Below, piece after piece: positions 1 through 64,000 of a stretch of DNA of 64,000 bases. The translations under genes and the position numbers were made by a program. Position 1 is the stretch's first letter; each line of letters starts with the position of its first letter. The notes beneath the pieces are model-generated. The model saw only the letters and a list, made by a program, of their open reading frames with translations. It ran no database searches and had not been told where the DNA came from. The stretch lies in NCBI GenBank assembly GCA_934617425.1, contig CAKTUD010000002.1, forward strand, positions 10,011 through 74,010, in the 5' to 3' direction. The stretch is from an uncultured Eggerthellaceae bacterium (lineage in GTDB: Bacteria > Actinomycetota > Coriobacteriia > Coriobacteriales > Eggerthellaceae).

Positions 1-1289
1 AGCCGTGGGTGAAATGCGTGTATGCGCCCGGCAGCCACGCGGTTCAGCAGCTCATCGAGCGGGCCGGTTTGTCCGAGGGGCTGCAGTCGCTGGGATTCAG
101 CACGTGCGGTTTCGGGTGCATGAGCTGCATCGGCAATTCGGGGCCGATAATTCCAGAGATGTACGGGGTATGCGACAAGATCGAACTTGCAAGTGTGCTT
201 TCGGGCAATCGCAATTTCGAGGGTAGAATTTCCCCCAATGTTTCTCAGAACTACCTTATGGCGCCTGCATCCGTTATTGCTTACGCGTTGGCGGGTACGG
301 TTGATATCGATTTCGAAAGCGAACCTCTTGGTAAAGATGCGCAAGGCGCCTCCGTTTACCTGCGCGACATCTGGCCGAGCGATGCGCAGGTCGATGAGCT
401 GATGGCGCATTGCGTCGATGACTCTCTTTATGCTGACAGCCAAATAGGGATGTTCGATGGCACCGAGGCATGGCAGGCGCTCGATTCCGGCGAAGGCGAT
501 TTGTTCTCGTGGGATGATTCCTCGACGTATGTGCGTCGCGCTCCTTATTTCGATGGGATGGAGCGGAATCCGCGCGATGTCGTTCCTGTTTCCGGTGCAC
601 GTGTTTTGGCCAAACTAGGCGATTTCATAACCACCGACCACATCTCGCCGGCTGGCGCGATAGCGCCTGATTCGCCTGCGGCCAGGTATTTGGAGAAGCG
701 TGGCGTGGCGCCTACCGATTTCAATACCTATGGCGCGCGGCGTGGCAACCACGAGGTGATGGCGCGCGGCACTTTCGCCAACGTGAAGCTGCGCAACGAG
801 CTTGCAAGCAAACAGGGTGGATGGTCGTTCGACTTTGCGAAGGCCACCGAGAAACCGCTTTTTGAGGTTGCGGAGAGTTATCGTGAACAAGCCGTGCCCT
901 GCATCGTGCTGGCGGGGAAGATGTACGGCAGCGGTTCGTCGCGCGATTGGGCTGCGAAGGGTCCCATGCTTTTGGGAGTGCGTGCGGTTATCGCCGAGAG
1001 CTTTGAGAGGATCCATCGTTCGAACCTTATAGGAATGGGCATTCTCCCGCTGCAGTTCAAAGAAGGTGAAAACGCTGCGACATTGGGCCTTGACGGCTCC
1101 GAGGTGTTCGACATCGCACCTGTTGACTTTCGCGGAGGGTTGCCGCAGCCGCGCGAGGTTCACGTGATAGCGCGTCGAGATGGTGCCGAGGTTGGTTTTG
1201 ATGCCATCGTGCGCGTCGACACTCCGACCGAGGGACGTTATTACGCAAATGGCGGTATTTTGCAGTATGTTTTGCGCCAGCTGATCTAA
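1..1289 (+). CDS. acnA: Aconitate hydratase (aconitase A/IRP family), C-terminal ~428 aa; the 5' end lies outside the window (reading frame starts at nt 3)
   Basis: Translation from nt 3 reads PWVKCVYAPGSHAV. It also contains GFGCMSCIGNSGP, SGNRNFEGRI, GSSRDWAAKG and ERIHRSNL, which are hallmark aconitase motifs. The track's M at nt 9 is an internal GTG (Val). Confidence 0.92.
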   Translation, partial: PWVKCVYAPGSHAVQQLIERAGLSEGLQSLGFSTCGFGCMSCIGNSGPIIPEMYGVCDKIELASVLSGNRNFEGRISPNVSQNYLMAPASVIAYALAGTVDIDFESEPLGKDAQGASVYLRDIWPSDAQVDELMAHCVDDSLYADSQIGMFDGTEAWQALDSGEGDLFSWDDSSTYVRRAPYFDGMERNPRDVVPVSGARVLAKLGDFITTDHISPAGAIAPDSPAARYLEKRGVAPTDFNTYGARRGNHEVMARGTFANVKLRNELASKQGGWSFDFAKATEKPLFEVAESYREQAVPCIVLAGKMYGSGSSRDWAAKGPMLLGVRAVIAESFERIHRSNLIGMGILPLQFKEGENAATLGLDGSEVFDIAPVDFRGGLPQPREVHVIARRDGAEVGFDAIVRVDTPTEGRYYANGGILQYVLRQLI

Positions 1290-1391
1290 CGGAAAGTTGA
1301 CGGGAAGTCCTCTAATCGAGCGATGGCGTCGTGGTCCGGGTTGGCGTTTGGTATAGTTGAGGAAATGTTCAACTACATGAACGGAGACTAA

Positions 1392-3332
1392 ATGGCTCAA
1401 TCAGGACTTGATTCCCTTTTGGAGGCCCTGAGGCAATCGGGTGTGGATCTCGGCGGCATGGGCGGCGGGGCTTCGGCCGATGCCGCCGAAGCTGAGGTCC
1501 ACGAGGCTTCTTCCGCACGCACTGGCGACAATGCCGGGCAGGCTGGTCGCGGATCGCATGCGCACGGCGGCATGGGCGGTGGCGGAAATGGACAGAATCC
1601 CCTCGGTATCGATTTCAGCGAATTCGGCGACAAGGTTCGCGGCTGGACGCGCAAGACGATTATCGGCGTGGCGATTGCTTTCGTGCTGGTGCTTTTGGTT
1701 GCTTACTGGTGGTTTCATCCGCCTATCAGCATCAACAGCGTTGACACGTGGATGTTCGTTGCGATTTTCATCTTGCTGCCGCTGTTCTTGTTCTTTCGCG
1801 CGCGCTCGCGTACGTATGAGACCGGCAACAGCAAAACCGATCCCGACCAAACGAAGCACAAGAGCTTTCGCATTTTGTCGTTCATCCCTATCGCCATCAT
1901 CGCGGTGGGCTTGATCGGTGCGCTGCTTTCGCTTGATTTTTTCCCGGGTAATGCCCAGAAATACGCGAATGTGCTGCAGACGCAGCAGCTTAATTTCACC
2001 GACGACATACAAGAAGTTGATTACTCGCAGATTCCTGTCATCGACCACGATTCCGCCGAGCTTTTGGGCAATCGCGAAATGGGCTCGATTCCCGAGTATG
2101 TCAGTCAGTTCGAGGTGGATGATCTGTATAGTCAGATCAACTATCAGGGTACGCCGGTGCGCGTGAGCCCGCTTGGATATGCCGACTTGTTTAAATGGCT
2201 TACTAACCGCGAGAACGGAATCCCCGCTTATGCGCTGGTTGACATGACCACGCAAGATGCTCAGATTGTAAAACTCGATCAGGGCATGAAATACACGGCT
2301 TCCGAACCATTGGCACGCAACATCGATCGCTACGTGCAGCTGAAATACCCCTTCTATATCTTTGACGAGAAGTCGTTTGAAATCGATGAGGATGGCCAGC
2401 CGTGGTGGGTGTGCCCCGTGCGCTCTTACACCATCGGCTTGTTCGGTGGCGAAACCATAAGCCGTGTGGTTTTGTGCAACGCCGTCACCGGTGAGTGCCA
2501 AGACATCGCTATTGGGGATGTTCCCCAATGGGTTGATCGCGCTTATCCTGCAAACCTGCTGATCAAGCAGTACAACTGGAGCGGTAAGTACATCAACGGT
2601 TGGTTTAACTCGTGGTTGGGGCAGTCGGGCGTGTACCAGACGACCCCGGGCAAGAACGGCGAGAACGGTTACAACTATCTTGCCAAGGATGATGACGTAT
2701 GGGTTTACACAGGTGTCACTTCGGCGACGTCTGACAGCTCGATCATCGGCTTTGTTCTTATAAACCAGCGTACGGCCGAGTCGCATTATTATTCGATTTC
2801 GGGTGCGACGGAGGATTCGGCTCAGGAATCCGCCGAGGGCCAGGTTCAGAATCTACGTTATACCGCCACGTTCCCCATATTGATCAATGTCGCCAACCAG
2901 CCTACGTATTTCATGGCCCTGAAAGACGCTGCGGGGTTGGTCAAGCAGTTTGCGATGATTGATATTCAGCGCTATCAGAACGTTGCCGTGGGCGATACCG
3001 TGGCGTCGTGCCAGAAGTCCTATGAGGCGCTGCTTGCCACAAACGGCGTGCTTTCTGGCGACGATGCGGCCGATCTTAGCAATCTGAGTAACGCGCAGGG
3101 TACTATCCGCACGTTGGCGCAGGGGGTTGTCGACGGCAATTCGCATTTCTACGTGACGCTTAGCGGCGACGGGCATATTTACGATTTCGCGTTGCCCGGT
3201 TTGGTTGAGATCGCCGCCTACGGCGTGGGCGATAGCATCAGCTTCAGCTATATCGAAGGTGACCCGACAAGCCCCGCTCAGGCAATAAAGAGTGCAGTAT
3301 CTACGGCATCGGAGGATACGCAAGCGGCTTAA
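1392..3332 (+). CDS. Hypothetical membrane protein with a Gly/Ala-rich cytoplasmic N-terminus, three predicted TM helices and a ~450-aa extracytoplasmic domain
   Basis: 646-aa ORF with GGAG 7 nt upstream of the ATG. Hydrophobic segments are IIGVAIAFVLVLLVAYWWF, WMFVAIFILLPLFLFF and ILSFIPIAIIAVGLIGALLSL. A strong terminator follows. I recognise no family. Confidence 0.7.
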   Translation: MAQSGLDSLLEALRQSGVDLGGMGGGASADAAEAEVHEASSARTGDNAGQAGRGSHAHGGMGGGGNGQNPLGIDFSEFGDKVRGWTRKTIIGVAIAFVLVLLVAYWWFHPPISINSVDTWMFVAIFILLPLFLFFRARSRTYETGNSKTDPDQTKHKSFRILSFIPIAIIAVGLIGALLSLDFFPGNAQKYANVLQTQQLNFTDDIQEVDYSQIPVIDHDSAELLGNREMGSIPEYVSQFEVDDLYSQINYQGTPVRVSPLGYADLFKWLTNRENGIPAYALVDMTTQDAQIVKLDQGMKYTASEPLARNIDRYVQLKYPFYIFDEKSFEIDEDGQPWWVCPVRSYTIGLFGGETISRVVLCNAVTGECQDIAIGDVPQWVDRAYPANLLIKQYNWSGKYINGWFNSWLGQSGVYQTTPGKNGENGYNYLAKDDDVWVYTGVTSATSDSSIIGFVLINQRTAESHYYSISGATEDSAQESAEGQVQNLRYTATFPILINVANQPTYFMALKDAAGLVKQFAMIDIQRYQNVAVGDTVASCQKSYEALLATNGVLSGDDAADLSNLSNAQGTIRTLAQGVVDGNSHFYVTLSGDGHIYDFALPGLVEIAAYGVGDSISFSYIEGDPTSPAQAIKSAVSTASEDTQAA

Positions 3333-3364
3333 AGGACGACTCGCTCGGTATTCGTTTTGAGATA

Positions 3365-3402
3365 AGCCCTGCCTTCTCGTTTGGGAAGGCAGGGCTTTTT
3401 GC
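3365..3402 (+). terminator. Rho-independent terminator
   Basis: Perfect 12-bp stem AGCCCTGCCTTC/GAAGGCAGGGCT followed by TTTTT. Confidence 0.85.
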
Positions 3403-3607
3403 TTCTTGCTAAGGGATTGCGGAAATATGGAGGGTTGTTGTAAAGTATGGACGTTATGTGTCGGCTTAGCGACAAACTGGTGAATAAGGCTTCGCAGGTC
3501 TTTATTTTTTAGGAAATTCCCTTGCTGGTTTATTGCCCATCCGACATATGTCAGCGGTGTCGCGGCGTAGTAGGAGCGCAGCGGCACTAAAGTAGGAAGG
3601 GAGAAAA

Positions 3608-5101
3608 ATGGCTGAAAAGGCCCAAAAGAAGGAGAAGAAGGACCTGTACTGGGTACATGTCGTCATCGGCTTCGTGCTCTTGTTCTTGTTCTCGTATGTT
3701 GTTCCCGCGCCTTCGCCCATCACGCCTCTTGGCATGAAGATCGTCGGCGCATTCGTCATGATGGTGTACACGTGGTCGACCGTGGGCACCCTGTGGCCGA
3801 GCTTGCTCGGTTTGTTCTTCGTCGGCATTTCCGGTATTGGCGGCGACGCCGGCTTCAATGGCGTTTGGATGAAGGCCGTCGGCAACTACACCGTGCTGTT
3901 GGTTTTGTTCGGCATGGTTTTGTTCGGCGCTGTGGATACCGTGGGTGATACGCTCTACATCACGAAGTGGATTCTCACGCGCAAGCTCATCGCCGGACGC
4001 CCAATCGTGTTCATTGCGCTGTTCTATTGCTGCTGTGCTGTTTTGGCGGGCTTGATCAGCCCGATCACTGGCTTGATCATCGTGTGGCCTATCGCGTTGC
4101 GCGTTATCGAGACCATGGGCATCACGCGCGAAGACGCTGCTTGGAAGTACTTCTTCGTGGGTATGTTCTTGTCTATGACGCTGGCTCAGCCGTTCTTGCC
4201 GTTTAAGGGCGCTGCTCTTATTCCGGTCGCCGCCTATCAGAGCATGACCAGCACGCAGATGCCTATCCTGGCTCATATGCTGGTCGACTTGATCATGGTT
4301 GTCTTGATCATGGCCATCTACCTTGTCTTGCTGAAGCTCTTGCGCGTCGATCTTTCCAAGATGAAGGCCGTTACGCCCGAGATGATCGAAGAGCAGATGC
4401 CGCTGCCTCCGATGGACATGCGCCAGAAGGCGTTCCTTTGGATGATTCCTATCTATATCCTTTTGCTCATCGTTCCTTCGTTCATGCCCAAGACCAACCC
4501 TGTTGCCGCGTTCCTCAACAGCACGCTGGGCGTTCTTGGCGTGACGGTTGCCATCTTCGTGGTCTTCTTGATCGTGCGTTTCGAGGGCAAGCCGATGCTC
4601 GACATGAAGGAAGTCGCCTACAAGCAGTTCAACTGGGGCATCTTCTTCATGATCGCCGCAGCCGTGTTCACCGCTAACCAGCTTTCCAATGAGGCGACGG
4701 GCGTTTCCGCTTGGCTCGTCCAGGTGCTGAACCCGATCCTGGGCGGCCAGTCCGAGATGGGCTTCGTGGCCATCATGTTCACCGTTGCTCTGCTGATCAC
4801 CAACTTCGCGAACAACGCCGCTATGGCTGTCGTTCTTCTGCCGGTTGTCATCTCGTTCTCCGAGCAGTTGGGTATCGCCTCTATGCCGGTTGCCTTGGGC
4901 GTCATCCTAATGGTGTTCGTCGCCATGCTGACCCCCGCCGCATCCCCGCATGCAGGCATGATGTGGGGCCGCAAGGACATCTACTCCGCAGGCGACATCA
5001 TGTCCATCGGCTTGCCGATGTGCATCATCACCTTGGTCATGTACGTTTTGGTCGGCTATCCGTTGGCTAAGTTCCTGCTCGCCGCTTTTGGCGCGATTTA
5101 A
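3608..5101 (+). CDS. Ion-transporter-superfamily anion permease (DASS/SLC13- or CitMHS/ArsB-like), paralog 1 of 3
   Basis: 497-aa polytopic protein. The re-entrant-loop-like motifs ITNFANNAAMAVVLLP and MLTPAASPHAGMMWG resemble the SNT/PPN-type hairpin signatures of IT-superfamily carriers. SD GGAAGGGAG lies upstream. Confidence 0.85.
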   Translation: MAEKAQKKEKKDLYWVHVVIGFVLLFLFSYVVPAPSPITPLGMKIVGAFVMMVYTWSTVGTLWPSLLGLFFVGISGIGGDAGFNGVWMKAVGNYTVLLVLFGMVLFGAVDTVGDTLYITKWILTRKLIAGRPIVFIALFYCCCAVLAGLISPITGLIIVWPIALRVIETMGITREDAAWKYFFVGMFLSMTLAQPFLPFKGAALIPVAAYQSMTSTQMPILAHMLVDLIMVVLIMAIYLVLLKLLRVDLSKMKAVTPEMIEEQMPLPPMDMRQKAFLWMIPIYILLLIVPSFMPKTNPVAAFLNSTLGVLGVTVAIFVVFLIVRFEGKPMLDMKEVAYKQFNWGIFFMIAAAVFTANQLSNEATGVSAWLVQVLNPILGGQSEMGFVAIMFTVALLITNFANNAAMAVVLLPVVISFSEQLGIASMPVALGVILMVFVAMLTPAASPHAGMMWGRKDIYSAGDIMSIGLPMCIITLVMYVLVGYPLAKFLLAAFGAI

Positions 5102-5140
5102 GGACTCGCGAAAGCGATAGCGCAAGATTCCTACGCTTGC

Positions 5141-5176
5141 AAAACCCGCAGCTCGCTTTGAGCTGCGGGTTTTTTA
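5141..5176. terminator. Rho-independent terminator (A-tract/T-tract flanked, so potentially bidirectional)
   Basis: Stem ACCCGCAGCTC/GAGCTGCGGGT followed by TTTTTT. Confidence 0.85.
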
Positions 5177-5644
5177 CTAGTCGTTTTTCGTCGAGGTGGG
5201 TGATTTGCCTCTCTGATTGCCGCTTTTGTGCAATATTCGGGAAGGTCGAAGGTTCGATATAACCGAATATTCGATTTGTGAAGGGGGTCAAAGCGATTTT
5301 TCGGTTAGCGGTTTTCCTTTGTTCGAAGCGAATCACGGCGCTTCATTTCTTGACAATAATCATTTGAACTGGGGAAATGCAAGATAGCGACCAATTGAAG
5401 TACGCTTTGCGATAACGCTTGGCTATCGCTAGGGGATTCTTTACATAAAAGATAGCTATATCGAATCTTCAAAACTTGCTGTAAAGTGTTCATGTTGTGT
5501 TGGGCAAGTGTCTACGATTTGAAGAAAGATGTTCTCCATTATGTAGGAAATGGAAGCATCGATGGGAAAGGCAGACATTTGGCCAACTTAATCCTCTGCG
5601 AGGCCCGCTTTCCGTCTCGCAGATAAATAAGGAAAGGGAGAAAG

Positions 5645-7132
5645 ATGGCTGAAACAGCTAAGAAAGAGAAGAAGGACTTGTACTACCTTCATGTGGCCAT
5701 TGGCTTCGTGATTCTAGTACTGTTCTCTTGGGTGATTCCTGCACCCGATCCCATCACGCCGCTTGGCATGAAGGTTGTCGGCGCCTTCCTGATGATGGTT
5801 TACACCTGGTCGACCATCGGCACTCTGTGGCCGAGTCTTTTGGGCTTGTTCTTCGTCGGCATTTCCGGTGTCGGCGGCGACGCTGGCTTCAACGGCGTCT
5901 GGATGCAGGCCGTTGGTAACTACACCGTACTGCTGACCCTCTTCGCTATGGTTCTTTTCGGTGCCGTGGACGAAGTTGGCGATACGCTCTACATCTGCAA
6001 ATGGTTGCTTACTCGTAAGATCTTCGCTGGTCGTCCTTATGTGTTCCTGGCGATCTTCTACCTGTGCTGCTTCGTTCTGTCCACCTTGGTCAGCCCGATT
6101 TCCGGTTTGATCATCATGTGGCCGATTTCTCTGCGCTTGGCTGAGACTATGGGCATCAAGCGCGAAGATGCTTTCTGGAAGTTCTTCTTCGTTGGCATGT
6201 TCCTTTGCATGACCTTGGGCCAGCCGTTCTTCCCCTTCATGGGCGCTCAGCTGATCCCGTGCTCCGCATTCGCTTCCATGACCGGCATCTCCATGCCGAT
6301 GCTTCCCTACATGCTGGTGAACCTCATCATGACCTTCATCGTCATGGCTGTTTACCTGCTGCTCATCAAGCTTCTCCGCGTCGACATCTCCAAGCTGAAG
6401 GATGTTAACCCGCAGATGATCGAAGAGCAGATGCCGCTGCCTAAGATGAACCTGCAGCAGAAGGCATTCCTCTGGATGATCCCGCTTTACCTTATCGCGT
6501 TGATCGTCCCGTCCTTCCTCCCGAAGGACAACCCGGTTGTCGCTTTCCTGAACTCCCTCGGCGTTCTGGGCACCACCGTTGCGTTCTTCGTGTTCTTCTT
6601 GGTTGCTCGCTACAACGGCAAGCCGATGCTCGACATGAAGGAAGTCGCCTACAAGCAGTTCAACTGGGGCATCTTCTTCATGATCGCCGCAGCCGTGTTC
6701 ACCGCCAACCAGCTGTCTAGCTCCGCCACCGGCGTTTCCGCTTGGCTCGTTCAGGTGCTCGACCCGATCCTGGGCGGCCAGTCCGAGATGGGCTTCGTGG
6801 CCATCATGTTCACCGTTGCCCTGCTGATCACCAACTTCGCGAACAACGCCGCTATGGCTGTTGTCCTTCTGCCGGTTGTCATCCAGTTCTCTGCTAAGCT
6901 CGGCATCAGCCCGCTGCCGGTTGCCATGGGCGTCATCCTGATGGTGTTCGTCGCCATGCTGACCCCTGCCGCATCCCCGCATGCTGGCATGATGTGGGGC
7001 CGCAAGGACATCTACAGCCCCGGCGAGATCATGTCCGTCGGTCTGCCGATGTGCGTGGTCACCTTGGTTGGCTACATCGTCATCGGTTACCCGCTGGCAA
7101 AGATGCTCTGCTCTGCCTTTGGCGTGATCTAA
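5645..7132 (+). CDS. Ion-transporter-superfamily anion permease, paralog 2 of 3
   Basis: 495 aa, collinear with paralog 1. The C-terminal ~170 residues are nearly identical. SD GGAAAGGGAG lies upstream. Confidence 0.85.
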   Translation: MAETAKKEKKDLYYLHVAIGFVILVLFSWVIPAPDPITPLGMKVVGAFLMMVYTWSTIGTLWPSLLGLFFVGISGVGGDAGFNGVWMQAVGNYTVLLTLFAMVLFGAVDEVGDTLYICKWLLTRKIFAGRPYVFLAIFYLCCFVLSTLVSPISGLIIMWPISLRLAETMGIKREDAFWKFFFVGMFLCMTLGQPFFPFMGAQLIPCSAFASMTGISMPMLPYMLVNLIMTFIVMAVYLLLIKLLRVDISKLKDVNPQMIEEQMPLPKMNLQQKAFLWMIPLYLIALIVPSFLPKDNPVVAFLNSLGVLGTTVAFFVFFLVARYNGKPMLDMKEVAYKQFNWGIFFMIAAAVFTANQLSSSATGVSAWLVQVLDPILGGQSEMGFVAIMFTVALLITNFANNAAMAVVLLPVVIQFSAKLGISPLPVAMGVILMVFVAMLTPAASPHAGMMWGRKDIYSPGEIMSVGLPMCVVTLVGYIVIGYPLAKMLCSAFGVI

Positions 7133-7166
7133 TCTGCATCGCGTAACGTCGAACCTACACGACACG

Positions 7167-7201
7167 AAAGGGAGCCTCCTTCGGGAGGCTCCCTTTTTTT
7201 G
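7167..7201 (+). terminator. Rho-independent terminator
   Basis: Stem GGGAGCCTCC, loop TTCG, stem GGAGGCTCCC, followed by TTTTTTT. Confidence 0.9.
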
Positions 7202-7512
7202 CATTGAGCATTTAGTCGGCGATAGTCTGAGCTGATGACGAAAGGCGTATATAGGAATCTTTCGTTGCGTGATCTGGGATGAACGGTCAGAAATAGCATT
7301 TAAGCGGGTCGTGTCAAGGAAGAAAGAACGTTTTTGTCGCTTTACGCATAATTATTTTTTATGGTGGTTTCGTGCGGCAAAGGAGCATTATTTAGTGCGT
7401 TCTGTTACCGAGACGTTTGCCAATGGTAGGAATGGCGGACGTTCGCTAATGGGAACGCCGGCAACGTAATTGCTTTAGCTATGCAGGCATAGAGTTTTAG
7501 GAAGGGAGAAAA

Positions 7513-8997
7513 ATGTCTGACGCAAAAGCTCAAAAGAAGAAGGGGAGCGCGTACCCGATTCATGTGGCTATCGGTTTCGCGATCATCTTCTTGTTCTCGT
7601 ACGTGCTGCCCGCACCTTCGCCGATCACCCCGGTTGGTATGAAGGTAGTTGGCGCATTTCTCGGTATGGTCTACCTATGGTCTACCATAGGCGCCTTGTG
7701 GCCGAGTTTGCTCGGTTTGTTCTTCGTCGCTATTTCCGGCATTGGCGGGGACGCTGGCTTCAACGGCGTTTGGATGCAGGCGATTGGCCGCGATACCGTT
7801 TTGCTTACCTTGTACGCAATGATCTTGTTCGGCGCTGTCGATGAGGTGGGCGACACCCTCTACATCACTAAATGGATCTTGACCCGCAAGATCTTCGCCG
7901 GCCGTCCGTTTGTGTTCTTGGCGCTTTGGTATTTCTGCAACTTTGTTCTGTCTGCTCTGGTTAGCCCGATTTCCTCGTTGATCATCTTGTGGCCTATTGC
8001 TTTGCGTATCGTCGAGGTCGTTGGCCTTAAGCGCGAAGACGCTTTCTGGAAGTTCTTCTTCGTAGGAATGTTCTTGGTGCAGACCCTGGGCCAGCCGTTC
8101 TTCCCCTTCATGGGCGCTCAGCTGATTCCGTGCTCGGCGTTTAAAGCTATGACGGGTATCGCTATGCCGATGCTTCCGTACATGCTGGTGAACTTCATCA
8201 TGACCGTGTTCGTCATGGCTGTGTTCCTGCTGCTCATCAAGGTGCTGCGTGTCGATATCTCCAAGTTCAAAGATCTTGATCCCAAGACCATCGAGGATGC
8301 GCTGCCGCTGCCTCCTATGGATTTCCGCCAGAAGGCTTTCTTGTGGATGATTCCTCTTTACTTGGCATTGCTGTTGGTGCCGTCGTTCCTTCCCAGCAAC
8401 CCCGTTGTCGATTTCCTCGCGGCAATCGACGTCAACGGCATCACGATTGCGTTCCTGCTGTTCTTCTTGATCGTGCGTTTCAACGGTCGCCCGATGCTCG
8501 ATTTCAAGGAGGTTTCCTACAAGCAGTTCGATTGGGGTATCTTCTTCATGATTGCTGCGGCCGTCTATACCGCAGGCATGCTTTCCGATGACGCTACCGG
8601 TGTTTCCTCCTGGCTTGTTCAGGTGCTGAACCCTGTTTTGGGCGGCCAGTCCGAGATGGGCTTCGTGGCCATCATGTTCACCGTGGCGCTTATCATCACC
8701 AACTTCGCGAACAACGCCGCCATGGCTGTCGTTTTGATGCCCGTTGTCATCGAGTTCTCCAACCGTTTGGGTATTAATCCGCTGCCGGTTGCCATGGGCG
8801 TCATCCTGATGGTGTTCGTCGCCATGTTGACCCCTGCCGCATCCCCGCATGCAGGCATGATGTGGGGCCGCAAGGACATCTACAGCCCGAAAGAAATCGT
8901 CTCTGTAGGCCTGCCGATGTGCGTCGTCACGCTGGTATCCTATATCTTTATCGGGTACCCCTTGGCTAAGACCTTGCTTGCGGCGTTCGGCTTCTAG
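7513..8997 (+). CDS. Ion-transporter-superfamily anion permease, paralog 3 of 3
   Basis: 494 aa, collinear with paralogs 1 and 2. SD GGAAGGGAG lies upstream. Confidence 0.85.
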   Translation: MSDAKAQKKKGSAYPIHVAIGFAIIFLFSYVLPAPSPITPVGMKVVGAFLGMVYLWSTIGALWPSLLGLFFVAISGIGGDAGFNGVWMQAIGRDTVLLTLYAMILFGAVDEVGDTLYITKWILTRKIFAGRPFVFLALWYFCNFVLSALVSPISSLIILWPIALRIVEVVGLKREDAFWKFFFVGMFLVQTLGQPFFPFMGAQLIPCSAFKAMTGIAMPMLPYMLVNFIMTVFVMAVFLLLIKVLRVDISKFKDLDPKTIEDALPLPPMDFRQKAFLWMIPLYLALLLVPSFLPSNPVVDFLAAIDVNGITIAFLLFFLIVRFNGRPMLDFKEVSYKQFDWGIFFMIAAAVYTAGMLSDDATGVSSWLVQVLNPVLGGQSEMGFVAIMFTVALIITNFANNAAMAVVLMPVVIEFSNRLGINPLPVAMGVILMVFVAMLTPAASPHAGMMWGRKDIYSPKEIVSVGLPMCVVTLVSYIFIGYPLAKTLLAAFGF

Positions 8998-9032
8998 CTC
9001 GTTGCTTGCAGCCGCAAGGCACTGATGCCCGC

Positions 9033-9070
9033 GGGCGCTGCATGTGATGATTGCATGCAGCGCCCGTTTT
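9033..9070 (+). terminator. Rho-independent terminator
   Basis: 12-bp stem GGGCGCTGCATG/CATGCAGCGCCC followed by GTTTT. Confidence 0.8.
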
Positions 9071-9075
9071 GCTGT

Positions 9076-9104
9076 TTGCCTGCAAATGTTACTTCGCGTA
9101 GTAT
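9076..9104 (+). promoter_or_regulatory. Putative sigma-70-type promoter of the rplJL operon
   Basis: TTGCCT, a 17-nt spacer, then TAGTAT, immediately downstream of the preceding terminator. Confidence 0.4.
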
Positions 9105-9329
9105 ATAAGAGCTGCTTTTGGCAGTTTGTTAGTGGAAGCTGTTCCGCTACCTAAGACAGCTGGTGCCTATAAGGCTCAAACGCATATGCGGCCTGCCGAG
9201 GTGGTTGTGTATTTGATTGTACCGACCCCTGCTGTCTTGGTGACGGCGGGGGTCGTTTCTCTTTTCGAGAACTTACGATCCCACCGACGTTGGTGCGGAA
9301 CCTAAGTGCTTGAAAAGGAGGTGTACTAC
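9105..9329 (+). promoter_or_regulatory. rplJ 5' leader with a terminator-type attenuator hairpin (L10-leader-like autoregulatory region)
   Basis: ~225-nt untranslated leader. A 12-bp stem at 9223-9234/9244-9255 (CGACCCCTGCTG / CGGCGGGGGTCG, including two G-U pairs) is followed by TTTCTCTTTTCG, ~60 nt before the rplJ SD. Confidence 0.5.
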
Positions 9330-9851
9330 ATGCCTAATGCTCAGAACGTGGCAACGATGGCTGCGATCAAGGAAGATCTCGACGGCATTAACGCTATTTG
9401 GGCCGTTGACTATCGCGGTCTTACCGTGAAGGAGACCGAGGAGCTCCGTCGCTCCATCCGCGAGGCCGATGCTTACATGAAGGTGTACAAGAACACTCTG
9501 GTGCGCATCGCTCTCAAAGACATGGATCTTTGCAACATGGACGAAGTCTTGGACGGTCCTTCCGCATTCGTGTTTTGCAAGAACGATCCCGCGGCATCCG
9601 CTAAGGTCCTTAAGGATTTCGCCAAGGATCACGAGAACCTGACCATCAAGGGCGGCATGATGGACAATGCGTTCGTCACCGCAGCAGAGGTCGAGGCTAT
9701 CGCATCCCTGCCTTCGCGCGAACAGCTGCTTGGTCAGCTCGCTGCCGCAATCGCTGGTGTTGCTCGTGGCCTTGCTGTCACCATCAATGGCGTGCCCAGT
9801 GGCTTGGCTCAGTCGATCAAACAGGTTGCCGAGCAAAAGCCCGCTGCCTAA
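9330..9851 (+). CDS. rplJ: 50S ribosomal protein L10
   Basis: MPNAQNVATMAAIKEDLDG... is typical L10. AAGGAGG lies 7 nt upstream of the ATG at 9330. The track start at 9306 lies upstream of the SD. Confidence 0.95.
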   Translation: MPNAQNVATMAAIKEDLDGINAIWAVDYRGLTVKETEELRRSIREADAYMKVYKNTLVRIALKDMDLCNMDEVLDGPSAFVFCKNDPAASAKVLKDFAKDHENLTIKGGMMDNAFVTAAEVEAIASLPSREQLLGQLAAAIAGVARGLAVTINGVPSGLAQSIKQVAEQKPAA

Positions 9852-9940
9852 CAGGCAATCGCGGTTGTACCGCGGCGGCGTGACGCCGCAAGATTTTGTT
9901 TTTGAACCAGGCCGATAGGCCGCTTTGAAAGGAAACTGAA

Positions 9941-10312
9941 ATGGCTTTGACCAATGAAGAGATTATCGAGGCACTGAAGGAGAAGTCCCTGCTCGAGGCT
10001 TCTGAGCTCGTTAGCATGATCGAGGAGACTTTTGGTGTTTCCGCTGCTGCTCCTGTTGCTGTTGCAGCTGCTGCTGCTCCTGCCGAGGCTGCTGCTGAGC
10101 AGACCGAGTTCGACGTCGTTCTCGAGGGCTTCGGCGACAACAAGATCGCTGTCATCAAGGTTGTTCGCGAGATCACCAGCCTCGGCCTGAAGGAAGCTAA
10201 GGATCTCGTCGAGAGCGCTCCTAAGGCTGTCAAGGAGGGTGCTTCCAAGGAGGAGGCCGAGGAGATCAAGGCTAAGCTCGAAGAGGCTGGCGCTGCTGTT
10301 ACCTTGAAGTAA
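9941..10312 (+). CDS. rplL: 50S ribosomal protein L7/L12
   Basis: Contains an Ala-rich hinge ([19 protein letters not shown]) and the C-terminal domain [24 protein letters not shown]. Confidence 0.97.
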
Positions 10313-10371
10313 CAACGATTTCCCTGAGGAATCTCATTGCCGTTGCTTTTTGGATGACGGCGATTACCGGA

Positions 10372-10400
10372 GGCGAGAATGCGAACGCGTTCTCGCCTTT
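10372..10400 (+). terminator. Rho-independent terminator after rplL
   Basis: Stem GGCGAGAA/TTCTCGCC followed by TTTGCGCTTTC. Confidence 0.65.
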
Positions 10401-10502
10401 GCGCTTTCTAGTGTAGAATTGATTGTCGATAATGATCGACGGTTGAATGTCGAGATTTTTCGTCGTCGGTGAACTTGCCTGCAATCGCTTCTTTCGAAAG
10501 GG

Positions 10503-11360
10503 ATGGCCGTGGAGATCAGCTATTTCAAAAGCGCATGGAATGATATCAAGCATACGCCGAAATGGCTCGGCAAGGTAATTAAGCTGGCGCTCTTGAATTT
10601 GATTCCCATTTTTGGGCAAATTGTGACGCTTGGCTATCTTTATGGTTGGGCGCGCGATATAGCCTGGGGAGTGCATCAGCCTCTGCCCGACAAGATTTTG
10701 TCCAATGAGGATGGCCAGCTTTATCGGCGAGGCTTCTTCGGCCTGGTGGTTGCATTCGTCATCGGTCTTTTGCCGGCCCTCATCTCGGCGGTGGGTGACA
10801 TTTTGCTTGGGGGCGGCGTTGTCGGAGTGGCCTCTGCTCATGCCCGTTACTCGGTGCTGGGCATGAGCTCTGTCGTTATCGGCGAGGCTCTTTTCCTCCT
10901 AGCGCTCGTCGCGAATCTTGCGGCTTACGTTTTCACGCCGGTCGGGATAATGCGCATGTCGATTTACAATCGTCTGAGCGCCGGTCTGCAACTTGGGCGG
11001 ATTTGGAAGATGCTTCGTCACGATTCGCGTGGTGCTTTGCGTATTGCTGTTATGGCGATTTTGGCAGGTATTGCCGCCGGTTTCGCCACGAGTGTTCTTG
11101 GTGCACTGGCGGCCGCTCCCTTCGTCGGTCTTTTCGCAGCTTCGGGCATGGGTGCGGAATCGGTTTCTGTAGCCTTGCTGTACAGTCTCGGCGCGTTGGG
11201 AGCCGTCTTCCTTCTGGTCTTCGTGCTGTTTTCTTTGGGCGTGGTCGTTTTCGTCAATATGCTTACCGTGCGCGCTGTGGGATATTGGGTTTTCCAGTTT
11301 GATGTGGCGCACTGGGGCGGTCAAGACGACCCCATGCCGTTTGAGGGCGCTGCTCGCTAA
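10503..11360 (+). CDS. Polytopic membrane protein, DUF4013-like
   Basis: The N-terminus ...DIKHTPKWLGKVIKLALLNLIPIFGQIVTLGYLYGWARDIAWG resembles DUF4013 proteins as I recall them, and several TM segments follow. Its stop overlaps the murB stop by 4 nt (convergent genes). Confidence 0.6.
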   Translation: MAVEISYFKSAWNDIKHTPKWLGKVIKLALLNLIPIFGQIVTLGYLYGWARDIAWGVHQPLPDKILSNEDGQLYRRGFFGLVVAFVIGLLPALISAVGDILLGGGVVGVASAHARYSVLGMSSVVIGEALFLLALVANLAAYVFTPVGIMRMSIYNRLSAGLQLGRIWKMLRHDSRGALRIAVMAILAGIAAGFATSVLGALAAAPFVGLFAASGMGAESVSVALLYSLGALGAVFLLVFVLFSLGVVVFVNMLTVRAVGYWVFQFDVAHWGGQDDPMPFEGAAR

Positions 11361-12307
11361 TCTTTTTCGTCGAAGCCCCACATGCGAACTTCGGGCTCTA
11401 GCCCGATTCCCGAGAGAGCGAAAACGCGCTTTTGCACATCTTTTATGAGTTGGAGGACGTCAGAGGCGGTTGCGTTGCCCGCATTCACTACAAAGCCAGC
11501 ATGCTTGCGCGAGACCTCGGCACCACCTACGCGGTAGCCCTGCATGCCTGCATCTTGGATAAGTTTTCCTGCGAAATAGCCCTTCGGCCGCTTGAAGGTC
11601 GAGCCGGCACTGGGCATTTCCAGGGGCTGCTTTGCTTCGCGGCGCGTGGTCAGGTCGTCCATTCTGCTCTGGATGGATGCGGGATCATCTTCGCGTAGGC
11701 GTAGAGTCGCTTTTAGGACGATCATGTTCGCCTCGCCCATCATGCTGTGGCGATAGCTCCAGCTGGCGTCGGTGGCGCTAATTTCGCAAAGCTGCCCTTC
11801 TTCCGTGAGACAAAGGACGCTATCTGCCACATCTTTGAATTCTCCGCCATATGCGCCGGCATTCATTATTGCCGCTCCGCCGATTGACCCGGGGATGCCG
11901 CTGGCGAATTCGTATCCCGAAAGCCCCGCTTTTTGCGCGGCTGCGGCGACTTGTTCATTGGATGCGCCGGCGCAAGCGATAAGCGTGTTGCTTGCGATTT
12001 CTATAGTCGAAAACGCGCTTCCCAATTTGATGACGCAGCCGCACAGACCCTCATCGGCGACAAGAAGGTTGCTGCCAAGGCCCATCACGTGCCATCGAAT
12101 GTTGAAGGAGCGGCAGGTCTCGACGATTGCGCGCACATCTTCGACGGAGGAGGGAAGGACGAGCGCGTCGGCTGGGCCTCCGATCTTGAAGGTGGTGTGC
12201 TTTGACAAGGGTTCGTTGACGAGTATTTTGCGCGCGCCGATCTTGCGCCCGAGCGTTTTGCAGAACTCGTTTGACAGGGTCTTTTCAGTTGCTGCCGATT
12301 CGGCCAT
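11357..12307 (-). CDS. murB: UDP-N-acetylenolpyruvoylglucosamine reductase
   Basis: Contains LSKHTTFKIGGPAD, GLGSNLL and AGSTFKRP, the MurB FAD-binding and C-terminal motifs. Confidence 0.93.
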   Translation of the reverse strand: MAESAATEKTLSNEFCKTLGRKIGARKILVNEPLSKHTTFKIGGPADALVLPSSVEDVRAIVETCRSFNIRWHVMGLGSNLLVADEGLCGCVIKLGSAFSTIEIASNTLIACAGASNEQVAAAAQKAGLSGYEFASGIPGSIGGAAIMNAGAYGGEFKDVADSVLCLTEEGQLCEISATDASWSYRHSMMGEANMIVLKATLRLREDDPASIQSRMDDLTTRREAKQPLEMPSAGSTFKRPKGYFAGKLIQDAGMQGYRVGGAEVSRKHAGFVVNAGNATASDVLQLIKDVQKRVFALSGIGLEPEVRMWGFDEKD

Positions 12308-12469
12308 GGCACTCCATCCGTTTTTTCATGAACGATTGACTTTTGCAATGCGGCGTTTTGCGTTTTGCGGCAGTTGTTTTCATTATCGGGATAATCCCAC
12401 GTAATTTGATGGATGGCAAATGCTCGGGCTCGCTGTTTTTCTGAGCGGTAAATAGTTTCCGTTGCTTGC

Positions 12470-12497
12470 TTGACATCGCCCCTCCAAGACGTATACT
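12470..12497 (+). promoter_or_regulatory. Putative promoter of the arsR-family/HMA/ATPase cluster
   Basis: TTGACA, a 16-nt spacer, then TATACT. Confidence 0.55.
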
Positions 12498-12506
12498 GCA
12501 ATCAAT

Positions 12507-12526
12507 ATATGAACGTTTGCTCATAT
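12507..12526 (+). promoter_or_regulatory. Putative ArsR/SmtB-family operator (imperfect palindrome)
   Basis: ATATGAAC-GTTT-GCTCATAT, with 7 of 8 positions symmetric. It starts 10 nt downstream of the -10 hexamer and resembles the TGAA...TTCA-type CzrA/CadC operators. Confidence 0.45.
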
Positions 12527-12551
12527 GAGAACTTGTAAATAGGAGCAGTTA

Positions 12552-12995
12552 ATGAGCGAGAAGCTTCAAGGCAATGAGCGAAAACCGGCTGATTACGTCA
12601 ATACGCTCGACGGTATCGATACGGGGGCGGCATCGATGCGAAAAAGCGATACCACCGTGTTCGGACAGGGAGGGCATGTGTGCCAGCAGCCCGAGGATTA
12701 CGATGGTGCTTTGCCAGACGAGGAGATTCTTTACGACCTGGCAGACCTTTTCAAGGTTTTTTCCGACACCACTCGAATCAAGATTTTGTTTGCCTTGATG
12801 AACAAGGGGATGTGCGTCGCCGATATCGCAGAAGTAGTGGGAGCGTCGCAGAGTGCTGTCTCTCACCAGCTGCGTACGCTTAAGAGTTCGCGCTTGGTGA
12901 AGTTCCAGAGAGATGGGAAGAACGTAATCTACTCGCTTTCGGATGATCATGTCCACACTATGCTCGCCCAAGGTATGAGCCATATTTGCGAATAG
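12552..12995 (+). CDS. ArsR/SmtB-family metal-sensing transcriptional repressor
   Basis: Winged-HTH core DLFKVFSDTTRIKILFALMNKGMCVADIAEVVGASQSAVSHQLRTLKSSRLV. Confidence 0.9.
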   Translation: MSEKLQGNERKPADYVNTLDGIDTGAASMRKSDTTVFGQGGHVCQQPEDYDGALPDEEILYDLADLFKVFSDTTRIKILFALMNKGMCVADIAEVVGASQSAVSHQLRTLKSSRLVKFQRDGKNVIYSLSDDHVHTMLAQGMSHICE

Positions 12996-13080
12996 GGCTA
13001 GGGTTGGAACTGCGGCGTTAAAGCCGAAGGATCATAGACAAAGGCGGCTGAGCCGCAAAACGCAAGAGAAAGGAACCATC

Positions 13081-13299
13081 ATGCGTAAGGCTATCAAACT
13101 CGACGGTGAAATGTGCGCAAACTGCGCCGGCAAAATCCAGGACAAAATCAGCAAGATGGACGGAGTGAACAGCGCCAGCGTGAACGCCATGACGATGAAG
13201 TTCACTCTCGACGCCGACGACGACAAATTCGACAGCATTGTAAAAGAATCTGTGAAGGTGTTTAACGACATCGAACCCGATTGCGAGGTTCTTGCCTAG
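13081..13299 (+). CDS. Stand-alone heavy-metal-associated (HMA) domain metallochaperone
   Basis: 72 aa with the GEMCANCAGKIQDKISKMDGV CxxC metal-binding motif. SD GAAAGGAA lies upstream. Confidence 0.85.
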   Translation: MRKAIKLDGEMCANCAGKIQDKISKMDGVNSASVNAMTMKFTLDADDDKFDSIVKESVKVFNDIEPDCEVLA

Positions 13300-13340
13300 T
13301 CGGATTTGGGCGGACCGGGCTCGCTTTGAAAGGATTTCTT

Positions 13341-15260
13341 ATGGCGCAAGGGTTGACGAAAAAACAGCGGAAGAAGCGAAACCGAATCCTTATCGCATTG
13401 GCTGCGTTCGCCGTGCTGCTTGCTGCAAGCGATATTTTCGGGGTCTTCGAGGTATTGCCCGGCGGATTGTGGATTGAGTTTGCGGCTTTCTTGATCCCCT
13501 ACCTCATTGCCGGGTATGACGTTCTCCAAAAGGCGTGGCACGGCATAGTCCATAAACAGCCGTTTGATGAGAACCTGCTTATGGCCATTGCCACGATCGG
13601 TGCATTTGCTTTGGTGTTTTTCCCTGAGGCTGAGCCTCATATGGCCGAAGGCGCAGCGGTCATGTTGTTCTATCAAGTGGGCGAGCTGTTCGAAAGTTAC
13701 GCCACTAATAAAACGCGCCGCTCTATCTCCGAGATGATGGATATCGCTCCAGATTATGCGAACATCGAAGGGGAAGATGGCAAGCTTTTGCAGGTTGACC
13801 CTTACGAGGTCAAAGTCGGCGATGTTATCGTCGTCAAAGCTGGTGAGCGTATTCCCCTTGATGGAGTGGTTACCGATGGGCGCAGTCAGCTTGATACGAG
13901 CGCTCTTACCGGCGAGTCGGTTCCTCGTGTGGTTGAGCCGGGGGCGGAGGTTATCTCCGGCTGCGTGAACATGAGCGGCCTTTTGCGCGTGCGCGTTGCC
14001 AAACCGTACGGCGAGTCTACCGTGCAGCGTATTCTGGAGCTGGTAGAGAACGCCAGCGAGAAGAAAGCGCGTACCGAAAACTTCACCTCGCGTTTTGCGC
14101 GGTATTATACGCCCATTGTCGTTGGCGTGGCGGCTGCCATTGCAATCGTGAGCCCGTTTTTTGGATCTACTCTTACGGCGAGTGTTCGGAGCGCGCTGGT
14201 CTTTTTGGTCGTTAGCTGCCCGTGCGCGCTAGTCATCTCGGTGCCTCTATCGTTTTTCAGCGGGATCGGTGCAGCAAGTCGTATCGGCGTGCTGGTGAAA
14301 GGATCGAGCTATCTGGAGACCCTCGGCGCGGTCGACACCGTTGCTTTCGACAAGACGGGAACTCTTACCAACGGCTCGTTTAGCGTGATCGCGGTTCATG
14401 CAAAGGATGGCGTGGATCCCGACGAGGTTCTTTCTTACGCGGCTCATGCGGAATCCTATTCTGATCACCCAATCGCGGTTTCTGTCAAGGAAAGCTATTC
14501 GGGTGCTATCGACCAAAGCGTTATCGAAAATGTTGAAGAACGCTCGGGGCGTGGCGTTTGCGCCGATGTCGATGGGCGTCGTGTTTTTGTCGGCAACGAT
14601 AAGCTGATGGCCGAAGAAGGCGTGCCTTTCGAGCCGTGCGAACTGGTTGGTACCGTTTTGCACGTTGCTCTCGACGGTGTCTATATCGGCCATGTGATTA
14701 TCGCCGACACGCTGAAGGACGACGCTAAGGAGACGATTGATTCGCTGCATGCGGCGGGGGTTGGTCGTACGGTTATGCTTACGGGCGATCGCCGAGAGGT
14801 CGCGGAGGCTGTTGCCAACGAGCTGGGAATCGATGAGTTCTACGCTCAGCTTATGCCGCAGGATAAGGTTGATAGGGTCGAGCGTCTGCTTTCGAATGAG
14901 ACAGGTAAGGGCAAACTTGCTTTTGCAGGCGATGGCATAAACGATGCCCCTGTTCTTATGCGTGCCGACATAGGTATTGCTATGGGGGCTATGGGGTCGG
15001 ATGCAGCTATTGAAGCCGCGGATATCGTGCTGATGGATGACAAGCCCGCAAAAATAGCTTCGGCCATCAAGATTGCTCGGAAAACCATGCGCATCGTTTG
15101 GCAGAACATTATTTTCGCTATCGGCGTGAAGGTCGTCATCATGATTCTGGCTCTGCCGTTTATCGGCATCGCCACGATGTGGCTAGCTGTGTTTGGCGAT
15201 GTTGGGGTAAGCGTTATCGCCATTCTCAACTCCATGAGGGCTCTGAAGGCCGCAAAATAA
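13341..15260 (+). CDS. P1B-2-type heavy-metal (Zn/Cd/Pb-type) translocating P-type ATPase lacking a fused HMA domain
   Basis: Contains DKTGTLT, GDGINDAP, the TM6 motif SCPCALVISVP (CPCx4SxP), the TM7 motif NIIFAIGVK (Nx7K) and the TM8 motif GDVGVS (DxG). I prefer the ATG at 13341 with GAAAGGA upstream, because the longer ORF start at 13281 overlaps the chaperone gene. Confidence 0.9.
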   Translation: MAQGLTKKQRKKRNRILIALAAFAVLLAASDIFGVFEVLPGGLWIEFAAFLIPYLIAGYDVLQKAWHGIVHKQPFDENLLMAIATIGAFALVFFPEAEPHMAEGAAVMLFYQVGELFESYATNKTRRSISEMMDIAPDYANIEGEDGKLLQVDPYEVKVGDVIVVKAGERIPLDGVVTDGRSQLDTSALTGESVPRVVEPGAEVISGCVNMSGLLRVRVAKPYGESTVQRILELVENASEKKARTENFTSRFARYYTPIVVGVAAAIAIVSPFFGSTLTASVRSALVFLVVSCPCALVISVPLSFFSGIGAASRIGVLVKGSSYLETLGAVDTVAFDKTGTLTNGSFSVIAVHAKDGVDPDEVLSYAAHAESYSDHPIAVSVKESYSGAIDQSVIENVEERSGRGVCADVDGRRVFVGNDKLMAEEGVPFEPCELVGTVLHVALDGVYIGHVIIADTLKDDAKETIDSLHAAGVGRTVMLTGDRREVAEAVANELGIDEFYAQLMPQDKVDRVERLLSNETGKGKLAFAGDGINDAPVLMRADIGIAMGAMGSDAAIEAADIVLMDDKPAKIASAIKIARKTMRIVWQNIIFAIGVKVVIMILALPFIGIATMWLAVFGDVGVSVIAILNSMRALKAAK

Positions 15261-15317
15261 CAGTTGGGGTTTGCAAAAAGCAATTGCTTGGCTAGGCGGT
15301 AGGGTTCGCTTTGCTTG

Positions 15318-15356
15318 CGGGGCGCGTCTCCTTTGGGGATGCGCCCCGTTTCGTAT
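15318..15356. terminator. Terminator hairpin between convergent genes
   Basis: Stem CGGGGCGC/GCGCCCCG followed by TTTCGTATT on the + strand. Confidence 0.6.
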
Positions 15357-15409
15357 TGTGAATGGTTCGCTCGTATGCTTTTGCGCTATTGATCCGTTTG
15401 GCGTGTACT

Positions 15410-18400
15410 CTACGGACGTCGGTTTTTATTTCTGCTGCGCATCGCCATGACGGCCGCCACTCCCGCTACGCCGGCGATGAGCGCTGTTGCGGCAAATGGG
15501 ATGATGGAATCGCCGGTTTTTGCAAACGCTTTCTTAATTTTTTCTACTGCATTTTCTTTTTCGGGAGAAGTTGGCTTTGCGGGAAAGAGGACGGTCTGGT
15601 TTTTGTCGTTGATGTCTGCGTGTTCGGCTAGCGTTGTACCCTCTTGCGTTAGCGTCTCGAACGCGACAACCGCCTTGTCATCAAGATTCTCTGTATCAAG
15701 GGGGAACCTTAGCTCGATGTCTCCGCTGGATTCTTTCGACCTGAAGCTTGCCGTTGCGACAATGTCTTTCCCGTCGGCCTTCGTCAGCGTGCCCTCGTCG
15801 TCGGCGGTGCCGTTATCTTCGATTGAGGCTAGGTGAAGCGTTCCTTCGATTCGGTATTCGACATCGGGCATAAGATTCTCGTAGTGCACTTGATCGATAA
15901 TGGCTGTTTCTCCTTCGCTATTGTCGACGCGGGAACCGGTTTTCTCGCTTCGTGCGTTTGTGCTGATGAGAGGCACCAGCAGCGTCTGGTTTTCGTCGGA
16001 GATGTTCTCGTGCGCCGCTATGAGCTCTGCTCCTTTGTAGCATCTTTCAAATATAACGATGTTGAGCCCGCCGAGCTCTTTTCCGCACACGGTTAGGGGA
16101 ACCTCGGCTTCGCCCGAGGTTTCGTTCGGCGTGAAGAAGACTTCCGTGGTGATAGGTTCGCCTTCTTCATTCGTGACGGCTCCACCATCGCTGATTTTGC
16201 CATCGGCATCGGTGCTTGCAATGTGCGCCGTGGCCACAAGGCGATACTCCGTATTCGGCTCGAGATTGACGTAGGCAACGTTGTCGGTAATGCTGGCGCT
16301 GCCAAGTGCAGGCAAGATTTTCGCCCCGCTTTCATTGACGGTGGCCTTTGTTTCTATCTTCGGAAAAGCCACGGATTGGCTATCGTCCGATATGTCGGCG
16401 TGCGTTGCAAGGACGATATCGTTGCGTTCGAGTTTTTCGAATGCAACGACGGTTTTTCCTGCAAGAGAGGGTGCGTTGAAGATGAACGTGACCTCGACTT
16501 CGCCTGAGGATTCGCTTGGCGTGAACGTCTGCTTTGCGGTGATGGGGCTGCCCTTTTCGTCTTTGGCAGCACCTTCGTCACTTCCATCGGTTGAGCGAAC
16601 GTGCAGCTCAGCATTTAAGGTGTAGGTTTTCCCGGGCAGGAGCGCGTGGTACTCAACGGTGTCGATAAGTGTGCAGGCATCGGCAAGGTCGGGCGCGGTC
16701 AGTGCCTTTTCGGACTTTAATTTAGTTGAGATGCCGGGGAAAGTAACAGTTTGGTCGGTATCGGATGGGTCGGAATGCTCGGCGATTAGTTCGTTGTCGA
16801 GAGTTATTCGCTCGAAGGCGACCACCTGTTTGCCTGTAAGCGATGAGGAATCGAGAGAGAACTCGACCTCGGTTTTGCCGTTAGCGGTTTTAGGGGAAAA
16901 TTCGGTGGTTGCTATCACCGTTTCCCCCGATGCAGTGGTCACTGGGCCGCCGTCTTTTCGATTTCCATCGGCGTCGATTTCGACGAAGTGGAGCTCTCCT
17001 TGTGCAGCGTAGGCTTTGCCCGGCGTGAGCCCTTCGTAGTCTATCGTGTCGATGAGGCATACACTGTCGTTTGCTGCCGCCACGTGATCGCCGTTGGCGT
17101 TGGTTAGGGTCGTTCTTACTGTGGGCAGGGGGCTGTTGTCGACGGTTCCCAGATCGAGCTTCGTCTTATTGCGTTTTACGGTTATGTCAAAAGACAACAG
17201 CTCTTTTCCTTCGTTGGTCTTACAGCGCAGCTCTTCGATGCGGTAAGAGTCGAAGGGAAGCGCTCCTAGGGCGTCGTCCGCCTTGGTTGCGATGTTTTCG
17301 CGCCCGCTGAACCATAGACCGGCTTCGCTATTTAGATCGGCCTCTTCCGAGGCGAGGATGCCGTCATTTGCGTTCGTGTTTTTGGAGTGCGCGTTCCATT
17401 CGCTCGAGGTGTCGACGGTGCCGTTCTCATCGGTGACAACGACGTGTTTTTCCCCGCTTGTAAGGCTCGTTATGGCGAAAGGCACGCTCGCCATGCGCTC
17501 CATCGTCTTTCCATCTGCTTTAGAAAACGCTATGTCGCCGCGCTTTACCTGGTCGGATACGGATTCCGAGGTTGATGCGAGATCGTATACCTTTGCTTCG
17601 CGGATCGATACCGTTTTGCTCCAAGCACGCGAGTTGGCATCGATCAGGTAACCCTCGGGGGCTTCTATCTCTTTTATTTCGTAGGTGCCGAAGGGTAGGG
17701 CGTTTGACGCTGTCGAGGCGATGCCTGCCTCATCGGTTTCGATGGTGAGAATTGTTTGTCCTGGACGGTATTCGTTACCGTCAACGACTACCGAGTGGGC
17801 TGAACGGTTTGTCACGGAGAAGACGGCGCCTTCGAGTGTTGCCGCACCAAGGGGGTTGTGCTCGGAGGTCTCTCGGTCGATCTTGCCGATGGATATGCCG
17901 CCGCGCAGGACTTGTTCGGAAATCGCTGGGGCTTCATATCTCAACACGATGGGGGAGATTTCTTCCGAAGCTATGTTCACGATGAGATCGGGTGCATTGT
18001 CGAGCGCGTAACCGGATGGAGCGATGGTTTCGCGGACGAAGAGCGTCCCTAGAGGCAGACAGAGCCTCTCGTTTTGGGTGAAGAGCTTGTCGCCCGAGAT
18101 GAAGTAGGGCAACGTGGCACTTGCTACGCCGCTGTTGTCGTGGATATCGAAAGTGCTATCCGCATTCGAAAACTCGATTCTTCCCTGTTCATTTGTTTGC
18201 ATGATCCAGGTTCGCTTTTCGATGCCGTTTCGAGCGGCTGCGTCGGCTTCGCTTCGCGAGGAGAATTGTCCGCCATAGAAAGTTATCTCAAACTGCGCGC
18301 ACGCGAGCGAACCGTCGCCCTGCGATTCCGAGCGACCGGTTTCGGAGTCGTATTTGGAGAGCCATATCTCCATGGGGTTGTACTGAGGCTGCTCTCCGAT

Positions 18401-19387
18401 GCTTACCGTTGCTACTTCTCCGCTTGGCACTTCGACGGGATAGATGTTCTCATCGATGGCGTAACCCTTGGAGGGGGAGATCTCTTTCAGGTAGTATGTC
18501 CCGCATTTGATATCGTCCGCCTGGGCTTTGCCCTCGATGTCGGTTGCGAGAGTGACTATGGGGTCGGTGTTCCCCTGGGCGTGCGATTCGCTCGAATACA
18601 GGCCGTAAATAGCCCCTTCCAAGGAATAGTTCGCGTTGTTGGCGCTTATTCCGTTATTTGCGGACGATTTTCGCAAAGCAACGGATCCGGTGTTGTTCAC
18701 ACCCCGGTAGACAGCGAATCTCGACCAGCTGCCTTTTCCGTGGCCGCTAGACATATGCCAGATTCCAGGAAGCGATGACCCGGGATTGGCATCGAGTCCT
18801 TGCAACATGGTGCCGGAGTTTCCGTAAATGTCCGAAAATGAATTGGTGAAGGCATGGTAAACCATCACGATGCCGTCTACGCGCTCTCCGACGACGCCCA
18901 TATGGGTTGGCTCGGCTATTCCCGCGCTGTAGAAGAAGATGATGTCGCCTGCCTCCATTCGGCCGTCGCGTAAATCATCATCTGCTCCTTCCATGACGAA
19001 GCAGCCCTTTGCCTTGAGTTCATTTTCAAAAGACGTGGTGTAGTGCGTGTAATTTTGTCCCCCGAATGTGTTGAATGCCCATGAGACATAGCCGGAGCAA
19101 TCCCATCCGCTTTTCGACGCTCCTCCAAACAGGTAAGGCACACCAAGGCCTTCTTCGAGATGAGGTTTCAGTTCCTCCCAAGTAAGGTTGCAAGCAGGGT
19201 TTGCGTTGCTGTCCGCTTCGGCTTTTGGAGGGAAAACCAAAGACGGGAATGCTATTCCGGCGACAAGCGCCATCGCGAGCAGGCAGCCAAGCGCTTTCCT
19301 TCTCCGCCTTTCCTGTGGTATTCGCTTGAGGCGCAGGGTCTGCGCGCTCACCGAGTTTCCGAATAAACCCATTGGATCCCCTTTCAT
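15410..19387 (-). CDS. Cell-wall-anchored surface protein: signal peptide, NlpC/P60 (C40) peptidase domain, four SpaA/CnaB-type domains, four VaFE / Thr-Gln-ester-type repeats and an LAxTG-like sorting signal
   Basis: See the domain sub-features and findings. The start could be either M1 (19387) or M6 (19372). Confidence 0.9.
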   Translation of the reverse strand: MKGDPMGLFGNSVSAQTLRLKRIPQERRRRKALGCLLAMALVAGIAFPSLVFPPKAEADSNANPACNLTWEELKPHLEEGLGVPYLFGGASKSGWDCSGYVSWAFNTFGGQNYTHYTTSFENELKAKGCFVMEGADDDLRDGRMEAGDIIFFYSAGIAEPTHMGVVGERVDGIVMVYHAFTNSFSDIYGNSGTMLQGLDANPGSSLPGIWHMSSGHGKGSWSRFAVYRGVNNTGSVALRKSSANNGISANNANYSLEGAIYGLYSSESHAQGNTDPIVTLATDIEGKAQADDIKCGTYYLKEISPSKGYAIDENIYPVEVPSGEVATVSIGEQPQYNPMEIWLSKYDSETGRSESQGDGSLACAQFEITFYGGQFSSRSEADAAARNGIEKRTWIMQTNEQGRIEFSNADSTFDIHDNSGVASATLPYFISGDKLFTQNERLCLPLGTLFVRETIAPSGYALDNAPDLIVNIASEEISPIVLRYEAPAISEQVLRGGISIGKIDRETSEHNPLGAATLEGAVFSVTNRSAHSVVVDGNEYRPGQTILTIETDEAGIASTASNALPFGTYEIKEIEAPEGYLIDANSRAWSKTVSIREAKVYDLASTSESVSDQVKRGDIAFSKADGKTMERMASVPFAITSLTSGEKHVVVTDENGTVDTSSEWNAHSKNTNANDGILASEEADLNSEAGLWFSGRENIATKADDALGALPFDSYRIEELRCKTNEGKELLSFDITVKRNKTKLDLGTVDNSPLPTVRTTLTNANGDHVAAANDSVCLIDTIDYEGLTPGKAYAAQGELHFVEIDADGNRKDGGPVTTASGETVIATTEFSPKTANGKTEVEFSLDSSSLTGKQVVAFERITLDNELIAEHSDPSDTDQTVTFPGISTKLKSEKALTAPDLADACTLIDTVEYHALLPGKTYTLNAELHVRSTDGSDEGAAKDEKGSPITAKQTFTPSESSGEVEVTFIFNAPSLAGKTVVAFEKLERNDIVLATHADISDDSQSVAFPKIETKATVNESGAKILPALGSASITDNVAYVNLEPNTEYRLVATAHIASTDADGKISDGGAVTNEEGEPITTEVFFTPNETSGEAEVPLTVCGKELGGLNIVIFERCYKGAELIAAHENISDENQTLLVPLISTNARSEKTGSRVDNSEGETAIIDQVHYENLMPDVEYRIEGTLHLASIEDNGTADDEGTLTKADGKDIVATASFRSKESSGDIELRFPLDTENLDDKAVVAFETLTQEGTTLAEHADINDKNQTVLFPAKPTSPEKENAVEKIKKAFAKTGDSIIPFAATALIAGVAGVAAVMAMRSRNKNRRP
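15413..15526 (-). other. C-terminal sortase sorting signal
   Basis: FAKTGD (LAxTG-like), then the hydrophobic helix SIIPFAATALIAGVAGVAAVMAM, then the basic tail RSRNKNRRP. Confidence 0.75.
15584..17122 (-). repeat. Four tandem ~125-130-aa Ig-like repeats of the VaFE / Thr-Gln ester-bond type (coding repeats, residues 756-1268)
   Basis: Each repeat carries (V/I)VAFE or IVIFE and ends with an HxDxxDxxQ-type motif: EHSDPSDTDQTVTFP, THADISDDSQSVAFP, AHENISDENQTLLVP and EHADINDKNQTVLFP. Approximate repeat boundaries are 17122-16736, 16735-16361, 16360-15971 and 15970-15584. Confidence 0.75.
18833..19204 (-). other. NlpC/P60 catalytic domain (residues ~62-185)
   Basis: PYLFGGASKSGWDCSGYVSWAF carries the catalytic Cys. 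AEPTHMGVV and MVYHAF carry the His residues. Confidence 0.8.
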
Positions 19388-19620
19388 ACGCTGGCTGTTT
19401 TGCGAGCGACAGTAAGCGCGGGGTTCGTTTGAGGCGTGTTCGATGCATGCTGCCTGCTCGTCGGATGGGCGTTTATGGTAGTTGGGAAATCTAGCGGGGG
19501 AGTCTTTCGTTCCTTACGTTATTTCAGCGAAAATCGATCAGTTGCCCATCGTGTTTTCGACGAGGCTTAAACGTCTCTTCGCCAGGCATTAAGCGCTAAT
19601 TTCCTTTACTTCGTCCGCCG

Positions 19621-19649
19621 TTAGAGTTCGCTCCTATTTGCCGTACAAT
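19621..19649 (+). promoter_or_regulatory. Putative glmS promoter
   Basis: TTAGAG, a 17-nt spacer, then TACAAT. Confidence 0.35.
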
Positions 19650-19666
19650 AGCAACCGGCGTTGTGC

Positions 19667-19700
19667 CGCCGCGTCGTTTGGGGCGCGGCGTTTGATTTGT
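19667..19700 (+). promoter_or_regulatory. Terminator-like hairpin in the glmS 5' leader
   Basis: Stem CGCCGCG/CGCGGCG (extendable by 2 bp) followed by TTTGATTTGT, ~40 nt upstream of the glmS ATG. Confidence 0.4.
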
Positions 19701-19739
19701 TCCACTGGGGTCTGTGCTTCGATCACTAAGGAGATGCAC

Positions 19740-21578
19740 ATGTGCGGTATCGTCGGTTACACCGGGACTAAAGCGGCAAGTTCCATTCTGCTGGGCGGCC
19801 TAAAACGGCTTGAGTATCGAGGCTATGATTCTGCGGGCATTGCCACGGAAGAGCCTGATGGCGCTGCGCGAAAGCTGCAGGTCATTCGTCGTCGCGGGCG
19901 CGTTGAGAATCTTGAGCATACGGCTTCCCATTTCGGCCTTTCCGGTACGTGCGGGATAGGCCATACGCGATGGGCGACGCACGGGCGCCCCTCTGAGGCA
20001 AATGCGCATCCGCACGTTTCGTGCGATGGGCATATTGCGTTGGTGCATAACGGCATCGTCGAAAACTTCGCCGATTTGCGTGAGCGTCTTGAAGCGACGG
20101 GACATGAGTTCGCGAGTGAGACTGATACCGAGACAATCGTTCATTTGATCGAGGATTGCTACGAGGGCGATCTTTTCGACGCTGTTCGTGCTGCCGCTAC
20201 GCAAATCGTCGGCTCTTACGGCTTGGCCGTTGTGGACGATCGTGAGCCTGGTGTGATCGTTGTCGCGAGAAAAGACTCGCCTTTGGTTGTCGGCGTAGCC
20301 GAGGATGGGTGCTACCTTGCATCCGATTCGATAGCCATCATTAATGCCACGCGTGATGTCGTTGTTCTCGAAGATGATCAGTTCGCAAAGCTCACCCCGC
20401 AGGGAGCAAGCTATTTTGATGCGCATGGACAAGAAATCGATCCTGCGATAACCCATATAGACTGGGATATGGATGTTGCGGAAAAGGGCGGATACCCCGA
20501 CTTTATGCTTAAGGAGATTCACGAGCAGCCGCGTGTCATACGCGACACCTTGGCGGGGCGGTTGGTGAACGGCGCGTTGGAGATAGACGAGCTGGATATG
20601 AGCCCCGAAGAGCTCAACTTGATCGATCGCGTATACGTGATCGCGTGCGGGACGAGCTATCATGCGGGTTTGGTGGCAAAAGAGCTTATCGAAGGATGGG
20701 CGCGCATTCCCACGGAAGTCGAGGTGGCGAGTGAGTTTCGCTATCGAAATCCTATAATCACGCCCACTACGTTGGTTGTTGCTGTTTCGCAGTCGGGCGA
20801 GACCGCAGATACTTTGGCGGCCATTCGCGATGCGAAAGTGAAAGGCGCTCGCGTGTTCGGCATCACCAATGTTCTCGGCAGCCCTGTCGCGCGCGAGGCG
20901 GATGGCGTTATCTACACCAAGGCTAACAAGGAAATAGCCGTTGCCTCGACGAAATCGTTTTTGGGACAGGTTGTGAGTTTGACTCTTTTGGCGATGCTCC
21001 TTGCGCAGGCGAAGGGCAAGTTGAAAATGAACCAGATCCGCCTGCTGTTCCGCGAGCTCGCCGATACGGCGGAGCAGGTCGAAGAGATTCTCTCTTCCTG
21101 CATAGATGCCGTCGACGCGGCTGCTGCAGCATGCAAAGACGCCGCTAGCGCGCTATTTATCGGGCGCGGCATGGGCGCGGCGGTTGCCCGTGAGGGGGCC
21201 TTGAAGCTGAAGGAGATAAGCTATCTGCATGCCGAGGCTTATGCGGCGGGTGAGATGAAACATGGACCGATCGCATTGATCGACAGCGGATTTCCTGTTA
21301 TCGCAATCGCAACGAAAAGCCCGGTTTACGACAAGGTTGTTTCCAATTTGCAAGAAAGCCGCGCTCGTGGGGCGAAAATCGTCGTTATCGCGACCGAAGG
21401 CGATGAGGATATCAAGAATCACGCCGATTACGTCATCTACATTCCCAAGGTGCGTGATGCGTTCTCGGCAATAACGGCGAGTGTGCCGTTACAGCTGTTG
21501 GCGCGCTCGATTGCGGTTCTGCGTGGCTGCGACGTTGACCAACCGCGCAATTTGGCGAAAGCGGTAACGGTGGAGTAG
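19740..21578 (+). CDS. glmS: Glutamine--fructose-6-phosphate aminotransferase
   Basis: The mature N-terminus is MCGIVGY, where Cys is the Ntn nucleophile, so the start is the ATG at 19740 with AAGGAG upstream. SIS-domain motifs SQSGETADT are present, and the C-terminus reads LAKAVTVE. Confidence 0.96.
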   Translation: MCGIVGYTGTKAASSILLGGLKRLEYRGYDSAGIATEEPDGAARKLQVIRRRGRVENLEHTASHFGLSGTCGIGHTRWATHGRPSEANAHPHVSCDGHIALVHNGIVENFADLRERLEATGHEFASETDTETIVHLIEDCYEGDLFDAVRAAATQIVGSYGLAVVDDREPGVIVVARKDSPLVVGVAEDGCYLASDSIAIINATRDVVVLEDDQFAKLTPQGASYFDAHGQEIDPAITHIDWDMDVAEKGGYPDFMLKEIHEQPRVIRDTLAGRLVNGALEIDELDMSPEELNLIDRVYVIACGTSYHAGLVAKELIEGWARIPTEVEVASEFRYRNPIITPTTLVVAVSQSGETADTLAAIRDAKVKGARVFGITNVLGSPVAREADGVIYTKANKEIAVASTKSFLGQVVSLTLLAMLLAQAKGKLKMNQIRLLFRELADTAEQVEEILSSCIDAVDAAAAACKDAASALFIGRGMGAAVAREGALKLKEISYLHAEAYAAGEMKHGPIALIDSGFPVIAIATKSPVYDKVVSNLQESRARGAKIVVIATEGDEDIKNHADYVIYIPKVRDAFSAITASVPLQLLARSIAVLRGCDVDQPRNLAKAVTVE

Positions 21579-22304
21579 ATGATGAGAGACGATAGGGGAG
21601 AATGGGATTACGACGTCGAAGATGCCGAATCGCCCGAAACCGATGAGTTTGCGGGCATGGCTCTTGGCGAGATGACGCTGTCTTATGCGCGCGAAAGGTT
21701 TTTCGCCGCCGAAGCTCAAGATGAGCATCGTGCTTCTTCGGACCATGCGAATGACGAGGGGCGAGCTGAAGAGCTCCAGGAAATCGCCGTGCGGGATATA
21801 GATGCTCTCAAACGTGACGAGCGGATATTCGATTCGGAGAGCGTTGGCTTGGGCGTCGACATCGTTGACATCGACCGCATGCGGAAGATACTCGCGCGCT
21901 CGAAATCGTTTTCGCGACTAGTGTTCTCTGCTGACGAGCAGGAATATTGCGAGAAAACCTCTTCGCCCGAAACGCATTATGCCTTGCGCTTCGCAGCGAA
22001 GGAAGCTGTGGTGAAGGCGCTGGGAACGGGCTTTAGCGAGGGCATCGGAGTGCTTGACATCGAGGTTCGCCGCAACGCCAAGGGGCGTCCGTACGTGGTG
22101 CTTCGCGGCGCTGCGCGGTCCGTCGCCGAGAAAAGAGGGGTGCGCGATATCCCCATTTCGCTTTCTTATACGCATGCGGAAGCGGTCGCCTGCGCGATGG
22201 CCATTACCGATAGTTCGCGTAAGGCTAGTGAGGAGCGCGTCGACCCTATGGAAGAACTGGCGCGCAAATTCAAGGAAACACGCGGCATGCTCGATGATTT
22301 ATAG
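21579..22304 (+). CDS. acpS: Holo-[acyl-carrier-protein] synthase (AcpS); the longest ORF includes a ~90-aa acidic N-terminal extension (see finding)
   Basis: The AcpS core is GLGVDIVDIDRM...ALRFAAKEAVVKALGTG...HAEAVACAMA. An alternative TTG start at 21849 is preceded by GGAGAG. Confidence 0.85.
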   Translation: MMRDDRGEWDYDVEDAESPETDEFAGMALGEMTLSYARERFFAAEAQDEHRASSDHANDEGRAEELQEIAVRDIDALKRDERIFDSESVGLGVDIVDIDRMRKILARSKSFSRLVFSADEQEYCEKTSSPETHYALRFAAKEAVVKALGTGFSEGIGVLDIEVRRNAKGRPYVVLRGAARSVAEKRGVRDIPISLSYTHAEAVACAMAITDSSRKASEERVDPMEELARKFKETRGMLDDL

Positions 22305-22313
22305 GCGGTTCTT

Positions 22314-23387
22314 ATGGGTTTGATTTCGAAGAAACGTATTTTCTCATCAGAGGGGCGCATTGGTGGTGCCGGGCCTTTTGGAGGAGCCGACATCGTGAGG
22401 TCCGGCGATGGCCTCGAAGACGTTGCATCCACCTCTCCTGAGGTGTCTTGCCGCCTTGGTGGCGACGAGGTTCGCGAAGCGGCGGTTGTCGGATCGAGCA
22501 GATGGGCTGTCGAGGGCGCCCCGTTGCGTAGGGCGTCGCGCGATGAGCTGGTGTCACTGCTGCCGTTCCCTGCGAAAGATGCGAACAAGTACACTCGGGG
22601 GAAGCTGACGCTTGTTGCGGGGAGCGACCGTTACCCCGGCGCTGCGTGCCTGGCTGCTCTTGCTGCGTCGCGCATGGGGACCGGCTATATAGAGACAGTT
22701 GCTCCTTCTAAAGTGAAGCCCCTGCTCGTGGCATGTAGCCCTTCGCTCGTGGTGACCACGCGCAAGAAGTGGGATACTTTCGGAGTGGCGTCTAGTCGCG
22801 AGGGCCGCCCGCAAGCCGTGTGCATCGGCCCTGGCTTCGACTCCGATGAAGACGATACTGCCGTTTTGGTTCTCGATGTTCTTGATAAGGCGGCCTGCCC
22901 AGTGCTTGTCGACGGCAGCGCTCTCTCTGTTTTGGCCACGAAAAAAGGCCGTCGTTTGTTGAAGCGGCGTTTTGAGCGCGGATGGGCGACGGTCGTCACG
23001 CCTCACGGGGGCGAGGCTGTTCGGCTGGCGGAGCCGTTTGGCTTTTCCGAAGGGAATCCTTCGCGGTTGGCGACGCTTATATCGCTTGCGTACGGAGTGA
23101 CGGTTGTTCTTAAGGGGCCCGATACGTTCGTTTCGGATGGCGAATGCACTTACGTGGTCACGGAAGGTACTCCCGACCTGGCAAAAGCGGGCACCGGGGA
23201 CGTCTTGGCGGGCATGGCCTCGGCGCTTTTGGCGCAAGGGGTGGCGCCCCTTCAGGCGGGTGTCTTGGCGGCGACTTTGCATGCCTTGGCCGGGCGAGCT
23301 GCCGGGCAGCGGTACACGTCGTTTGGCGTTCGTGCGGAAGACGTGGCCGATTGCGTACCTCAGGCTATCGTCGAATTGATAGGTTAG
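22314..23387 (+). CDS. nnrD: ADP-dependent NAD(P)H-hydrate dehydratase (YjeF C-terminal/carbohydrate-kinase family)
   Basis: Contains KYTRGKLTLVAGSDRYPGAACLAALAASRMGTGY, VVTPHGGE and GTGDVLAGM. The ~80 residues upstream of the conserved core are unmatched, so the start is uncertain. Confidence 0.85.
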   Translation: MGLISKKRIFSSEGRIGGAGPFGGADIVRSGDGLEDVASTSPEVSCRLGGDEVREAAVVGSSRWAVEGAPLRRASRDELVSLLPFPAKDANKYTRGKLTLVAGSDRYPGAACLAALAASRMGTGYIETVAPSKVKPLLVACSPSLVVTTRKKWDTFGVASSREGRPQAVCIGPGFDSDEDDTAVLVLDVLDKAACPVLVDGSALSVLATKKGRRLLKRRFERGWATVVTPHGGEAVRLAEPFGFSEGNPSRLATLISLAYGVTVVLKGPDTFVSDGECTYVVTEGTPDLAKAGTGDVLAGMASALLAQGVAPLQAGVLAATLHALAGRAAGQRYTSFGVRAEDVADCVPQAIVELIG

Positions 23388-25490
<2,103 letters not shown>

Positions 25491-25502
25491 GAGCGAGAAA
25501 AG

Positions 25503-25536
25503 CAACGTGCCCCTTCATTTGAGGAGGGGCACGTTG
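25503..25536. terminator. Hairpin terminator between convergent ligA and the glutaredoxin-like gene
   Basis: 12-bp stem CAACGTGCCCCT/AGGGGCACGTTG. The T-run (CTTTTCT) is on the minus-strand side. Confidence 0.6.
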
Positions 25537-25613
25537 GGTGCGCTGCTTGCTGGGACGGGCACGCTTTTCGGCGTCATTGGCGGTTCTCGGTTGGTTGGTG
25601 TTTGCTCGGCTCT

Positions 25614-25913
25614 CTAGCAGCCGCTACCGTCGATTTTGCAGGCGGTTCCATCGGCAGGCTTCGATTTAAGCCCCGCATCTTCGGGCGTAACGGAAACCGT
25701 GCCATCTTCTAGCACGAAGCAGGGAATTCCCAGCCAGCCGTTTTTCTTCACCTCGTCGAAAACAGGTTCGGTATCGCGAAGATGGATGAACTCCTTCAGA
25801 TTCCTTACGTGCTCGCCGATGTCGACGTAGTCGAATTCTTCGTCGCGCTCGGCGATTTGATCGTGGACGTAAGCGCAGTCGGGGCATGATGGCATGCCGT
25901 AAATAGTAATCAT
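25614..25913 (-). CDS. Glutaredoxin-related thioredoxin-fold protein (COG4545-like)
   Basis: Contains MITIYGMPSCPDCAYV (CxxC), NLKEFIHLRD and NGWLGIPCFVLEDG. Confidence 0.8.
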   Translation of the reverse strand: MITIYGMPSCPDCAYVHDQIAERDEEFDYVDIGEHVRNLKEFIHLRDTEPVFDEVKKNGWLGIPCFVLEDGTVSVTPEDAGLKSKPADGTACKIDGSGC

Positions 25914-26000
25914 CCCGTACCTCCAAACCGTGATATTTTGCCGCTTGTGCGGTTTGGGACAAGTATACAGCTGGCGGCAAGGGGGAGCGAAGGAGTTAAC

Positions 26001-26585
26001 GTGTCAAGTCTTTTCGGCAATCGCATGAGTGGAAATATCACCGACTTTCATCAGGTAGAAATCGACCCCGCCTCAAAGCTCTCGCCTTTTTGCAGCGTTG
26101 TGGGTCAGGTGAAGATCGCCGCCGGTTGCTCGATTTTCGCGGGAGCGCATATCAGAGGCGATGTTGCGCCCATATCCATTGGCTCGCGCACCAATATTCA
26201 AGAGAATTGCTGTCTCCATGTGAGCTCGGGCCATCCTCTCGTGGTCGGCTCGGGGGTGACGGTTGGCCACGGAGCGATTCTTCATGGGTGCACGATTGGC
26301 GACAATTGCCTCGTGGGGATGGGGGCCATCGTCATGGACGGTGCCATTGTGGGAAGCAATTGCCTTGTTGGCGCGGGGGCGCTGATAACGCAAGGGAAGG
26401 TCTTCCCCGCGGGTAGCCTCATTATGGGGTCGCCCGCTCGTGTCGTTCGCGCGCTTTCCGAAGACGAGATTCGCACGCAGCTTATAGAACCCGCCGACTC
26501 ATATTGCCGGGAAACCGACCTTATGGTGGACGATGGGCTGCTTGAGACCCCGTCCGTCTCCACCGATGTGTGGCCCGAATTTTAG
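26001..26585 (+). CDS. Gamma-class carbonic anhydrase-like / left-handed beta-helix (hexapeptide repeat) protein
   Basis: Hexapeptide repeats IGSRTNIQENCCLHV and GHGAILHGCTIGDNCLVGMGAIVMDGAIVGSNCLVGAGALI. The GTG at 26001 is preceded by AAGGAG. An ATG at 26025 is an alternative start. Confidence 0.8.
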   Translation: MSSLFGNRMSGNITDFHQVEIDPASKLSPFCSVVGQVKIAAGCSIFAGAHIRGDVAPISIGSRTNIQENCCLHVSSGHPLVVGSGVTVGHGAILHGCTIGDNCLVGMGAIVMDGAIVGSNCLVGAGALITQGKVFPAGSLIMGSPARVVRALSEDEIRTQLIEPADSYCRETDLMVDDGLLETPSVSTDVWPEF

Positions 26586-26689
26586 ACGTGCCTGACGTGC
26601 GGCTTTTGCAATTCCTGTAGGCTGAAACGCAAGAAGTCCGCACTGTGCTAAAATGCCAAGCTGTTTATAGCACTATTGGAAGGAAACGT

Positions 26690-27493
26690 ATGTCAGGTCA
26701 CTCAAAGTGGGCTACCACGAAACACCGCAAGGCTGCTCAGGACGCCAAGCGTTCCGCCTTGTTCTCGAAGCTTGCTCGTAACATCACCGTTGCAGCTAAG
26801 GAAGGTGGCGACCCGAACCCTGACAACAACGCTTCGCTCGCGGCCGCTATCGAAAAGGCCAAGGGCTACTCGCTGCCCAAGGATAAGATCAAGACGGCTA
26901 TCGATAAGGCTTTCGGCTCGGGTAAAGATGCTGCAAACTACGAGACGGTGACCTACGAGGGCTATGGCCCAGCGGGCGTCGCTATTTTTTGCGAGGCTCT
27001 TACCGACAACCGTAACCGCACTGCTGCAGACGTCCGCGCCGCTTTCGCTCATCATGGTGGAAACCTGGGCACTTCGGGGTCTGTTGCGTTCCAGTTCGAT
27101 CGCAAGGGCCAGGTCATGGTTCCCAAGGAAATCGAGACGGGCGACAAGAAGCATCCCGTTGGCCCCAATGGCGCCGCTGCCGACGAGGACGAGTTCATGA
27201 TGGCCGTTGCCGAGGCCGGCGGCGATGATTACGAGGATGCGGGAGACGAATGGATCATCTACACTGCTCCGAGTGATCTGATGGCTGTCAAGAAGGCAAT
27301 CGAGGCTCAGAGTATCGAAACCAAGGGCGCCGAGATGACCATGATCGCAAACACGCCTGCAACCGTTTCCGTTTCGGACGCGCAGAAGGTGATGCGCCTC
27401 ATCGACAAGCTCGAGGAACTTGAGGACCTGCAAAACGTTTACCATGCAATGGACATCACGGACGAGATCGCCGAAGCGCTCGAAGCCGAGTAG
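26690..27493 (+). CDS. yebC: YebC/PmpR-family DNA-binding regulator
   Basis: MSGHSKWATTKHRKAAQDAKR... is the canonical N-terminus. GGAAGGA lies upstream. Confidence 0.93.
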   Translation: MSGHSKWATTKHRKAAQDAKRSALFSKLARNITVAAKEGGDPNPDNNASLAAAIEKAKGYSLPKDKIKTAIDKAFGSGKDAANYETVTYEGYGPAGVAIFCEALTDNRNRTAADVRAAFAHHGGNLGTSGSVAFQFDRKGQVMVPKEIETGDKKHPVGPNGAAADEDEFMMAVAEAGGDDYEDAGDEWIIYTAPSDLMAVKKAIEAQSIETKGAEMTMIANTPATVSVSDAQKVMRLIDKLEELEDLQNVYHAMDITDEIAEALEAE

Positions 27494-27513
27494 CGCCAGC
27501 TGAAGATTTTGTA

Positions 27514-27546
27514 AGCCCGTCGGTTCGCGCCGGCGGGCTTTTTGTT
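27514..27546 (+). terminator. Rho-independent terminator
   Basis: Stem AGCCCGTCGG/CCGGCGGGCT followed by TTTTTGTTT. Confidence 0.8.
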
Positions 27547-27632
27547 TGTAAAACACAAACAAACGTTCTATAATTGAAGAAATAAAACACTTTGTCTCGG
27601 GCCGTTTTCGCCAGAGGCGTCGTTTCGGAGCT

Positions 27633-28145
27633 GTGTGTCGCATGATGGTCGATAGGGTTATATTGGGGATTGATCCCGGTTTGGCGAACACGGGCTGGGG
27701 CGTGGTCCGCCAGGCAGGTTCGCGGCTTTCATGCGAGGCCTACGGATGCGTGAGCACCCCTTCTTCGTGGGACTTGACGAAGCGCCTGGGCAAGATTTTC
27801 GAGCAGATGAATGCCGTTATTGAGCGTTTTTCGCCGACGTGCTGCGGTATCGAGACCGTATGGTTTGGCCAGAATATCACGGCGGCGTTTGCGACGGGGC
27901 AGGCGCGTGGTGCGGCTCTTGTTGCCTGCTCGCAAAGCGACATCGAAGTGGGGGAGTTTTCTCCCCGACAGATAAAACTTGCTGTCGTGGGTACGGGAAC
28001 TGCTGATAAGTCGCAGGTGCAGTATATGGTCAGGCAGCTGTTGGGGCTAAAGGACATTCCCAAGCCCGACCATGCGGCCGATGCCTTAGCTGCGGCTATC
28101 TGCTTTACAACTCATGATGGTACTACATCTCGTTTGCCGCATTGA
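27633..28145 (+). CDS. ruvC: Crossover junction endodeoxyribonuclease RuvC
   Basis: Contains ILGIDPGLANTGWGVV and HAADALAAAI. The exact start (27633, 27642 or 27645) is uncertain. Confidence 0.92.
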   Translation: MCRMMVDRVILGIDPGLANTGWGVVRQAGSRLSCEAYGCVSTPSSWDLTKRLGKIFEQMNAVIERFSPTCCGIETVWFGQNITAAFATGQARGAALVACSQSDIEVGEFSPRQIKLAVVGTGTADKSQVQYMVRQLLGLKDIPKPDHAADALAAAICFTTHDGTTSRLPH

Positions 28146-28164
28146 CGTTCGAAAGGAGCGTGAC

Positions 28165-28758
28165 ATGATTGCTTTTTTGAGAGGGATCGTTTCCGCTAAA
28201 ACTTTGACCAGCGCATATCTCGACGTCAATGGCATCGGCTTCGAAGTTGGCATGTCCCAGACGGGGTTGTCGAAACTTCCCGCCGAGGGCGAGGTTGCGC
28301 AGGTCTTCACTTATATGCAGATGCGCGATGATGGTGCCTATCTTTATGGCTTCTTTTCCGTAGGGGAAAAAGCTCTATTCGAGAAGCTTATCGGCGTCTC
28401 GGGCGTTGGGCCGAAAATGGCTCTTGCCGCTTTGTCGACCTATTCTCCTGAAGCGCTGATGGAAGCTATTTCCGAGCAAGACGTGAGCGCCGTGCAGCGC
28501 ATTCCGGGCGTTGGAAAAAAGACTGCATCGCGCATCATTTTGGAGCTAAAGGGGTCTTTCGAGCAAGGTCTCGCCGGACTCTTCTCCACTGAGACCATTG
28601 AAGCCGCAAATAATTCGACGCTTGCGGTGGCGCGCGAAGCGCTGCTTTCCATGGGCTTCACTTCCGCCGAGGCCGATTTAGCATTGAAAGGCGCGCCCGC
28701 CGGGGCAAGCGATGGCGCGCTGCTACAATACGCGTTGAAACGACTGGGCACCGACTGA
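28165..28758 (+). CDS. ruvA: Holliday junction branch-migration complex subunit RuvA
   Basis: Contains MIAFLRGIV and the HhH motifs [14 protein letters not shown] and [19 protein letters not shown] lies upstream of the ATG at 28165. Confidence 0.93.
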
Positions 28759-28775
28759 TTGCGAAGTGTTGGGTA

Positions 28776-29909
28776 ATGAATCAAAAGGTGGAAATAGAAG
28801 GCATGGTTTACGAATCGCCTGCGACGGGCGGGCTTGACTCTTCGCGCTCGGTAGGGTCCTTAGCGGGTTCGTCTTTTCGTGACTTATCGCAGGTCGGTGC
28901 CGATGCACGATCCCGCACGATGTCGGTTGGTTTGCAGGAAGACGACCTTGTGTTCGATCGAAGCCTTCGACCGAAGATGCTGGCCGATTATATCGGTCAA
29001 GGGAAGATCAAAGAGTCGCTCGCTATCATGATTCAGGCGGCGAAGGAACGCGGGGAGGCTGCTGACCACATCTTGTTTTCGGGCCCTCCGGGTTTGGGAA
29101 AGACCACGCTCTCAACTGTTGTCGCCAACGAACTGGGCGCCAACATCAAGACGACGAGCGGTCCGGCTATCGAGCGTACGGGCGATTTAGCCGCTATCCT
29201 TACCAATCTCGAAGAGGGGGACGTCCTCTTTATCGATGAGATACACCGGCTCAATCGCATGGTCGAGGAGGTGCTTTATCCGGCTCTTGAGGACTATGTC
29301 CTCGACATCGTCGTGGGGAAGGGGCCGGCGGCGCGTTCGATACGATTGGATTTGCCTCATTTCACCTTGATCGGCGCAACGACGCGTACAGGCTTGCTGA
29401 CGGGTCCCTTGCGCGATCGTTTTGGTGTCGCGTTCCGCTTGCAGTACTACACCCCCGGGGAGTTGGGGCTTATCGTTTCGCGCTCGGCAAGTATACTGGG
29501 CGTCCCCATTACCGAAGACGGGGCTTTGGAGATAGCCCGCCGCAGTCGCGGCACGCCGCGACTAGCAAACCGCCTGCTCAAGCGCGTCCGCGATTGGGCG
29601 CAGGTGCGTGGAGATGGCGGGATAACCGAAGATGTTGCTGCTCAGGCCCTGGCCTTTTACGATGTCGATCCTATAGGTCTCGACACCATGGATAATCGCA
29701 TTCTCGAGCTGCTTGCCGTTCAGTTCGGCGGGCGACCTGTTGGCGTGGGGACTATGGCTTCGGCTCTTTCCGAGGACGTGGATACTATAGAGGATGTGTA
29801 CGAGCCTTATCTCATGCAATGCGGTTTGATCATCAGAACGCCTAAAGGCCGCCAAGCGACGACGCGTGCGTTCGAGCATTTAGGGCTTGCTGCCCCGGAA
29901 AATATCTAA
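28776..29909 (+). CDS. ruvB: Holliday junction ATP-dependent DNA helicase RuvB
   Basis: Contains [12 protein letters not shown], the Walker A motif GPPGLGKTT, the Walker B motif LFIDEIHR and [11 protein letters not shown]. Confidence 0.95.
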
Positions 29910-29921
29910 CAGGAGATCGTC

Positions 29922-30374
29922 ATGTTTGAACGCGACTATCTCGTACGGCAGCTGTTGCTTTTCTTCCAGGCGATGACGCGCAGCTGGCACCAGAAAGAAG
30001 AATCTGATCCGCGTGCGGCTGCGGATACTTTGGAGGAGGCCATTTCGGCGGCAACCGATCTCGATGGGGCGACGTTGCTCTCGCTTTCTCCCGAAACAAT
30101 CTCGCAGGTTTTGCGCGTTTCCGGCGTGGATCCAAAAGTTGTTTCATACATAGCGCACGGCATGTTGCTCGAATCGGTGTACTTGACCGAGGCAGGCGAC
30201 GTTCCTCTGGCGGGCACGCGCCGTCAGCAGGCACTTGCGCTGTCCCAGTCATATGGCTTCTCGCTTCCGGAAGACCCGACGGATATCGATGCCGCGAATC
30301 CTGAAAAAGAAGAAAGACGCAAGGGTGAATGCCCTGAGTTATTGGATATAGACGATTTAGCTGCGCTTTTATGA
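29922..30374 (+). CDS. Hypothetical protein (150 aa), 12 nt downstream of ruvB
   Basis: The ORF is preceded by AGGAG. Its composition is helical and acidic, and I recognise no family with confidence. Confidence 0.55.
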   Translation: MFERDYLVRQLLLFFQAMTRSWHQKEESDPRAAADTLEEAISAATDLDGATLLSLSPETISQVLRVSGVDPKVVSYIAHGMLLESVYLTEAGDVPLAGTRRQQALALSQSYGFSLPEDPTDIDAANPEKEERRKGECPELLDIDDLAALL

Positions 30375-30580
30375 GGGCCTCTGTCGGATGTTTTCGACAT
30401 AGGAAATTGCAATCCACTCGGCATAAAAAAGCGTAATCGCGATAATCTTTCGGGTTAAAACAGACTCGCTTAGCGTATAGTGAATTGCGTTGCCTTTGAA
30501 GTGAAGGCAAAGTGTTGTCGCCATACAGCACGTAGTTTTACCCTTCTGGGGAAACCTGGGGGGAGAAAAGAGGATTTAAG

Positions 30581-30784
30581 ATGGCGCAAGGTACTGTAAA
30601 GTGGTTCAACCCGGAAAAAGGCTACGGCTTCATCTCTCAAGAGGGTGGCGAAGACCTGTTCGTGCACTACTCTGAGATCAAGATGGACGGCTTCAAGACC
30701 TTAGACGAAGGCCAGGCTGTGTCTTTCGACATCACCACTGGTCAGAATGGCAAGCTCCAGGCAAGCAACGTGACGAAGCTCTAA
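30581..30784 (+). CDS. cspA: Cold-shock protein (CspA family)
   Basis: [33 protein letters not shown] contains the RNP1 and RNP2 motifs. It is preceded by a ~200-nt untranslated region. Confidence 0.96.
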
Positions 30785-30822
30785 GTCTGGGTTTACCGAG
30801 ATTTTCTTCTAATCAAATGCCG

Positions 30823-30855
30823 AACGGCTCCGCGCATGCGCGGAGCCGTTTTTTA
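30823..30855. terminator. Rho-independent terminator (between convergent cspA and queA)
   Basis: 13-bp stem AACGGCTCCGCGC/GCGCGGAGCCGTT followed by TTTTT. Confidence 0.85.
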
Positions 30856-30911
30856 TGGCAGCGGGTTAGAATGCGGCGCTATAAATCGCGGAACGCCCTG
30901 CTCCGTTCTTC

Positions 30912-31986
30912 TTAATGCAGGAACATCGCATCGCCGAACGAGAGCAAGCGATAGCGCTCGGTGATGGCGTGCTGGTAGGCGTTCATGACGTTTTCGCGGC
31001 TGGAGAATGCGCTTACCAGCATCATCAGAGTCGAGCGCGGCACGTGAAAATTTGTGATCAGGGCGTCGACTACGTTGAAATGGTATCCGGGTAGGATATA
31101 GAGCGAGGTTGCTTCGCGCTTACGCGGCAGGATTCGGCCGGCTTCTGCATCCCAGGCGCTTTCGAGACTGCGCACGCTTGTGGTTCCTACCGCAATGACG
31201 CGCCCGCCGTTTGCATGTGTCTCTTCGATTGCCTGCACAGTCTTTTCGGGCACGGTATAGAACTCCGTGTGCATCTTGTGCGTTAGGGGATCGTCTTCGT
31301 CGACGATGCGGAAGGTGTCCAAGCCTACTTCAAGTTCGACCGTTTCCCACTTCACGCCGTTGGCGCGAAGACGCGCGATAAGCTCGGGGGTGAAGTGAAG
31401 GCCAGCGGTCGGGGCTGCGGCCGAGCTTTCGTGCTTGGAGTATACCGTTTGATAAAGTTCTTCGTCGCCCGCATAATTCTTGATATAAGGCGGCAACGGG
31501 GTATGCCCGACGGCATGCAGTGCATCATCGAGCGAGTCGAATTCGGTGGTAAGTCGGGCCACGCGCTCTCCGCGCGAGGCGTTTTTTGCCCAATCGACGA
31601 TCTCGACCGAAACGGCGACGTTGCCGTTTCGGTCGAGAATATCCACGACAGCTCCCGTGCCGGGCTTCAGGCGTTTGCCGGGCTTTACCAAAACCTCCCA
31701 GACGGCGCTCTTGCTTGTCTTCGGCTCGCGGTCGAAGACCTCGCGCAGAAGGAAGATCTCGGCTTGCCCGCCCGTGCCGCGCTTCGCGCCGAGCAAACGT
31801 GCCGGCAATACACGCGTTTCGTTGGCGATAAGCAAGTCGCCCGGGTTCAGGTATTCTTCGATATCGCGGAAGATGCGGTCTTCGAGTGCGCCGGTTTCGC
31901 GGTTCATGACCAGCATTCGGCAAGCGTCACGCACGGCGGCCGGCTCCTGTGCGATAAGTTCCTGAGGCAGGTCGTAGTCGAAATCG

Positions 31987-32009
<23 letters not shown>
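30912..32009 (-). CDS. queA: S-adenosylmethionine:tRNA ribosyltransferase-isomerase
   Basis: The N-terminus MKTSDFDYDLPQELIAQEPA and the C-terminus LLSFGDAMFL are characteristic. The start is either 32009 or 31997. Confidence 0.93.
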
Positions 32010-34028
<2,019 letters not shown>

Positions 34029-34140
34029 TTTTCTAGCAGAAATTAGGCGGAAATTACTTAACTATGGCAAACTTTTTGAAGGTTTCGCTTCTCGCTTTCA
34101 GCGGTGCGTTTTGTGGCAAAATAGATTATTAAGAAAAATA

Positions 34141-34176
34141 GCAGCCTGCAAGCCAAAAGCGGGCTGCGTTTATTTG
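34141..34176 (+). terminator. Rho-independent terminator after tgt
   Basis: Stem GCAGCCTGC/GCGGGCTGC followed by GTTTATTTG. Confidence 0.65.
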
Positions 34177-34229
34177 TAGGCGTATTGCTTGGTCGAGCTT
34201 TGATCGGCCAAGCGGAGATTGGTGTTCAA

Positions 34230-36995
34230 ATGGCACAAGCTAAAACCAAGAAGAAAAAGGCGACGGGTTCGAACGATCGCCGCAACATATGGCTGCTTGT
34301 CATCACCACCGTTTTGCTGGTGGTGTCGGTGGCTTTGTTCATGCCTCCCGACAAGAAAATCAATCAGGGTCTTGATATCCAGGGCGGCTTGTCAGTCGTT
34401 CTTACGGCTTCCACCACCGACGGCAGCGACATTACCGATTCGGACATGGAAACGTCGCGTGCCATCATCGAGAACCGTGTGAATGCGCTGGGTGCTTCCG
34501 AAGCAGTGGTGCAAACTCAGGGGAAAGATCAGATTTTGGTGCAAATCCCCGGCTTGTCTGACACCGAGGAAGCTTTGGCAACCATCGGTAAGACCGGCAA
34601 ACTCGAGTTTGCGCGTCTCGACTCGTTTACCGACAGCGATGTGGTTACCAAGATAAACAATGGCGACTACGGCGACGAGGGAACCATCACCGATTCGTTT
34701 GGCAACAAGCTTCCCTCGGGCCAAAAGCAGACGCTTGCTGTCGAAGAGGGCACCTACACCCCGCTTATCACTGGTGAAAATATCAAGAATGTAACGGTCG
34801 ACCGTGCAAGCGAAACTGCGAGCACTTACGCCGTGAACCTAACGCTCGACTCCGACGGGACCAAAGCATTCGCCGATGCGACTAAGGATCTTGCTTCGAG
34901 CAAGGGGAAGATCGTCATCATTCTCGATGGCGAGGTACAGAGCGCTCCGGCCGTGCAATCGGAGATTCTCACGGGGAATGTGTCCATCACGGGTGGATAC
35001 ACCCAGGATCAGGCGAGCAATCTGAAAACCATCCTCGAGTCGGGTTCGTTGCCGGTGAGCTTCTCGTTCTCGCAGAGCCAGGTAGTTGGTCCTACGCTCG
35101 GCCAAGATGCGCTTGGCTCGGGCGTCGTCGTGGCGCTTTTGGGCTTGCTGCTGGTGATGATCTACCTGTTGGTTTTCTATCGCGGCTTGGGCACGATCAC
35201 TGCGGCGGCTATGGTCGTATTCGCCGTTTTCTATCTGGGGATTTTGGCCGGTCTTTCGCATTTCGGCTTGTTCAGCCTTTCGCTTTCGGGCGTCGCCGGC
35301 ATTGTTCTCACCATCGGCATGGCGGCCGACTCGTCCGTTCTCACGGTTGAGCGCTTCCGCGAAGAGATTCGTATGGGACGCAGCGTACGTGCGGCTTCCA
35401 TAACGGGCGTGCGCCACGCGATCCAGACTTCCATCGACGCCGACTTGGTCACGTTGGTGAGCGCGCTGTGCTTGTTCTTCTTAGCGTCGTCTTCGGTCAA
35501 GGGTTTCGGCCTCACGCTTGCGCTGGGCATTTTGTGCGACATCGTCATGATGCTTTTGTTCAAGGCTCCGCTTATCCGTTTGATTGCGCCGCGCTCTATC
35601 GCGAAGCATCCAGGATTTTGGGATATCAAAGACGGTCAGGTTGCAGCAGAGGTGTATGCCGACCTTGCAACGGTTGAGGGTGTTACCGCTGGTGAAGCGG
35701 AGATTGGCGAGGCCCTCGATCGCGAAGAGACGCGTCGGGTCGTCGAGGCTCGCGGCGGCGATACCGCTGCGGGGCTTCTCGAGCGTGTCCGCGGCGTGAA
35801 GGGCCGTTTCATCAAGCACGACATCAACTTCCTGGGCCATCGCAAGGTTTTGCTGGGGATATCGGCTGTATTAGTGGTTTTGTCGTTTGTCGTCGTGGGC
35901 GTGCGCGGGCTCGATTTCGGCATCGAGTTCGTGGGTGGCACTTCCATTGCCTTCCATGACACGGGGGATGTGACGATTGGGGAGATGCGTGCGGCCATGA
36001 ACGAGGCGGGCGAGCCCGATGCCGTTATCCAGACCACGTTCTCCGATGGCGAAGAGGGCTTTTTGGTTCGCACCACTACGACCGATGCTCAAAGCGCTAC
36101 GGCGACTGCAAACCAAGTTGCAAGCCAGCTGGGCTTCACCTCGGATGGTTTCGAGGTGACCACTATAGGTCCCGACTGGGGGTCGAGCGTCATCAATGCG
36201 TCGCTTATCGCGTTCTTGGTGTCGATTGCCCTGATCATCGTCTACATTGCTATCCGCTTTGAGTACAAGATGGGCTTTACCGCGGTCGTCGCCTTGCTGC
36301 ATGACCTGATCATCGTTATGGGCGTATATGCGCTGGTCGGGCGCGAAGTCAACCCCAACACCATCGCCGCATTGCTCACTATCTTGGGTTATTCGCTCTA
36401 CGACACGGTGGTCGTGTTTCACCGCATCAACGACAATATGAGCGATCTTGGATTGAAGTGCTCCTTTATGACAATGGCGAACCACTCGATCAATCAGGTT
36501 TTCATTCGTTCGCTTAACACCACGCTTACCTCGCTTATCCCGGTTGTCGCCATGCTTCTTTTCGGTGGCGAAACTTTGAAGGACTTTGCTTTCGCCATGG
36601 CAATCGGCCTGGTTGCGGGCGCGTATTCGTCCATCGCGGTCGCAAGCCCCCTGTTCGCCATGTGGAAGACGCGCGAGTCTCGTTATGCGAAACTGCAGAA
36701 ACGTTTCCCCGATGTTGGTTCTTTCGAGTTCGATCGCTCGAATGGGAAAGCTGCTGCTTCGGTGGCCAACTCCCGCGCTGCTCGCGTTAAGAGCAATGCC
36801 GCGCAAAATGCCGGCTTGCTGGGTGTCTCGAACGCCTCTAAGGCCGAAGCTCCCACGAAGGCTGCGCAGCCCCCGCTTGATGCTCAGCCGGAAGACCCCG
36901 CTGTTTCGCCGGCTTTGAGCGATAATCAAAAAGAAGTCCCCGTGCATAACGACCATGCACGCGGCGGCAAGCGCAAGAACAAGAAGAGAAAGTAG
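34230..36995 (+). CDS. secDF: Fused protein-export membrane protein SecD/SecF with a low-complexity basic C-terminal tail
   Basis: The SecD part contains LDIQGGLSVVL and VGPTLGQDAL. The SecF part contains GLDFGIEFVGGTS, YSLYDTVVVFHRI and INQVFIRSLNT. The tail ends ...GGKRKNKKRK. Confidence 0.92.
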   Translation: MAQAKTKKKKATGSNDRRNIWLLVITTVLLVVSVALFMPPDKKINQGLDIQGGLSVVLTASTTDGSDITDSDMETSRAIIENRVNALGASEAVVQTQGKDQILVQIPGLSDTEEALATIGKTGKLEFARLDSFTDSDVVTKINNGDYGDEGTITDSFGNKLPSGQKQTLAVEEGTYTPLITGENIKNVTVDRASETASTYAVNLTLDSDGTKAFADATKDLASSKGKIVIILDGEVQSAPAVQSEILTGNVSITGGYTQDQASNLKTILESGSLPVSFSFSQSQVVGPTLGQDALGSGVVVALLGLLLVMIYLLVFYRGLGTITAAAMVVFAVFYLGILAGLSHFGLFSLSLSGVAGIVLTIGMAADSSVLTVERFREEIRMGRSVRAASITGVRHAIQTSIDADLVTLVSALCLFFLASSSVKGFGLTLALGILCDIVMMLLFKAPLIRLIAPRSIAKHPGFWDIKDGQVAAEVYADLATVEGVTAGEAEIGEALDREETRRVVEARGGDTAAGLLERVRGVKGRFIKHDINFLGHRKVLLGISAVLVVLSFVVVGVRGLDFGIEFVGGTSIAFHDTGDVTIGEMRAAMNEAGEPDAVIQTTFSDGEEGFLVRTTTTDAQSATATANQVASQLGFTSDGFEVTTIGPDWGSSVINASLIAFLVSIALIIVYIAIRFEYKMGFTAVVALLHDLIIVMGVYALVGREVNPNTIAALLTILGYSLYDTVVVFHRINDNMSDLGLKCSFMTMANHSINQVFIRSLNTTLTSLIPVVAMLLFGGETLKDFAFAMAIGLVAGAYSSIAVASPLFAMWKTRESRYAKLQKRFPDVGSFEFDRSNGKAAASVANSRAARVKSNAAQNAGLLGVSNASKAEAPTKAAQPPLDAQPEDPAVSPALSDNQKEVPVHNDHARGGKRKNKKRK

Positions 36996-37001
36996 GCAGC
37001 C

Positions 37002-37322
37002 ATGCGTGAAGGAAGCGCCCCCAATTTCGCTCCGCCAACCGAGGAAGGCGTGATGCTTGCCCTCGAAGACGAGAACGGCGATGTCACCAACATGGAGTTT
37101 CTTGGGCTTGTGATCCACAACGATCGCAGCTACGGTTTCTTTTTTCCCGTGAGCGAAGACGAGCCTGCTCTTTCTTCGGGCGAGGTGGTTATCCTCGAGG
37201 TGACCGAGCTCGACGACGATGGGCAGCCGCAAGCCTTCGAGCTGGTTGACGATGAGGCAATAGCTGAAGAGGTTTATCAGGACTTCAAGATCGCCGCGAA
37301 AGATCTTTACGATTTCGCATAG
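37002..37322 (+). CDS. DUF1292-family small acidic protein
   Basis: DENGDVTNMEFLGLVIHNDRSYGFFFPV...VVILEV...DDGQ...LVDDEAIAEEVYQDF matches the DUF1292 pattern as I recall it. Confidence 0.7.
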   Translation: MREGSAPNFAPPTEEGVMLALEDENGDVTNMEFLGLVIHNDRSYGFFFPVSEDEPALSSGEVVILEVTELDDDGQPQAFELVDDEAIAEEVYQDFKIAAKDLYDFA

Positions 37323-37344
37323 ATTCGTATAAATTATTGCAGTT

Positions 37345-37371
37345 GCGGCCGGGATTCCCGGCCGCTTTTTG
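37345..37371 (+). terminator. Rho-independent terminator
   Basis: Stem GCGGCCGGG, loop ATT, stem CCCGGCCGC, followed by TTTTTG. Confidence 0.88.
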
Positions 37372-37405
37372 TTAGCGACGGTGCGCGCAGCTGCGGCGGT
37401 GCGCT

Positions 37406-37414
37406 TGGTACAAT
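37406..37414 (+). promoter_or_regulatory. Extended -10 element (TGGTACAAT) placed for a leaderless addB transcript
   Basis: The TGnTAcAAT element ends 6 nt before the addB ATG (37421). No SD lies between them. Confidence 0.4.
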
Positions 37415-37420
37415 GATGAC

Positions 37421-40201
37421 ATGGTTATCGAAGAACAACAACAATTAGCTGCGTCTTCCGCGTTAAGCGATTTCGACGTGGTGCTCTTGCCGACCTTCGA
37501 GGAGGTCGATGAATATCGCCGCCGTCATGCTGGGCGAAGCCTTTTCGCGGTTTCCGTGACCACGTTTGGTGATTGGGTTTCCGGCTTATGGGAGCTTTAT
37601 GGCGATGGGCGCACGCTGATCGGTGCTGCGGAACGAGAAGTTGCCATGAAGGCTGTTCTCGATGGCGCGGAATCGTTTGACGGGCTGCGCTCGCCGGGCT
37701 TTGTGAAGCTCGCTGCGAAAATGGCCCAAATGGGTGCCGGCTTGCCTGATCTCGAGGAAGCCCTTGCTGCCGCTCGTGCGGGGGCAAGGGGGTTTGCCAG
37801 TCTCTCGGAAAACGAAATGAAGCTGCTGCGACTCGTTGCCGTTTATTTTGATTCCATATCAGACCACGGCTTCGTCGAGCAAGGCGCTGCGTTGTCGCAT
37901 TTGGCGCGCGCGGCCGTTTTTCAGCGCCCTCTCAACGTGCTTTTGCAGGGCTTTGAGCCTCTTAGCTGGCAACAGCGTGCGTTTTTTGAAAAATGCGAAA
38001 ACCTACGTGTGACCGTTCGCGTCGCTTCGGGAAGCGAAGGGGTGAAGCCCCAGCATGTGAGGTGCTCGGTTGATTTCGCTTGCGCTTCGGGCCGGTATGC
38101 CGAGCCTGCTTTGATTGCGGATATCGTCCGTGATCGTTTTGATCAAGGTCCGATTGCCATCGCGTGCGTCGATCCAACTTCTCTTTATGATGAGATTGCC
38201 CCTGCTTTAGCGAAAGAGGGGATTTGCTGTGAGATGAAGGCGCGCAAGCCTTTTGCCCAGACCGTTTTCGGCAAGGCGTACATGGCGATGTCGCACTGCC
38301 TTTATGATGAACCTTGGGATTTCGCGCGTCTTGCCGATGTTTTGCTGTCTCCTTTTTCAGGGGCGGGAATGGTTGCAGCGCACGAGCTTTCAGCGCGACT
38401 TGCGCAGGACCGTCTGGCGGAAAAAGAAGAATATCTTTCGTTTACTCGTGCATCGTTCGAGGCTCTTTCGCAACTCGAAGAGCTTGCGAGCGACCCCGAG
38501 GCCGACATCTTGCTTGGTGCGTTCGGCGATATGGTTGCCGCGCATGTCGATTGGAGCGAATCGTTTCGTTGCGAGCAACAGGCGGCGATCGATCTGCTTC
38601 GCCGGGTGAGCGATGCTGCTCGTCGATTCGGTTTAGATGCGGCTGCTTGCGTTGGCATTCTCGATTCGAGTAGTGCCGCGATTTCTCGAAAGTCGCTCGC
38701 TGCGACTCCGGCGACGGTCTTCATCGGCACCCAAGCGTTCATTGCGCAATTTGCTGAAAAATCGATGAGCACGCTGATTCTCGCCAATATGAACAGCGCC
38801 GATTATCCCGTTGCCGACAAAGACGATGCTGCGTCGGTCCTTTTCGAAAAGCTTGGCTACGCGCCGGTGGATAGTGCGCTTGCCGCCGCGCGAAGGCGCT
38901 TTCGCGCGCTGCAGCAAGTGCCCACCACCCATTTGGTGATCGAGCGGGCAACGCACGATGTCAACGCCGAAGAAACATATCCATGCGTTGTTCTGGAAGA
39001 ATTCATCGATGCTTGCAAGGAATCTTCTGTTGCTATTCGCGCAAGCGCTGAACGCGGCGAAGAAGAATTGTTCGCCAATGCGATTGCGGCACCGAGCGGA
39101 GTTTTTCAGCGAGAGGGCGCTATCGTGCCCGATTCTGCAAGGCTTGCTCTTTCGCCGTCCAAACGCGACCTGATGCTTCTTGCACGATGCTCGAACGGTG
39201 CGCAATATATCGCGCCTTCGCCTTCGCAGATCGAGACGTATCTCGAATGCCCTCGCAAATGGTTCGTCGCAAATCGTCTGAACGCCCAGTCGAAGGGCGA
39301 GGAGTTCGGCGTATTGGAAAAGGGACTGTTCGCTCATTCCGTCCTCGAGCGATTCTATCGCGCCTTTCAGGAGGCGGGTTTCGTCAAGGTACTGCCCGAA
39401 AACCTCGATGCGGCCCATGAGCTCATGGGCGCCGTTCTCGATGAACTTGTTGAGGAACAACTTGGAAAAGAACCTGGTTCCGGCCGTTTGGTTGCGGTTG
39501 GTCAGATTGAAGAACGATCTCTGGAGGCTTTCAAGAAGCAAATCGATTCATTCCTCGATTACGAGGCGACGCTGCTTCCTACGTTTGCTCCGCGTTATAT
39601 GGAACTCAAAATCGGCCTGCCCGGAGAATCCGACATCTGCGTCGAATACGCGGGCGTCCAGCTGGTGGGCAAGGTGGACCGCATCGACGTCGATGCCAGG
39701 GGGAATGCGGTGATAATCGATTACAAAGGCAGCATCTCCTTTGGCTATGACATCGCGGGCAAAGATGCGCTATATGCCGGCAAGGTGCAGACGCGTATTT
39801 ACGCGCAGGCTGTCAAGCGAGCTTTAGGGCTCAATGTGGTTGGCGCGCTTTATGTTGGCTACGATAAGAAGCATGGCGTTTCAGGTGCTTACGATCCTTG
39901 CGTTTTGGACACGATCCATTTGCCGCATATCAATCCTGAAAAATGCGCCTGCGCGCCGAAAAGCGCTGGCGAATTTTCCCCGGAGAGCTTCGCCGCGCCA
40001 CCGGGTGTTTTAGGCCAGCTTCCTCAAACGCCCCTTCCGTCATTTGCCGAGCTTTCTTTCGCGGATATGCTCGACGCCACCGAGGTAGTAGTTGCTCGCG
40101 CAGTCGAGGGCATGCGTGTCGGCGAAATCGCCGCAGCACCCACGACGCAGGACGCTTGCCGCTATTGCCCCGATCTTAATTGCGCGAAACGAGGTGCATA
40201 G
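37421..40201 (+). CDS. addB: AddB/RexB-type helicase-nuclease subunit B (PD-(D/E)XK nuclease with Fe-S cluster cysteines; no N-terminal Walker A)
   Basis: The C-terminal nuclease module contains GKVDRIDV and IIDYK. The cysteines CPRKWF and CRYCPDLNC resemble the AddB Fe-S staple. It sits directly upstream of addA. Confidence 0.8.
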   Translation: MVIEEQQQLAASSALSDFDVVLLPTFEEVDEYRRRHAGRSLFAVSVTTFGDWVSGLWELYGDGRTLIGAAEREVAMKAVLDGAESFDGLRSPGFVKLAAKMAQMGAGLPDLEEALAAARAGARGFASLSENEMKLLRLVAVYFDSISDHGFVEQGAALSHLARAAVFQRPLNVLLQGFEPLSWQQRAFFEKCENLRVTVRVASGSEGVKPQHVRCSVDFACASGRYAEPALIADIVRDRFDQGPIAIACVDPTSLYDEIAPALAKEGICCEMKARKPFAQTVFGKAYMAMSHCLYDEPWDFARLADVLLSPFSGAGMVAAHELSARLAQDRLAEKEEYLSFTRASFEALSQLEELASDPEADILLGAFGDMVAAHVDWSESFRCEQQAAIDLLRRVSDAARRFGLDAAACVGILDSSSAAISRKSLAATPATVFIGTQAFIAQFAEKSMSTLILANMNSADYPVADKDDAASVLFEKLGYAPVDSALAAARRRFRALQQVPTTHLVIERATHDVNAEETYPCVVLEEFIDACKESSVAIRASAERGEEELFANAIAAPSGVFQREGAIVPDSARLALSPSKRDLMLLARCSNGAQYIAPSPSQIETYLECPRKWFVANRLNAQSKGEEFGVLEKGLFAHSVLERFYRAFQEAGFVKVLPENLDAAHELMGAVLDELVEEQLGKEPGSGRLVAVGQIEERSLEAFKKQIDSFLDYEATLLPTFAPRYMELKIGLPGESDICVEYAGVQLVGKVDRIDVDARGNAVIIDYKGSISFGYDIAGKDALYAGKVQTRIYAQAVKRALGLNVVGALYVGYDKKHGVSGAYDPCVLDTIHLPHINPEKCACAPKSAGEFSPESFAAPPGVLGQLPQTPLPSFAELSFADMLDATEVVVARAVEGMRVGEIAAAPTTQDACRYCPDLNCAKRGA

Positions 40202-40204
40202 TCG

Positions 40205-43200
40205 ATGGCTCTCAAACCAGGGCAGGTCAAATGCATCAATACGCTCGATGAGCCGCTGGTGGTTGCCGCTGGCGCTGGCTCGGGAAAGACGTTCACGCTT
40301 ACGCGGCGAATAGTCCATGCTCTCGAATCGGGCTATGTTGACGACATCGACCAGATTTTGGCCATCACGTTCACCAAAAAGTCTGCGGGCGAGTTGAAAT
40401 CGCGCGTGAAGTCGTCGTTGCGTGGCGCTGGCATGGTCGATCAAGCTCTGAAAGTCGACGAGGCGTGGATATCGACCATTCATGGCATGTGCGCGCGCAT
40501 TTTGCGTGCGCACGCCGTTCAGCTCGATATCGATCCGGCGTTTTCGGTAGTTGACGATGCGACGCTTAGGGACATGCGTTCTCGAGCGATAGAAGCCGCG
40601 TTGGTCGAAGCGCGCGAGCAAAACGGCGAGGCGCTATCTAGGCTATTTGCCGAATACCAAAGCGCATCCCAGGCATCGTTTTCGGCTTCTTCGGTGCAAG
40701 ATATGCTGGATGCCCTCGTGGTCAAGATGTCGTCTTTGCCGGACGGTGCAGATTCGCTGGCCGCTTTGCCCAAAACGATCGAGCCGGCGTTTGCGCTAAG
40801 CGAATTTGCGGCGACGATGGAGGCGATGCTTGGTTGGGCCGACCAACAAAAGGATTCCGCCAGCAAAGATTCTTTCACTGCTGCGGCAACTGAAGCGCGG
40901 GATATGGCCCAAAAAGCGCTCGACGAGGGAAAGGTTGATTCTCAATCGGTTCTTGCAGTTATGTCGCTTGCTCCTTCGGGCGCCCGATTCGGATCGAAGG
41001 ATTTTAAAGCCGCGGTGAAAAGCGCGGTTTCCGATTTGCGCATTTATGCGGCGGCTGTTCGCTTGTCTGCGGCAAAGCCCCAGCTGGAAACATTGCTTGC
41101 ACTGTCGCGCCGCGCGAGCGAGCTGCTTTTCGCGGCGAAGGCTCAAGCGGGGCTTTTGAGCAATGATGATCTGCTGATGAAAGCTTCTAAGGCTATTGTG
41201 GAGCACCCCGATATCGCTAGCCGCTATGAAGATAAATTCAAGCTGATCATGGTGGATGAGTTTCAGGACACCGATCAGATGCAGGTCGATATGATTAAGC
41301 TTTTGGCCGGTCCCGGCGCTAAGCGATTGTGCGTGGTGGGGGATGCGCAGCAGAGCATCTATCGGTTCCGTGGCGCCGACGTGTCTGTTTATCGGAGCCA
41401 TCTGTCCCAGGTTGAGCGCGAAAACGAGCAAGGTATCGTGCTCTTGCCCGACAATTTCCGCAGTCATCGAGATATCCTCTCGTTTGTCGATAGGGTGTTC
41501 GAGCGCGATGCCATGTTTGGAAAGGAATTCATGTCGCTTTCGCCCTCGCGCGACGAGTCTGAGGTGAAGCGGCCGTTTATGGGGGAAGGTCCGCGCATTT
41601 TCGTGCAGCACGCTTCGTATCCTTCGTCTGGCGGCACGGAGCTTTTGCGCGAGAAGGCGGCGAAGGCGATAGCTCAACGCTTTGCGGAGTTTGCGCAAAA
41701 GGGCCATTCTGCGAGCGACATGGTGATTCTTTTGGGGACCATGTCGAACGCGGCGATATATGCCCAGGCTGTACGCGACGCAGGACTTCCCTGCGTCATA
41801 TCGGGCGGCTCCGTTTTAAAGGATGCGCGTGAGACGGCGCTGGTTTGCTCCCTTTTGCAGTGGCTGGCTGATCCGCAGCAGACGGAACAGTTGTTCAATG
41901 CGCTTGCCGGCCCCTTGTTCGGTTTGGGCCCGGATGATTTGATCGCGCTCGCCACGCGCGAGGTGAAAGAGGGGACGTACGTGCGGCGCGACCTCGATGC
42001 CGGGCTTGCCTTCTTCGCGCATGCGCTCTCGCAGGGCAATGATGCGTCTGCAAGCGTATCTCCCGAGTTGGCTTGTGCGGTTGATGTTTTGAGTCGCGCG
42101 CTTTCGCGCGTGGGAGTAGACGCTGCCGCCGATATATTGAGGGATGTCTTTGTCGAGTCGGGCTGGATTTCCCGTATGCAGCAGCAAGGCGAAGAAGGGC
42201 GCTCCAGCGTGGCAAACGTCTACAAACTCATACGTCTTGCACGTGAACAGGAACGTGCGGATTCGCTTGGCATCGTCTCGCTTGCTAAGCGCTTCAGTAC
42301 CTCGATTGCGCAGACAGTGGAGGCACCGGGGGCTCTTTCGGTCTCGGGCGGGAATTTTGTGCGCATCATGACCATGCATGCTTCCAAAGGCCTAGAGTTC
42401 CCCATCGTCGCTGTGGCCGAAATGAAGTCGACGTCTCTTCGTCCGTCGCGTTTATCGCTCGACGTCGTGGACGGGCGTCTTTATGCTTCGCTTGATCTCG
42501 GCAACTCGGCCGACGGCCTTTCCGGGGTGGCGAAAATCGACAACGAGATGCTCGATTCGCTGCTCGACGAAGACCTTTCCGAAGACGACATCCCCGTCAA
42601 GATGGCTGCATGCGACGATGCACTCGAGCTGCGCGCCCTGATGAGGGCGCGTGCGAGCATGGGCGATGCCGAGGAAGCAAAGCGCTTGCTCTACGTTGCT
42701 CTTACACGCGCAAAAGAAGCGCTTATCATATCCACTTTCGGCAACCGCACGAAGGATCGTCCAAACGGCGCCCCGAAAAACGTGTTCGCTTCAATCGGTC
42801 CGGCGCTTACTGGTGGCGAGGATTGGTTTGATCGAGGCGCAAGTTTGTTCGATTTCGGCGGCGAGCATCCGGCTTCCGTCAGCCATGTTGCGTTTAATGC
42901 CGATGGTTCGGAAGAAGGCGCTTTTGAGGAGGGAAACGGTTGCCTTGACGAAGATGCGCCCGCTTGCTCTGAAGGGAGTTCGCCTGGTCGTCCTGGCGAG
43001 GTCGATGCGCTCGACGTAACGAAACCCGCCGTGGGCTCTTCTAGCGAGGGTTTCGCCGTTCCCTTTATTGGGGACCGGTTTAAAACGGACGACGTGGCTG
43101 CCGAAAGCGCGCATAAAGATATTTTCAGCTACTCGTCCGTGGCGGATGCCTCGCACGAAGGCGGCCTTCTCGAAGAGCTGGCAAGCCGTTTCATGGTTAA

Positions 43201-43990
43201 AACCGACGGCGGCGAGGTGTGCTGCGCTGCAGAGCGTGACGTTGGTGCAAATTGCGCCAACGAAATGATTTTTGCCGAAGGAATCGAGCCTGACGAGGCT
43301 GCGAACTGGCTTTCTTCCGATATGCGCGCAGCGGACGATAAAGCGACCGATTTAGGTACGGCGTTCCACCGTCTTGCTCAATACGCCGTCTGCACTCGAA
43401 AGCTCACGGGTGCGTTGGCGTATCCTCCAAAGGAGCGCGTGGCCGCCCTCGAGAAGGCGTGCCATCTTGGCGCTGAGGATTGCGCTCGTTTGCGGATTGC
43501 GCTCGAGCGTTGGTTTGCAAGCGATATCGTCCAGGCCATTGCCTCGAGAGCGACGCTTATGGCGGAAGTTCCCTTTTTCGTGGATTTACCCGTGGGGAAA
43601 GATCATTCGGAGGGAATCCACATGCCCGGGCGCGCAACTGAGCATGTGTTCCTTGAGGGAGAGATCGACCTTTTAGCCTGCGACGCTGCGGCGCATACAG
43701 GCTCTTTCGAGGGTGCTACGGCTTATGTTGTCGATTACAAGACCGGTGGTTTTTCGACGCAAGATGTTCGTCAGCTCGCTCTCAAGCACGTTCTGCAAGC
43801 ATCGTGCTATGCCTACGCTTTGATTCGCCAAGGATTTGCGGCCGTCGAGGCAACTTTCGTTCGCGTGGAGCAACGAAGCGCTGCTGACCCCGATCAGCCT
43901 CAAAGCATCGTATATCGCTTTGCCGCAAAAGATAAGGCTTTTCTCGAGCAGGCGATTCTTCAAGCGTATCGCCAGACCGCGCGCGCATAG
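40205..43990 (+). CDS. addA: AddA/RexA-type UvrD-family helicase-nuclease subunit A
   Basis: Contains the Walker A motif AGAGSGKTFTL, helicase motifs MVDEFQDTD, VGDAQQSIYRFRGA, TMHASKGLEFP and LLYVALTRAKE, and the C-terminal nuclease motif VVDYKTG. Confidence 0.93.
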   Translation: MALKPGQVKCINTLDEPLVVAAGAGSGKTFTLTRRIVHALESGYVDDIDQILAITFTKKSAGELKSRVKSSLRGAGMVDQALKVDEAWISTIHGMCARILRAHAVQLDIDPAFSVVDDATLRDMRSRAIEAALVEAREQNGEALSRLFAEYQSASQASFSASSVQDMLDALVVKMSSLPDGADSLAALPKTIEPAFALSEFAATMEAMLGWADQQKDSASKDSFTAAATEARDMAQKALDEGKVDSQSVLAVMSLAPSGARFGSKDFKAAVKSAVSDLRIYAAAVRLSAAKPQLETLLALSRRASELLFAAKAQAGLLSNDDLLMKASKAIVEHPDIASRYEDKFKLIMVDEFQDTDQMQVDMIKLLAGPGAKRLCVVGDAQQSIYRFRGADVSVYRSHLSQVERENEQGIVLLPDNFRSHRDILSFVDRVFERDAMFGKEFMSLSPSRDESEVKRPFMGEGPRIFVQHASYPSSGGTELLREKAAKAIAQRFAEFAQKGHSASDMVILLGTMSNAAIYAQAVRDAGLPCVISGGSVLKDARETALVCSLLQWLADPQQTEQLFNALAGPLFGLGPDDLIALATREVKEGTYVRRDLDAGLAFFAHALSQGNDASASVSPELACAVDVLSRALSRVGVDAAADILRDVFVESGWISRMQQQGEEGRSSVANVYKLIRLAREQERADSLGIVSLAKRFSTSIAQTVEAPGALSVSGGNFVRIMTMHASKGLEFPIVAVAEMKSTSLRPSRLSLDVVDGRLYASLDLGNSADGLSGVAKIDNEMLDSLLDEDLSEDDIPVKMAACDDALELRALMRARASMGDAEEAKRLLYVALTRAKEALIISTFGNRTKDRPNGAPKNVFASIGPALTGGEDWFDRGASLFDFGGEHPASVSHVAFNADGSEEGAFEEGNGCLDEDAPACSEGSSPGRPGEVDALDVTKPAVGSSSEGFAVPFIGDRFKTDDVAAESAHKDIFSYSSVADASHEGGLLEELASRFMVKTDGGEVCCAAERDVGANCANEMIFAEGIEPDEAANWLSSDMRAADDKATDLGTAFHRLAQYAVCTRKLTGALAYPPKERVAALEKACHLGAEDCARLRIALERWFASDIVQAIASRATLMAEVPFFVDLPVGKDHSEGIHMPGRATEHVFLEGEIDLLACDAAAHTGSFEGATAYVVDYKTGGFSTQDVRQLALKHVLQASCYAYALIRQGFAAVEATFVRVEQRSAADPDQPQSIVYRFAAKDKAFLEQAILQAYRQTARA

Positions 43991-43995
43991 CAAAC

Positions 43996-44034
43996 GAAAG
44001 CGGGCCCGCATCGTCACGTCGCGGGCCCGCTTTC
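43996..44034. terminator. Bidirectional terminator between convergent addA and the hcp-like gene
   Basis: GAAA-GCGGGCCCGC-(11-nt loop)-GCGGGCCCGC-TTTC. Confidence 0.8.
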
Positions 44035-44055
44035 GATATATGATGGAAGCAAACG

Positions 44056-45063
44056 TTATTGCAAAAATTCCGCCAAATCGCTTTCGGCTTCGGTGGCGAA
44101 TTTCAAGCCGTATATTTGTTTGAACAGATTCACGATGCTATCGGTCAGGTATTCTGCCGGCACGGGGCCAAGTGAAACGTTCTTGATGCCAATCCAGACC
44201 AAGGTGAGGGCGGCGGCTACGCCTTCGCAATCGTCTCTCGAGATCAGATAACTTAGCGGCAGGTCATTGACGCTTGCGTTGAGCTTGCTGGCAAGGGCGA
44301 CGGAAATCTGCACTGCGGTGTAGAGTGCTTCTTTGCCGCCTAGATTGATTACGCGTTCTCGGTCGTCGATCTTGCCGAGGTCGAGCGACTCGAGGCGTTT
44401 GGCGATTTCTCCGAAGGCGACGAAAATGCTGTCGGCAGGTGCTGCTTTTGCGAGCGTCTCGTAATAGCCGAAAGCTGCATCGTCTTGACAGGCGCCACCG
44501 ACGAAGAAGACACGGCTTATCGTCTTGCTCTGCAAGCCTGCGGCAAGCGCAGATGCGATTTTGCTCGCAGGGTCGTCGGCGCCGGATTTCGTCCCCAGTG
44601 CTTCGAGAACGAACCAATTGACCTCGCCGACGCTGTTGGAAAGCTCAAGCAACTGTACCAGCGTGCTTTCGGGGTTGCCGATGGTGAAAAGACCCGCACG
44701 GAAAAATGCATTTACTTCAGGGTTGGAGAGCTCTTGATTTCGAGCCAGAAGCGTGGGGCCGGCGGCGTCGCGCAGGCCATCGAGGATCATCAGCTTGAGG
44801 CCGCGTTCGTTGTCGTTTCCGGCGAGGCTGCCCATGTCGAAATCGGCGATGGCGGCGCTTTCCGATTCTTTTGCCAGGCGCGCGTTTTCTTCATGGGCGC
44901 GCTCGGCGAAGGCAAGCAGCGTGGCGTCGGCGGCGTTGCCGGCGCTTGCGGCAGTGCCGCCGATAACGATGTCGTCAGTCTCGTCCGACACGAATTTCGT
45001 TGCGCGGCCGGCTGTATCGGAAAGGGCGATAAGCGCGCCTGTAAGCGCATCGCGTGCGTTCAT
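44056..45063 (-). CDS. Truncated hybrid-cluster-protein (Hcp/prismane)-like protein lacking the N-terminal Cys motif, the middle domain and most hybrid-cluster ligands
   Basis: The C-terminal part ...VINLGGKEALYTAVQISVALASKLNASVNDLPLSYLISRDDCEGVAAALTLVWIGIKNVSLGPVPAEYLT... is collinear with the Hcp C-terminus (see finding). SD AGGAA lies upstream. Confidence 0.7.
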   Translation of the reverse strand: MNARDALTGALIALSDTAGRATKFVSDETDDIVIGGTAASAGNAADATLLAFAERAHEENARLAKESESAAIADFDMGSLAGNDNERGLKLMILDGLRDAAGPTLLARNQELSNPEVNAFFRAGLFTIGNPESTLVQLLELSNSVGEVNWFVLEALGTKSGADDPASKIASALAAGLQSKTISRVFFVGGACQDDAAFGYYETLAKAAPADSIFVAFGEIAKRLESLDLGKIDDRERVINLGGKEALYTAVQISVALASKLNASVNDLPLSYLISRDDCEGVAAALTLVWIGIKNVSLGPVPAEYLTDSIVNLFKQIYGLKFATEAESDLAEFLQ

Positions 45064-45257
45064 ATGTATTCCTAACTATCGGGATGCTTGGCAGTGCATA
45101 GCTGCGGCGCTTGGCGCGGCGGCTATTTTCGACGAAGCAATTGTAACAGCGCCCGCGTGCCCGAGCTCCATGAAAAGACAAGCGTTTCGTCGGCATTACG
45201 GTTTGGCAACTAACGCGGCGCTGCCGTATCACGCGATTCGTTCGTTGAGTTGGCGCG

Positions 45258-45301
45258 CAGGAAAGCGAACCGCCCCGAGTTTGGCAATCGGGGCGGTTCG
45301 C
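45258..45301 (-). terminator. Hairpin terminator downstream of the Fe-S protein gene
   Basis: 14-bp stem GCGAACCGCCCCGA/TCGGGGCGGTTCGC, with TTTCC following on the minus strand. Confidence 0.65.
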
Positions 45302-45311
45302 TAGGCTTTTT

Positions 45312-46067
45312 CTATTCGAGGATGCGTCCGTCGAGAGAAAACGTGGTCACTTGCCAAGGAATGAATTTCCCGCTTATCTGCAGGGCGCGCTTGGCCATCT
45401 GCTCCAAGCCGCCGCAACAGGGTACTTCCATACGTGTGATGGTGACGCTCTTGATGTCGTTTTGGGCGATTATCGCTGCGAGCTTCTCGCTGTAATCGGT
45501 TCCATCGAGTTTGGGGCACCCGATGAGACATTTTTTGCCACGGACGAAATCGTGGTGGAAATCGCCGTAGGAATAAGCGCAGCAATCGGCGGCGATGAGG
45601 AGATTCGCGCCGTCGAAATAAGGGGCTTGGATAGGTGCGAGCTTGATTTGCACCGGCCAATTCTGCAGTTCGGATGGCACGTTTCGCATTGCGACACCGC
45701 CGCTGACCTCGTTTGCCAGCGGGTTTGCGGCGATGCTGTCGTGATGCATCTCGCGTGAGCGCGAGCCGGGGCAGCCGCCCTCGTGGTGATGGTGGACGGG
45801 CGCTTCTGCTTGGGGAAGCTCAACCTTTCTCTGCTGTTTGCTGGCCAAAACGGCGGCTTCGTCGTAGGCCTTGGCCTCGCGTTCGATGAAGGATATGGCG
45901 TCGGCAGGGCAGGCCGGCAGGCAATCGCCCAGGCCATCGCAGAAATCGTCACGCAGGAGCTTCGCCTTGCCGCCCACCATTCCGATGGCTCCCTCGTGGC
46001 AAGCTTGCGCGCAAAGGCCGCAGCCGGTGCATTTCTCTTCGTCGATATGAATTATCTTTCTGAGCAT
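45312..46067 (-). CDS. Iron-sulfur protein: N-terminal 2x[4Fe-4S] ferredoxin-type domain, His-run linker and Cys-pair-rich C-terminal domain
   Basis: Contains CTGCGLCAQAC, CDGLGDCLPACP, VHHHHEGGCPGS, ADCCAYSY, CLIGCPKLDG and VPCCGGL. The ATG at 46067 is preceded by GAGGGAG. The longer track ORF (to 46370) runs into the divergent gene. Confidence 0.8.
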   Translation of the reverse strand: MLRKIIHIDEEKCTGCGLCAQACHEGAIGMVGGKAKLLRDDFCDGLGDCLPACPADAISFIEREAKAYDEAAVLASKQQRKVELPQAEAPVHHHHEGGCPGSRSREMHHDSIAANPLANEVSGGVAMRNVPSELQNWPVQIKLAPIQAPYFDGANLLIAADCCAYSYGDFHHDFVRGKKCLIGCPKLDGTDYSEKLAAIIAQNDIKSVTITRMEVPCCGGLEQMAKRALQISGKFIPWQVTTFSLDGRILE

Positions 46068-46177
46068 GAAGATCTCCCTCTCGTCTCGTGATGTGATTTT
46101 ACGCGAGGCGTCGGGGCGCCTGCGTTGCCAAGGCAAAATGTGGATATTTGGGGGACGGAGGATGCTGCCCCGTCGGT

Positions 46178-46183
46178 TATAAT
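46178..46183 (+). promoter_or_regulatory. Consensus -10 hexamer (TATAAT) placed for a leaderless transcript of the FAD oxidoreductase gene
   Basis: TATAAT ends 7 nt before the ATG at 46191. There is no SD. Confidence 0.35.
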
Positions 46184-46190
46184 CGACGCC

Positions 46191-47519
46191 ATGAAACGAA
46201 TCGCTGTCATAGGCGGCGGCGCCGCCGGTCTTGCTTGCGCAGTCGCCGCTGCATCGAGCTGCTGCGCTTTGGGGCGCGAAGCGCAAATCGTGCTGTTCGA
46301 ACGCGACGAACGCGTTGGCAGGACGATTCTTGCCACGGGCAACGGGCGCTGCAATTTTTCGAATTCCCATCTCGAACTGGGCGAGTATCGCAATGCCGAA
46401 TTCGTTGCCCGGGTGCTTGCTTCGCTCGAGGCTGCTTTGCGCGAGCGCAGCGAATTTGCTTGGTTGTCAAATGCTGTCGACCCAAAGCAGGATGCGTCTG
46501 CTTCTCCTTGTGGCGAAAACAAAGGAGATGCCCTTCGCCTGCTCGATGCTGTGCATCGCTTTTTCGCTTTGCTTGGCTTGGCGTGGCGCGAAGAGCGGGA
46601 CGGTCGCCAGTATCCGTTGGCGAACAAAGCGTCTTCGGTGCTCGATGTGCTGCGTTTCGCCATCGATCGTTTGGGCGTGCAGGTGCGTTGTGATACCGCG
46701 ATTGCCGAAATCGATCCTCCGCGCAAGCCCGGTGCTCCCTATACGTTGCGTACGCAAGAAGGCGTTTTCGAACGCGTGGATGCCGTGGTGGTAGCGGTTG
46801 GGGGCAGGGCTTGCGCGAAGTTGCGGATAGCCGATTTGCCAAAACCTCGCCTGCGGCCCGTTTTGGGCCCCCTCGCAACCGATGTCGCGCTTATCAAAGA
46901 GCTCAATAACATCCGCGTTCGCGCAAGTGTTTCGCTTATCAGGTTCGTTGACGGTTGCCGACAGGAGATAGCCGTTGAGCCCGGGGAGATCATGTTTCGC
47001 AAATACGGTGTTTCGGGCATCGCTGCGTTCAATCTTTCCCGTTATGCCCAACCAGGCGATTTGCTGTCCATCGATTTCCTTTCGGAGGTTTGCGCGGGGG
47101 GCGCCGCGTCGTTTTGCGCGGCGCGCGCCAAGCGGATGCTCGAGGTGGATCCTCAGCTTACTTTCGATGGCTTTTTGCGTGGGCTGCTTTTGCCCCAGGT
47201 GGCGCATGTCGTTTTAAAGTATTGCGGAGTCGAAGGGTCCTCGCTTTTCGAGCGCGCCCAGCTCGGCGACCTTGTGACGGCTTTGAGCGATTTCTGCTTG
47301 ACGGTTCGTGGCATCGGCGACGAATCCAATTGCCAAGTGCAGCGCGGCGGCTATCCTATCGAGAGGATCGATCCCGCAACAATGGCGCAGGTCGGTTTGC
47401 CGGGGCTTTACTTTGCGGGCGAGACCTTGGATGTCGATGGGCCTTGCGGCGGCTACAACTTGCATTGGGCATGGGCGAGCGGCATGCTGGCCGGAGCTAG
47501 CGCCGTGCATGCTCTTTGA
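46191..47519 (+). CDS. NAD(P)/FAD-dependent oxidoreductase, HI0933/BaiN-like family
   Basis: Contains MKRIAVIGGGAAGLACAV (dinucleotide fold), GRTILATGNGRCNFSN and LYFAGETLDVDGPCGGYNLHWAWASG. Confidence 0.85.
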   Translation: MKRIAVIGGGAAGLACAVAAASSCCALGREAQIVLFERDERVGRTILATGNGRCNFSNSHLELGEYRNAEFVARVLASLEAALRERSEFAWLSNAVDPKQDASASPCGENKGDALRLLDAVHRFFALLGLAWREERDGRQYPLANKASSVLDVLRFAIDRLGVQVRCDTAIAEIDPPRKPGAPYTLRTQEGVFERVDAVVVAVGGRACAKLRIADLPKPRLRPVLGPLATDVALIKELNNIRVRASVSLIRFVDGCRQEIAVEPGEIMFRKYGVSGIAAFNLSRYAQPGDLLSIDFLSEVCAGGAASFCAARAKRMLEVDPQLTFDGFLRGLLLPQVAHVVLKYCGVEGSSLFERAQLGDLVTALSDFCLTVRGIGDESNCQVQRGGYPIERIDPATMAQVGLPGLYFAGETLDVDGPCGGYNLHWAWASGMLAGASAVHAL

Positions 47520-47558
47520 CGACGGATGCGTCTTCGAGACGCGGAACAGGATGAAAAT

Positions 47559-49391
47559 ATGATCGATGTGTCGAACATCCGCATGTCTCTCGATGCGGAT
47601 TTCTCCAAGGACGGCGGCGGCCTCACAGCTGCTGCGGCGCGTGCTTTGGGCATTGAGCCCCAGTCGATAGCACAGGTGCAGCTCGTCAAGCGAAGCGTTG
47701 ATGCCCGCAAAAAGGGCGACGTTCATTTCGTGGCTTCGCTTGCCGTCGCGTGCGTCGATCAGGGACAGGAGAAAAAGATCCTGGCGGGCAAGACGAAGCG
47801 TGCTTTGGGCGTTAACGTGAAAGAGCATGTTCCTTTCGCGCCGCTCGATATAGCCGATCTTTCCGACGACCCCGCTGTTTCTTATCGTCTTGCAAACACG
47901 CGCCCCGTTGTCGTCGGTTTTGGCCCCGCGGGCATGTTCGCCGCGCTTTACCTCGCCGAGGCGGGCCTGCGCCCTGTGGTTATCGAGCGCGGCGGCGATA
48001 TCGACGAGCGCATGCAGGCTGTTCGTGCGTTTGAAGAGGGAGGTCCCCTCGACATCACCACTAACGTCCAGTTCGGCGAAGGTGGTGCCGGCACGTTTTC
48101 CGACGGCAAGCTTACCACGGGCACCAAAAGCCCCTTGGCGCGCCACGTGCTTAGGGCATTTGTCGATGCTGGCGCGCCCGAAGAAATACTTTGGGAGGCG
48201 AAGCCCCATATCGGCACCGACAAGCTGGTTGGCGTTGTTCGCAATATCCGCAAGCGCATCGAAGATCTTGGCGGCGAAGTGCGCTTCCATACCAAGCTCG
48301 CCGACCTGAGCATTGTCGGCGGCGGTTTGGCCTCGGCGATCGTCGAAAATGCCAAGCCCGATCCTCACCCCGCCCCCGAAATCCCCGAAGATGCGCGCGT
48401 GCCTGCCTACAACGGGTCGCGGACTATGCGTATGCCGACTCGCTACATGATCTTGGCGTGCGGGCATTCGGCGCGCGATACGTTTGCCATGCTGAAAGAC
48501 GCTGGCTTTACCATGGAGCAAAAGCCCTTTTCGGTGGGTGTGCGCATCGAGCATCCGCAAACTGCCATCAATGCTGCCCAGTATGGCGTAGCCGCCACCC
48601 ACCCGGCGCTTTCGGCTGCCGACTACAAGTTGGTTGAGCATTTGCCGAACGGCCGCAGCGCCTATACGTTTTGCATGTGCCCGGGTGGTACCGTTGTCTG
48701 CGCCGCCAGCGAGGCCGACGGCGTGGTGGTGAATGGCATGAGCCGTTTTGCTCGCGATGCGGAAAACGCCAACTCTGCGTTGTTGGTGGGCGTTTCCCCA
48801 AGCGATTTCGGAAGCGACGATCCGCTGGCTGGCGTTGCTCTGCAGGAGCGGATCGAGCAAGCCGCCTATCGCATCGCGCAGCAAGCGGGTGGCAGCTTTT
48901 TTCAAGCTCCTGCGCAGACGGTGGGCGATTTCCTTGCGGGTTCTTCGGGCAATCCCTCGAAGACGGTTACGCCGTCGTATGCCCGCGGCGTCGTTTGGTG
49001 CGATCTGCACGAGTGCCTGCCCACCTTCGTAAGCGAGACCATCGCTTCGGCTCTGCCGGGCCTGGGTCGAAGCCTGCACGGCTTCGACGACCCCGAGGCG
49101 GTCATGACGGGTGTTGAGACGCGCAGCTCCTCGCCGGTGCGCGTCGTTCGCGATGGCGAGAGCCTCAATGCGCTATTGACGTCTGTGGATGTTGACGATG
49201 CTTCGTTTTCCAACATCTACCCTTGCGGCGAGGGGGCAGGATACGCAGGCGGCATCATGAGCGCTGCTGTCGACGGCTTGCGCTGCGCCATGGCCATGGT
49301 CGAGCGCCTCTCCGAGCCCCTCCCCGAAGAAGAGGGCGAAGAAGCTGAGGATTATTGGGACGAATATTGGATGAACAGCCCGGTGGACTAG
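47559..49391 (+). CDS. FAD-dependent dehydrogenase (COG2509-like)
   Basis: Contains VVVGFGPAGMFAALYLAEAG, NVQFGEGGAGTFSDGKLTT and YPCGEGAGYAGGIMSAAVDG. An alternative start lies at 47526. Confidence 0.82.
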   Translation: MIDVSNIRMSLDADFSKDGGGLTAAAARALGIEPQSIAQVQLVKRSVDARKKGDVHFVASLAVACVDQGQEKKILAGKTKRALGVNVKEHVPFAPLDIADLSDDPAVSYRLANTRPVVVGFGPAGMFAALYLAEAGLRPVVIERGGDIDERMQAVRAFEEGGPLDITTNVQFGEGGAGTFSDGKLTTGTKSPLARHVLRAFVDAGAPEEILWEAKPHIGTDKLVGVVRNIRKRIEDLGGEVRFHTKLADLSIVGGGLASAIVENAKPDPHPAPEIPEDARVPAYNGSRTMRMPTRYMILACGHSARDTFAMLKDAGFTMEQKPFSVGVRIEHPQTAINAAQYGVAATHPALSAADYKLVEHLPNGRSAYTFCMCPGGTVVCAASEADGVVVNGMSRFARDAENANSALLVGVSPSDFGSDDPLAGVALQERIEQAAYRIAQQAGGSFFQAPAQTVGDFLAGSSGNPSKTVTPSYARGVVWCDLHECLPTFVSETIASALPGLGRSLHGFDDPEAVMTGVETRSSSPVRVVRDGESLNALLTSVDVDDASFSNIYPCGEGAGYAGGIMSAAVDGLRCAMAMVERLSEPLPEEEGEEAEDYWDEYWMNSPVD

Positions 49392-49392
49392 C

Positions 49393-50064
49393 ATGACTTT
49401 CGTAGCTGATGGAAACAATGGGCTTGAGGTTGATGGTGCGAAGAAAGCGCCTGCTTTCCTCGACGCGAGGCGCGTGGCCCGTGTGCTTCGTCGCGGAGAA
49501 GCGGCGATATTCCCTACGGATACCGTGGCCGGTGTCGGCGTGTCGATAGGAGCCGCTGCGAGCCCGAAGATCCTTTTCGACCTCAAACGACGGGACGCCG
49601 ATAAGCCTATCGCCTGGTTGGTGGGAAGTTCTGCCGCGCTTGACGTTTACGGCGTGGCGGTTCCGGGCTACGCGCGCCAGATGGCTCTTGCTTGGTGGCC
49701 GGGGCCTCTTACACTCATTGTCCATGCGTCGGCGGCGGTTCCTTCAGCATTTCGCTCCGCCGAGAAAACTATCGGCTTGCGTATGCCTGCTTGTTCGGAG
49801 ACGCTCGATCTTCTTACCAGGGTGGGGTGCCCCATCGCCACTACTTCGGCGAATTTCGCAGGTGCGCCCTCGCCGCGCGGTGTCGCCCAGGTTGACCTTG
49901 CATTTGCGGCGGCCGTGGGCGTTGTGATGCCCGACGGCTCAAAACCCGAAAGCGGCATCGCTTCGACAGTCATCGATTGCACGAGCCCCCGTCCGCGTAT
50001 CCTGCGCGAAGGCGGCATCACCGCCGAAGATGTTGCGCATCTGTTGGAAAACTACGTGCTCTAA
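49393..50064 (+). CDS. tsaC: L-threonylcarbamoyladenylate synthase (TsaC/YwlC/Sua5 family)
   Basis: Contains AAIFPTDTVAGVG, KRRDADKPIAWLV, PGPLTLIV, TTSANFAGAPSP and STVIDCTS. Confidence 0.88.
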   Translation: MTFVADGNNGLEVDGAKKAPAFLDARRVARVLRRGEAAIFPTDTVAGVGVSIGAAASPKILFDLKRRDADKPIAWLVGSSAALDVYGVAVPGYARQMALAWWPGPLTLIVHASAAVPSAFRSAEKTIGLRMPACSETLDLLTRVGCPIATTSANFAGAPSPRGVAQVDLAFAAAVGVVMPDGSKPESGIASTVIDCTSPRPRILREGGITAEDVAHLLENYVL

Positions 50065-50127
50065 TGCTTGATAATATACGGTAAGAGCAGCGCGTGCTCG
50101 AAGCCCTTGTTCCGAAGGAGGTTTCCC

Positions 50128-51165
50128 ATGAGCAACGAAAACGCAACCACCCGTACGCTGGTTGAGGCTCACGAGGCCGAGAGAGCTTCTCTCGGGGCAC
50201 AGCGCATGGCCGAGGTCCTGACAGAGGATTTCTCGTTTCCCTCCGCCGATGGTGAATCCGTTGTTTCGGCGCGCTTATGGTTTTCCGCCGATGCAAAGCC
50301 TGATGCTTCGATTCGCCCGCGCGGCATCATCCATATCGTGCACGGCATGAGCGAATACATCCGTCGCTATGACGATTTCGCGCGTTATCTGGCGGCGCAC
50401 GGCTTTGCGGTGTGCGGCGAGGACATGATAGGTCACGGCTTCACGGCGCCGAGCAAAGAGGGGCTTGGTCATATGCCCGTCGACGGCGGGCGCGATGCCC
50501 TTGTCGCCGACATGCATTCCCTGAGGCAGATCGTTTCTGCGCGTTACGACGCCAAAACGCCTTACTTGATGTTCGGCCATTCGATGGGCAGCTTCATCAC
50601 GCGCGCTTACATAGCAGAGCATGGCCGGGATCTTTCCGGGGTTGTGCTGTGTGGCACGGGAACACCCGCTCCCGCTGCTTCGTGGGCGGGAAATTTTCTT
50701 TCGCGCCAGACGGCGAAATGGCGCGGTGCCACGTATCGCAGCTCGTTTATCGATGGTCTCGCCGCTGGTGGATACGGCAAGCGCATCGCTCATGCTCGAA
50801 CCCCGCTCGATTGGCTTTCCGCCGATCCTGGCAACGTAGACGCTTATCTTGCCGACGAGTACTGTGGTGCCATGTTCTCGGTTGGCGCTTACGCGACGCT
50901 TACTGACCTCACGCGCTGGGTCGTTTCGCGTGAATGCGCCTGTCGCGTGCCGCGTGATTTGCCGGTATTTTTCATCGCCGGCGACGGCGACCCGGTGGGC
51001 GACAACGGCCGTGGTGTTCATGCGGCGGCGAAGCTCTTCCGCGATGCGGGCGTTGCCCACGTCGATGTGAAGATTTATCCCGGGATGCGCCACGAGATCC
51101 TTAACGAAGCAGATCATCTGCTGGTATATTCCGACGTCCTCAAATGGCTGGAGGCTTGCTTGTGA
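50128..51165 (+). CDS. Alpha/beta hydrolase (lysophospholipase/monoacylglycerol-lipase-like)
   Basis: Contains HGMSEYIRRYDDFARYLAAHGFAV and the nucleophile elbow GHSMGS. The ATG at 50128 is preceded by GAAGGAGG. Confidence 0.82.
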   Translation: MSNENATTRTLVEAHEAERASLGAQRMAEVLTEDFSFPSADGESVVSARLWFSADAKPDASIRPRGIIHIVHGMSEYIRRYDDFARYLAAHGFAVCGEDMIGHGFTAPSKEGLGHMPVDGGRDALVADMHSLRQIVSARYDAKTPYLMFGHSMGSFITRAYIAEHGRDLSGVVLCGTGTPAPAASWAGNFLSRQTAKWRGATYRSSFIDGLAAGGYGKRIAHARTPLDWLSADPGNVDAYLADEYCGAMFSVGAYATLTDLTRWVVSRECACRVPRDLPVFFIAGDGDPVGDNGRGVHAAAKLFRDAGVAHVDVKIYPGMRHEILNEADHLLVYSDVLKWLEACL

Positions 51166-52658
51166 AAAGAAGGTTCGTCGTCGCCCTCGATGAGGGGACG
51201 ACTTCGGCTCGTGCAGTGCTCATCGATGCATCGGGCAGGATAGTCGGCTTGGTGCAGCATCCTTTTCCCCAGTATTACCCGCGTCCGGGGTGGGTCGAGC
51301 ATAATCCGCGCGAGGTGCTTTCGGCCCAGCTCGGCGCGTTGACCGAGCTGCTCATCACCTACAACCTAGAAGCGTCGGACATTGACAGCATCGGCATAAC
51401 GAACCAGCGCGAGACCACCGTTGCGTGGGACAGGGAAACCGGCGAACCTGTTTGCAACGCTATCGTGTGGCAGTGCCGCCGAACGGCCCCTATCATCGAG
51501 GCGCTTTGCGCCGACAAACAAGTTGCGATCCGAATAACCGAGAAGACGGGGCTCGTGCCCGACCCGTATTTCTCGGCGAGCAAGCTGAAGTGGATCCTCG
51601 ACAACGTGGAAGGTGCAAGAGACCTTGCCGAACAGGGGAGGCTTGCTTTCGGCACTATGGATTCGTGGCTTATTTGGACGCTTACCGGCGGTCGTGTGCA
51701 TGCAACCGATGTGACCAATGCAAGTCGCACCATGCTTTTCGATATCCACGAGATGCGTTGGGATTCGTGGTTGTGCGATTTGTTCGGCATTCCCGCAAGC
51801 GTGCTCCCCGAGGTGCGTCCTTCTTCGGCCGATTTCGGGAGAACGGCTCATTCCGGCATCATATCGGGTGTTCCCATCTGCGGGGTTGCTGGCGACCAGC
51901 AGTCGGCGCTTTTCGGGCAGTGTTGTTTTTCAGCGGGTCAGGCAAAGAGCACTTATGGCACGGGCTGCTTTTTGCTGATGCATACGGGCTTTTCGGCTCC
52001 CGCCTCGACAAACGGTCTTATCACCACCGTTGCGGCAAGCGCTCCCGACGTTCGTCAAACCGAGTATGCGCTTGAGGGTAGCGTTTTCATGGGCGGTGCT
52101 GTTTTGCAATGGATGCGCGACGAGTTGGGGCTTATCTCATCGAGCGCCGAGTCTGAGGGCGTCGCGATGTCGGTTGAGGACACCCAGGGCGTCTATCTGG
52201 TTCCTGCATTCACGGGTTTGGGCGCGCCTTATTGGGATGCTGATGCGCGTGGGGCGCTTTTCGGCCTCACGCGTGGGGCGAATCGCGCCCATATAGTACG
52301 TGCGGGTTTAGAATCGATTGCCTATCAGATATACGACCTGGTGGAGGCGGTGAAGGCCGACGCCGGCGTGCCTCTTTCCGTTCTTAACGTCGATGGCGGG
52401 GCTGCTGAGAACGCGTTTCTCATGCAGTTTCAAAGCGACATGCTGAAAACCGTTTTGCGCAAACCCGGAAATTCCGAGACGACTGCGCTTGGCGCGGCGT
52501 ACCTCGCGGGGCTCTACACCGGTTTTTGGCGTTCGACTGAGCAGCTTTCCTCCTTGCGCATAGGCGACGTTGTCTATAAGCCTCGTATCGACGACGATCG
52601 TCGCGCCCGCTTGATCGCCGGTTGGCACGACGCGGTTTCTCGTACGCGCAGCAATTGA
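51162..52658 (+). CDS. glpK: Glycerol kinase
   Basis: Contains VVALDEGTTSARAV, GITNQRETTVAWD and GCFLLMHTG. The GTG start overlaps the upstream stop (GTGA). Confidence 0.95.
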   Translation: MKRRFVVALDEGTTSARAVLIDASGRIVGLVQHPFPQYYPRPGWVEHNPREVLSAQLGALTELLITYNLEASDIDSIGITNQRETTVAWDRETGEPVCNAIVWQCRRTAPIIEALCADKQVAIRITEKTGLVPDPYFSASKLKWILDNVEGARDLAEQGRLAFGTMDSWLIWTLTGGRVHATDVTNASRTMLFDIHEMRWDSWLCDLFGIPASVLPEVRPSSADFGRTAHSGIISGVPICGVAGDQQSALFGQCCFSAGQAKSTYGTGCFLLMHTGFSAPASTNGLITTVAASAPDVRQTEYALEGSVFMGGAVLQWMRDELGLISSSAESEGVAMSVEDTQGVYLVPAFTGLGAPYWDADARGALFGLTRGANRAHIVRAGLESIAYQIYDLVEAVKADAGVPLSVLNVDGGAAENAFLMQFQSDMLKTVLRKPGNSETTALGAAYLAGLYTGFWRSTEQLSSLRIGDVVYKPRIDDDRRARLIAGWHDAVSRTRSN

Positions 52659-52722
52659 TGTTTTTCCAACACGCAAAGCACGAATCGCGCCGATAGAGTA
52701 TTCTATGAACGTTAACGAAATG

Positions 52723-52775
52723 GTTGCCGATGCGAGCTTTAACCAAGCTATGCATCGGCAACGTGCCTGTTTTGC
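52723..52775 (+). terminator. Hairpin plus T-run between glpK and rpiB (terminator or attenuator)
   Basis: 11-bp perfect stem GTTGCCGATGC/GCATCGGCAAC with an 18-nt loop, followed by GTGCCTGTTTTGC. Confidence 0.5.
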
Positions 52776-52787
52776 AGAGGAGACTCC

Positions 52788-53228
52788 ATGAAGGTAAGCA
52801 TCGCAAGCGATCACGCCGGCTTCGATGAGAAGCAGCTGCTTGTCCCGTTCCTGAAAGAGCAAGGCTACGAGGTTATCGACCGCGGTCCCGAATCAGCCGA
52901 CCGCGTAGATTATCCCGATTATGCCGAGCTTGTCGCGCGCGATATCGAATCCGGCGAGGCTGAGCGCGGCATCCTCATCTGCGGCACCGGCATCGGTATG
53001 TCCCTTGCTGCCAACAAGTGCGAAGGGATTCGCGCGGCGAATGTCACCATGCCTGAACTCGCAGCGCTTTCCCGCCAGCATAACGACGCCAACGTCATTT
53101 GCATTTCCGGCCGCTTTGTAAGCGACGAGGACAATCGCGCCATCGTCAAGGCATTCCTCGAGACCGAGTTCGAGGGCGGCCGTCACGAACGTCGCGTCGA
53201 GAAAATCATGGCGCTCGAAAACGAGTAG
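52788..53228 (+). CDS. rpiB: Ribose-5-phosphate isomerase B
   Basis: Contains [28 protein letters not shown] and [13 protein letters not shown]. Confidence 0.94.
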
Positions 53229-53305
53229 CTAGCAACCAAGGTTTCACTAGTTGGGTGCGCGGAGTGGATTCGCGCGTCCGTGGGTATAGCGAAGGAGCTA
53301 TTCAT

Positions 53306-54559
53306 ATGACTTTGCAATATGTTGCAACAGCCGATCCGGAAGTTGCTGAGGCTTTGCGCGAGGAACTTTCGCGCCAGCGCAGCACCATCGAGCTCATTGC
53401 TTCCGAGAATATCGTTTCCCCGGCCGTTATGGAGGCCATGGGCAGCGTCCTCACCAACAAATATGCCGAGGGCTATCCCGGAAAGCGCTATTACGGCGGT
53501 TGCGAGAAGGTCGACATCGTCGAGAACCTTGCTATCGAGCGCGCGAAAGAGCTTTTCGGCGCTAAGTTTGCCAACGTTCAGCCGCATTCGGGCGCTCAGG
53601 CGAACTATGCCGCATACGCCGCGCTCATCAAGCCAGGCGACACCATCTTGGGCATGAGCCTCGACAACGGCGGTCATCTTACCCATGGTTCGCCTGCCAA
53701 CTTCTCTGGCAAGCTCTACAATGTCGTTTCCTACGGCTTGGGCGATGACGAGCGCATCGACTACGCCGACATCGAGGCTAAAACCAAAGAGCACCAACCT
53801 AAGCTCATCATGGCGGGTGCTTCCGCGTATCCGCGCGTCATCGATTTCGAGCGCATCGCGAAGATCGCTCATGACAACGGCGCCTTCTTCGTGGTCGATA
53901 TGGCCCATATCGCCGGTCTTGTTGCCACGGGTGCTCATCCAAGTCCTGTTCCTTATGCCGATGTCGTCACCACGACTACCCATAAGACCTTGCGCGGCCC
54001 GCGTGGCGGCTTGATCCTTTGCAACGACGAGGCCATTGCCAAAAAGATCAACTCGGCGGTGTTTCCGGGCACTCAGGGCGGTCCGCTCATGCACGTCATC
54101 GCCGGCAAGGCCGTTGCTTTCGGCGAGGCTTTGAAGCCCGAGTTCAAGACATATATCGACAACGTGGTCAAAAACTGCACTGCTATGGGTGCAGGCATGA
54201 TCGAGGGCGGTTTGCGTCTGGTCACTGGCGGCACTGATAACCATCTGTGCTTGGTCGACCTTACGCCCGCCGACATCACTGGCAAAGACGCCGAGAAGCT
54301 TCTGGAGAGCGTCGGCCTTACCGTCAACAAGAACACGATTCCCAACGAGCAGCGCTCGCCGTTCGTCACCAGCGGCATTCGCGTCGGCTCCGCTGCCGGC
54401 ACTACGCGTGGTCTTACTGAGGACGAATTCCATACGGTTGGCCAGTGCATCGCCAAGACGGTGTTTTCCGTGGGCGACGAGGCCAAGCTCGCCGAGGTCA
54501 AGGAAACGGTGCAGGGCATCATCGACGCGCATCCGCTTTATCCCGAGTTCGATTACTAA
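53306..54559 (+). CDS. glyA: Serine hydroxymethyltransferase
   Basis: Contains [21 protein letters not shown] and [14 protein letters not shown] (PLP lysine). The ATG at 53306 is preceded by GAAGGAG. Confidence 0.96.
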
Positions 54560-54604
54560 GGCGAGGCGGAAGGGTATCGTTTCGAGCCGATTTGCGAGGG
54601 AATC

Positions 54605-55075
54605 GTGGCGGAGATAGTGGACAAGCGTCCGTCGTGGGACGAGTATTTCATGACGTTGGCTGACGAGGTGTGCACGCGAACGACATGTGCACGCCGCGCA
54701 GTCGGCGCCATCATCGTCAAAGATCACCGTATTTTGTGCACGGGATACAATGGCGTCCCTACAGGCATGCATCATTGCGCTGAGGTGGGGTGCCTGCGCG
54801 AGCAGCTAGGTGTGCCTTCAGGACAGCGGCAGGAGATATGCCGCGGTTTGCATGCCGAGCAAAATGCCATCATCCAGGCGGCGCGCTACGGCATCGACAT
54901 TCGCGGTGCTTCCATATACATAACCACGCAGCCGTGCGTTACCTGTGCAAAGATGCTCATAAACGCAGGCATCGTCGAAATCGTGTTCAAGGATCCCTAT
55001 CCCGACGAGCTGTCGATGTCCATGCTTGACGAAGCCGGTGTCAAATACCGCGTTTTTCGACCAGAGAACGCCTGA
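54605..55075 (+). CDS. Deoxycytidylate (dCMP) deaminase
   Basis: Contains HAEQNAI and [13 protein letters not shown] (zinc ligands). The start codon is GTG. Confidence 0.9.
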
Positions 55076-55211
55076 GGGGCTCGAATCGTTTACCGCTCGT
55101 GAAGAAATAGATTGCTTTTGCCCCATGCTCGTTACTTGCATGTAATTTTTCGTTATCATACGAAAGGCTTGTCATGCTATCGATGTATGCCGACGAAGAG
55201 AGAGCGGAATT

Positions 55212-55493
55212 GTGGTTTTAGCAGTTGTCATCGGCCTGGTTGTGGGCTTCCTGGGCTTCACGCCTTTGGTTTTCGGCCGCAACCTTGCTCGCAAGGCCAC
55301 TGCAACGAGCAATCTCGGCGAGGCTGGCGCACTGCTTTTGGGCGTGTTCGCCTCTTTTGCCATCTTGCTCGTTCCCGCAGTCGTGTGCATTTTCGTCGCT
55401 CGCGACATGACGGCGCCTATGGTCTTGGCCGAGGCTGGCGCACTTGCCGTTGCGGCAATCGTATACGGCGTAGTCAGGCTCGTTAAAAGGTAA
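55212..55493 (+). CDS. Small hydrophobic protein upstream of atpB (AtpI/AtpZ-like candidate)
   Basis: 93 aa with three hydrophobic segments, in the position typical for atpI. It has a GTG start and only a weak SD. Confidence 0.4.
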   Translation: MVLAVVIGLVVGFLGFTPLVFGRNLARKATATSNLGEAGALLLGVFASFAILLVPAVVCIFVARDMTAPMVLAEAGALAVAAIVYGVVRLVKR

Positions 55494-55509
55494 GTGGAAG
55501 GATTGATTC

Positions 55510-56307
55510 GTGGAAACTGCTTTGGAAATGGTGAACGACCTCGTTCCCGAGCTGCAGCAATCGCTGATGAACCCCGATTGGGTGTTCGAGTTCGGCGATA
55601 CGGGTATTGGGCTTACGCAGTACATCTTCTGGATGCTCATCTTGTTCGCCCTCACCTTGATCGTCGTGCTGACGGCCTCCAAAAAGCTCTCCATTGTTCC
55701 GAATGGCAAGTTCGTGAACATGGTCGAGTACGGCTATCAGTTCGTTCGCAAGGATATGGGCGAAAGCGTTATCGGGCATGGTTATAAAAAGCACATCCCA
55801 TTTTTGGCCACGCTGTTCTTCTTCATCCTGTTGTCGAACTTCGTGGGCTTGATTCCGGGCTGCAAGACCCCGACGGGCACCATCAGCGTTACGTGGTGCT
55901 TGGCCCTTATTTCGTTCGTCTACTTCAACTACTGGGGCATCAAAGCTCATGGCGGTTGGGGCTACATCAAGAGCATTGCTCCGTCTGGCCTGCCTAAGCC
56001 CATGGTTCCGGTAATCTGGTTCTTCGAGTTCATCTCGCTTCTGCTTCGCGCCCTTACCCTGGCCGTTCGTCTTTACGGCAACATGTTCGCCGGCCATATG
56101 GCGCTGGGCATCTTCTCTATCCTTGCCTATTCGTTCTTCTGGCAGTGCATTCAGGGTGCAGGCGCCATGCTCGGCGGCGTTTCCGTCGTCTGGATTTTGT
56201 TCCTGGTGTTCATGTACTGCTTGGAAACCCTGGTCGCATTCATCCAGGCTTACGTATTCACCATCTTGTCGGCTTCCTATATCTCGCTGGCAACGAGCGA
56301 GCACTAG
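55510..56307 (+). CDS. atpB: F0F1 ATP synthase subunit a
   Basis: Contains LTLAVRLYGNMFAGH (the essential Arg region) and is polytopic. Confidence 0.95.
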   Translation: METALEMVNDLVPELQQSLMNPDWVFEFGDTGIGLTQYIFWMLILFALTLIVVLTASKKLSIVPNGKFVNMVEYGYQFVRKDMGESVIGHGYKKHIPFLATLFFFILLSNFVGLIPGCKTPTGTISVTWCLALISFVYFNYWGIKAHGGWGYIKSIAPSGLPKPMVPVIWFFEFISLLLRALTLAVRLYGNMFAGHMALGIFSILAYSFFWQCIQGAGAMLGGVSVVWILFLVFMYCLETLVAFIQAYVFTILSASYISLATSEH

Positions 56308-56417
56308 TCTCGCTACGATCATTCCGGTGAAAGTCCGGAGCAACATTGGTTTATACGGCTTTTCCACGGCCGTTTGAACATAGTAAAACCGGTGTCTTCA
56401 ATCGAGCGATCGTTTGA

Positions 56418-56657
<240 letters not shown>

Positions 56658-56710
56658 CCCTAGGTCGCACGCATTCTATACATGCATCAAGGCCTGAAGG
56701 AGGTTACACA

Positions 56711-57325
56711 GTGAAAGTAAAAGCGAACAAGGCAACTGCTTGGTTGACCGCTGCTGGTGCATCTGCTGCCAGCATGGCGTTTGCTTTCCCCGTGTCCGCG
56801 TTTGCTGCAGAGGCGAAAACCGGTATCGCAGTGATCCTGCCTGATCCGGTCGAGTTCGTGCCGATGCTCATCGCGTTCCTCATTCTCGCAATCGTTCTCG
56901 GCAAGTTCGGCTGGCCCAAGTTCGAGGGTATGCTCGAAAAGCGCGAGAAGACGATTGCCGATGCACTTGAGCAGTCCGAGAAGGCCCGTCAGGAAAGCGA
57001 GCGCGTACTCGAAGAGTACAAGCAGCAGTTGGCGGACGCCAAGTCTCAGGCGGCTCAGATCATTGCCGAGGCAAAGCAAACCGGCGAGGCTACTCGCGCC
57101 GAAATCACCAAGCAGGCGCAAGATGAGTCCGCTGCCATGATCGAAAAGGCACGCGGCGCCATCGAGTCCGAGAAGAATGCCGCTTTGGCAGAGCTTCAGG
57201 GTTCGATTGCCGACATCTCGACGCAGGTCTGCGCTCGCCTCATTGGCGAGGATCTGACCACCGAAGAGCATCGCCGTGTCATCGAGCGCTATGTGAACGA
57301 GGCAGGTAGTTTCCATGCCGAATAA
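56711..57325 (+). CDS. atpF: F0F1 ATP synthase subunit b
   Basis: A TM helix is followed by a long charged coiled coil (MLEKREKTIADALEQSEKARQESE...). The N-terminus carries an extra hydrophobic, signal-like ~35-aa segment. Confidence 0.9.
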   Translation: MKVKANKATAWLTAAGASAASMAFAFPVSAFAAEAKTGIAVILPDPVEFVPMLIAFLILAIVLGKFGWPKFEGMLEKREKTIADALEQSEKARQESERVLEEYKQQLADAKSQAAQIIAEAKQTGEATRAEITKQAQDESAAMIEKARGAIESEKNAALAELQGSIADISTQVCARLIGEDLTTEEHRRVIERYVNEAGSFHAE

Positions 57326-57875
57326 TCGCCTTATCGTAAAAGAGCAAATCGCCACGTATGCAAACGTTTTGTTCGACTCCGCACAGAAGCTTGGCGGCGA
57401 TTCCGCTGTGCTGGAAGTGCGCGAGCAGCTTAAGCAGGCGCTTTATGCAACGCGCGAAAGCGCGAATTTGCGCGACGCGTTGAAGGATCCTGCTTATACG
57501 CCCGAGCAGCGCGCGCAAATCGCTCGTGGCATGTTCGGGGAATGCAATGAGGCTTTGGTCGAGGTCGTCGCCGTTATGGCGAGCCGCGCCGAAATCGATT
57601 TGCTGTCTCGCGTAGCGGATGCTTACGAAGGGCTTTTGGCAGAAAGATCCAACCTGCGCGTTGTGGAAGTTACCACGGCTGTTGAGCTGGACGACCACCT
57701 GCGCGAGGTAATTAAAAGCAAAGCCGAAAAGGAATTGGGCTGCAAGGTGTTCTTGGAAGAGAGCATCGACAGGTCGATTCTTGGCGGCATCATCATGAGC
57801 GCTGGCGGGCAGCGCATCGACGCGAGCATGCTTACTCAAATCGAGAACGCCCGCACGCTGCTCAAGCAAAAGTAG
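57315..57875 (+). CDS. atpH: F0F1 ATP synthase subunit delta (OSCP)
   Basis: Assigned from position, size and the C-terminal motif ILGGIIMSAGGQRIDAS. Confidence 0.9.
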   Translation: MPNNRLIVKEQIATYANVLFDSAQKLGGDSAVLEVREQLKQALYATRESANLRDALKDPAYTPEQRAQIARGMFGECNEALVEVVAVMASRAEIDLLSRVADAYEGLLAERSNLRVVEVTTAVELDDHLREVIKSKAEKELGCKVFLEESIDRSILGGIIMSAGGQRIDASMLTQIENARTLLKQK

Positions 57876-57888
57876 AAGACGGAGGTGA

Positions 57889-59460
57889 ATGTTAGTGACT
57901 GAAATCACCGCACAGTCCATCGACGAGCTGCTTCGCAAGCAGCTGGAGTCCTTGGAGGTTGGCGTTGATTCCCGCGAAGCCGGAACTGTTATCCAGGTTG
58001 GCGACGGTATTGCCCGCGTAGACGGACTTAAGAACGCCATGGCTGGCGAGCTTCTCGAGTTCATCGGCGAGGGCGGCAAGACCGTTTACGGCCTTGCGCA
58101 GAACCTCGAAGAGGACGAGATCGGCGCCGTGCTTCTTGGCGACGTCACCGCAATCAAGGAAAACGACCAGGTTCGTACGACCGGTCGTATCATGGAGGTT
58201 CCGTCGGGCAAAGGCCTTCTGGGCCGCGTTGTAAACCCCCTCGGTGTGCCTATCGACGGCAAGGGTCCTATCGAAGCTGAAGGTACCCGCCCTGTCGAGT
58301 TCAAGGCTCCGGGCGTTATCACGCGTACCCCGGTTAACGAGCCTATGCAGACGGGCATCTTGGCAATCGACTCGATGATTCCGGTTGGTCGCGGCCAGCG
58401 CGAGCTCATCATCGGCGACCGCCAGACCGGCAAGACCGCTATCGCGATCGACGCCATCATTAACCAAAAGGGTCAGGATATGATCTGCATCTACGTTGCA
58501 ATCGGCCAGAAGGCATCCACGGTTGCAAACGTTGCAGAGACTCTCGAGAAGCACGGCGCGATGGATTACACCATCATCGTTTCCGCTACTGCTTCCGATT
58601 CTGCTCCTTTGCAGTACATCGCGCCTATGGCCGGTGCCGCAATGGGCGAGTACTTCGTCTACACCGGCGAAGATGGCAAGCCCGCAGGCCCCGAGAACCA
58701 TGGTCGCCATGTTCTGATCATCTACGATGACCTGTCCAAGCAGGCTGTCGCTTACCGTCAGATGTCGCTTACCCTGCGTCGTCCGCCGGGACGCGAAGCT
58801 TATCCTGGCGACATCTTCTATCTGCATTCGCGCCTTTTGGAGCGTGCTGTGAAGATGAACGAAGAGTATGGCTTGGGTTCCATGACCGCTCTGCCTATCA
58901 TCGAGACGCAGGCTGGCGATGTTTCTGCCTACATCCCGACGAACGTCATCTCCATCACCGATGGCCAGATCTTCCTGTCCACCGACTTGTTCTTCCAGGG
59001 TCAGCGTCCTGCCGTCAACGTAGGCATTTCTGTGTCGCGCGTCGGTGGTTCTGCTCAGACCAAGGCTGTTAAGTCGGTTTCGGGCACTCTGCGTCTCGAC
59101 CTGGCCGCTTATCGCGAGCTTCAGTCGTTTACGCAGTTTGGTTCCGACCTGGACAAGGCTACGCAGGATCAGCTGAATCGCGGCGCTCACATGACCGAGC
59201 TTCTGAAGCAGGGTCGTTACGTGCCTATGACGTTCATGGACGAGGCTATCGCTGTTTACGCCGGCGGCAATGGTTACCTTGACGACATCCCGGTTGCAGA
59301 CACCGTTCGCTTCCGCGATGAGCTCCGTCAGTACATCAGCGCCAACAAGCCTGAGATCGTTGAGAGCTTGAAGAACGAGAAGAAATTCACCGATGAAACC
59401 AAGGCCAGCCTTAACGCAGCTATCGAGGCGTTCAAGGGTCAGTTCGCGGCATCGGTGTAA
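57889..59460 (+). CDS. atpA: F0F1 ATP synthase subunit alpha
   Basis: Contains [13 protein letters not shown] (Walker A), [11 protein letters not shown] and [21 protein letters not shown]. Confidence 0.98.
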
Positions 59461-59472
59461 GGTAGGTAAAAC

Positions 59473-60402
59473 ATGCCTAACCTTCACGACATAGAAAGAC
59501 GCATCAACTCCGTCACGTCGACGAAGCAGATCACGCGTACCATGGAGATGGTTGCTGCGGCTAAGATCAGCCGTGCTTCCGCTCGCGTTGCGAGCTCTCT
59601 TCCGTGGTCGACCTCGCTGATGAACGCGATGCAGAGCACCGCTCTGTATGCTGTCACCGACGCGGTGCCCCTGCTTTCGAAGCGCGATGAGGTGAAGCGT
59701 AGCGTTATCCTGGTTGTCACATCCGACCGTGGCCTTGCGGGCGGTTTCAACAGCAATGTGCTGCGCGAAGCCGACAAGGTCATCAAGGAGAAGGAGCGGC
59801 AGGGCATCGAGGTAGAGCTTATCTCGTGCGGCAAGAAGGGCTGCGGTTACTTCCAGTATCAGGGATTGAAACCCGTGCTGGAGTTCCGCGACCTTTCTGC
59901 GGATCCGACTTACGACGAGGCTGCTCGCATCGCCTCGTATGTGAGCGAGGCTTACGTTGAGGGTGAAATCGACGAGGTCGTCATGGTGTTCAACCATGCG
60001 AAGAACAGCGCCGAGCAGACGCTGATCACGGAAAGCCTCCTGCCGATTCCCGAGCAGCGCCTCGATGAGATCTTGGGTCTTAAGTGGAAAGAAGAAGACG
60101 CGTATTTCCATTTCCGCGAGCATATCGACGACCACTATGAAGGCGATGTCGATATCGAGCCGAGCCCCGAGCGTACGCTTGACAGCTTGATGAAAGCGTA
60201 CCTGCAAAGCACCGTCTATTTTGCGTTGATCGATTCTGCAGCCGGCGAGCAGGGTGCACGTCGTACCGCAATGAAGGCCGCAACCGATAACGCCACTGAA
60301 ATGGTCAAAACTTTGACCACGATTTACAACCGTGAACGTCAAGGCGCCATCACGACCGAGATTACTGAGATCGTCGGTGGCGCAGCGGCTTTGGAGGATT
60401 AA
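59473..60402 (+). CDS. atpG: F0F1 ATP synthase subunit gamma
   Basis: Contains I.S.TSTKQITRTMEMVAAAK at the N-terminus and ITTEITEIVGGAAAL at the C-terminus. Confidence 0.96.
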   Translation: MPNLHDIERRINSVTSTKQITRTMEMVAAAKISRASARVASSLPWSTSLMNAMQSTALYAVTDAVPLLSKRDEVKRSVILVVTSDRGLAGGFNSNVLREADKVIKEKERQGIEVELISCGKKGCGYFQYQGLKPVLEFRDLSADPTYDEAARIASYVSEAYVEGEIDEVVMVFNHAKNSAEQTLITESLLPIPEQRLDEILGLKWKEEDAYFHFREHIDDHYEGDVDIEPSPERTLDSLMKAYLQSTVYFALIDSAAGEQGARRTAMKAATDNATEMVKTLTTIYNRERQGAITTEITEIVGGAAALED

Positions 60403-62317
<1,915 letters not shown>

Positions 62318-62341
62318 AGCCTTCACGGGATACCGTAATTC

Positions 62342-62374
62342 AAAAGGGGATGCAGTTTTACTGCATCCCCTTTT
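62342..62374. terminator. Bidirectional rho-independent terminator (atp operon / LRR gene)
   Basis: AAAAGGGGATGCAG, loop TTTTA, CTGCATCCCCTTTT. Confidence 0.9.
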
Positions 62375-62385
62375 GTGTTCGTGGA

Positions 62386-63222
62386 TCAAAGAGTGTCGGA
62401 GTGCGTTTCTTCGGCGAGGGCGTCGAAAGCGCTGGTCGCGATGGACGCATTAGGCGGAATCGATTTGCGTAAGGTTTCCAGATCGAGCGATTGACAGGCA
62501 CGAAATGCATGAGCGTCGACGAATTCAAGTGACTCGGGCAGGCTTATGTGCGCAAGCTCGCGGCAGCCGTCAAACGCCCCTTCTTCGATTGAGCGCACCT
62601 CGTTTGGAATGGCGAGCGATTTAAGGGCGATACAACCTTTGAAACAGCGCTGACCCATCCATGCGAGACTTTCGGGGAGAGCAATCGATTCTAAGTCGCA
62701 ACATCCGTTGAAGGCATCGTTGCCGAATTCGACGACGCTTTGCGGCAACGACACTTCGGTAAGCGCTATGCAGTCTTGAAAAACGCCATCTTCTATTGCG
62801 GTTATCCCTTCGGGCAACGTGATGTCTCTTAAAGCGGCAGCATGGCGAAAGCACTGCATGCCGATACGCTTCATGCTCGCGGGGATATCGACGTGCGATA
62901 GGTGGCGGCAGCGTATGAAAACGCGTTCTGGGAGTTCCCGCACGCCTTCGGGGATGTTCGCTTCTTCGAGGCGCCAGCATCCTCGAAAAGCTTCTTTCCC
63001 GATTACCTCCAGGGTCGATGGTAGTTCGACGTGTTCGAGATTGACACAGCCGGAAAACGCGCGAGTGCGGATTTCTCGCACGCCTTCGGGTAGGATGATC
63101 TTTTTTAGGCGGCGTTTATTTTCAAATGCGCCCTCGCCGATTACCGTGATGCCCTCGGGCACCTCGATAACCTCGTCGATGTCGTCGGTGCATGCGTCGA
63201 GCGAGAGTTGGAACCGAGCCAT
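62386..63222 (-). CDS. BspA-type leucine-rich-repeat (LRR_5-like) protein with no recognisable signal peptide
   Basis: ~23-aa repeats of the form (I/L)PEG(V/I)..I...AF..C..L..(V/I).(L/I)P.S across ~10 units. The ATG at 63222 is preceded by AGAGG. Confidence 0.78.
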   Translation of the reverse strand: MARFQLSLDACTDDIDEVIEVPEGITVIGEGAFENKRRLKKIILPEGVREIRTRAFSGCVNLEHVELPSTLEVIGKEAFRGCWRLEEANIPEGVRELPERVFIRCRHLSHVDIPASMKRIGMQCFRHAAALRDITLPEGITAIEDGVFQDCIALTEVSLPQSVVEFGNDAFNGCCDLESIALPESLAWMGQRCFKGCIALKSLAIPNEVRSIEEGAFDGCRELAHISLPESLEFVDAHAFRACQSLDLETLRKSIPPNASIATSAFDALAEETHSDTL

Positions 63223-63373
63223 TCGCGTACCTCTTTTTGTCTGATTTGCTGTCAAGAGGGTAGCATATCGGGCGCGGGCTGTTTGTCGAACAATCTCCAC
63301 GCTATGTTCGTGTTCGCCCGCTTTGAAAGCTGCTAAGATAAAAGCGAACACACGTTTGACTTAAGGCGGATTT

Positions 63374-64000
63374 CATGGCGTTTGTACATTTGCATAATCA
63401 CACGGAATACTCCCTGCTTGATGGCATGACCCACGTGAAGGATATGGTGCGCCGCGCTGCGGACTTGGGCATGCCGGCAGTTGCCATAACCGATCACGGC
63501 GTGATGTCGGGCGTGCCCGAACTTTGCGAGGCTTGCGAGGCCGTTGAAAAGGAGACGGGCAAGCATGTTAAGCCGATTTATGGCTGCGAGGTTTATTTCA
63601 CCACCGACGATGAGCTACGTCGCGATGGCAAACCGAAACTCTACCACTTGCTTCTTTTGGCTAAGACCAACGAAGGCTATCACAATCTGCTGAAGTTGGT
63701 GAGCGAAAGCCACGTCGATAACTTCTATTACAAGCCGCGTACAACCTATGCGATGCTCGAGAAGTACGGCCACGGCATCATCTGCTCATCGGCATGCATC
63801 GCGGGCATCATCCCGCGCTGTATCGATGATCGTGATTTCGATGGGGCCGTCGAATGGGCAAGAAAGCTCGCTGCGTGCTTCGATCCGGGCGATTTTTATA
63901 TCGAGCTGCAAAATCAGGGCATCACGACCGACGGCGGCCTCACGCAGGATCAGATGAATCGCGAGCTTAATCGCGTTGCTCAAACGATTGGTGCGAAAAC
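63374..64000 (+). CDS. dnaE: DNA polymerase III alpha subunit, N-terminal PHP domain (3' end outside the window)
   Basis: My own translation reads MAFVHLHNHTEYSLLDGMTHVKDMVRRAADLGMPAVAITDHGVMSGVPE...YHLLLLAKTNEGYHNLLKLVS. The ORF is absent from the track because it runs off the window. AAGGCGG lies upstream. Confidence 0.93.

Follow-up and report, generated by a model that had tools for sequence, protein, structure and literature searches.

TIE adhesins, such as Cpe0147 of Clostridium perfringens, BaTIE of Bacillus anthracis (6FWV), and TIEpLS20 (p34) of Bacillus subtilis pLS20, share with the protein described here a signal peptide, a distal N-terminal functional head, CnaB/SpaA-type domains, T-Q ester Ig repeats (H-x4-D-x2-Q), and a sortase-type C-terminal signal. 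Gram-positive mating-pair formation needs TIE-type adhesins, and some of them sit on conjugative elements, where they are needed for mating (PMC8092201). The ester-bond residues are known from Cpe0147 (T450/D480/H572/D577/Q580, PMC12679949). The SrtB-anchored collagen-binding adhesin of C. difficile (7K1U fragment) has an x-x-K-T-G type signal and, by the name given by its depositors, depends on a class B sortase (PMC10586155). The D,L-endopeptidases of the P60 clade (E. coli MepS, E. faecium SagA, B. subtilis LytE, and C. difficile Acd24020) have a papain-like fold with a Cys-His-His triad, and are targeted as lipoproteins or by coiled-coil, LysM, or SH3 modules. Conjugative transposons normally have a single gene for an NlpC/P60 hydrolase and a single, separate gene for a CnaB LPXTG adhesin (PMC6814731). 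Long surface proteins that have an anchor, a stalk of domain repeats, and an enzyme instead of an adhesin at the tip have been termed "fibrillar enzymes" (Monzon and Bateman 2022, PMC9210967); the present protein fits this concept exactly, whereas the examples in that paper have other catalytic folds and stalk types, and no case with an NlpC/P60 tip, a TQ/SpaA stalk, and a sortase anchor was found there by text search.

The window, i.e., the whole 64,000-nucleotide stretch of chromosomal DNA that was analyzed, from a gut member of the Eggerthellaceae in the class Coriobacteriia, carries an uninterrupted ORF of 1325 codons on the minus strand (15410-19387). The order of parts is a signal peptide, an NlpC/P60 head, four SpaA-type domains, four T-Q ester (VaFE) repeats, FAKTGD, a transmembrane helix, and a basic tail. 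All six parts listed by the first-pass annotation were recovered; the strand had been absent from it. Residues below follow the ORF numbering.

15410..19387, minus strand: whole ORF, 1325 codons and stop; probable start ATG 19372 (M6), giving 1320 aa; identical to P0002
19214..19372, minus strand: signal peptide, residues 6-58; basic N-region, hydrophobic core, and AEA↓DS cleavage site
18683..19213, minus strand: NlpC/P60 (C40) head, residues 59-235; Pfam, triad, AF2, and Foldseek
19097-19099, minus strand: catalytic Cys97, DCSG motif
18902-18904, minus strand: catalytic His162, THMG motif
18854-18856, minus strand: catalytic His178, YHA motif
17138..18682, minus strand: four SpaA/CnaB-type (prealbumin-like) domains, approximately residues 236-335, 336-490, 491-605, and 606-750; Pfam SpaA, 7K1U, AF2, and Foldseek
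15572..17137, minus strand: four T-Q ester (VaFE) Ig-like repeats, residues 751-887, 888-1012, 1013-1142, and 1143-1272; PF18202, NF033903, and motifs
15413..15571, minus strand: linker (residues 1273-1287), FAKTG motif (15512-15526), hydrophobic helix and basic tail (residues 1293-1325); sequence and orthologs
15317..15349, no strand assigned: GC-rich 15-bp hairpin between this gene and the convergent ATPase gene

The second ATG of the ORF is M6 (19372), which is preceded by the ribosome-binding site AAAGGGGA. M6 is probably the true start, because its use gives the 1320-aa length of P0002, the identical protein in the database. The signal peptide cleavage site was read from the sequence after the hydrophobic core (residues 56-58/59), and all orthologs have an equivalent hydrophobic N-terminal leader.

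The head was assigned to the NlpC/P60 family (MEROPS C40) by its match to Pfam PF00877 over residues 82-165 (40 bits; cutoff, 23), by the intact Cys97/His162/His178 triad, and by an AF2 model with a papain-like alpha+beta fold (pLDDT 90.9). The triad context, G.PY.{F/W}GG...G.DCSG and H-x11-15-H, is common with the P60-clade endopeptidases. The comparison of the model with the PDB yielded 37 matches at E<=1e-3, dominated by NlpC/P60 peptidoglycan hydrolases; the nearest solved folds by Foldseek were MepS, SagA, LytE, and Acd24020 (E 5e-7 to 6e-6), with target-normalised TM values of 0.6-0.76. Sequence identity to these enzymes is only ~16-22%, and the head differs from them in a conserved, subfamily-specific C-terminal extension of ~55-60 aa (W..GHGK..YRG) and in its N-terminal position on a covalently anchored stalk. 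It is thus confidently modelled as a P60-type D,L-endopeptidase, and from sequence and model it is predicted to hydrolyse peptidoglycan. A triad not conserved in alignment had been named by the first-pass annotation as refuting its reading: in an alignment of 23 family members (~30% identity), both catalytic His were invariant and the Cys was kept in 22, the exception being P0175, which has Ser.

The head is also the slowest-evolving and most conserved region of the protein. Compared with orthologs, the head is 75-85% identical at a dN of 0.11, the SpaA part 45-69% at 0.23, and the TQ part 37-56% at 0.35. Such low divergence is expected for a chemically invariant target such as peptidoglycan, and is the opposite of typical host-binding tips.

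Four domains of the SpaA/CnaB type had been proposed. Pfam PF17802 (SpaA-type) matched with 114 bits in two significant stretches, and 7K1U, by sequence the closest relative whose structure is solved, aligned with residues 240-586 (E=2e-52), i.e., the first three stalk domains; the likeness to the C. difficile adhesin covers the stalk only. The AF2 model of residues 236-765 is all-beta (pLDDT 82.9), and its strand pattern was read as four domains in agreement with the proposal, though domain 4 has no clean G-Y-x-E..P-GY signature. The best Foldseek matches of this part were BaTIE (6FWV) and then 7K1U. Conserved Lys and Glu positions are present in the SpaA domains, and in domain 1 a Glu stands where 7K1U has an Asp in the alignment; isopeptide bonds may form in these domains. 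The four VaFE repeats were likewise recovered, in four stretches each of PF18202 (349 bits) and NF033903 (375 bits). All four have the N-terminal Thr, the buried acid (D-x-[VI]-x-Y), and H-x4-D-x2-Q, match the Cpe0147 structures 4MKM/4NI6, and carry motif residues corresponding to those of the Cpe0147 ester bond; Thr-Gln ester cross-links may form in the stalk. An eight-domain stalk of ~30 nm would be about as long as a Gram-positive wall is thick, and a rod anchored at the surface can pivot.

The likeness to Cpe0147 and other TIE adhesins that had been noted earlier was borne out by BaTIE as the best structural match and by stalk homologs (P0054-P0059) in which the place of NlpC/P60 is taken by the thioester domain PF08341. 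No match to PF08341 or another TED was obtained for the protein itself with Pfam at E<=0.1. It differs from the TIE adhesins in this cysteine peptidase head and in the sorting motif, FAKTG instead of LPXTG.

The C-terminus is a tripartite sorting signal of FAKTGD, a 20-residue hydrophobic segment, and the tail RSRNKNRRP. Orthologs retain [FLY][ATD]KTG[DN] with the transmembrane segment and basic tail, and the pentapeptide FAKTG, although not a canonical LPXTG, is similar to the x-x-K-T-G signals seen in family members with a class-B-like sortase gene as neighbor. Neither the 64-kb window nor the 10 kb on either side of it on the same contig contain a sortase gene, and no second sorting-signal protein was found in the window. 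The earlier statement that no sortase is adjacent thus holds at this locus but not for the family: a class-B-like sortase gene directly adjoins the chromosomal orthologs L084 and L085, both more divergent, and is adjacent at each of seven ICE-borne paralog loci. Wall anchoring in this organism is predicted from the sorting signal. With a linker of only ~15 residues upstream of FAKTG, the stalk may be partly embedded in the producer's wall, which would bring the head close to the outer surface of that same cell.

On one side, the gene is flanked by genes for an ArsR regulator, an HMA protein, and a P-type ATPase, and on the other by glmS, as had been described. Neighbors in the window are glmS, ACPS, ligA, the Cu-type ATPase cluster, murB, rplJL, secDF, and addAB-like genes; judged from them, the gene is not encoded within a conjugative T4SS cluster. 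It is chromosomal, has native GC content, adjoins glmS, and lies near murB. Orthologs with ~52-65% identity occupy the same chromosomal locus in several Eggerthellaceae lineages, and murB and/or glmS adjoins the gene in every ortholog locus examined. The first-pass annotation, right about the flanks, had the gene standing alone between them; it is a vertically inherited core-locus gene and not an orphan oddity. This position is equally compatible with a housekeeping wall role.

Distant relatives with a ~31-35% identical head and the common head-stalk-anchor layout were found in Collinsella, Olsenella, Gordonibacter, Adlercreutzia, Bifidobacterium, and Lachnospiraceae. Conjugative elements harbor some of these relatives, and in Collinsella sp. 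An7 and B. merycicum the same-layout paralogs adjoin VirD4/VirB4; in Olsenella sp. An290 and one Lachnospiraceae genome, the copies are in ordinary chromosomal contexts. An identical 763-aa family protein in Adlercreutzia, Collinsella, and Gordonibacter indicates that the family spreads horizontally. Like the Gram-positive ICE hydrolases (CwlT/Orf14/PrgK-type) and adhesins (PrgB/CD0386-type LPXTG), these paralogs lie in T4SS clusters, but the two functions are here fused in one polypeptide. In Bifidobacterium merycicum, a conventional T4SS wall hydrolase (GH73+NlpC/P60) is encoded separately, a few genes upstream of the paralog, and the head has no specific similarity to it. The fused paralog is hence no replacement for the canonical hydrolase, and because the T4SS-hydrolase role is already filled, its placement suggests a cell-contact adhesin role.

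The reading that we tentatively prefer, at a probability of about 0.4, is that of a fibrillar enzyme anchored by sortase, in which the thioester warhead of a TIE-type adhesin has given way to a peptidoglycan peptidase that engages the wall of an apposed cell. A peptidase tip in place of the usual adhesin domain would be a rare design, with its function predicted from sequence. After Sec export, FAKTG would be cleaved by a sortase, probably class-B-like and encoded elsewhere in the genome, and the protein joined to peptidoglycan. The eight tandem beta-sandwich domains (four SpaA/CnaB-type and four T-Q) would form a rigid stalk of roughly 30 nm, in which the T-Q domains could self-crosslink via Thr-Gln ester bonds, and its distal tip would be a catalytically competent P60-type gamma-D-Glu/diamino-acid (D,L) endopeptidase. 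Because the thioester warhead is swapped for a peptidoglycan peptidase, the "ligand" would most likely be the peptidoglycan stem peptide on the surface met by the tip. This surface would most likely be an apposed cell (a sister cell, a neighboring bacterium, or, for the copies on conjugative elements, a mating partner), whose wall the head would bind and cut locally. Action on neighboring cells had been proposed before. The same-layout paralogs in conjugative elements support it indirectly, but their heads are only ~31-35% identical to that of the window gene, whose native GC content and housekeeping synteny on the chromosome would suit a self-directed wall function no less. A stalk about as long as the wall is thick, and able to pivot, may also leave the producer's own wall within reach of the head.

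Action in trans, on a non-self wall, has a serious rival in self-directed wall trimming, which we regard as somewhat less probable. The stalk would then span the producer's own thick wall or act as a ruler, and the enzyme would trim only the outermost or septal peptidoglycan for wall turnover or daughter-cell separation, sparing the inner load-bearing layers. The closest folds (MepS, LytE, and Acd24020) are housekeeping autolysins and elongation or separation enzymes, and the conserved core locus beside the peptidoglycan-precursor genes glmS and/or murB, the native GC content, the lack of an immunity gene at the loci examined, the very short linker, and the highly conserved head all agree with such a role. 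Against it, known separation autolysins are targeted non-covalently through LysM, SH3, or CWB modules. The movement of the same layout between genera on conjugative elements would be odd for a housekeeping enzyme, and stalk length in the family varies from one TQ repeat up to 16 SpaA domains, which argues against a fixed ruler. A survey table of NlpC/P60 partner modules includes neither LPXTG nor this module combination (PMC6403190).

Lysis of competitor bacteria on contact by the displayed peptidase is improbable. An active-looking wall hydrolase on a reach-out stalk in the densely populated gut habitat, known from the sample sources, would suit it, but none of the examined loci has an adjacent gene for immunity or an inhibitor, so self-protection would need another way; a single tethered endopeptidase outside a thick wall would be a weak weapon, and the head is conserved, not diversified as toxin domains are. 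A host-directed or host-signalling role has an equally small chance; the head would then generate muropeptides in the manner of SagA or act at the mucosal interface on gamma-glutamyl compounds from the host or the diet. SagA ranks with the best structural matches and the organisms are gut commensals, yet a tethered enzyme is poorly placed for diffusible signals, and the ICE-borne paralogs suggest a function between bacteria. For the host gamma-glutamyl substrates of the first-pass annotation, no evidence was found, and the sequence gives no hint of a substrate other than peptidoglycan. Least probable is a catalytically silent head that serves as a plain adhesin tip solely by binding peptidoglycan or some other ligand, in line with the Ser of P0175 and with the difficulty of distinguishing catalytic from adhesive tips in fibrillar surface proteins (PMC9210967), since the triad is kept in 22 of 23 such divergent sequences and the dN of the head is the lowest in the protein.

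As for the transcription unit, the hairpin at 15317..15349 is likely a bidirectional terminator, and the gene for the stalk protein therefore appears monocistronic.

By its sequence, the stalk protein is a secreted protein with an anchoring signal and a stalk of the thioester-isopeptide-ester adhesin (TIE) type. The gene and its flanks were annotated as follows.

15410-19387, minus strand: stalk protein ORF, uninterrupted
15317-15349: GC-rich hairpin of 15 bp, between the stalk gene and the convergent ATPase gene
19388-19637: intergenic region of 250 bp, between the stalk gene and the divergent glmS

The second ATG of the ORF (M6, at 19372) is preceded by a ribosome-binding site, AAAGGGGA, and the database protein P0002 (1320 aa), which is identical to the stalk protein, begins there. 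M6 was therefore taken as the true start, while residues are numbered in the 1325-codon frame. The C-terminus consists of FAKTGD, a 20-residue hydrophobic helix, and RSRNKNRRP; no other tail in the window resembles a sorting signal. The six-part organization proposed in the first-pass annotation was recovered: each module was confirmed by profile searches, and the C-terminal anchor was read in the sequence. Tat export, considered from an RRRRK run, was rejected, as the run is not kept in orthologs (relatives at the same chromosomal locus), and Sec export was assumed for that reason. Since the gene is divergent from glmS, it appears to be monocistronic. The glmS ribozyme was absent from the intergenic region, and Rfam gave no RNA element near the gene; a sigma-70 scan of 15100-19800, which is uninformative for this phylum, yielded no promoter-like site.

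The head was matched by the NlpC/P60 profile at residues 82-165 (40 bits; cutoff 23). In the alignment of the window head with 22 relatives (heads down to about 30% identical), His162 and His178 were invariant and Cys97 was kept in 22/23 sequences, so the catalytic triad, whose loss would have counted against the first-pass annotation, is conserved. The canonical context, G.PY.(F/W)GG...GWDCSG and H-x11-15-YHA, is also retained in this alignment, and the subfamily carries an extra conserved C-terminal segment of about 55-60 residues (W..GGHGK..YRG). The AlphaFold2 model of the head, built on the 23-sequence alignment, had a pLDDT of 90.9. Its best Foldseek matches in PDB included the peptidoglycan D,L-endopeptidases MepS, SagA, LytE, and Acd24020 (E 5e-7 to 6e-6, target-normalised TM 0.6-0.76, identity about 16-22%). 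Profile, triad, and fold all place the head in NlpC/P60, and from its sequence the tip domain looks like an active, well-conserved peptidoglycan endopeptidase.

The stalk was recognized by the SpaA profile (114 bits) and, in four stretches each, by the T-Q ester domain (349 bits) and NCBIfam VaFE repeat (375 bits) profiles. Residues 240-586 matched PDB 7K1U (E=2e-52). Residues 236-765 were modelled by AlphaFold2 as all-beta (pLDDT 82.9), with a strand pattern that can be read as four domains; structurally, the Bacillus anthracis TIE protein 6FWV and 7K1U matched best, ahead of Gram-positive pilins. All four T-Q repeats contain an N-terminal Thr (759, 888, 1013, 1143), the D-x-[VI]-x-Y acid, and the H-x4-D-x2-Q motif, which match T450, D480, H572, D577, and Q580 of Cpe0147 (PMC12679949). 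Matches of the repeats to the Cpe0147 structures 4MKM and 4NI6 were weak but specific. Ester and isopeptide cross-links may form in this stalk. At about 4 nm per Ig-like domain, eight domains give an estimated, not computed, stalk of roughly 30 nm. The number of intact T-Q motifs varies from one to four per ortholog, as expected of a spacer. In the P0008 clade of orthologs (e.g., L002:10001-13945), strict H-x4-D-x2-Q was observed in two repeats only, so the number of cross-linked repeats may differ between lineages.

The architecture PF00877+PF17802+PF18202 is common to about 45 protein clusters (90% identity). Orthologs P0003/P0083 (65% identical) and the P0008 clade (52% identical) occupy the same chromosomal place as the window gene, with glmS, ACPS, ligA, murB, the Cu-type ATPase cluster, and rplJL as shared neighbours; one 90%-identity cluster in the P0008 clade has 203 member sequences, Hadza gut samples among them. 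The best head match in the GTDB representative set was 76%. The GC (0.544) and GC3 (0.624) of the window gene match those of its neighbours. With the conserved synteny, these values led to the rejection of recent horizontal acquisition: the gene is vertically inherited, with no recent insertion. Conservation declines from tip to base; dS was saturated (>1.6) in the SpaA and TQ parts and undefined in the head, which made dN/dS unusable, and the dN and identity gradients are reported.

Table. Conservation of the parts of the stalk protein (identity to orthologs; dN against the relative at locus L086).
Head: identity 75-85%; dN 0.11
SpaA part: identity 45-69%; dN 0.23
TQ part: identity 37-56%; dN 0.35

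As the first-pass annotation had reported for the adjacent genes, no sortase was found, here within the entire 64-kb window. Two divergent chromosomal orthologs, L084/P0044 (signal YDKTGN) and L085/P0042 (signal FAKTGN), have a gene for a protein of about 250 aa directly downstream.

L084:11162-11920: sortase-like gene, between the stalk-protein gene and murB
L085:6623-7390: sortase-like gene, between the stalk-protein gene and murB

The product has a TLCTCS active-site motif and, among NCBIfam models, scored best with class B sortase (E 1e-27 to 2e-31, under the equivalog cutoff). Seven paralog loci with FDKTG signals (paralogs being distant relatives of the same layout) each have a homolog of this product, about 46% identical, immediately upstream. 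The window lineage has retained the motif, helix, and basic tail of the sorting signal within a surrounding tail of only 33-49% identity, which suggests a cognate sortase elsewhere in the genome. At 15261-15409 of the window, the sortase gene is gone and an ArsR/HMA/P-type ATPase cluster is found in its place. In the P0008 clade (L002), this cluster lies on the other side of murB, in the opposite orientation relative to the stalk gene; a local rearrangement thus coincides with the loss or relocation of the sortase.

Word-indexed searches for homologs, whether with the head by itself or with its profile, returned fragments only, and relatives were found instead by an exhaustive HMMER search and a GTDB genome scan. 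Among 1.84 billion representative proteins, the head had only 9 HMMER matches below 1e-10. Most head-wide matches were the N-terminal domains of proteins about 650-2200 aa long; in a Pfam scan of ten such proteins, all had a SpaA stalk and half a TQ domain (5/10), with an x-x-K/Q-T-G signal at the C-terminus of most. The GTDB species set gave head-wide matches at 37 loci, in Eggerthellaceae, Coriobacteriaceae, and Atopobiaceae; in Collinsella, Olsenella, Thermophilibacter, Gordonibacter, and Adlercreutzia; in Bifidobacterium merycicum; and in Lachnospiraceae, Dorea, and Eubacterium. A tblastn search of the head against 72,556 plasmids gave nothing at E<=1e-8. The head-stalk-anchor design is rare but recurrent, and paralogs are available in cultured strains (Gordonibacter sp. 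An230, Adlercreutzia rubneri ResAG-91, Collinsella sp. An7, and B. merycicum DSM 6492).

Several of these loci, including those of Collinsella sp. An7, B. merycicum, and Gordonibacter sp. An230, have the surroundings of a mobile element. In An7, the stalked gene follows VirD4/TraG and a VirB4/TraC-like ATPase. The order in B. merycicum is VirD4, VirB4, a separate GH73+NlpC/P60 hydrolase, two small ORFs, and the stalked protein. That hydrolase (L013:5855-7525, strain DSM 6492; 556 aa, GH73 glucosaminidase plus NlpC/P60, directly after VirB4) resembles the canonical type IV secretion system (T4SS) wall hydrolase of the element. Since the element has a conventional T4SS hydrolase too, the stalked protein appears to be a surface adhesin, not the hydrolase, by role. 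Derivation of the head from the T4SS hydrolase of an integrative conjugative element (ICE) was rejected, as the head could be aligned with the GH73+NlpC/P60 protein of B. merycicum over the Cys motif only. The stalked gene of Gordonibacter sp. An230 lies among ParA, ParB-like, and PAPS-reductase/DUF3440 genes and a 2013-aa methylase-helicase gene, while other copies, in Olsenella sp. An290 and one Lachnospiraceae genome, have an ordinary chromosomal context.

Two head-stalk-anchor proteins, of 763 aa (loci L023, L025, and L026) and 926 aa (L034, L035, L036, and L047), are each of equal length with identical N- and C-terminal stretches across different genera. Their carriers are Adlercreutzia rubneri, a Collinsella MAG, Gordonibacter sp. 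An230, and Candidatus Aphodovivens; the 763-aa protein is identical in Gordonibacter, A. rubneri, and the Collinsella MAG, and An230 has two different copies on two contigs. The same proteins in different genera and the two An230 copies point to active horizontal spread among gut Coriobacteriia.

The stalk protein would work like TIE adhesins, but lacks their defining thioester domain and so falls outside that family. It fits the 'fibrillar enzyme' concept of Monzon and Bateman (PMC9210967). In a survey of wall-hydrolase architectures, the partners listed for NlpC/P60 are LysM, SH3, SLH, SPOR, CWB, and ChW, with LPXTG unlisted (PMC6403190). Conjugative transposons have been described with NlpC/P60 and CnaB-LPXTG as separate genes (PMC6814731), whereas here the two are fused. 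Full-text searches of the literature outside subscription-only titles yielded no paper on the fused NlpC/P60-stalk-anchor architecture.

The favoured reading, at a probability of roughly 0.4, is that the tip acts on the stem peptide of peptidoglycan in the wall of an apposed cell. Conservation is higher in the tip than in the stalk, which suggests an invariant ligand, and an apposed cell is the probable target because the whole design is homologous to mating and contact adhesins and is present in ICE clusters. The first-pass annotation, which proposed action on neighbouring cells, is partly supported, with self-directed trimming of the outer or septal wall as the main rival. Such trimming is only somewhat less probable, and it is favoured by three features: the gene has a core-genome locus beside glmS and murB, the linker is 15 residues long, and the nearest head folds are those of housekeeping autolysins. 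That the hydrolase stays far from the producer's own wall, as the first-pass annotation had it, is uncertain, since the estimated stalk length is comparable to Gram-positive wall thickness and the rod could swivel about its anchor. The other readings, namely contact-dependent killing, a role directed at the host, and an adhesin without catalysis, are each improbable.

Beyond action on an apposed cell, the full proposal is tentative. The stalk proteins would form a TIE-like fibre class in which a peptidoglycan endopeptidase replaces the thioester warhead and the wall of another bacterium is grasped and nicked. On conjugative elements, with a private class-B-like sortase, they may both hold the mating pair together and open the wall of the recipient; in the Eggerthellaceae lineage of the window, a copy would have become part of the core chromosome by domestication, with cell-cell contact as its function. 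In a more extreme version, a slowly deacylating Cys acyl-enzyme would attach covalently to the partner's stem peptide, mimicking thioester adhesion.

Little is understood of how Gram-positive donors grip the recipient and pass its thick wall in conjugation. A concrete candidate for that step is a wall peptidase displayed on a stalk and accompanied by its own sortase, encoded on elements that travel among gut Coriobacteriia, Bifidobacterium, and Lachnospiraceae; its link to conjugation is genetically testable. Conservation of the chromosomal copy across Eggerthellaceae common in the human gut suggests a standing physiological role in cell-cell contact or spatially restricted trimming of the own wall. 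Cross-linked TIE stalks serve as protein-engineering scaffolds, and their module repertoire is extended here to a stalk carrying an enzyme.

The remaining window is housekeeping (secDF, AddAB-like nuclease-helicase, queA, tgt, and ATP synthase). Two long ORFs had no Pfam match at E<=1e-5. Since another long ORF overlaps each of them on the opposite strand, one or both may not be genuine. Minor features were as follows.

1392-3332, plus strand: 646-aa ORF without Pfam match, overlapping 1401-2786
53183-54775, minus strand: 530-aa ORF without Pfam match, overlapping 53099-54559
34185-36995: fused secDF, just upstream of the next two genes
37421-40201, plus strand: PD-(D/E)XK nuclease (926 aa)
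40205-43990, plus strand: UvrD-helicase-plus-nuclease protein (1261 aa), with the preceding gene resembling an AddAB/AdnAB-type pair for double-strand-break processing
5645-7132 and 7513-8997, plus strand: two CitMHS-family transporter paralogs in tandem (495 and 494 aa), an arrangement shared by the orthologous contigs L001 and L002
9132-9270, plus strand: ribosomal protein L10 leader RF00557 (49 bits), upstream of rplJ-rplL and the sole Rfam family at gathering threshold in the entire window

Follow-up and report, generated by a model that had tools for sequence, protein, structure and literature searches.

What is left of an enzyme when the residues that hold its metal clusters are gone, and can the remainder still be of use to the cell? 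The question is raised by a reading frame in the window, i.e., the whole 64-kb stretch of DNA analysed here, which belongs to a gut Coriobacteriia MAG of 1.7 Mb and 98.6% completeness. [quoted passage not shown]

44056..45063, minus strand: mini-hcp coding sequence, 335 aa plus stop (open reading frame with a Pfam Prismane match and a dN/dS of 0.10-0.22)

Hcp is an iron-sulfur enzyme of nitric-oxide detoxification. Its physiological role is debated, and functions as NO reductase, hydroxylamine reductase, S-nitrosylase and in oxidative stress have been proposed (PMC10210160). As discussed below, we consider, with a probability of roughly three in four, that the short protein (mini-Hcp) is a pseudoenzyme which descends from Hcp, contains no cofactor and has a non-redox role; it would have kept the Hcp scaffold and would act without the Fe-S protein encoded beside it.

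Two segments of Hcp can be recognized in the protein:

44578..45063, minus strand: N-terminal all-helical domain, aa 1-162, corresponding to Hcp domain 1 minus the 32-residue cubane-binding N-terminus (helices H3-160 in the AF2 model)
44059..44577, minus strand: C-terminal alpha/beta domain, aa 163-335, the counterpart of Hcp domain 3, in which each of the four cluster ligands is replaced (profile and structure-sequence matches, alignment)

In Pfam, aa 177-330 match positions 349-512 of the 513 in the Prismane profile (PF03063; E 5e-19), and the score of 68.8 bits passes the gathering threshold of 27, with only these positions covered. Among solved structures, E. coli Hcp (7DE4) aligns through residues 394-548 with aa 180-334 (E 1.2e-20), and across the solved Hcps the matches to aa ~170-334 have E values between 1e-20 and 1e-11. 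The C-terminal ~150 residues had been described as collinear with the Hcp C-terminus; the Pfam, NCBIfam and 7DE4 matches agree, and the collinear part comprises ~165 aa, that is, domain 3. The Hcp-helical character ascribed to the N-terminal ~180 residues holds over ~160 aa. Compared with E. coli Hcp this half is weak alone (i-E 44), while compared with the full-length Hcp of a genome from the same genus (G004) it is firm (aa 2-156 vs residues 34-190, 43% identity, E 1e-27). Domain 3 is 33% identical to that of the same protein, and the Hcp motifs NDLPLS and LTLL-GI-N are still present in an alignment of five short orthologs with nine full-length Hcps (A1). No profile in Pfam or NCBIfam except those of Hcp fits the protein. 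Judged from these comparisons, the Hcp homology of both halves is far beyond chance, and profile, structure and phylogeny place mini-Hcp inside the Hcp family. The NCBIfam Hcp equivalogs TIGR01703 and NF003658 give it 116 bits vs a cut-off of 360.8 and 122 vs 367, i.e., about a third of what is demanded. By its alignments mini-Hcp is clearly derived from Hcp, yet it falls outside what these models accept as a functional Hcp.

What has been lost can be read from A1 with the 531-aa Hcp of G004 as reference, the gene of which occupies the same slot next to addB-addA. Mini-Hcp starts at the equivalent of position 33 in the full-length ortholog; the first 32 residues are gone, and therefore the four Cys of the cubane motif are absent. 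No relic of this Cys motif is found in any frame of the 248-nt spacer upstream of the mini-hcp ATG. A net 161 residues have dropped out between aa 156 and aa 170, and this gap is exactly the whole of domain 2 (residues 223-368 in MtHCP; PMC10210160), and the deletion junction lies at about aa 157-169. The lost domain held the His of GHD, the Glu of THGEM and the Cys of TTNC. These three, together with four residues in domain 3, the persulfide Cys (GGCDG), two further Cys (ACGKY and GQCND) and a Glu (WYEQK), are, by established structural work, the ligands of the hybrid cluster.

The domain 3 positions have all been replaced. The protein of the window reads AFGEI where Hcp has ACGKY, GGKEA in place of GQCND and RDDCEG in place of WYEQKA, and its version of the persulfide motif GGCDG is GGACQ, in which the Cys is one position off and not kept in the orthologs. 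Across the clade, the corresponding sequences are GG[A/G][C/N], [F/Y]G[E/S/T]I, G[G/A/S][K/R] and [R/Q][D/H][D/G/C/N]. For two of the positions, Cys402 and Glu490, the identities as ligands are confirmed in PMC10210160. None of the four cubane ligands and none of the seven hybrid-cluster ligands is left in any of the five non-redundant orthologs. Every loss listed in the initial annotation (N-terminal Cys motif, central domain, ligand positions) is thereby borne out, as is its view of a degenerate Hcp fold that cannot bind the canonical clusters. Since there is no conserved Cys and a single conserved His (H57), mini-Hcp would be unable to hold either Fe-S cluster and so would be no hydroxylamine or NO reductase; neither activity is predicted. 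The protein very probably carries neither cluster and has no catalytic activity as an Hcp.

A different kind of metal site can be envisaged, i.e., a non-canonical cluster or metal site built from Asp, Glu or His, between the subunits of a homodimer, or jointly with the Fe-S protein encoded upstream. Homodimers are known for class III Hcp and for CODH (PMC10502027), and a Cys at position 279, adjoining the former Glu ligand, is found in G000, P0002 and P0003. Against this stand the Cys content of the clade, which amounts to 1-4 residues per protein with no conserved column, and the single invariant His. The part played by the neighboring Fe-S protein depends on the organization of the locus, for which the following elements, listed from the upstream gene onward, are relevant:

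45312..46067, minus strand: gene for a 251-aa protein that combines a 2x[4Fe-4S] ferredoxin domain with a C-terminal domain rich in Cys (Fer4 families; context, not a required part)
45267..45299, minus strand: terminator-like hairpin 3' of the Fe-S gene, parting that gene from mini-hcp (dG -26.5 kcal/mol, z -4.1, 0/200 shuffles as stable)
45138..45148, minus strand: extended -10 promoter TGTTACAATTG, with the hexamer TACAAT at 45140-45145
45070..45073, minus strand: Shine-Dalgarno sequence AGGA, 6 nt before the ATG
43995..44035, no strand assigned: palindromic hairpin between the convergent addA and mini-hcp, a bidirectional terminator (dG -34.1 kcal/mol, z -4.9, 0/200 shuffles as stable)

The promoter motif occurs once in the window, compared with 0.04 expected, and CTGYTACAATT is invariant in five lineages with saturated dS; the AGG/GGA columns of the Shine-Dalgarno sequence are likewise invariant in five orthologs. 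These elements agree with the earlier observation of a Shine-Dalgarno sequence and of terminators on both sides, and mini-hcp is predicted to be a stand-alone unit with its own promoter. The predicted promoter implies a leader of about 70 nt. A conserved RNA structure or riboswitch in this leader was considered and rejected, as RNAalifold gave no consensus and Rfam only sub-threshold matches, which fall on the terminator hairpins. No palindromes of the HcpR/CRP/FNR type are present within two mismatches upstream of the mini-hcp orthologs and related hcp genes.

A positional link between hcp and the ferredoxin-like gene frdX is known, the hcp-frdX operon being co-transcribed under control of the HcpR/FNR type (Rodionov 2005, PMC1274295). 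In another genus (G017), the gene directly upstream of a full-length hcp encodes an ortholog of the Fe-S protein with 68% identity. A ferredoxin-like gene, in which an AF_0155 domain is found, is also kept upstream of mini-hcp on P0002, a contig from a metagenome. The Fe-S neighbor is the ancestral ferredoxin-like partner gene of hcp, FrdX-like by position. It has been lost in three lineages: it is missing beside mini-hcp in G001, G002 and G005 and kept in G000 and P0002, and at the P0005 locus the upstream gene is a different one. Given these absences and the terminator and separate promoter that lie between the genes in the window, mini-Hcp would be independent of its neighbor. An obligatory pairing of the two was rejected on these grounds, and the suggestion that mini-Hcp perhaps works with the neighboring Fe-S protein was not upheld. 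The persistence of the neighbor in G000 and P0002 favors a metal site shared with it, while its loss elsewhere and the terminator speak against one. That mini-Hcp is still a metalloprotein in any of these forms is therefore considered very unlikely.

Could the missing parts be encoded elsewhere, so that mini-Hcp, domain 2 and a cubane module reassemble into a split enzyme? The idea deserves attention only since the deletions follow the domain boundaries exactly. In the host genome, mini-hcp is the sole match to the Prismane family by Pfam HMM, which answers the question of whether a full-length hcp is present in addition. A tblastn search with domain 2 and the N-terminal 40 aa of the same-genus Hcp finds neither of them elsewhere in that genome. 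The ligands in domain 3 have been mutated as well. The split enzyme is refuted within the sensitivity of the tblastn and HMM searches, and the chance that it exists is negligible.

The locus also indicates how the short form came about. In G004, the slot after addB-addA holds the 531-aa canonical hcp; in the window, in G001, G002 and G005 of the same genus and on the P0002 contig, mini-hcp is found convergent to addB-addA beside two flavoprotein genes. In a tree built on 304 shared columns, the short proteins form one clade (support 1.0), sister to the G004 protein (0.98) and within the Hcps of their own family. By position and phylogeny, mini-Hcp is a direct descendant and positional ortholog of an Hcp of the class I type. 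The stem branch of the clade measures 1.02 substitutions per site vs about 0.1-0.2 for the branches of full-length Hcps. The short form is present in five of 301 sampled genomes of the family, all five in a single genus out of 64, and its carriers constitute a narrow, uncultured clade from the human gut. The shared slot, the monophyly and the restriction to one genus together show a single origin of the short form at this very locus, through two in-frame deletions and a burst of substitutions. In this scenario, an ancestor would have lost in-frame the 32-residue N-terminus that binds the [4Fe-4S] cubane and also domain 2 (net 161 residues), leaving the helical domain fused directly to the Rossmann-like domain 3. 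A phase of fast evolution would then have replaced every remaining ligand of the hybrid cluster, with renewed constraint thereafter.

An exhaustive homolog search through 1.8 billion cluster representatives returned one other protein of this architecture, P0029 (see below). Hence, the phylogenetic survey of ~330-aa versions comprises one genus of the 64 in the family and one independent case from Gastranaerophilus. Other matches of ~330 aa (P0034, P0046, P0071, P0031 and P0052) were rejected as mini-Hcps; these proteins have unrelated N-termini fused to canonical Hcp C-termini and are therefore regarded as chimeras or fragments.

The genomes that carry the short form are small, and all five have neither NrfA nor any NarG-like molybdoenzyme, while G004 and three other genomes with full-length Hcp do carry NrfA and NarG-like genes. 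This raised the idea that catalysis became dispensable once nitrite respiration had been lost. The pattern is perfect within the genus; among 56 relatives without mini-Hcp, however, 16 have Hcp and NrfA, 12 Hcp only, 14 NrfA only and 14 neither, giving an odds ratio of about 1.3. Since Hcp and NrfA are not associated across these relatives, the link to lost respiration is circumstantial and was set aside as a scenario only. The absence of NrfA and NarG-like genes fits, on this circumstantial basis, a lineage that has given up anaerobic respiration and has reduced genomes.

Is mini-hcp then simply on its way to extinction? A functionless remnant, a pseudogene not yet broken, could be expected to show several features seen here: domains and catalytic residues are gone, the stem branch is very long and the small carrier genomes also lack NrfA and all NarG-like molybdoenzymes. 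Moreover, in the P0002 cluster one of nine assemblies has a frameshifted copy, which possibly reflects strain-level dispensability or a sequencing error. The substitution pattern argues otherwise. Pairwise dN/dS is 0.10-0.15 in unsaturated pairs (dS 0.11-0.15) and 0.16-0.22 in deeper pairs, the same range as for the neighboring addA, addB and flavoprotein genes (omega 0.06-0.33). The deficit of non-synonymous changes is significant (binomial p 2e-8 to 2e-39), and the frame has stayed open across lineages with saturated synonymous sites (dS 0.9-1.5). Between G000 and G005, mini-Hcp is 60% identical, on par with AddA, AddB and HI0933 at 54-55%, and the G005-type ortholog is represented in public gut-metagenome data by >200 different intact variants of 337 aa. 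With omega values of 0.10-0.22, p reaching the order of 1e-39, a conserved promoter and Shine-Dalgarno sequence and this number of intact variants, an unbroken remnant is extremely unlikely, and the earlier impression that the gene is not a decaying pseudogene is vindicated. On these substitution patterns, mini-hcp is almost certainly a real, selected gene. Mini-Hcp is thus an enzyme homolog that has lost its cofactor residues and is maintained by purifying selection, which is the operational definition of a pseudoenzyme.

Domain 2 and the ligands were lost and yet selection has kept the protein intact, which argues that it most likely has a non-enzymatic job. Recruitment for another, non-catalytic or different role, as first proposed, is thus probable. 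Constraint is unevenly distributed: omega is 0.04-0.12 in the helical domain compared with 0.17-0.34 in the C-domain. Structure prediction with an alignment that includes full-length Hcps gives a model with pLDDT 92.9 and pTM 0.91, and its top matches in Foldseek are the Hcp structures 7DE4, 1GN9 and 8CNR (TM 0.80-0.85 normalised to the query). The model suggests that the two remaining domains hold an Hcp-like mutual arrangement, with the side formerly covered by domain 2 open. An alignment of the short forms only yields an uninformative model (pLDDT 45), so the confident model leans on the full-length rows, and the domain arrangement is to be read as following from homology and not as independent evidence. 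The role would most likely be the binding of a partner protein, and the likely surfaces are the constrained helical domain, which is very acidic, and the face bared by the loss of domain 2. Mini-Hcps as a whole have a pI of about 4.4 and a net charge of about -20. By exclusion, we give even odds to a non-catalytic binding or scaffold role as opposed to a new small-molecule or enzymatic one.

The main alternative is that the Rossmann-like domain 3, no longer tied to its cluster, uses the old active-site crevice as a binding site for a nucleotide or metabolite and makes mini-Hcp a neo-functionalised enzyme or sensor. Two glycine-rich loops at the C-terminal edge of the sheet bear on this: the former active-site loops GGGNG, after strand 1, and YGSIGDR (YG(S/T)IG), after strand 2, are moderately conserved in four of the five lineages, and this conservation could point to a site for a new ligand instead of a dead site. 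A burst of substitutions followed by constraint also fits neofunctionalisation. In the window protein, however, the loops deviate (GGACQ and FGEIAKR), the C-domain is the less constrained of the two and only Hcp profiles fit the sequence. Such an enzyme or sensor is thus considered unlikely, and the cofactor-free pseudoenzyme remains the preferred reading.

The existence of a cluster-free Hcp derivative under selection shows that some of the fold serves a purpose even when no redox chemistry takes place. The Hcp scaffold, i.e., the helical domain together with domain 3, may have a second, cluster-independent moonlighting role in binding or regulation, which would be masked by the enzyme in normal Hcps and seen here in pure form. 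We put this forward tentatively, as a possibility we rather doubt; cited with it is the observation that the same reduction has two or more independent origins, one in gut Eggerthellaceae and one in a Gastranaerophilus from a termite gut. If true, mini-Hcp would represent a natural separation-of-function allele with which to approach the debated roles of Hcp. The gene also provides an example of the birth of a pseudoenzyme, in which excision at domain boundaries would have been followed by a burst of substitutions and renewed constraint. There is a practical side as well: the only public name for mini-Hcps is "hydroxylamine reductase (hybrid-cluster protein)". This name is wrong and would falsely credit these gut bacteria with nitrosative-stress or N-cycle capacity.

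How does mini-Hcp relate to known systems? The same architecture is seen in P0029 (GCA_002933735.1; 322 aa) from Candidatus Gastranaerophilus sp. ex Termes propinquus, which likewise begins right after the cubane motif and is without domain 2. Its gene is intact, with an upstream spacer of only 108 bp, and it is also annotated as hydroxylamine reductase. P0029 is 25% identical to the window protein and differs from it in keeping three of the four domain 3 ligands (FACNEH, EQCGC and LYEQKA). It is a singleton, and in the tree it nests among full-length Hcps of the Gastranaerophilales type on a long branch (0.79). P0029 represents an independent and apparently younger origin of the same two-deletion design.

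Shortened or ligand-deficient relatives of Ni-CODH ("mini-CooS"), of unknown function, have been noted in the Prismane/CODH superfamily. They belong, like CODH, to a different branch, and the mini-Hcp model has a TM of about 0.38 to CODH. A literature search turned up no Hcp that lacks domain 2 or its clusters. With the class I/II Hcps (D. vulgaris 1E2U, E. coli 7DE4, M. thermolithotrophicus 8CNR and the 531-aa protein of G004), mini-Hcp shares common descent, the slot in G004 being identical. Its helical domain and domain 3 are homologous to theirs (43% and 33% identity to G004; TM 0.80-0.85 to solved Hcps), while the cubane Cys motif, domain 2 and all seven ligands of the hybrid cluster set them apart from it.

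What distinguishes the three recognized classes of Hcp is the cubane motif or a shortening of the helical domain; domain 2 and the ligands are present in every class (PMC10210160, PMC10502027). Class III (M. marburgensis 7E0L; P. furiosus) is, like mini-Hcp, a naturally shortened Hcp (PMC10210160, PMC10502027). However, class III shortens the helical domain and retains the Cys motif, domain 2 and all ligands, as seen in the A1 rows P0014 and P0016. Mini-Hcp is its opposite: it keeps the segment that class III has lost and has lost what class III keeps, and the TM between the mini-Hcp model and class III Hcp is only 0.66.

The five genomes that carry mini-Hcp (G000, which is the genome of the window, and G001, G002, G003 and G005) have neither NrfA nor any NarG-like molybdopterin oxidoreductase when searched as whole genomes (0 of 5), whereas both are present in the 2.3-Mb genome of G004, a species of the same genus with a full-length Hcp. 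This distribution suggests that anaerobic respiration was lost wholesale in the mini-Hcp clade. In related genomes, one or two in-frame stop codons are reported for some twelve of the top-scoring NrfA matches (for example G028:C1:1342131-1343270), which may be an artefact of matches running beyond the gene ends.

The upstream region of hcp differs as well. Upstream of the full-length gene in G004, L016:11268-11600 is AT-rich and carries palindromic TTGCA...TGCAA elements (TTGCACATATTTCAATTGTATGCAA). This stretch is absent upstream of every mini-hcp gene, and in its place the mini-hcp genes share a plain extended -10 promoter. The palindromic stretch is a candidate regulator site that may have disappeared together with catalysis in the mini-hcp lineage.

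The neighborhood of mini-hcp was compared by setting L014, L015 and L021 against the ferredoxin-like gene of the window, for which the relevant features are:
44056-45063, minus strand, mini-hcp
45312-46067, minus strand, gene for a 251-aa ferredoxin-like Fe-S protein, upstream of mini-hcp
The gene upstream of the full-length hcp in G017, a member of another genus, is 68% identical to this ferredoxin-like gene. In G001, G002 and G005, the ferredoxin-like gene is deleted and mini-hcp directly faces an HI0933-like flavoprotein gene.

One mini-hcp copy in the metagenomic ortholog cluster P0002 is in two pieces of 180 aa and 123 aa (P0297 and P0298; one assembly, a single 78.7-kb contig), with the tail frameshifted beyond about residue 170, reflecting either a sequencing error or a strain-level disruption. 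Five database entries of about 300 to 340 aa (P0034, P0046, P0071, P0031 and P0052) could be mistaken for short Hcps. They have canonical Hcp C-termini fused to unrelated N-termini, GyrA-like in P0046, and are probably chimeras generated by assembly or gene calling.

A second mini-Hcp, P0029 (322 aa, L030:5001-5969), is encoded in Candidatus Gastranaerophilus sp. ex Termes propinquus (GCA_002933735.1), where it is labeled "hydroxylamine reductase" and is a singleton in the databases. It lacks the cubane motif and domain 2, keeps three of the four domain-3 ligands, and evolved independently of the Eggerthellaceae form.
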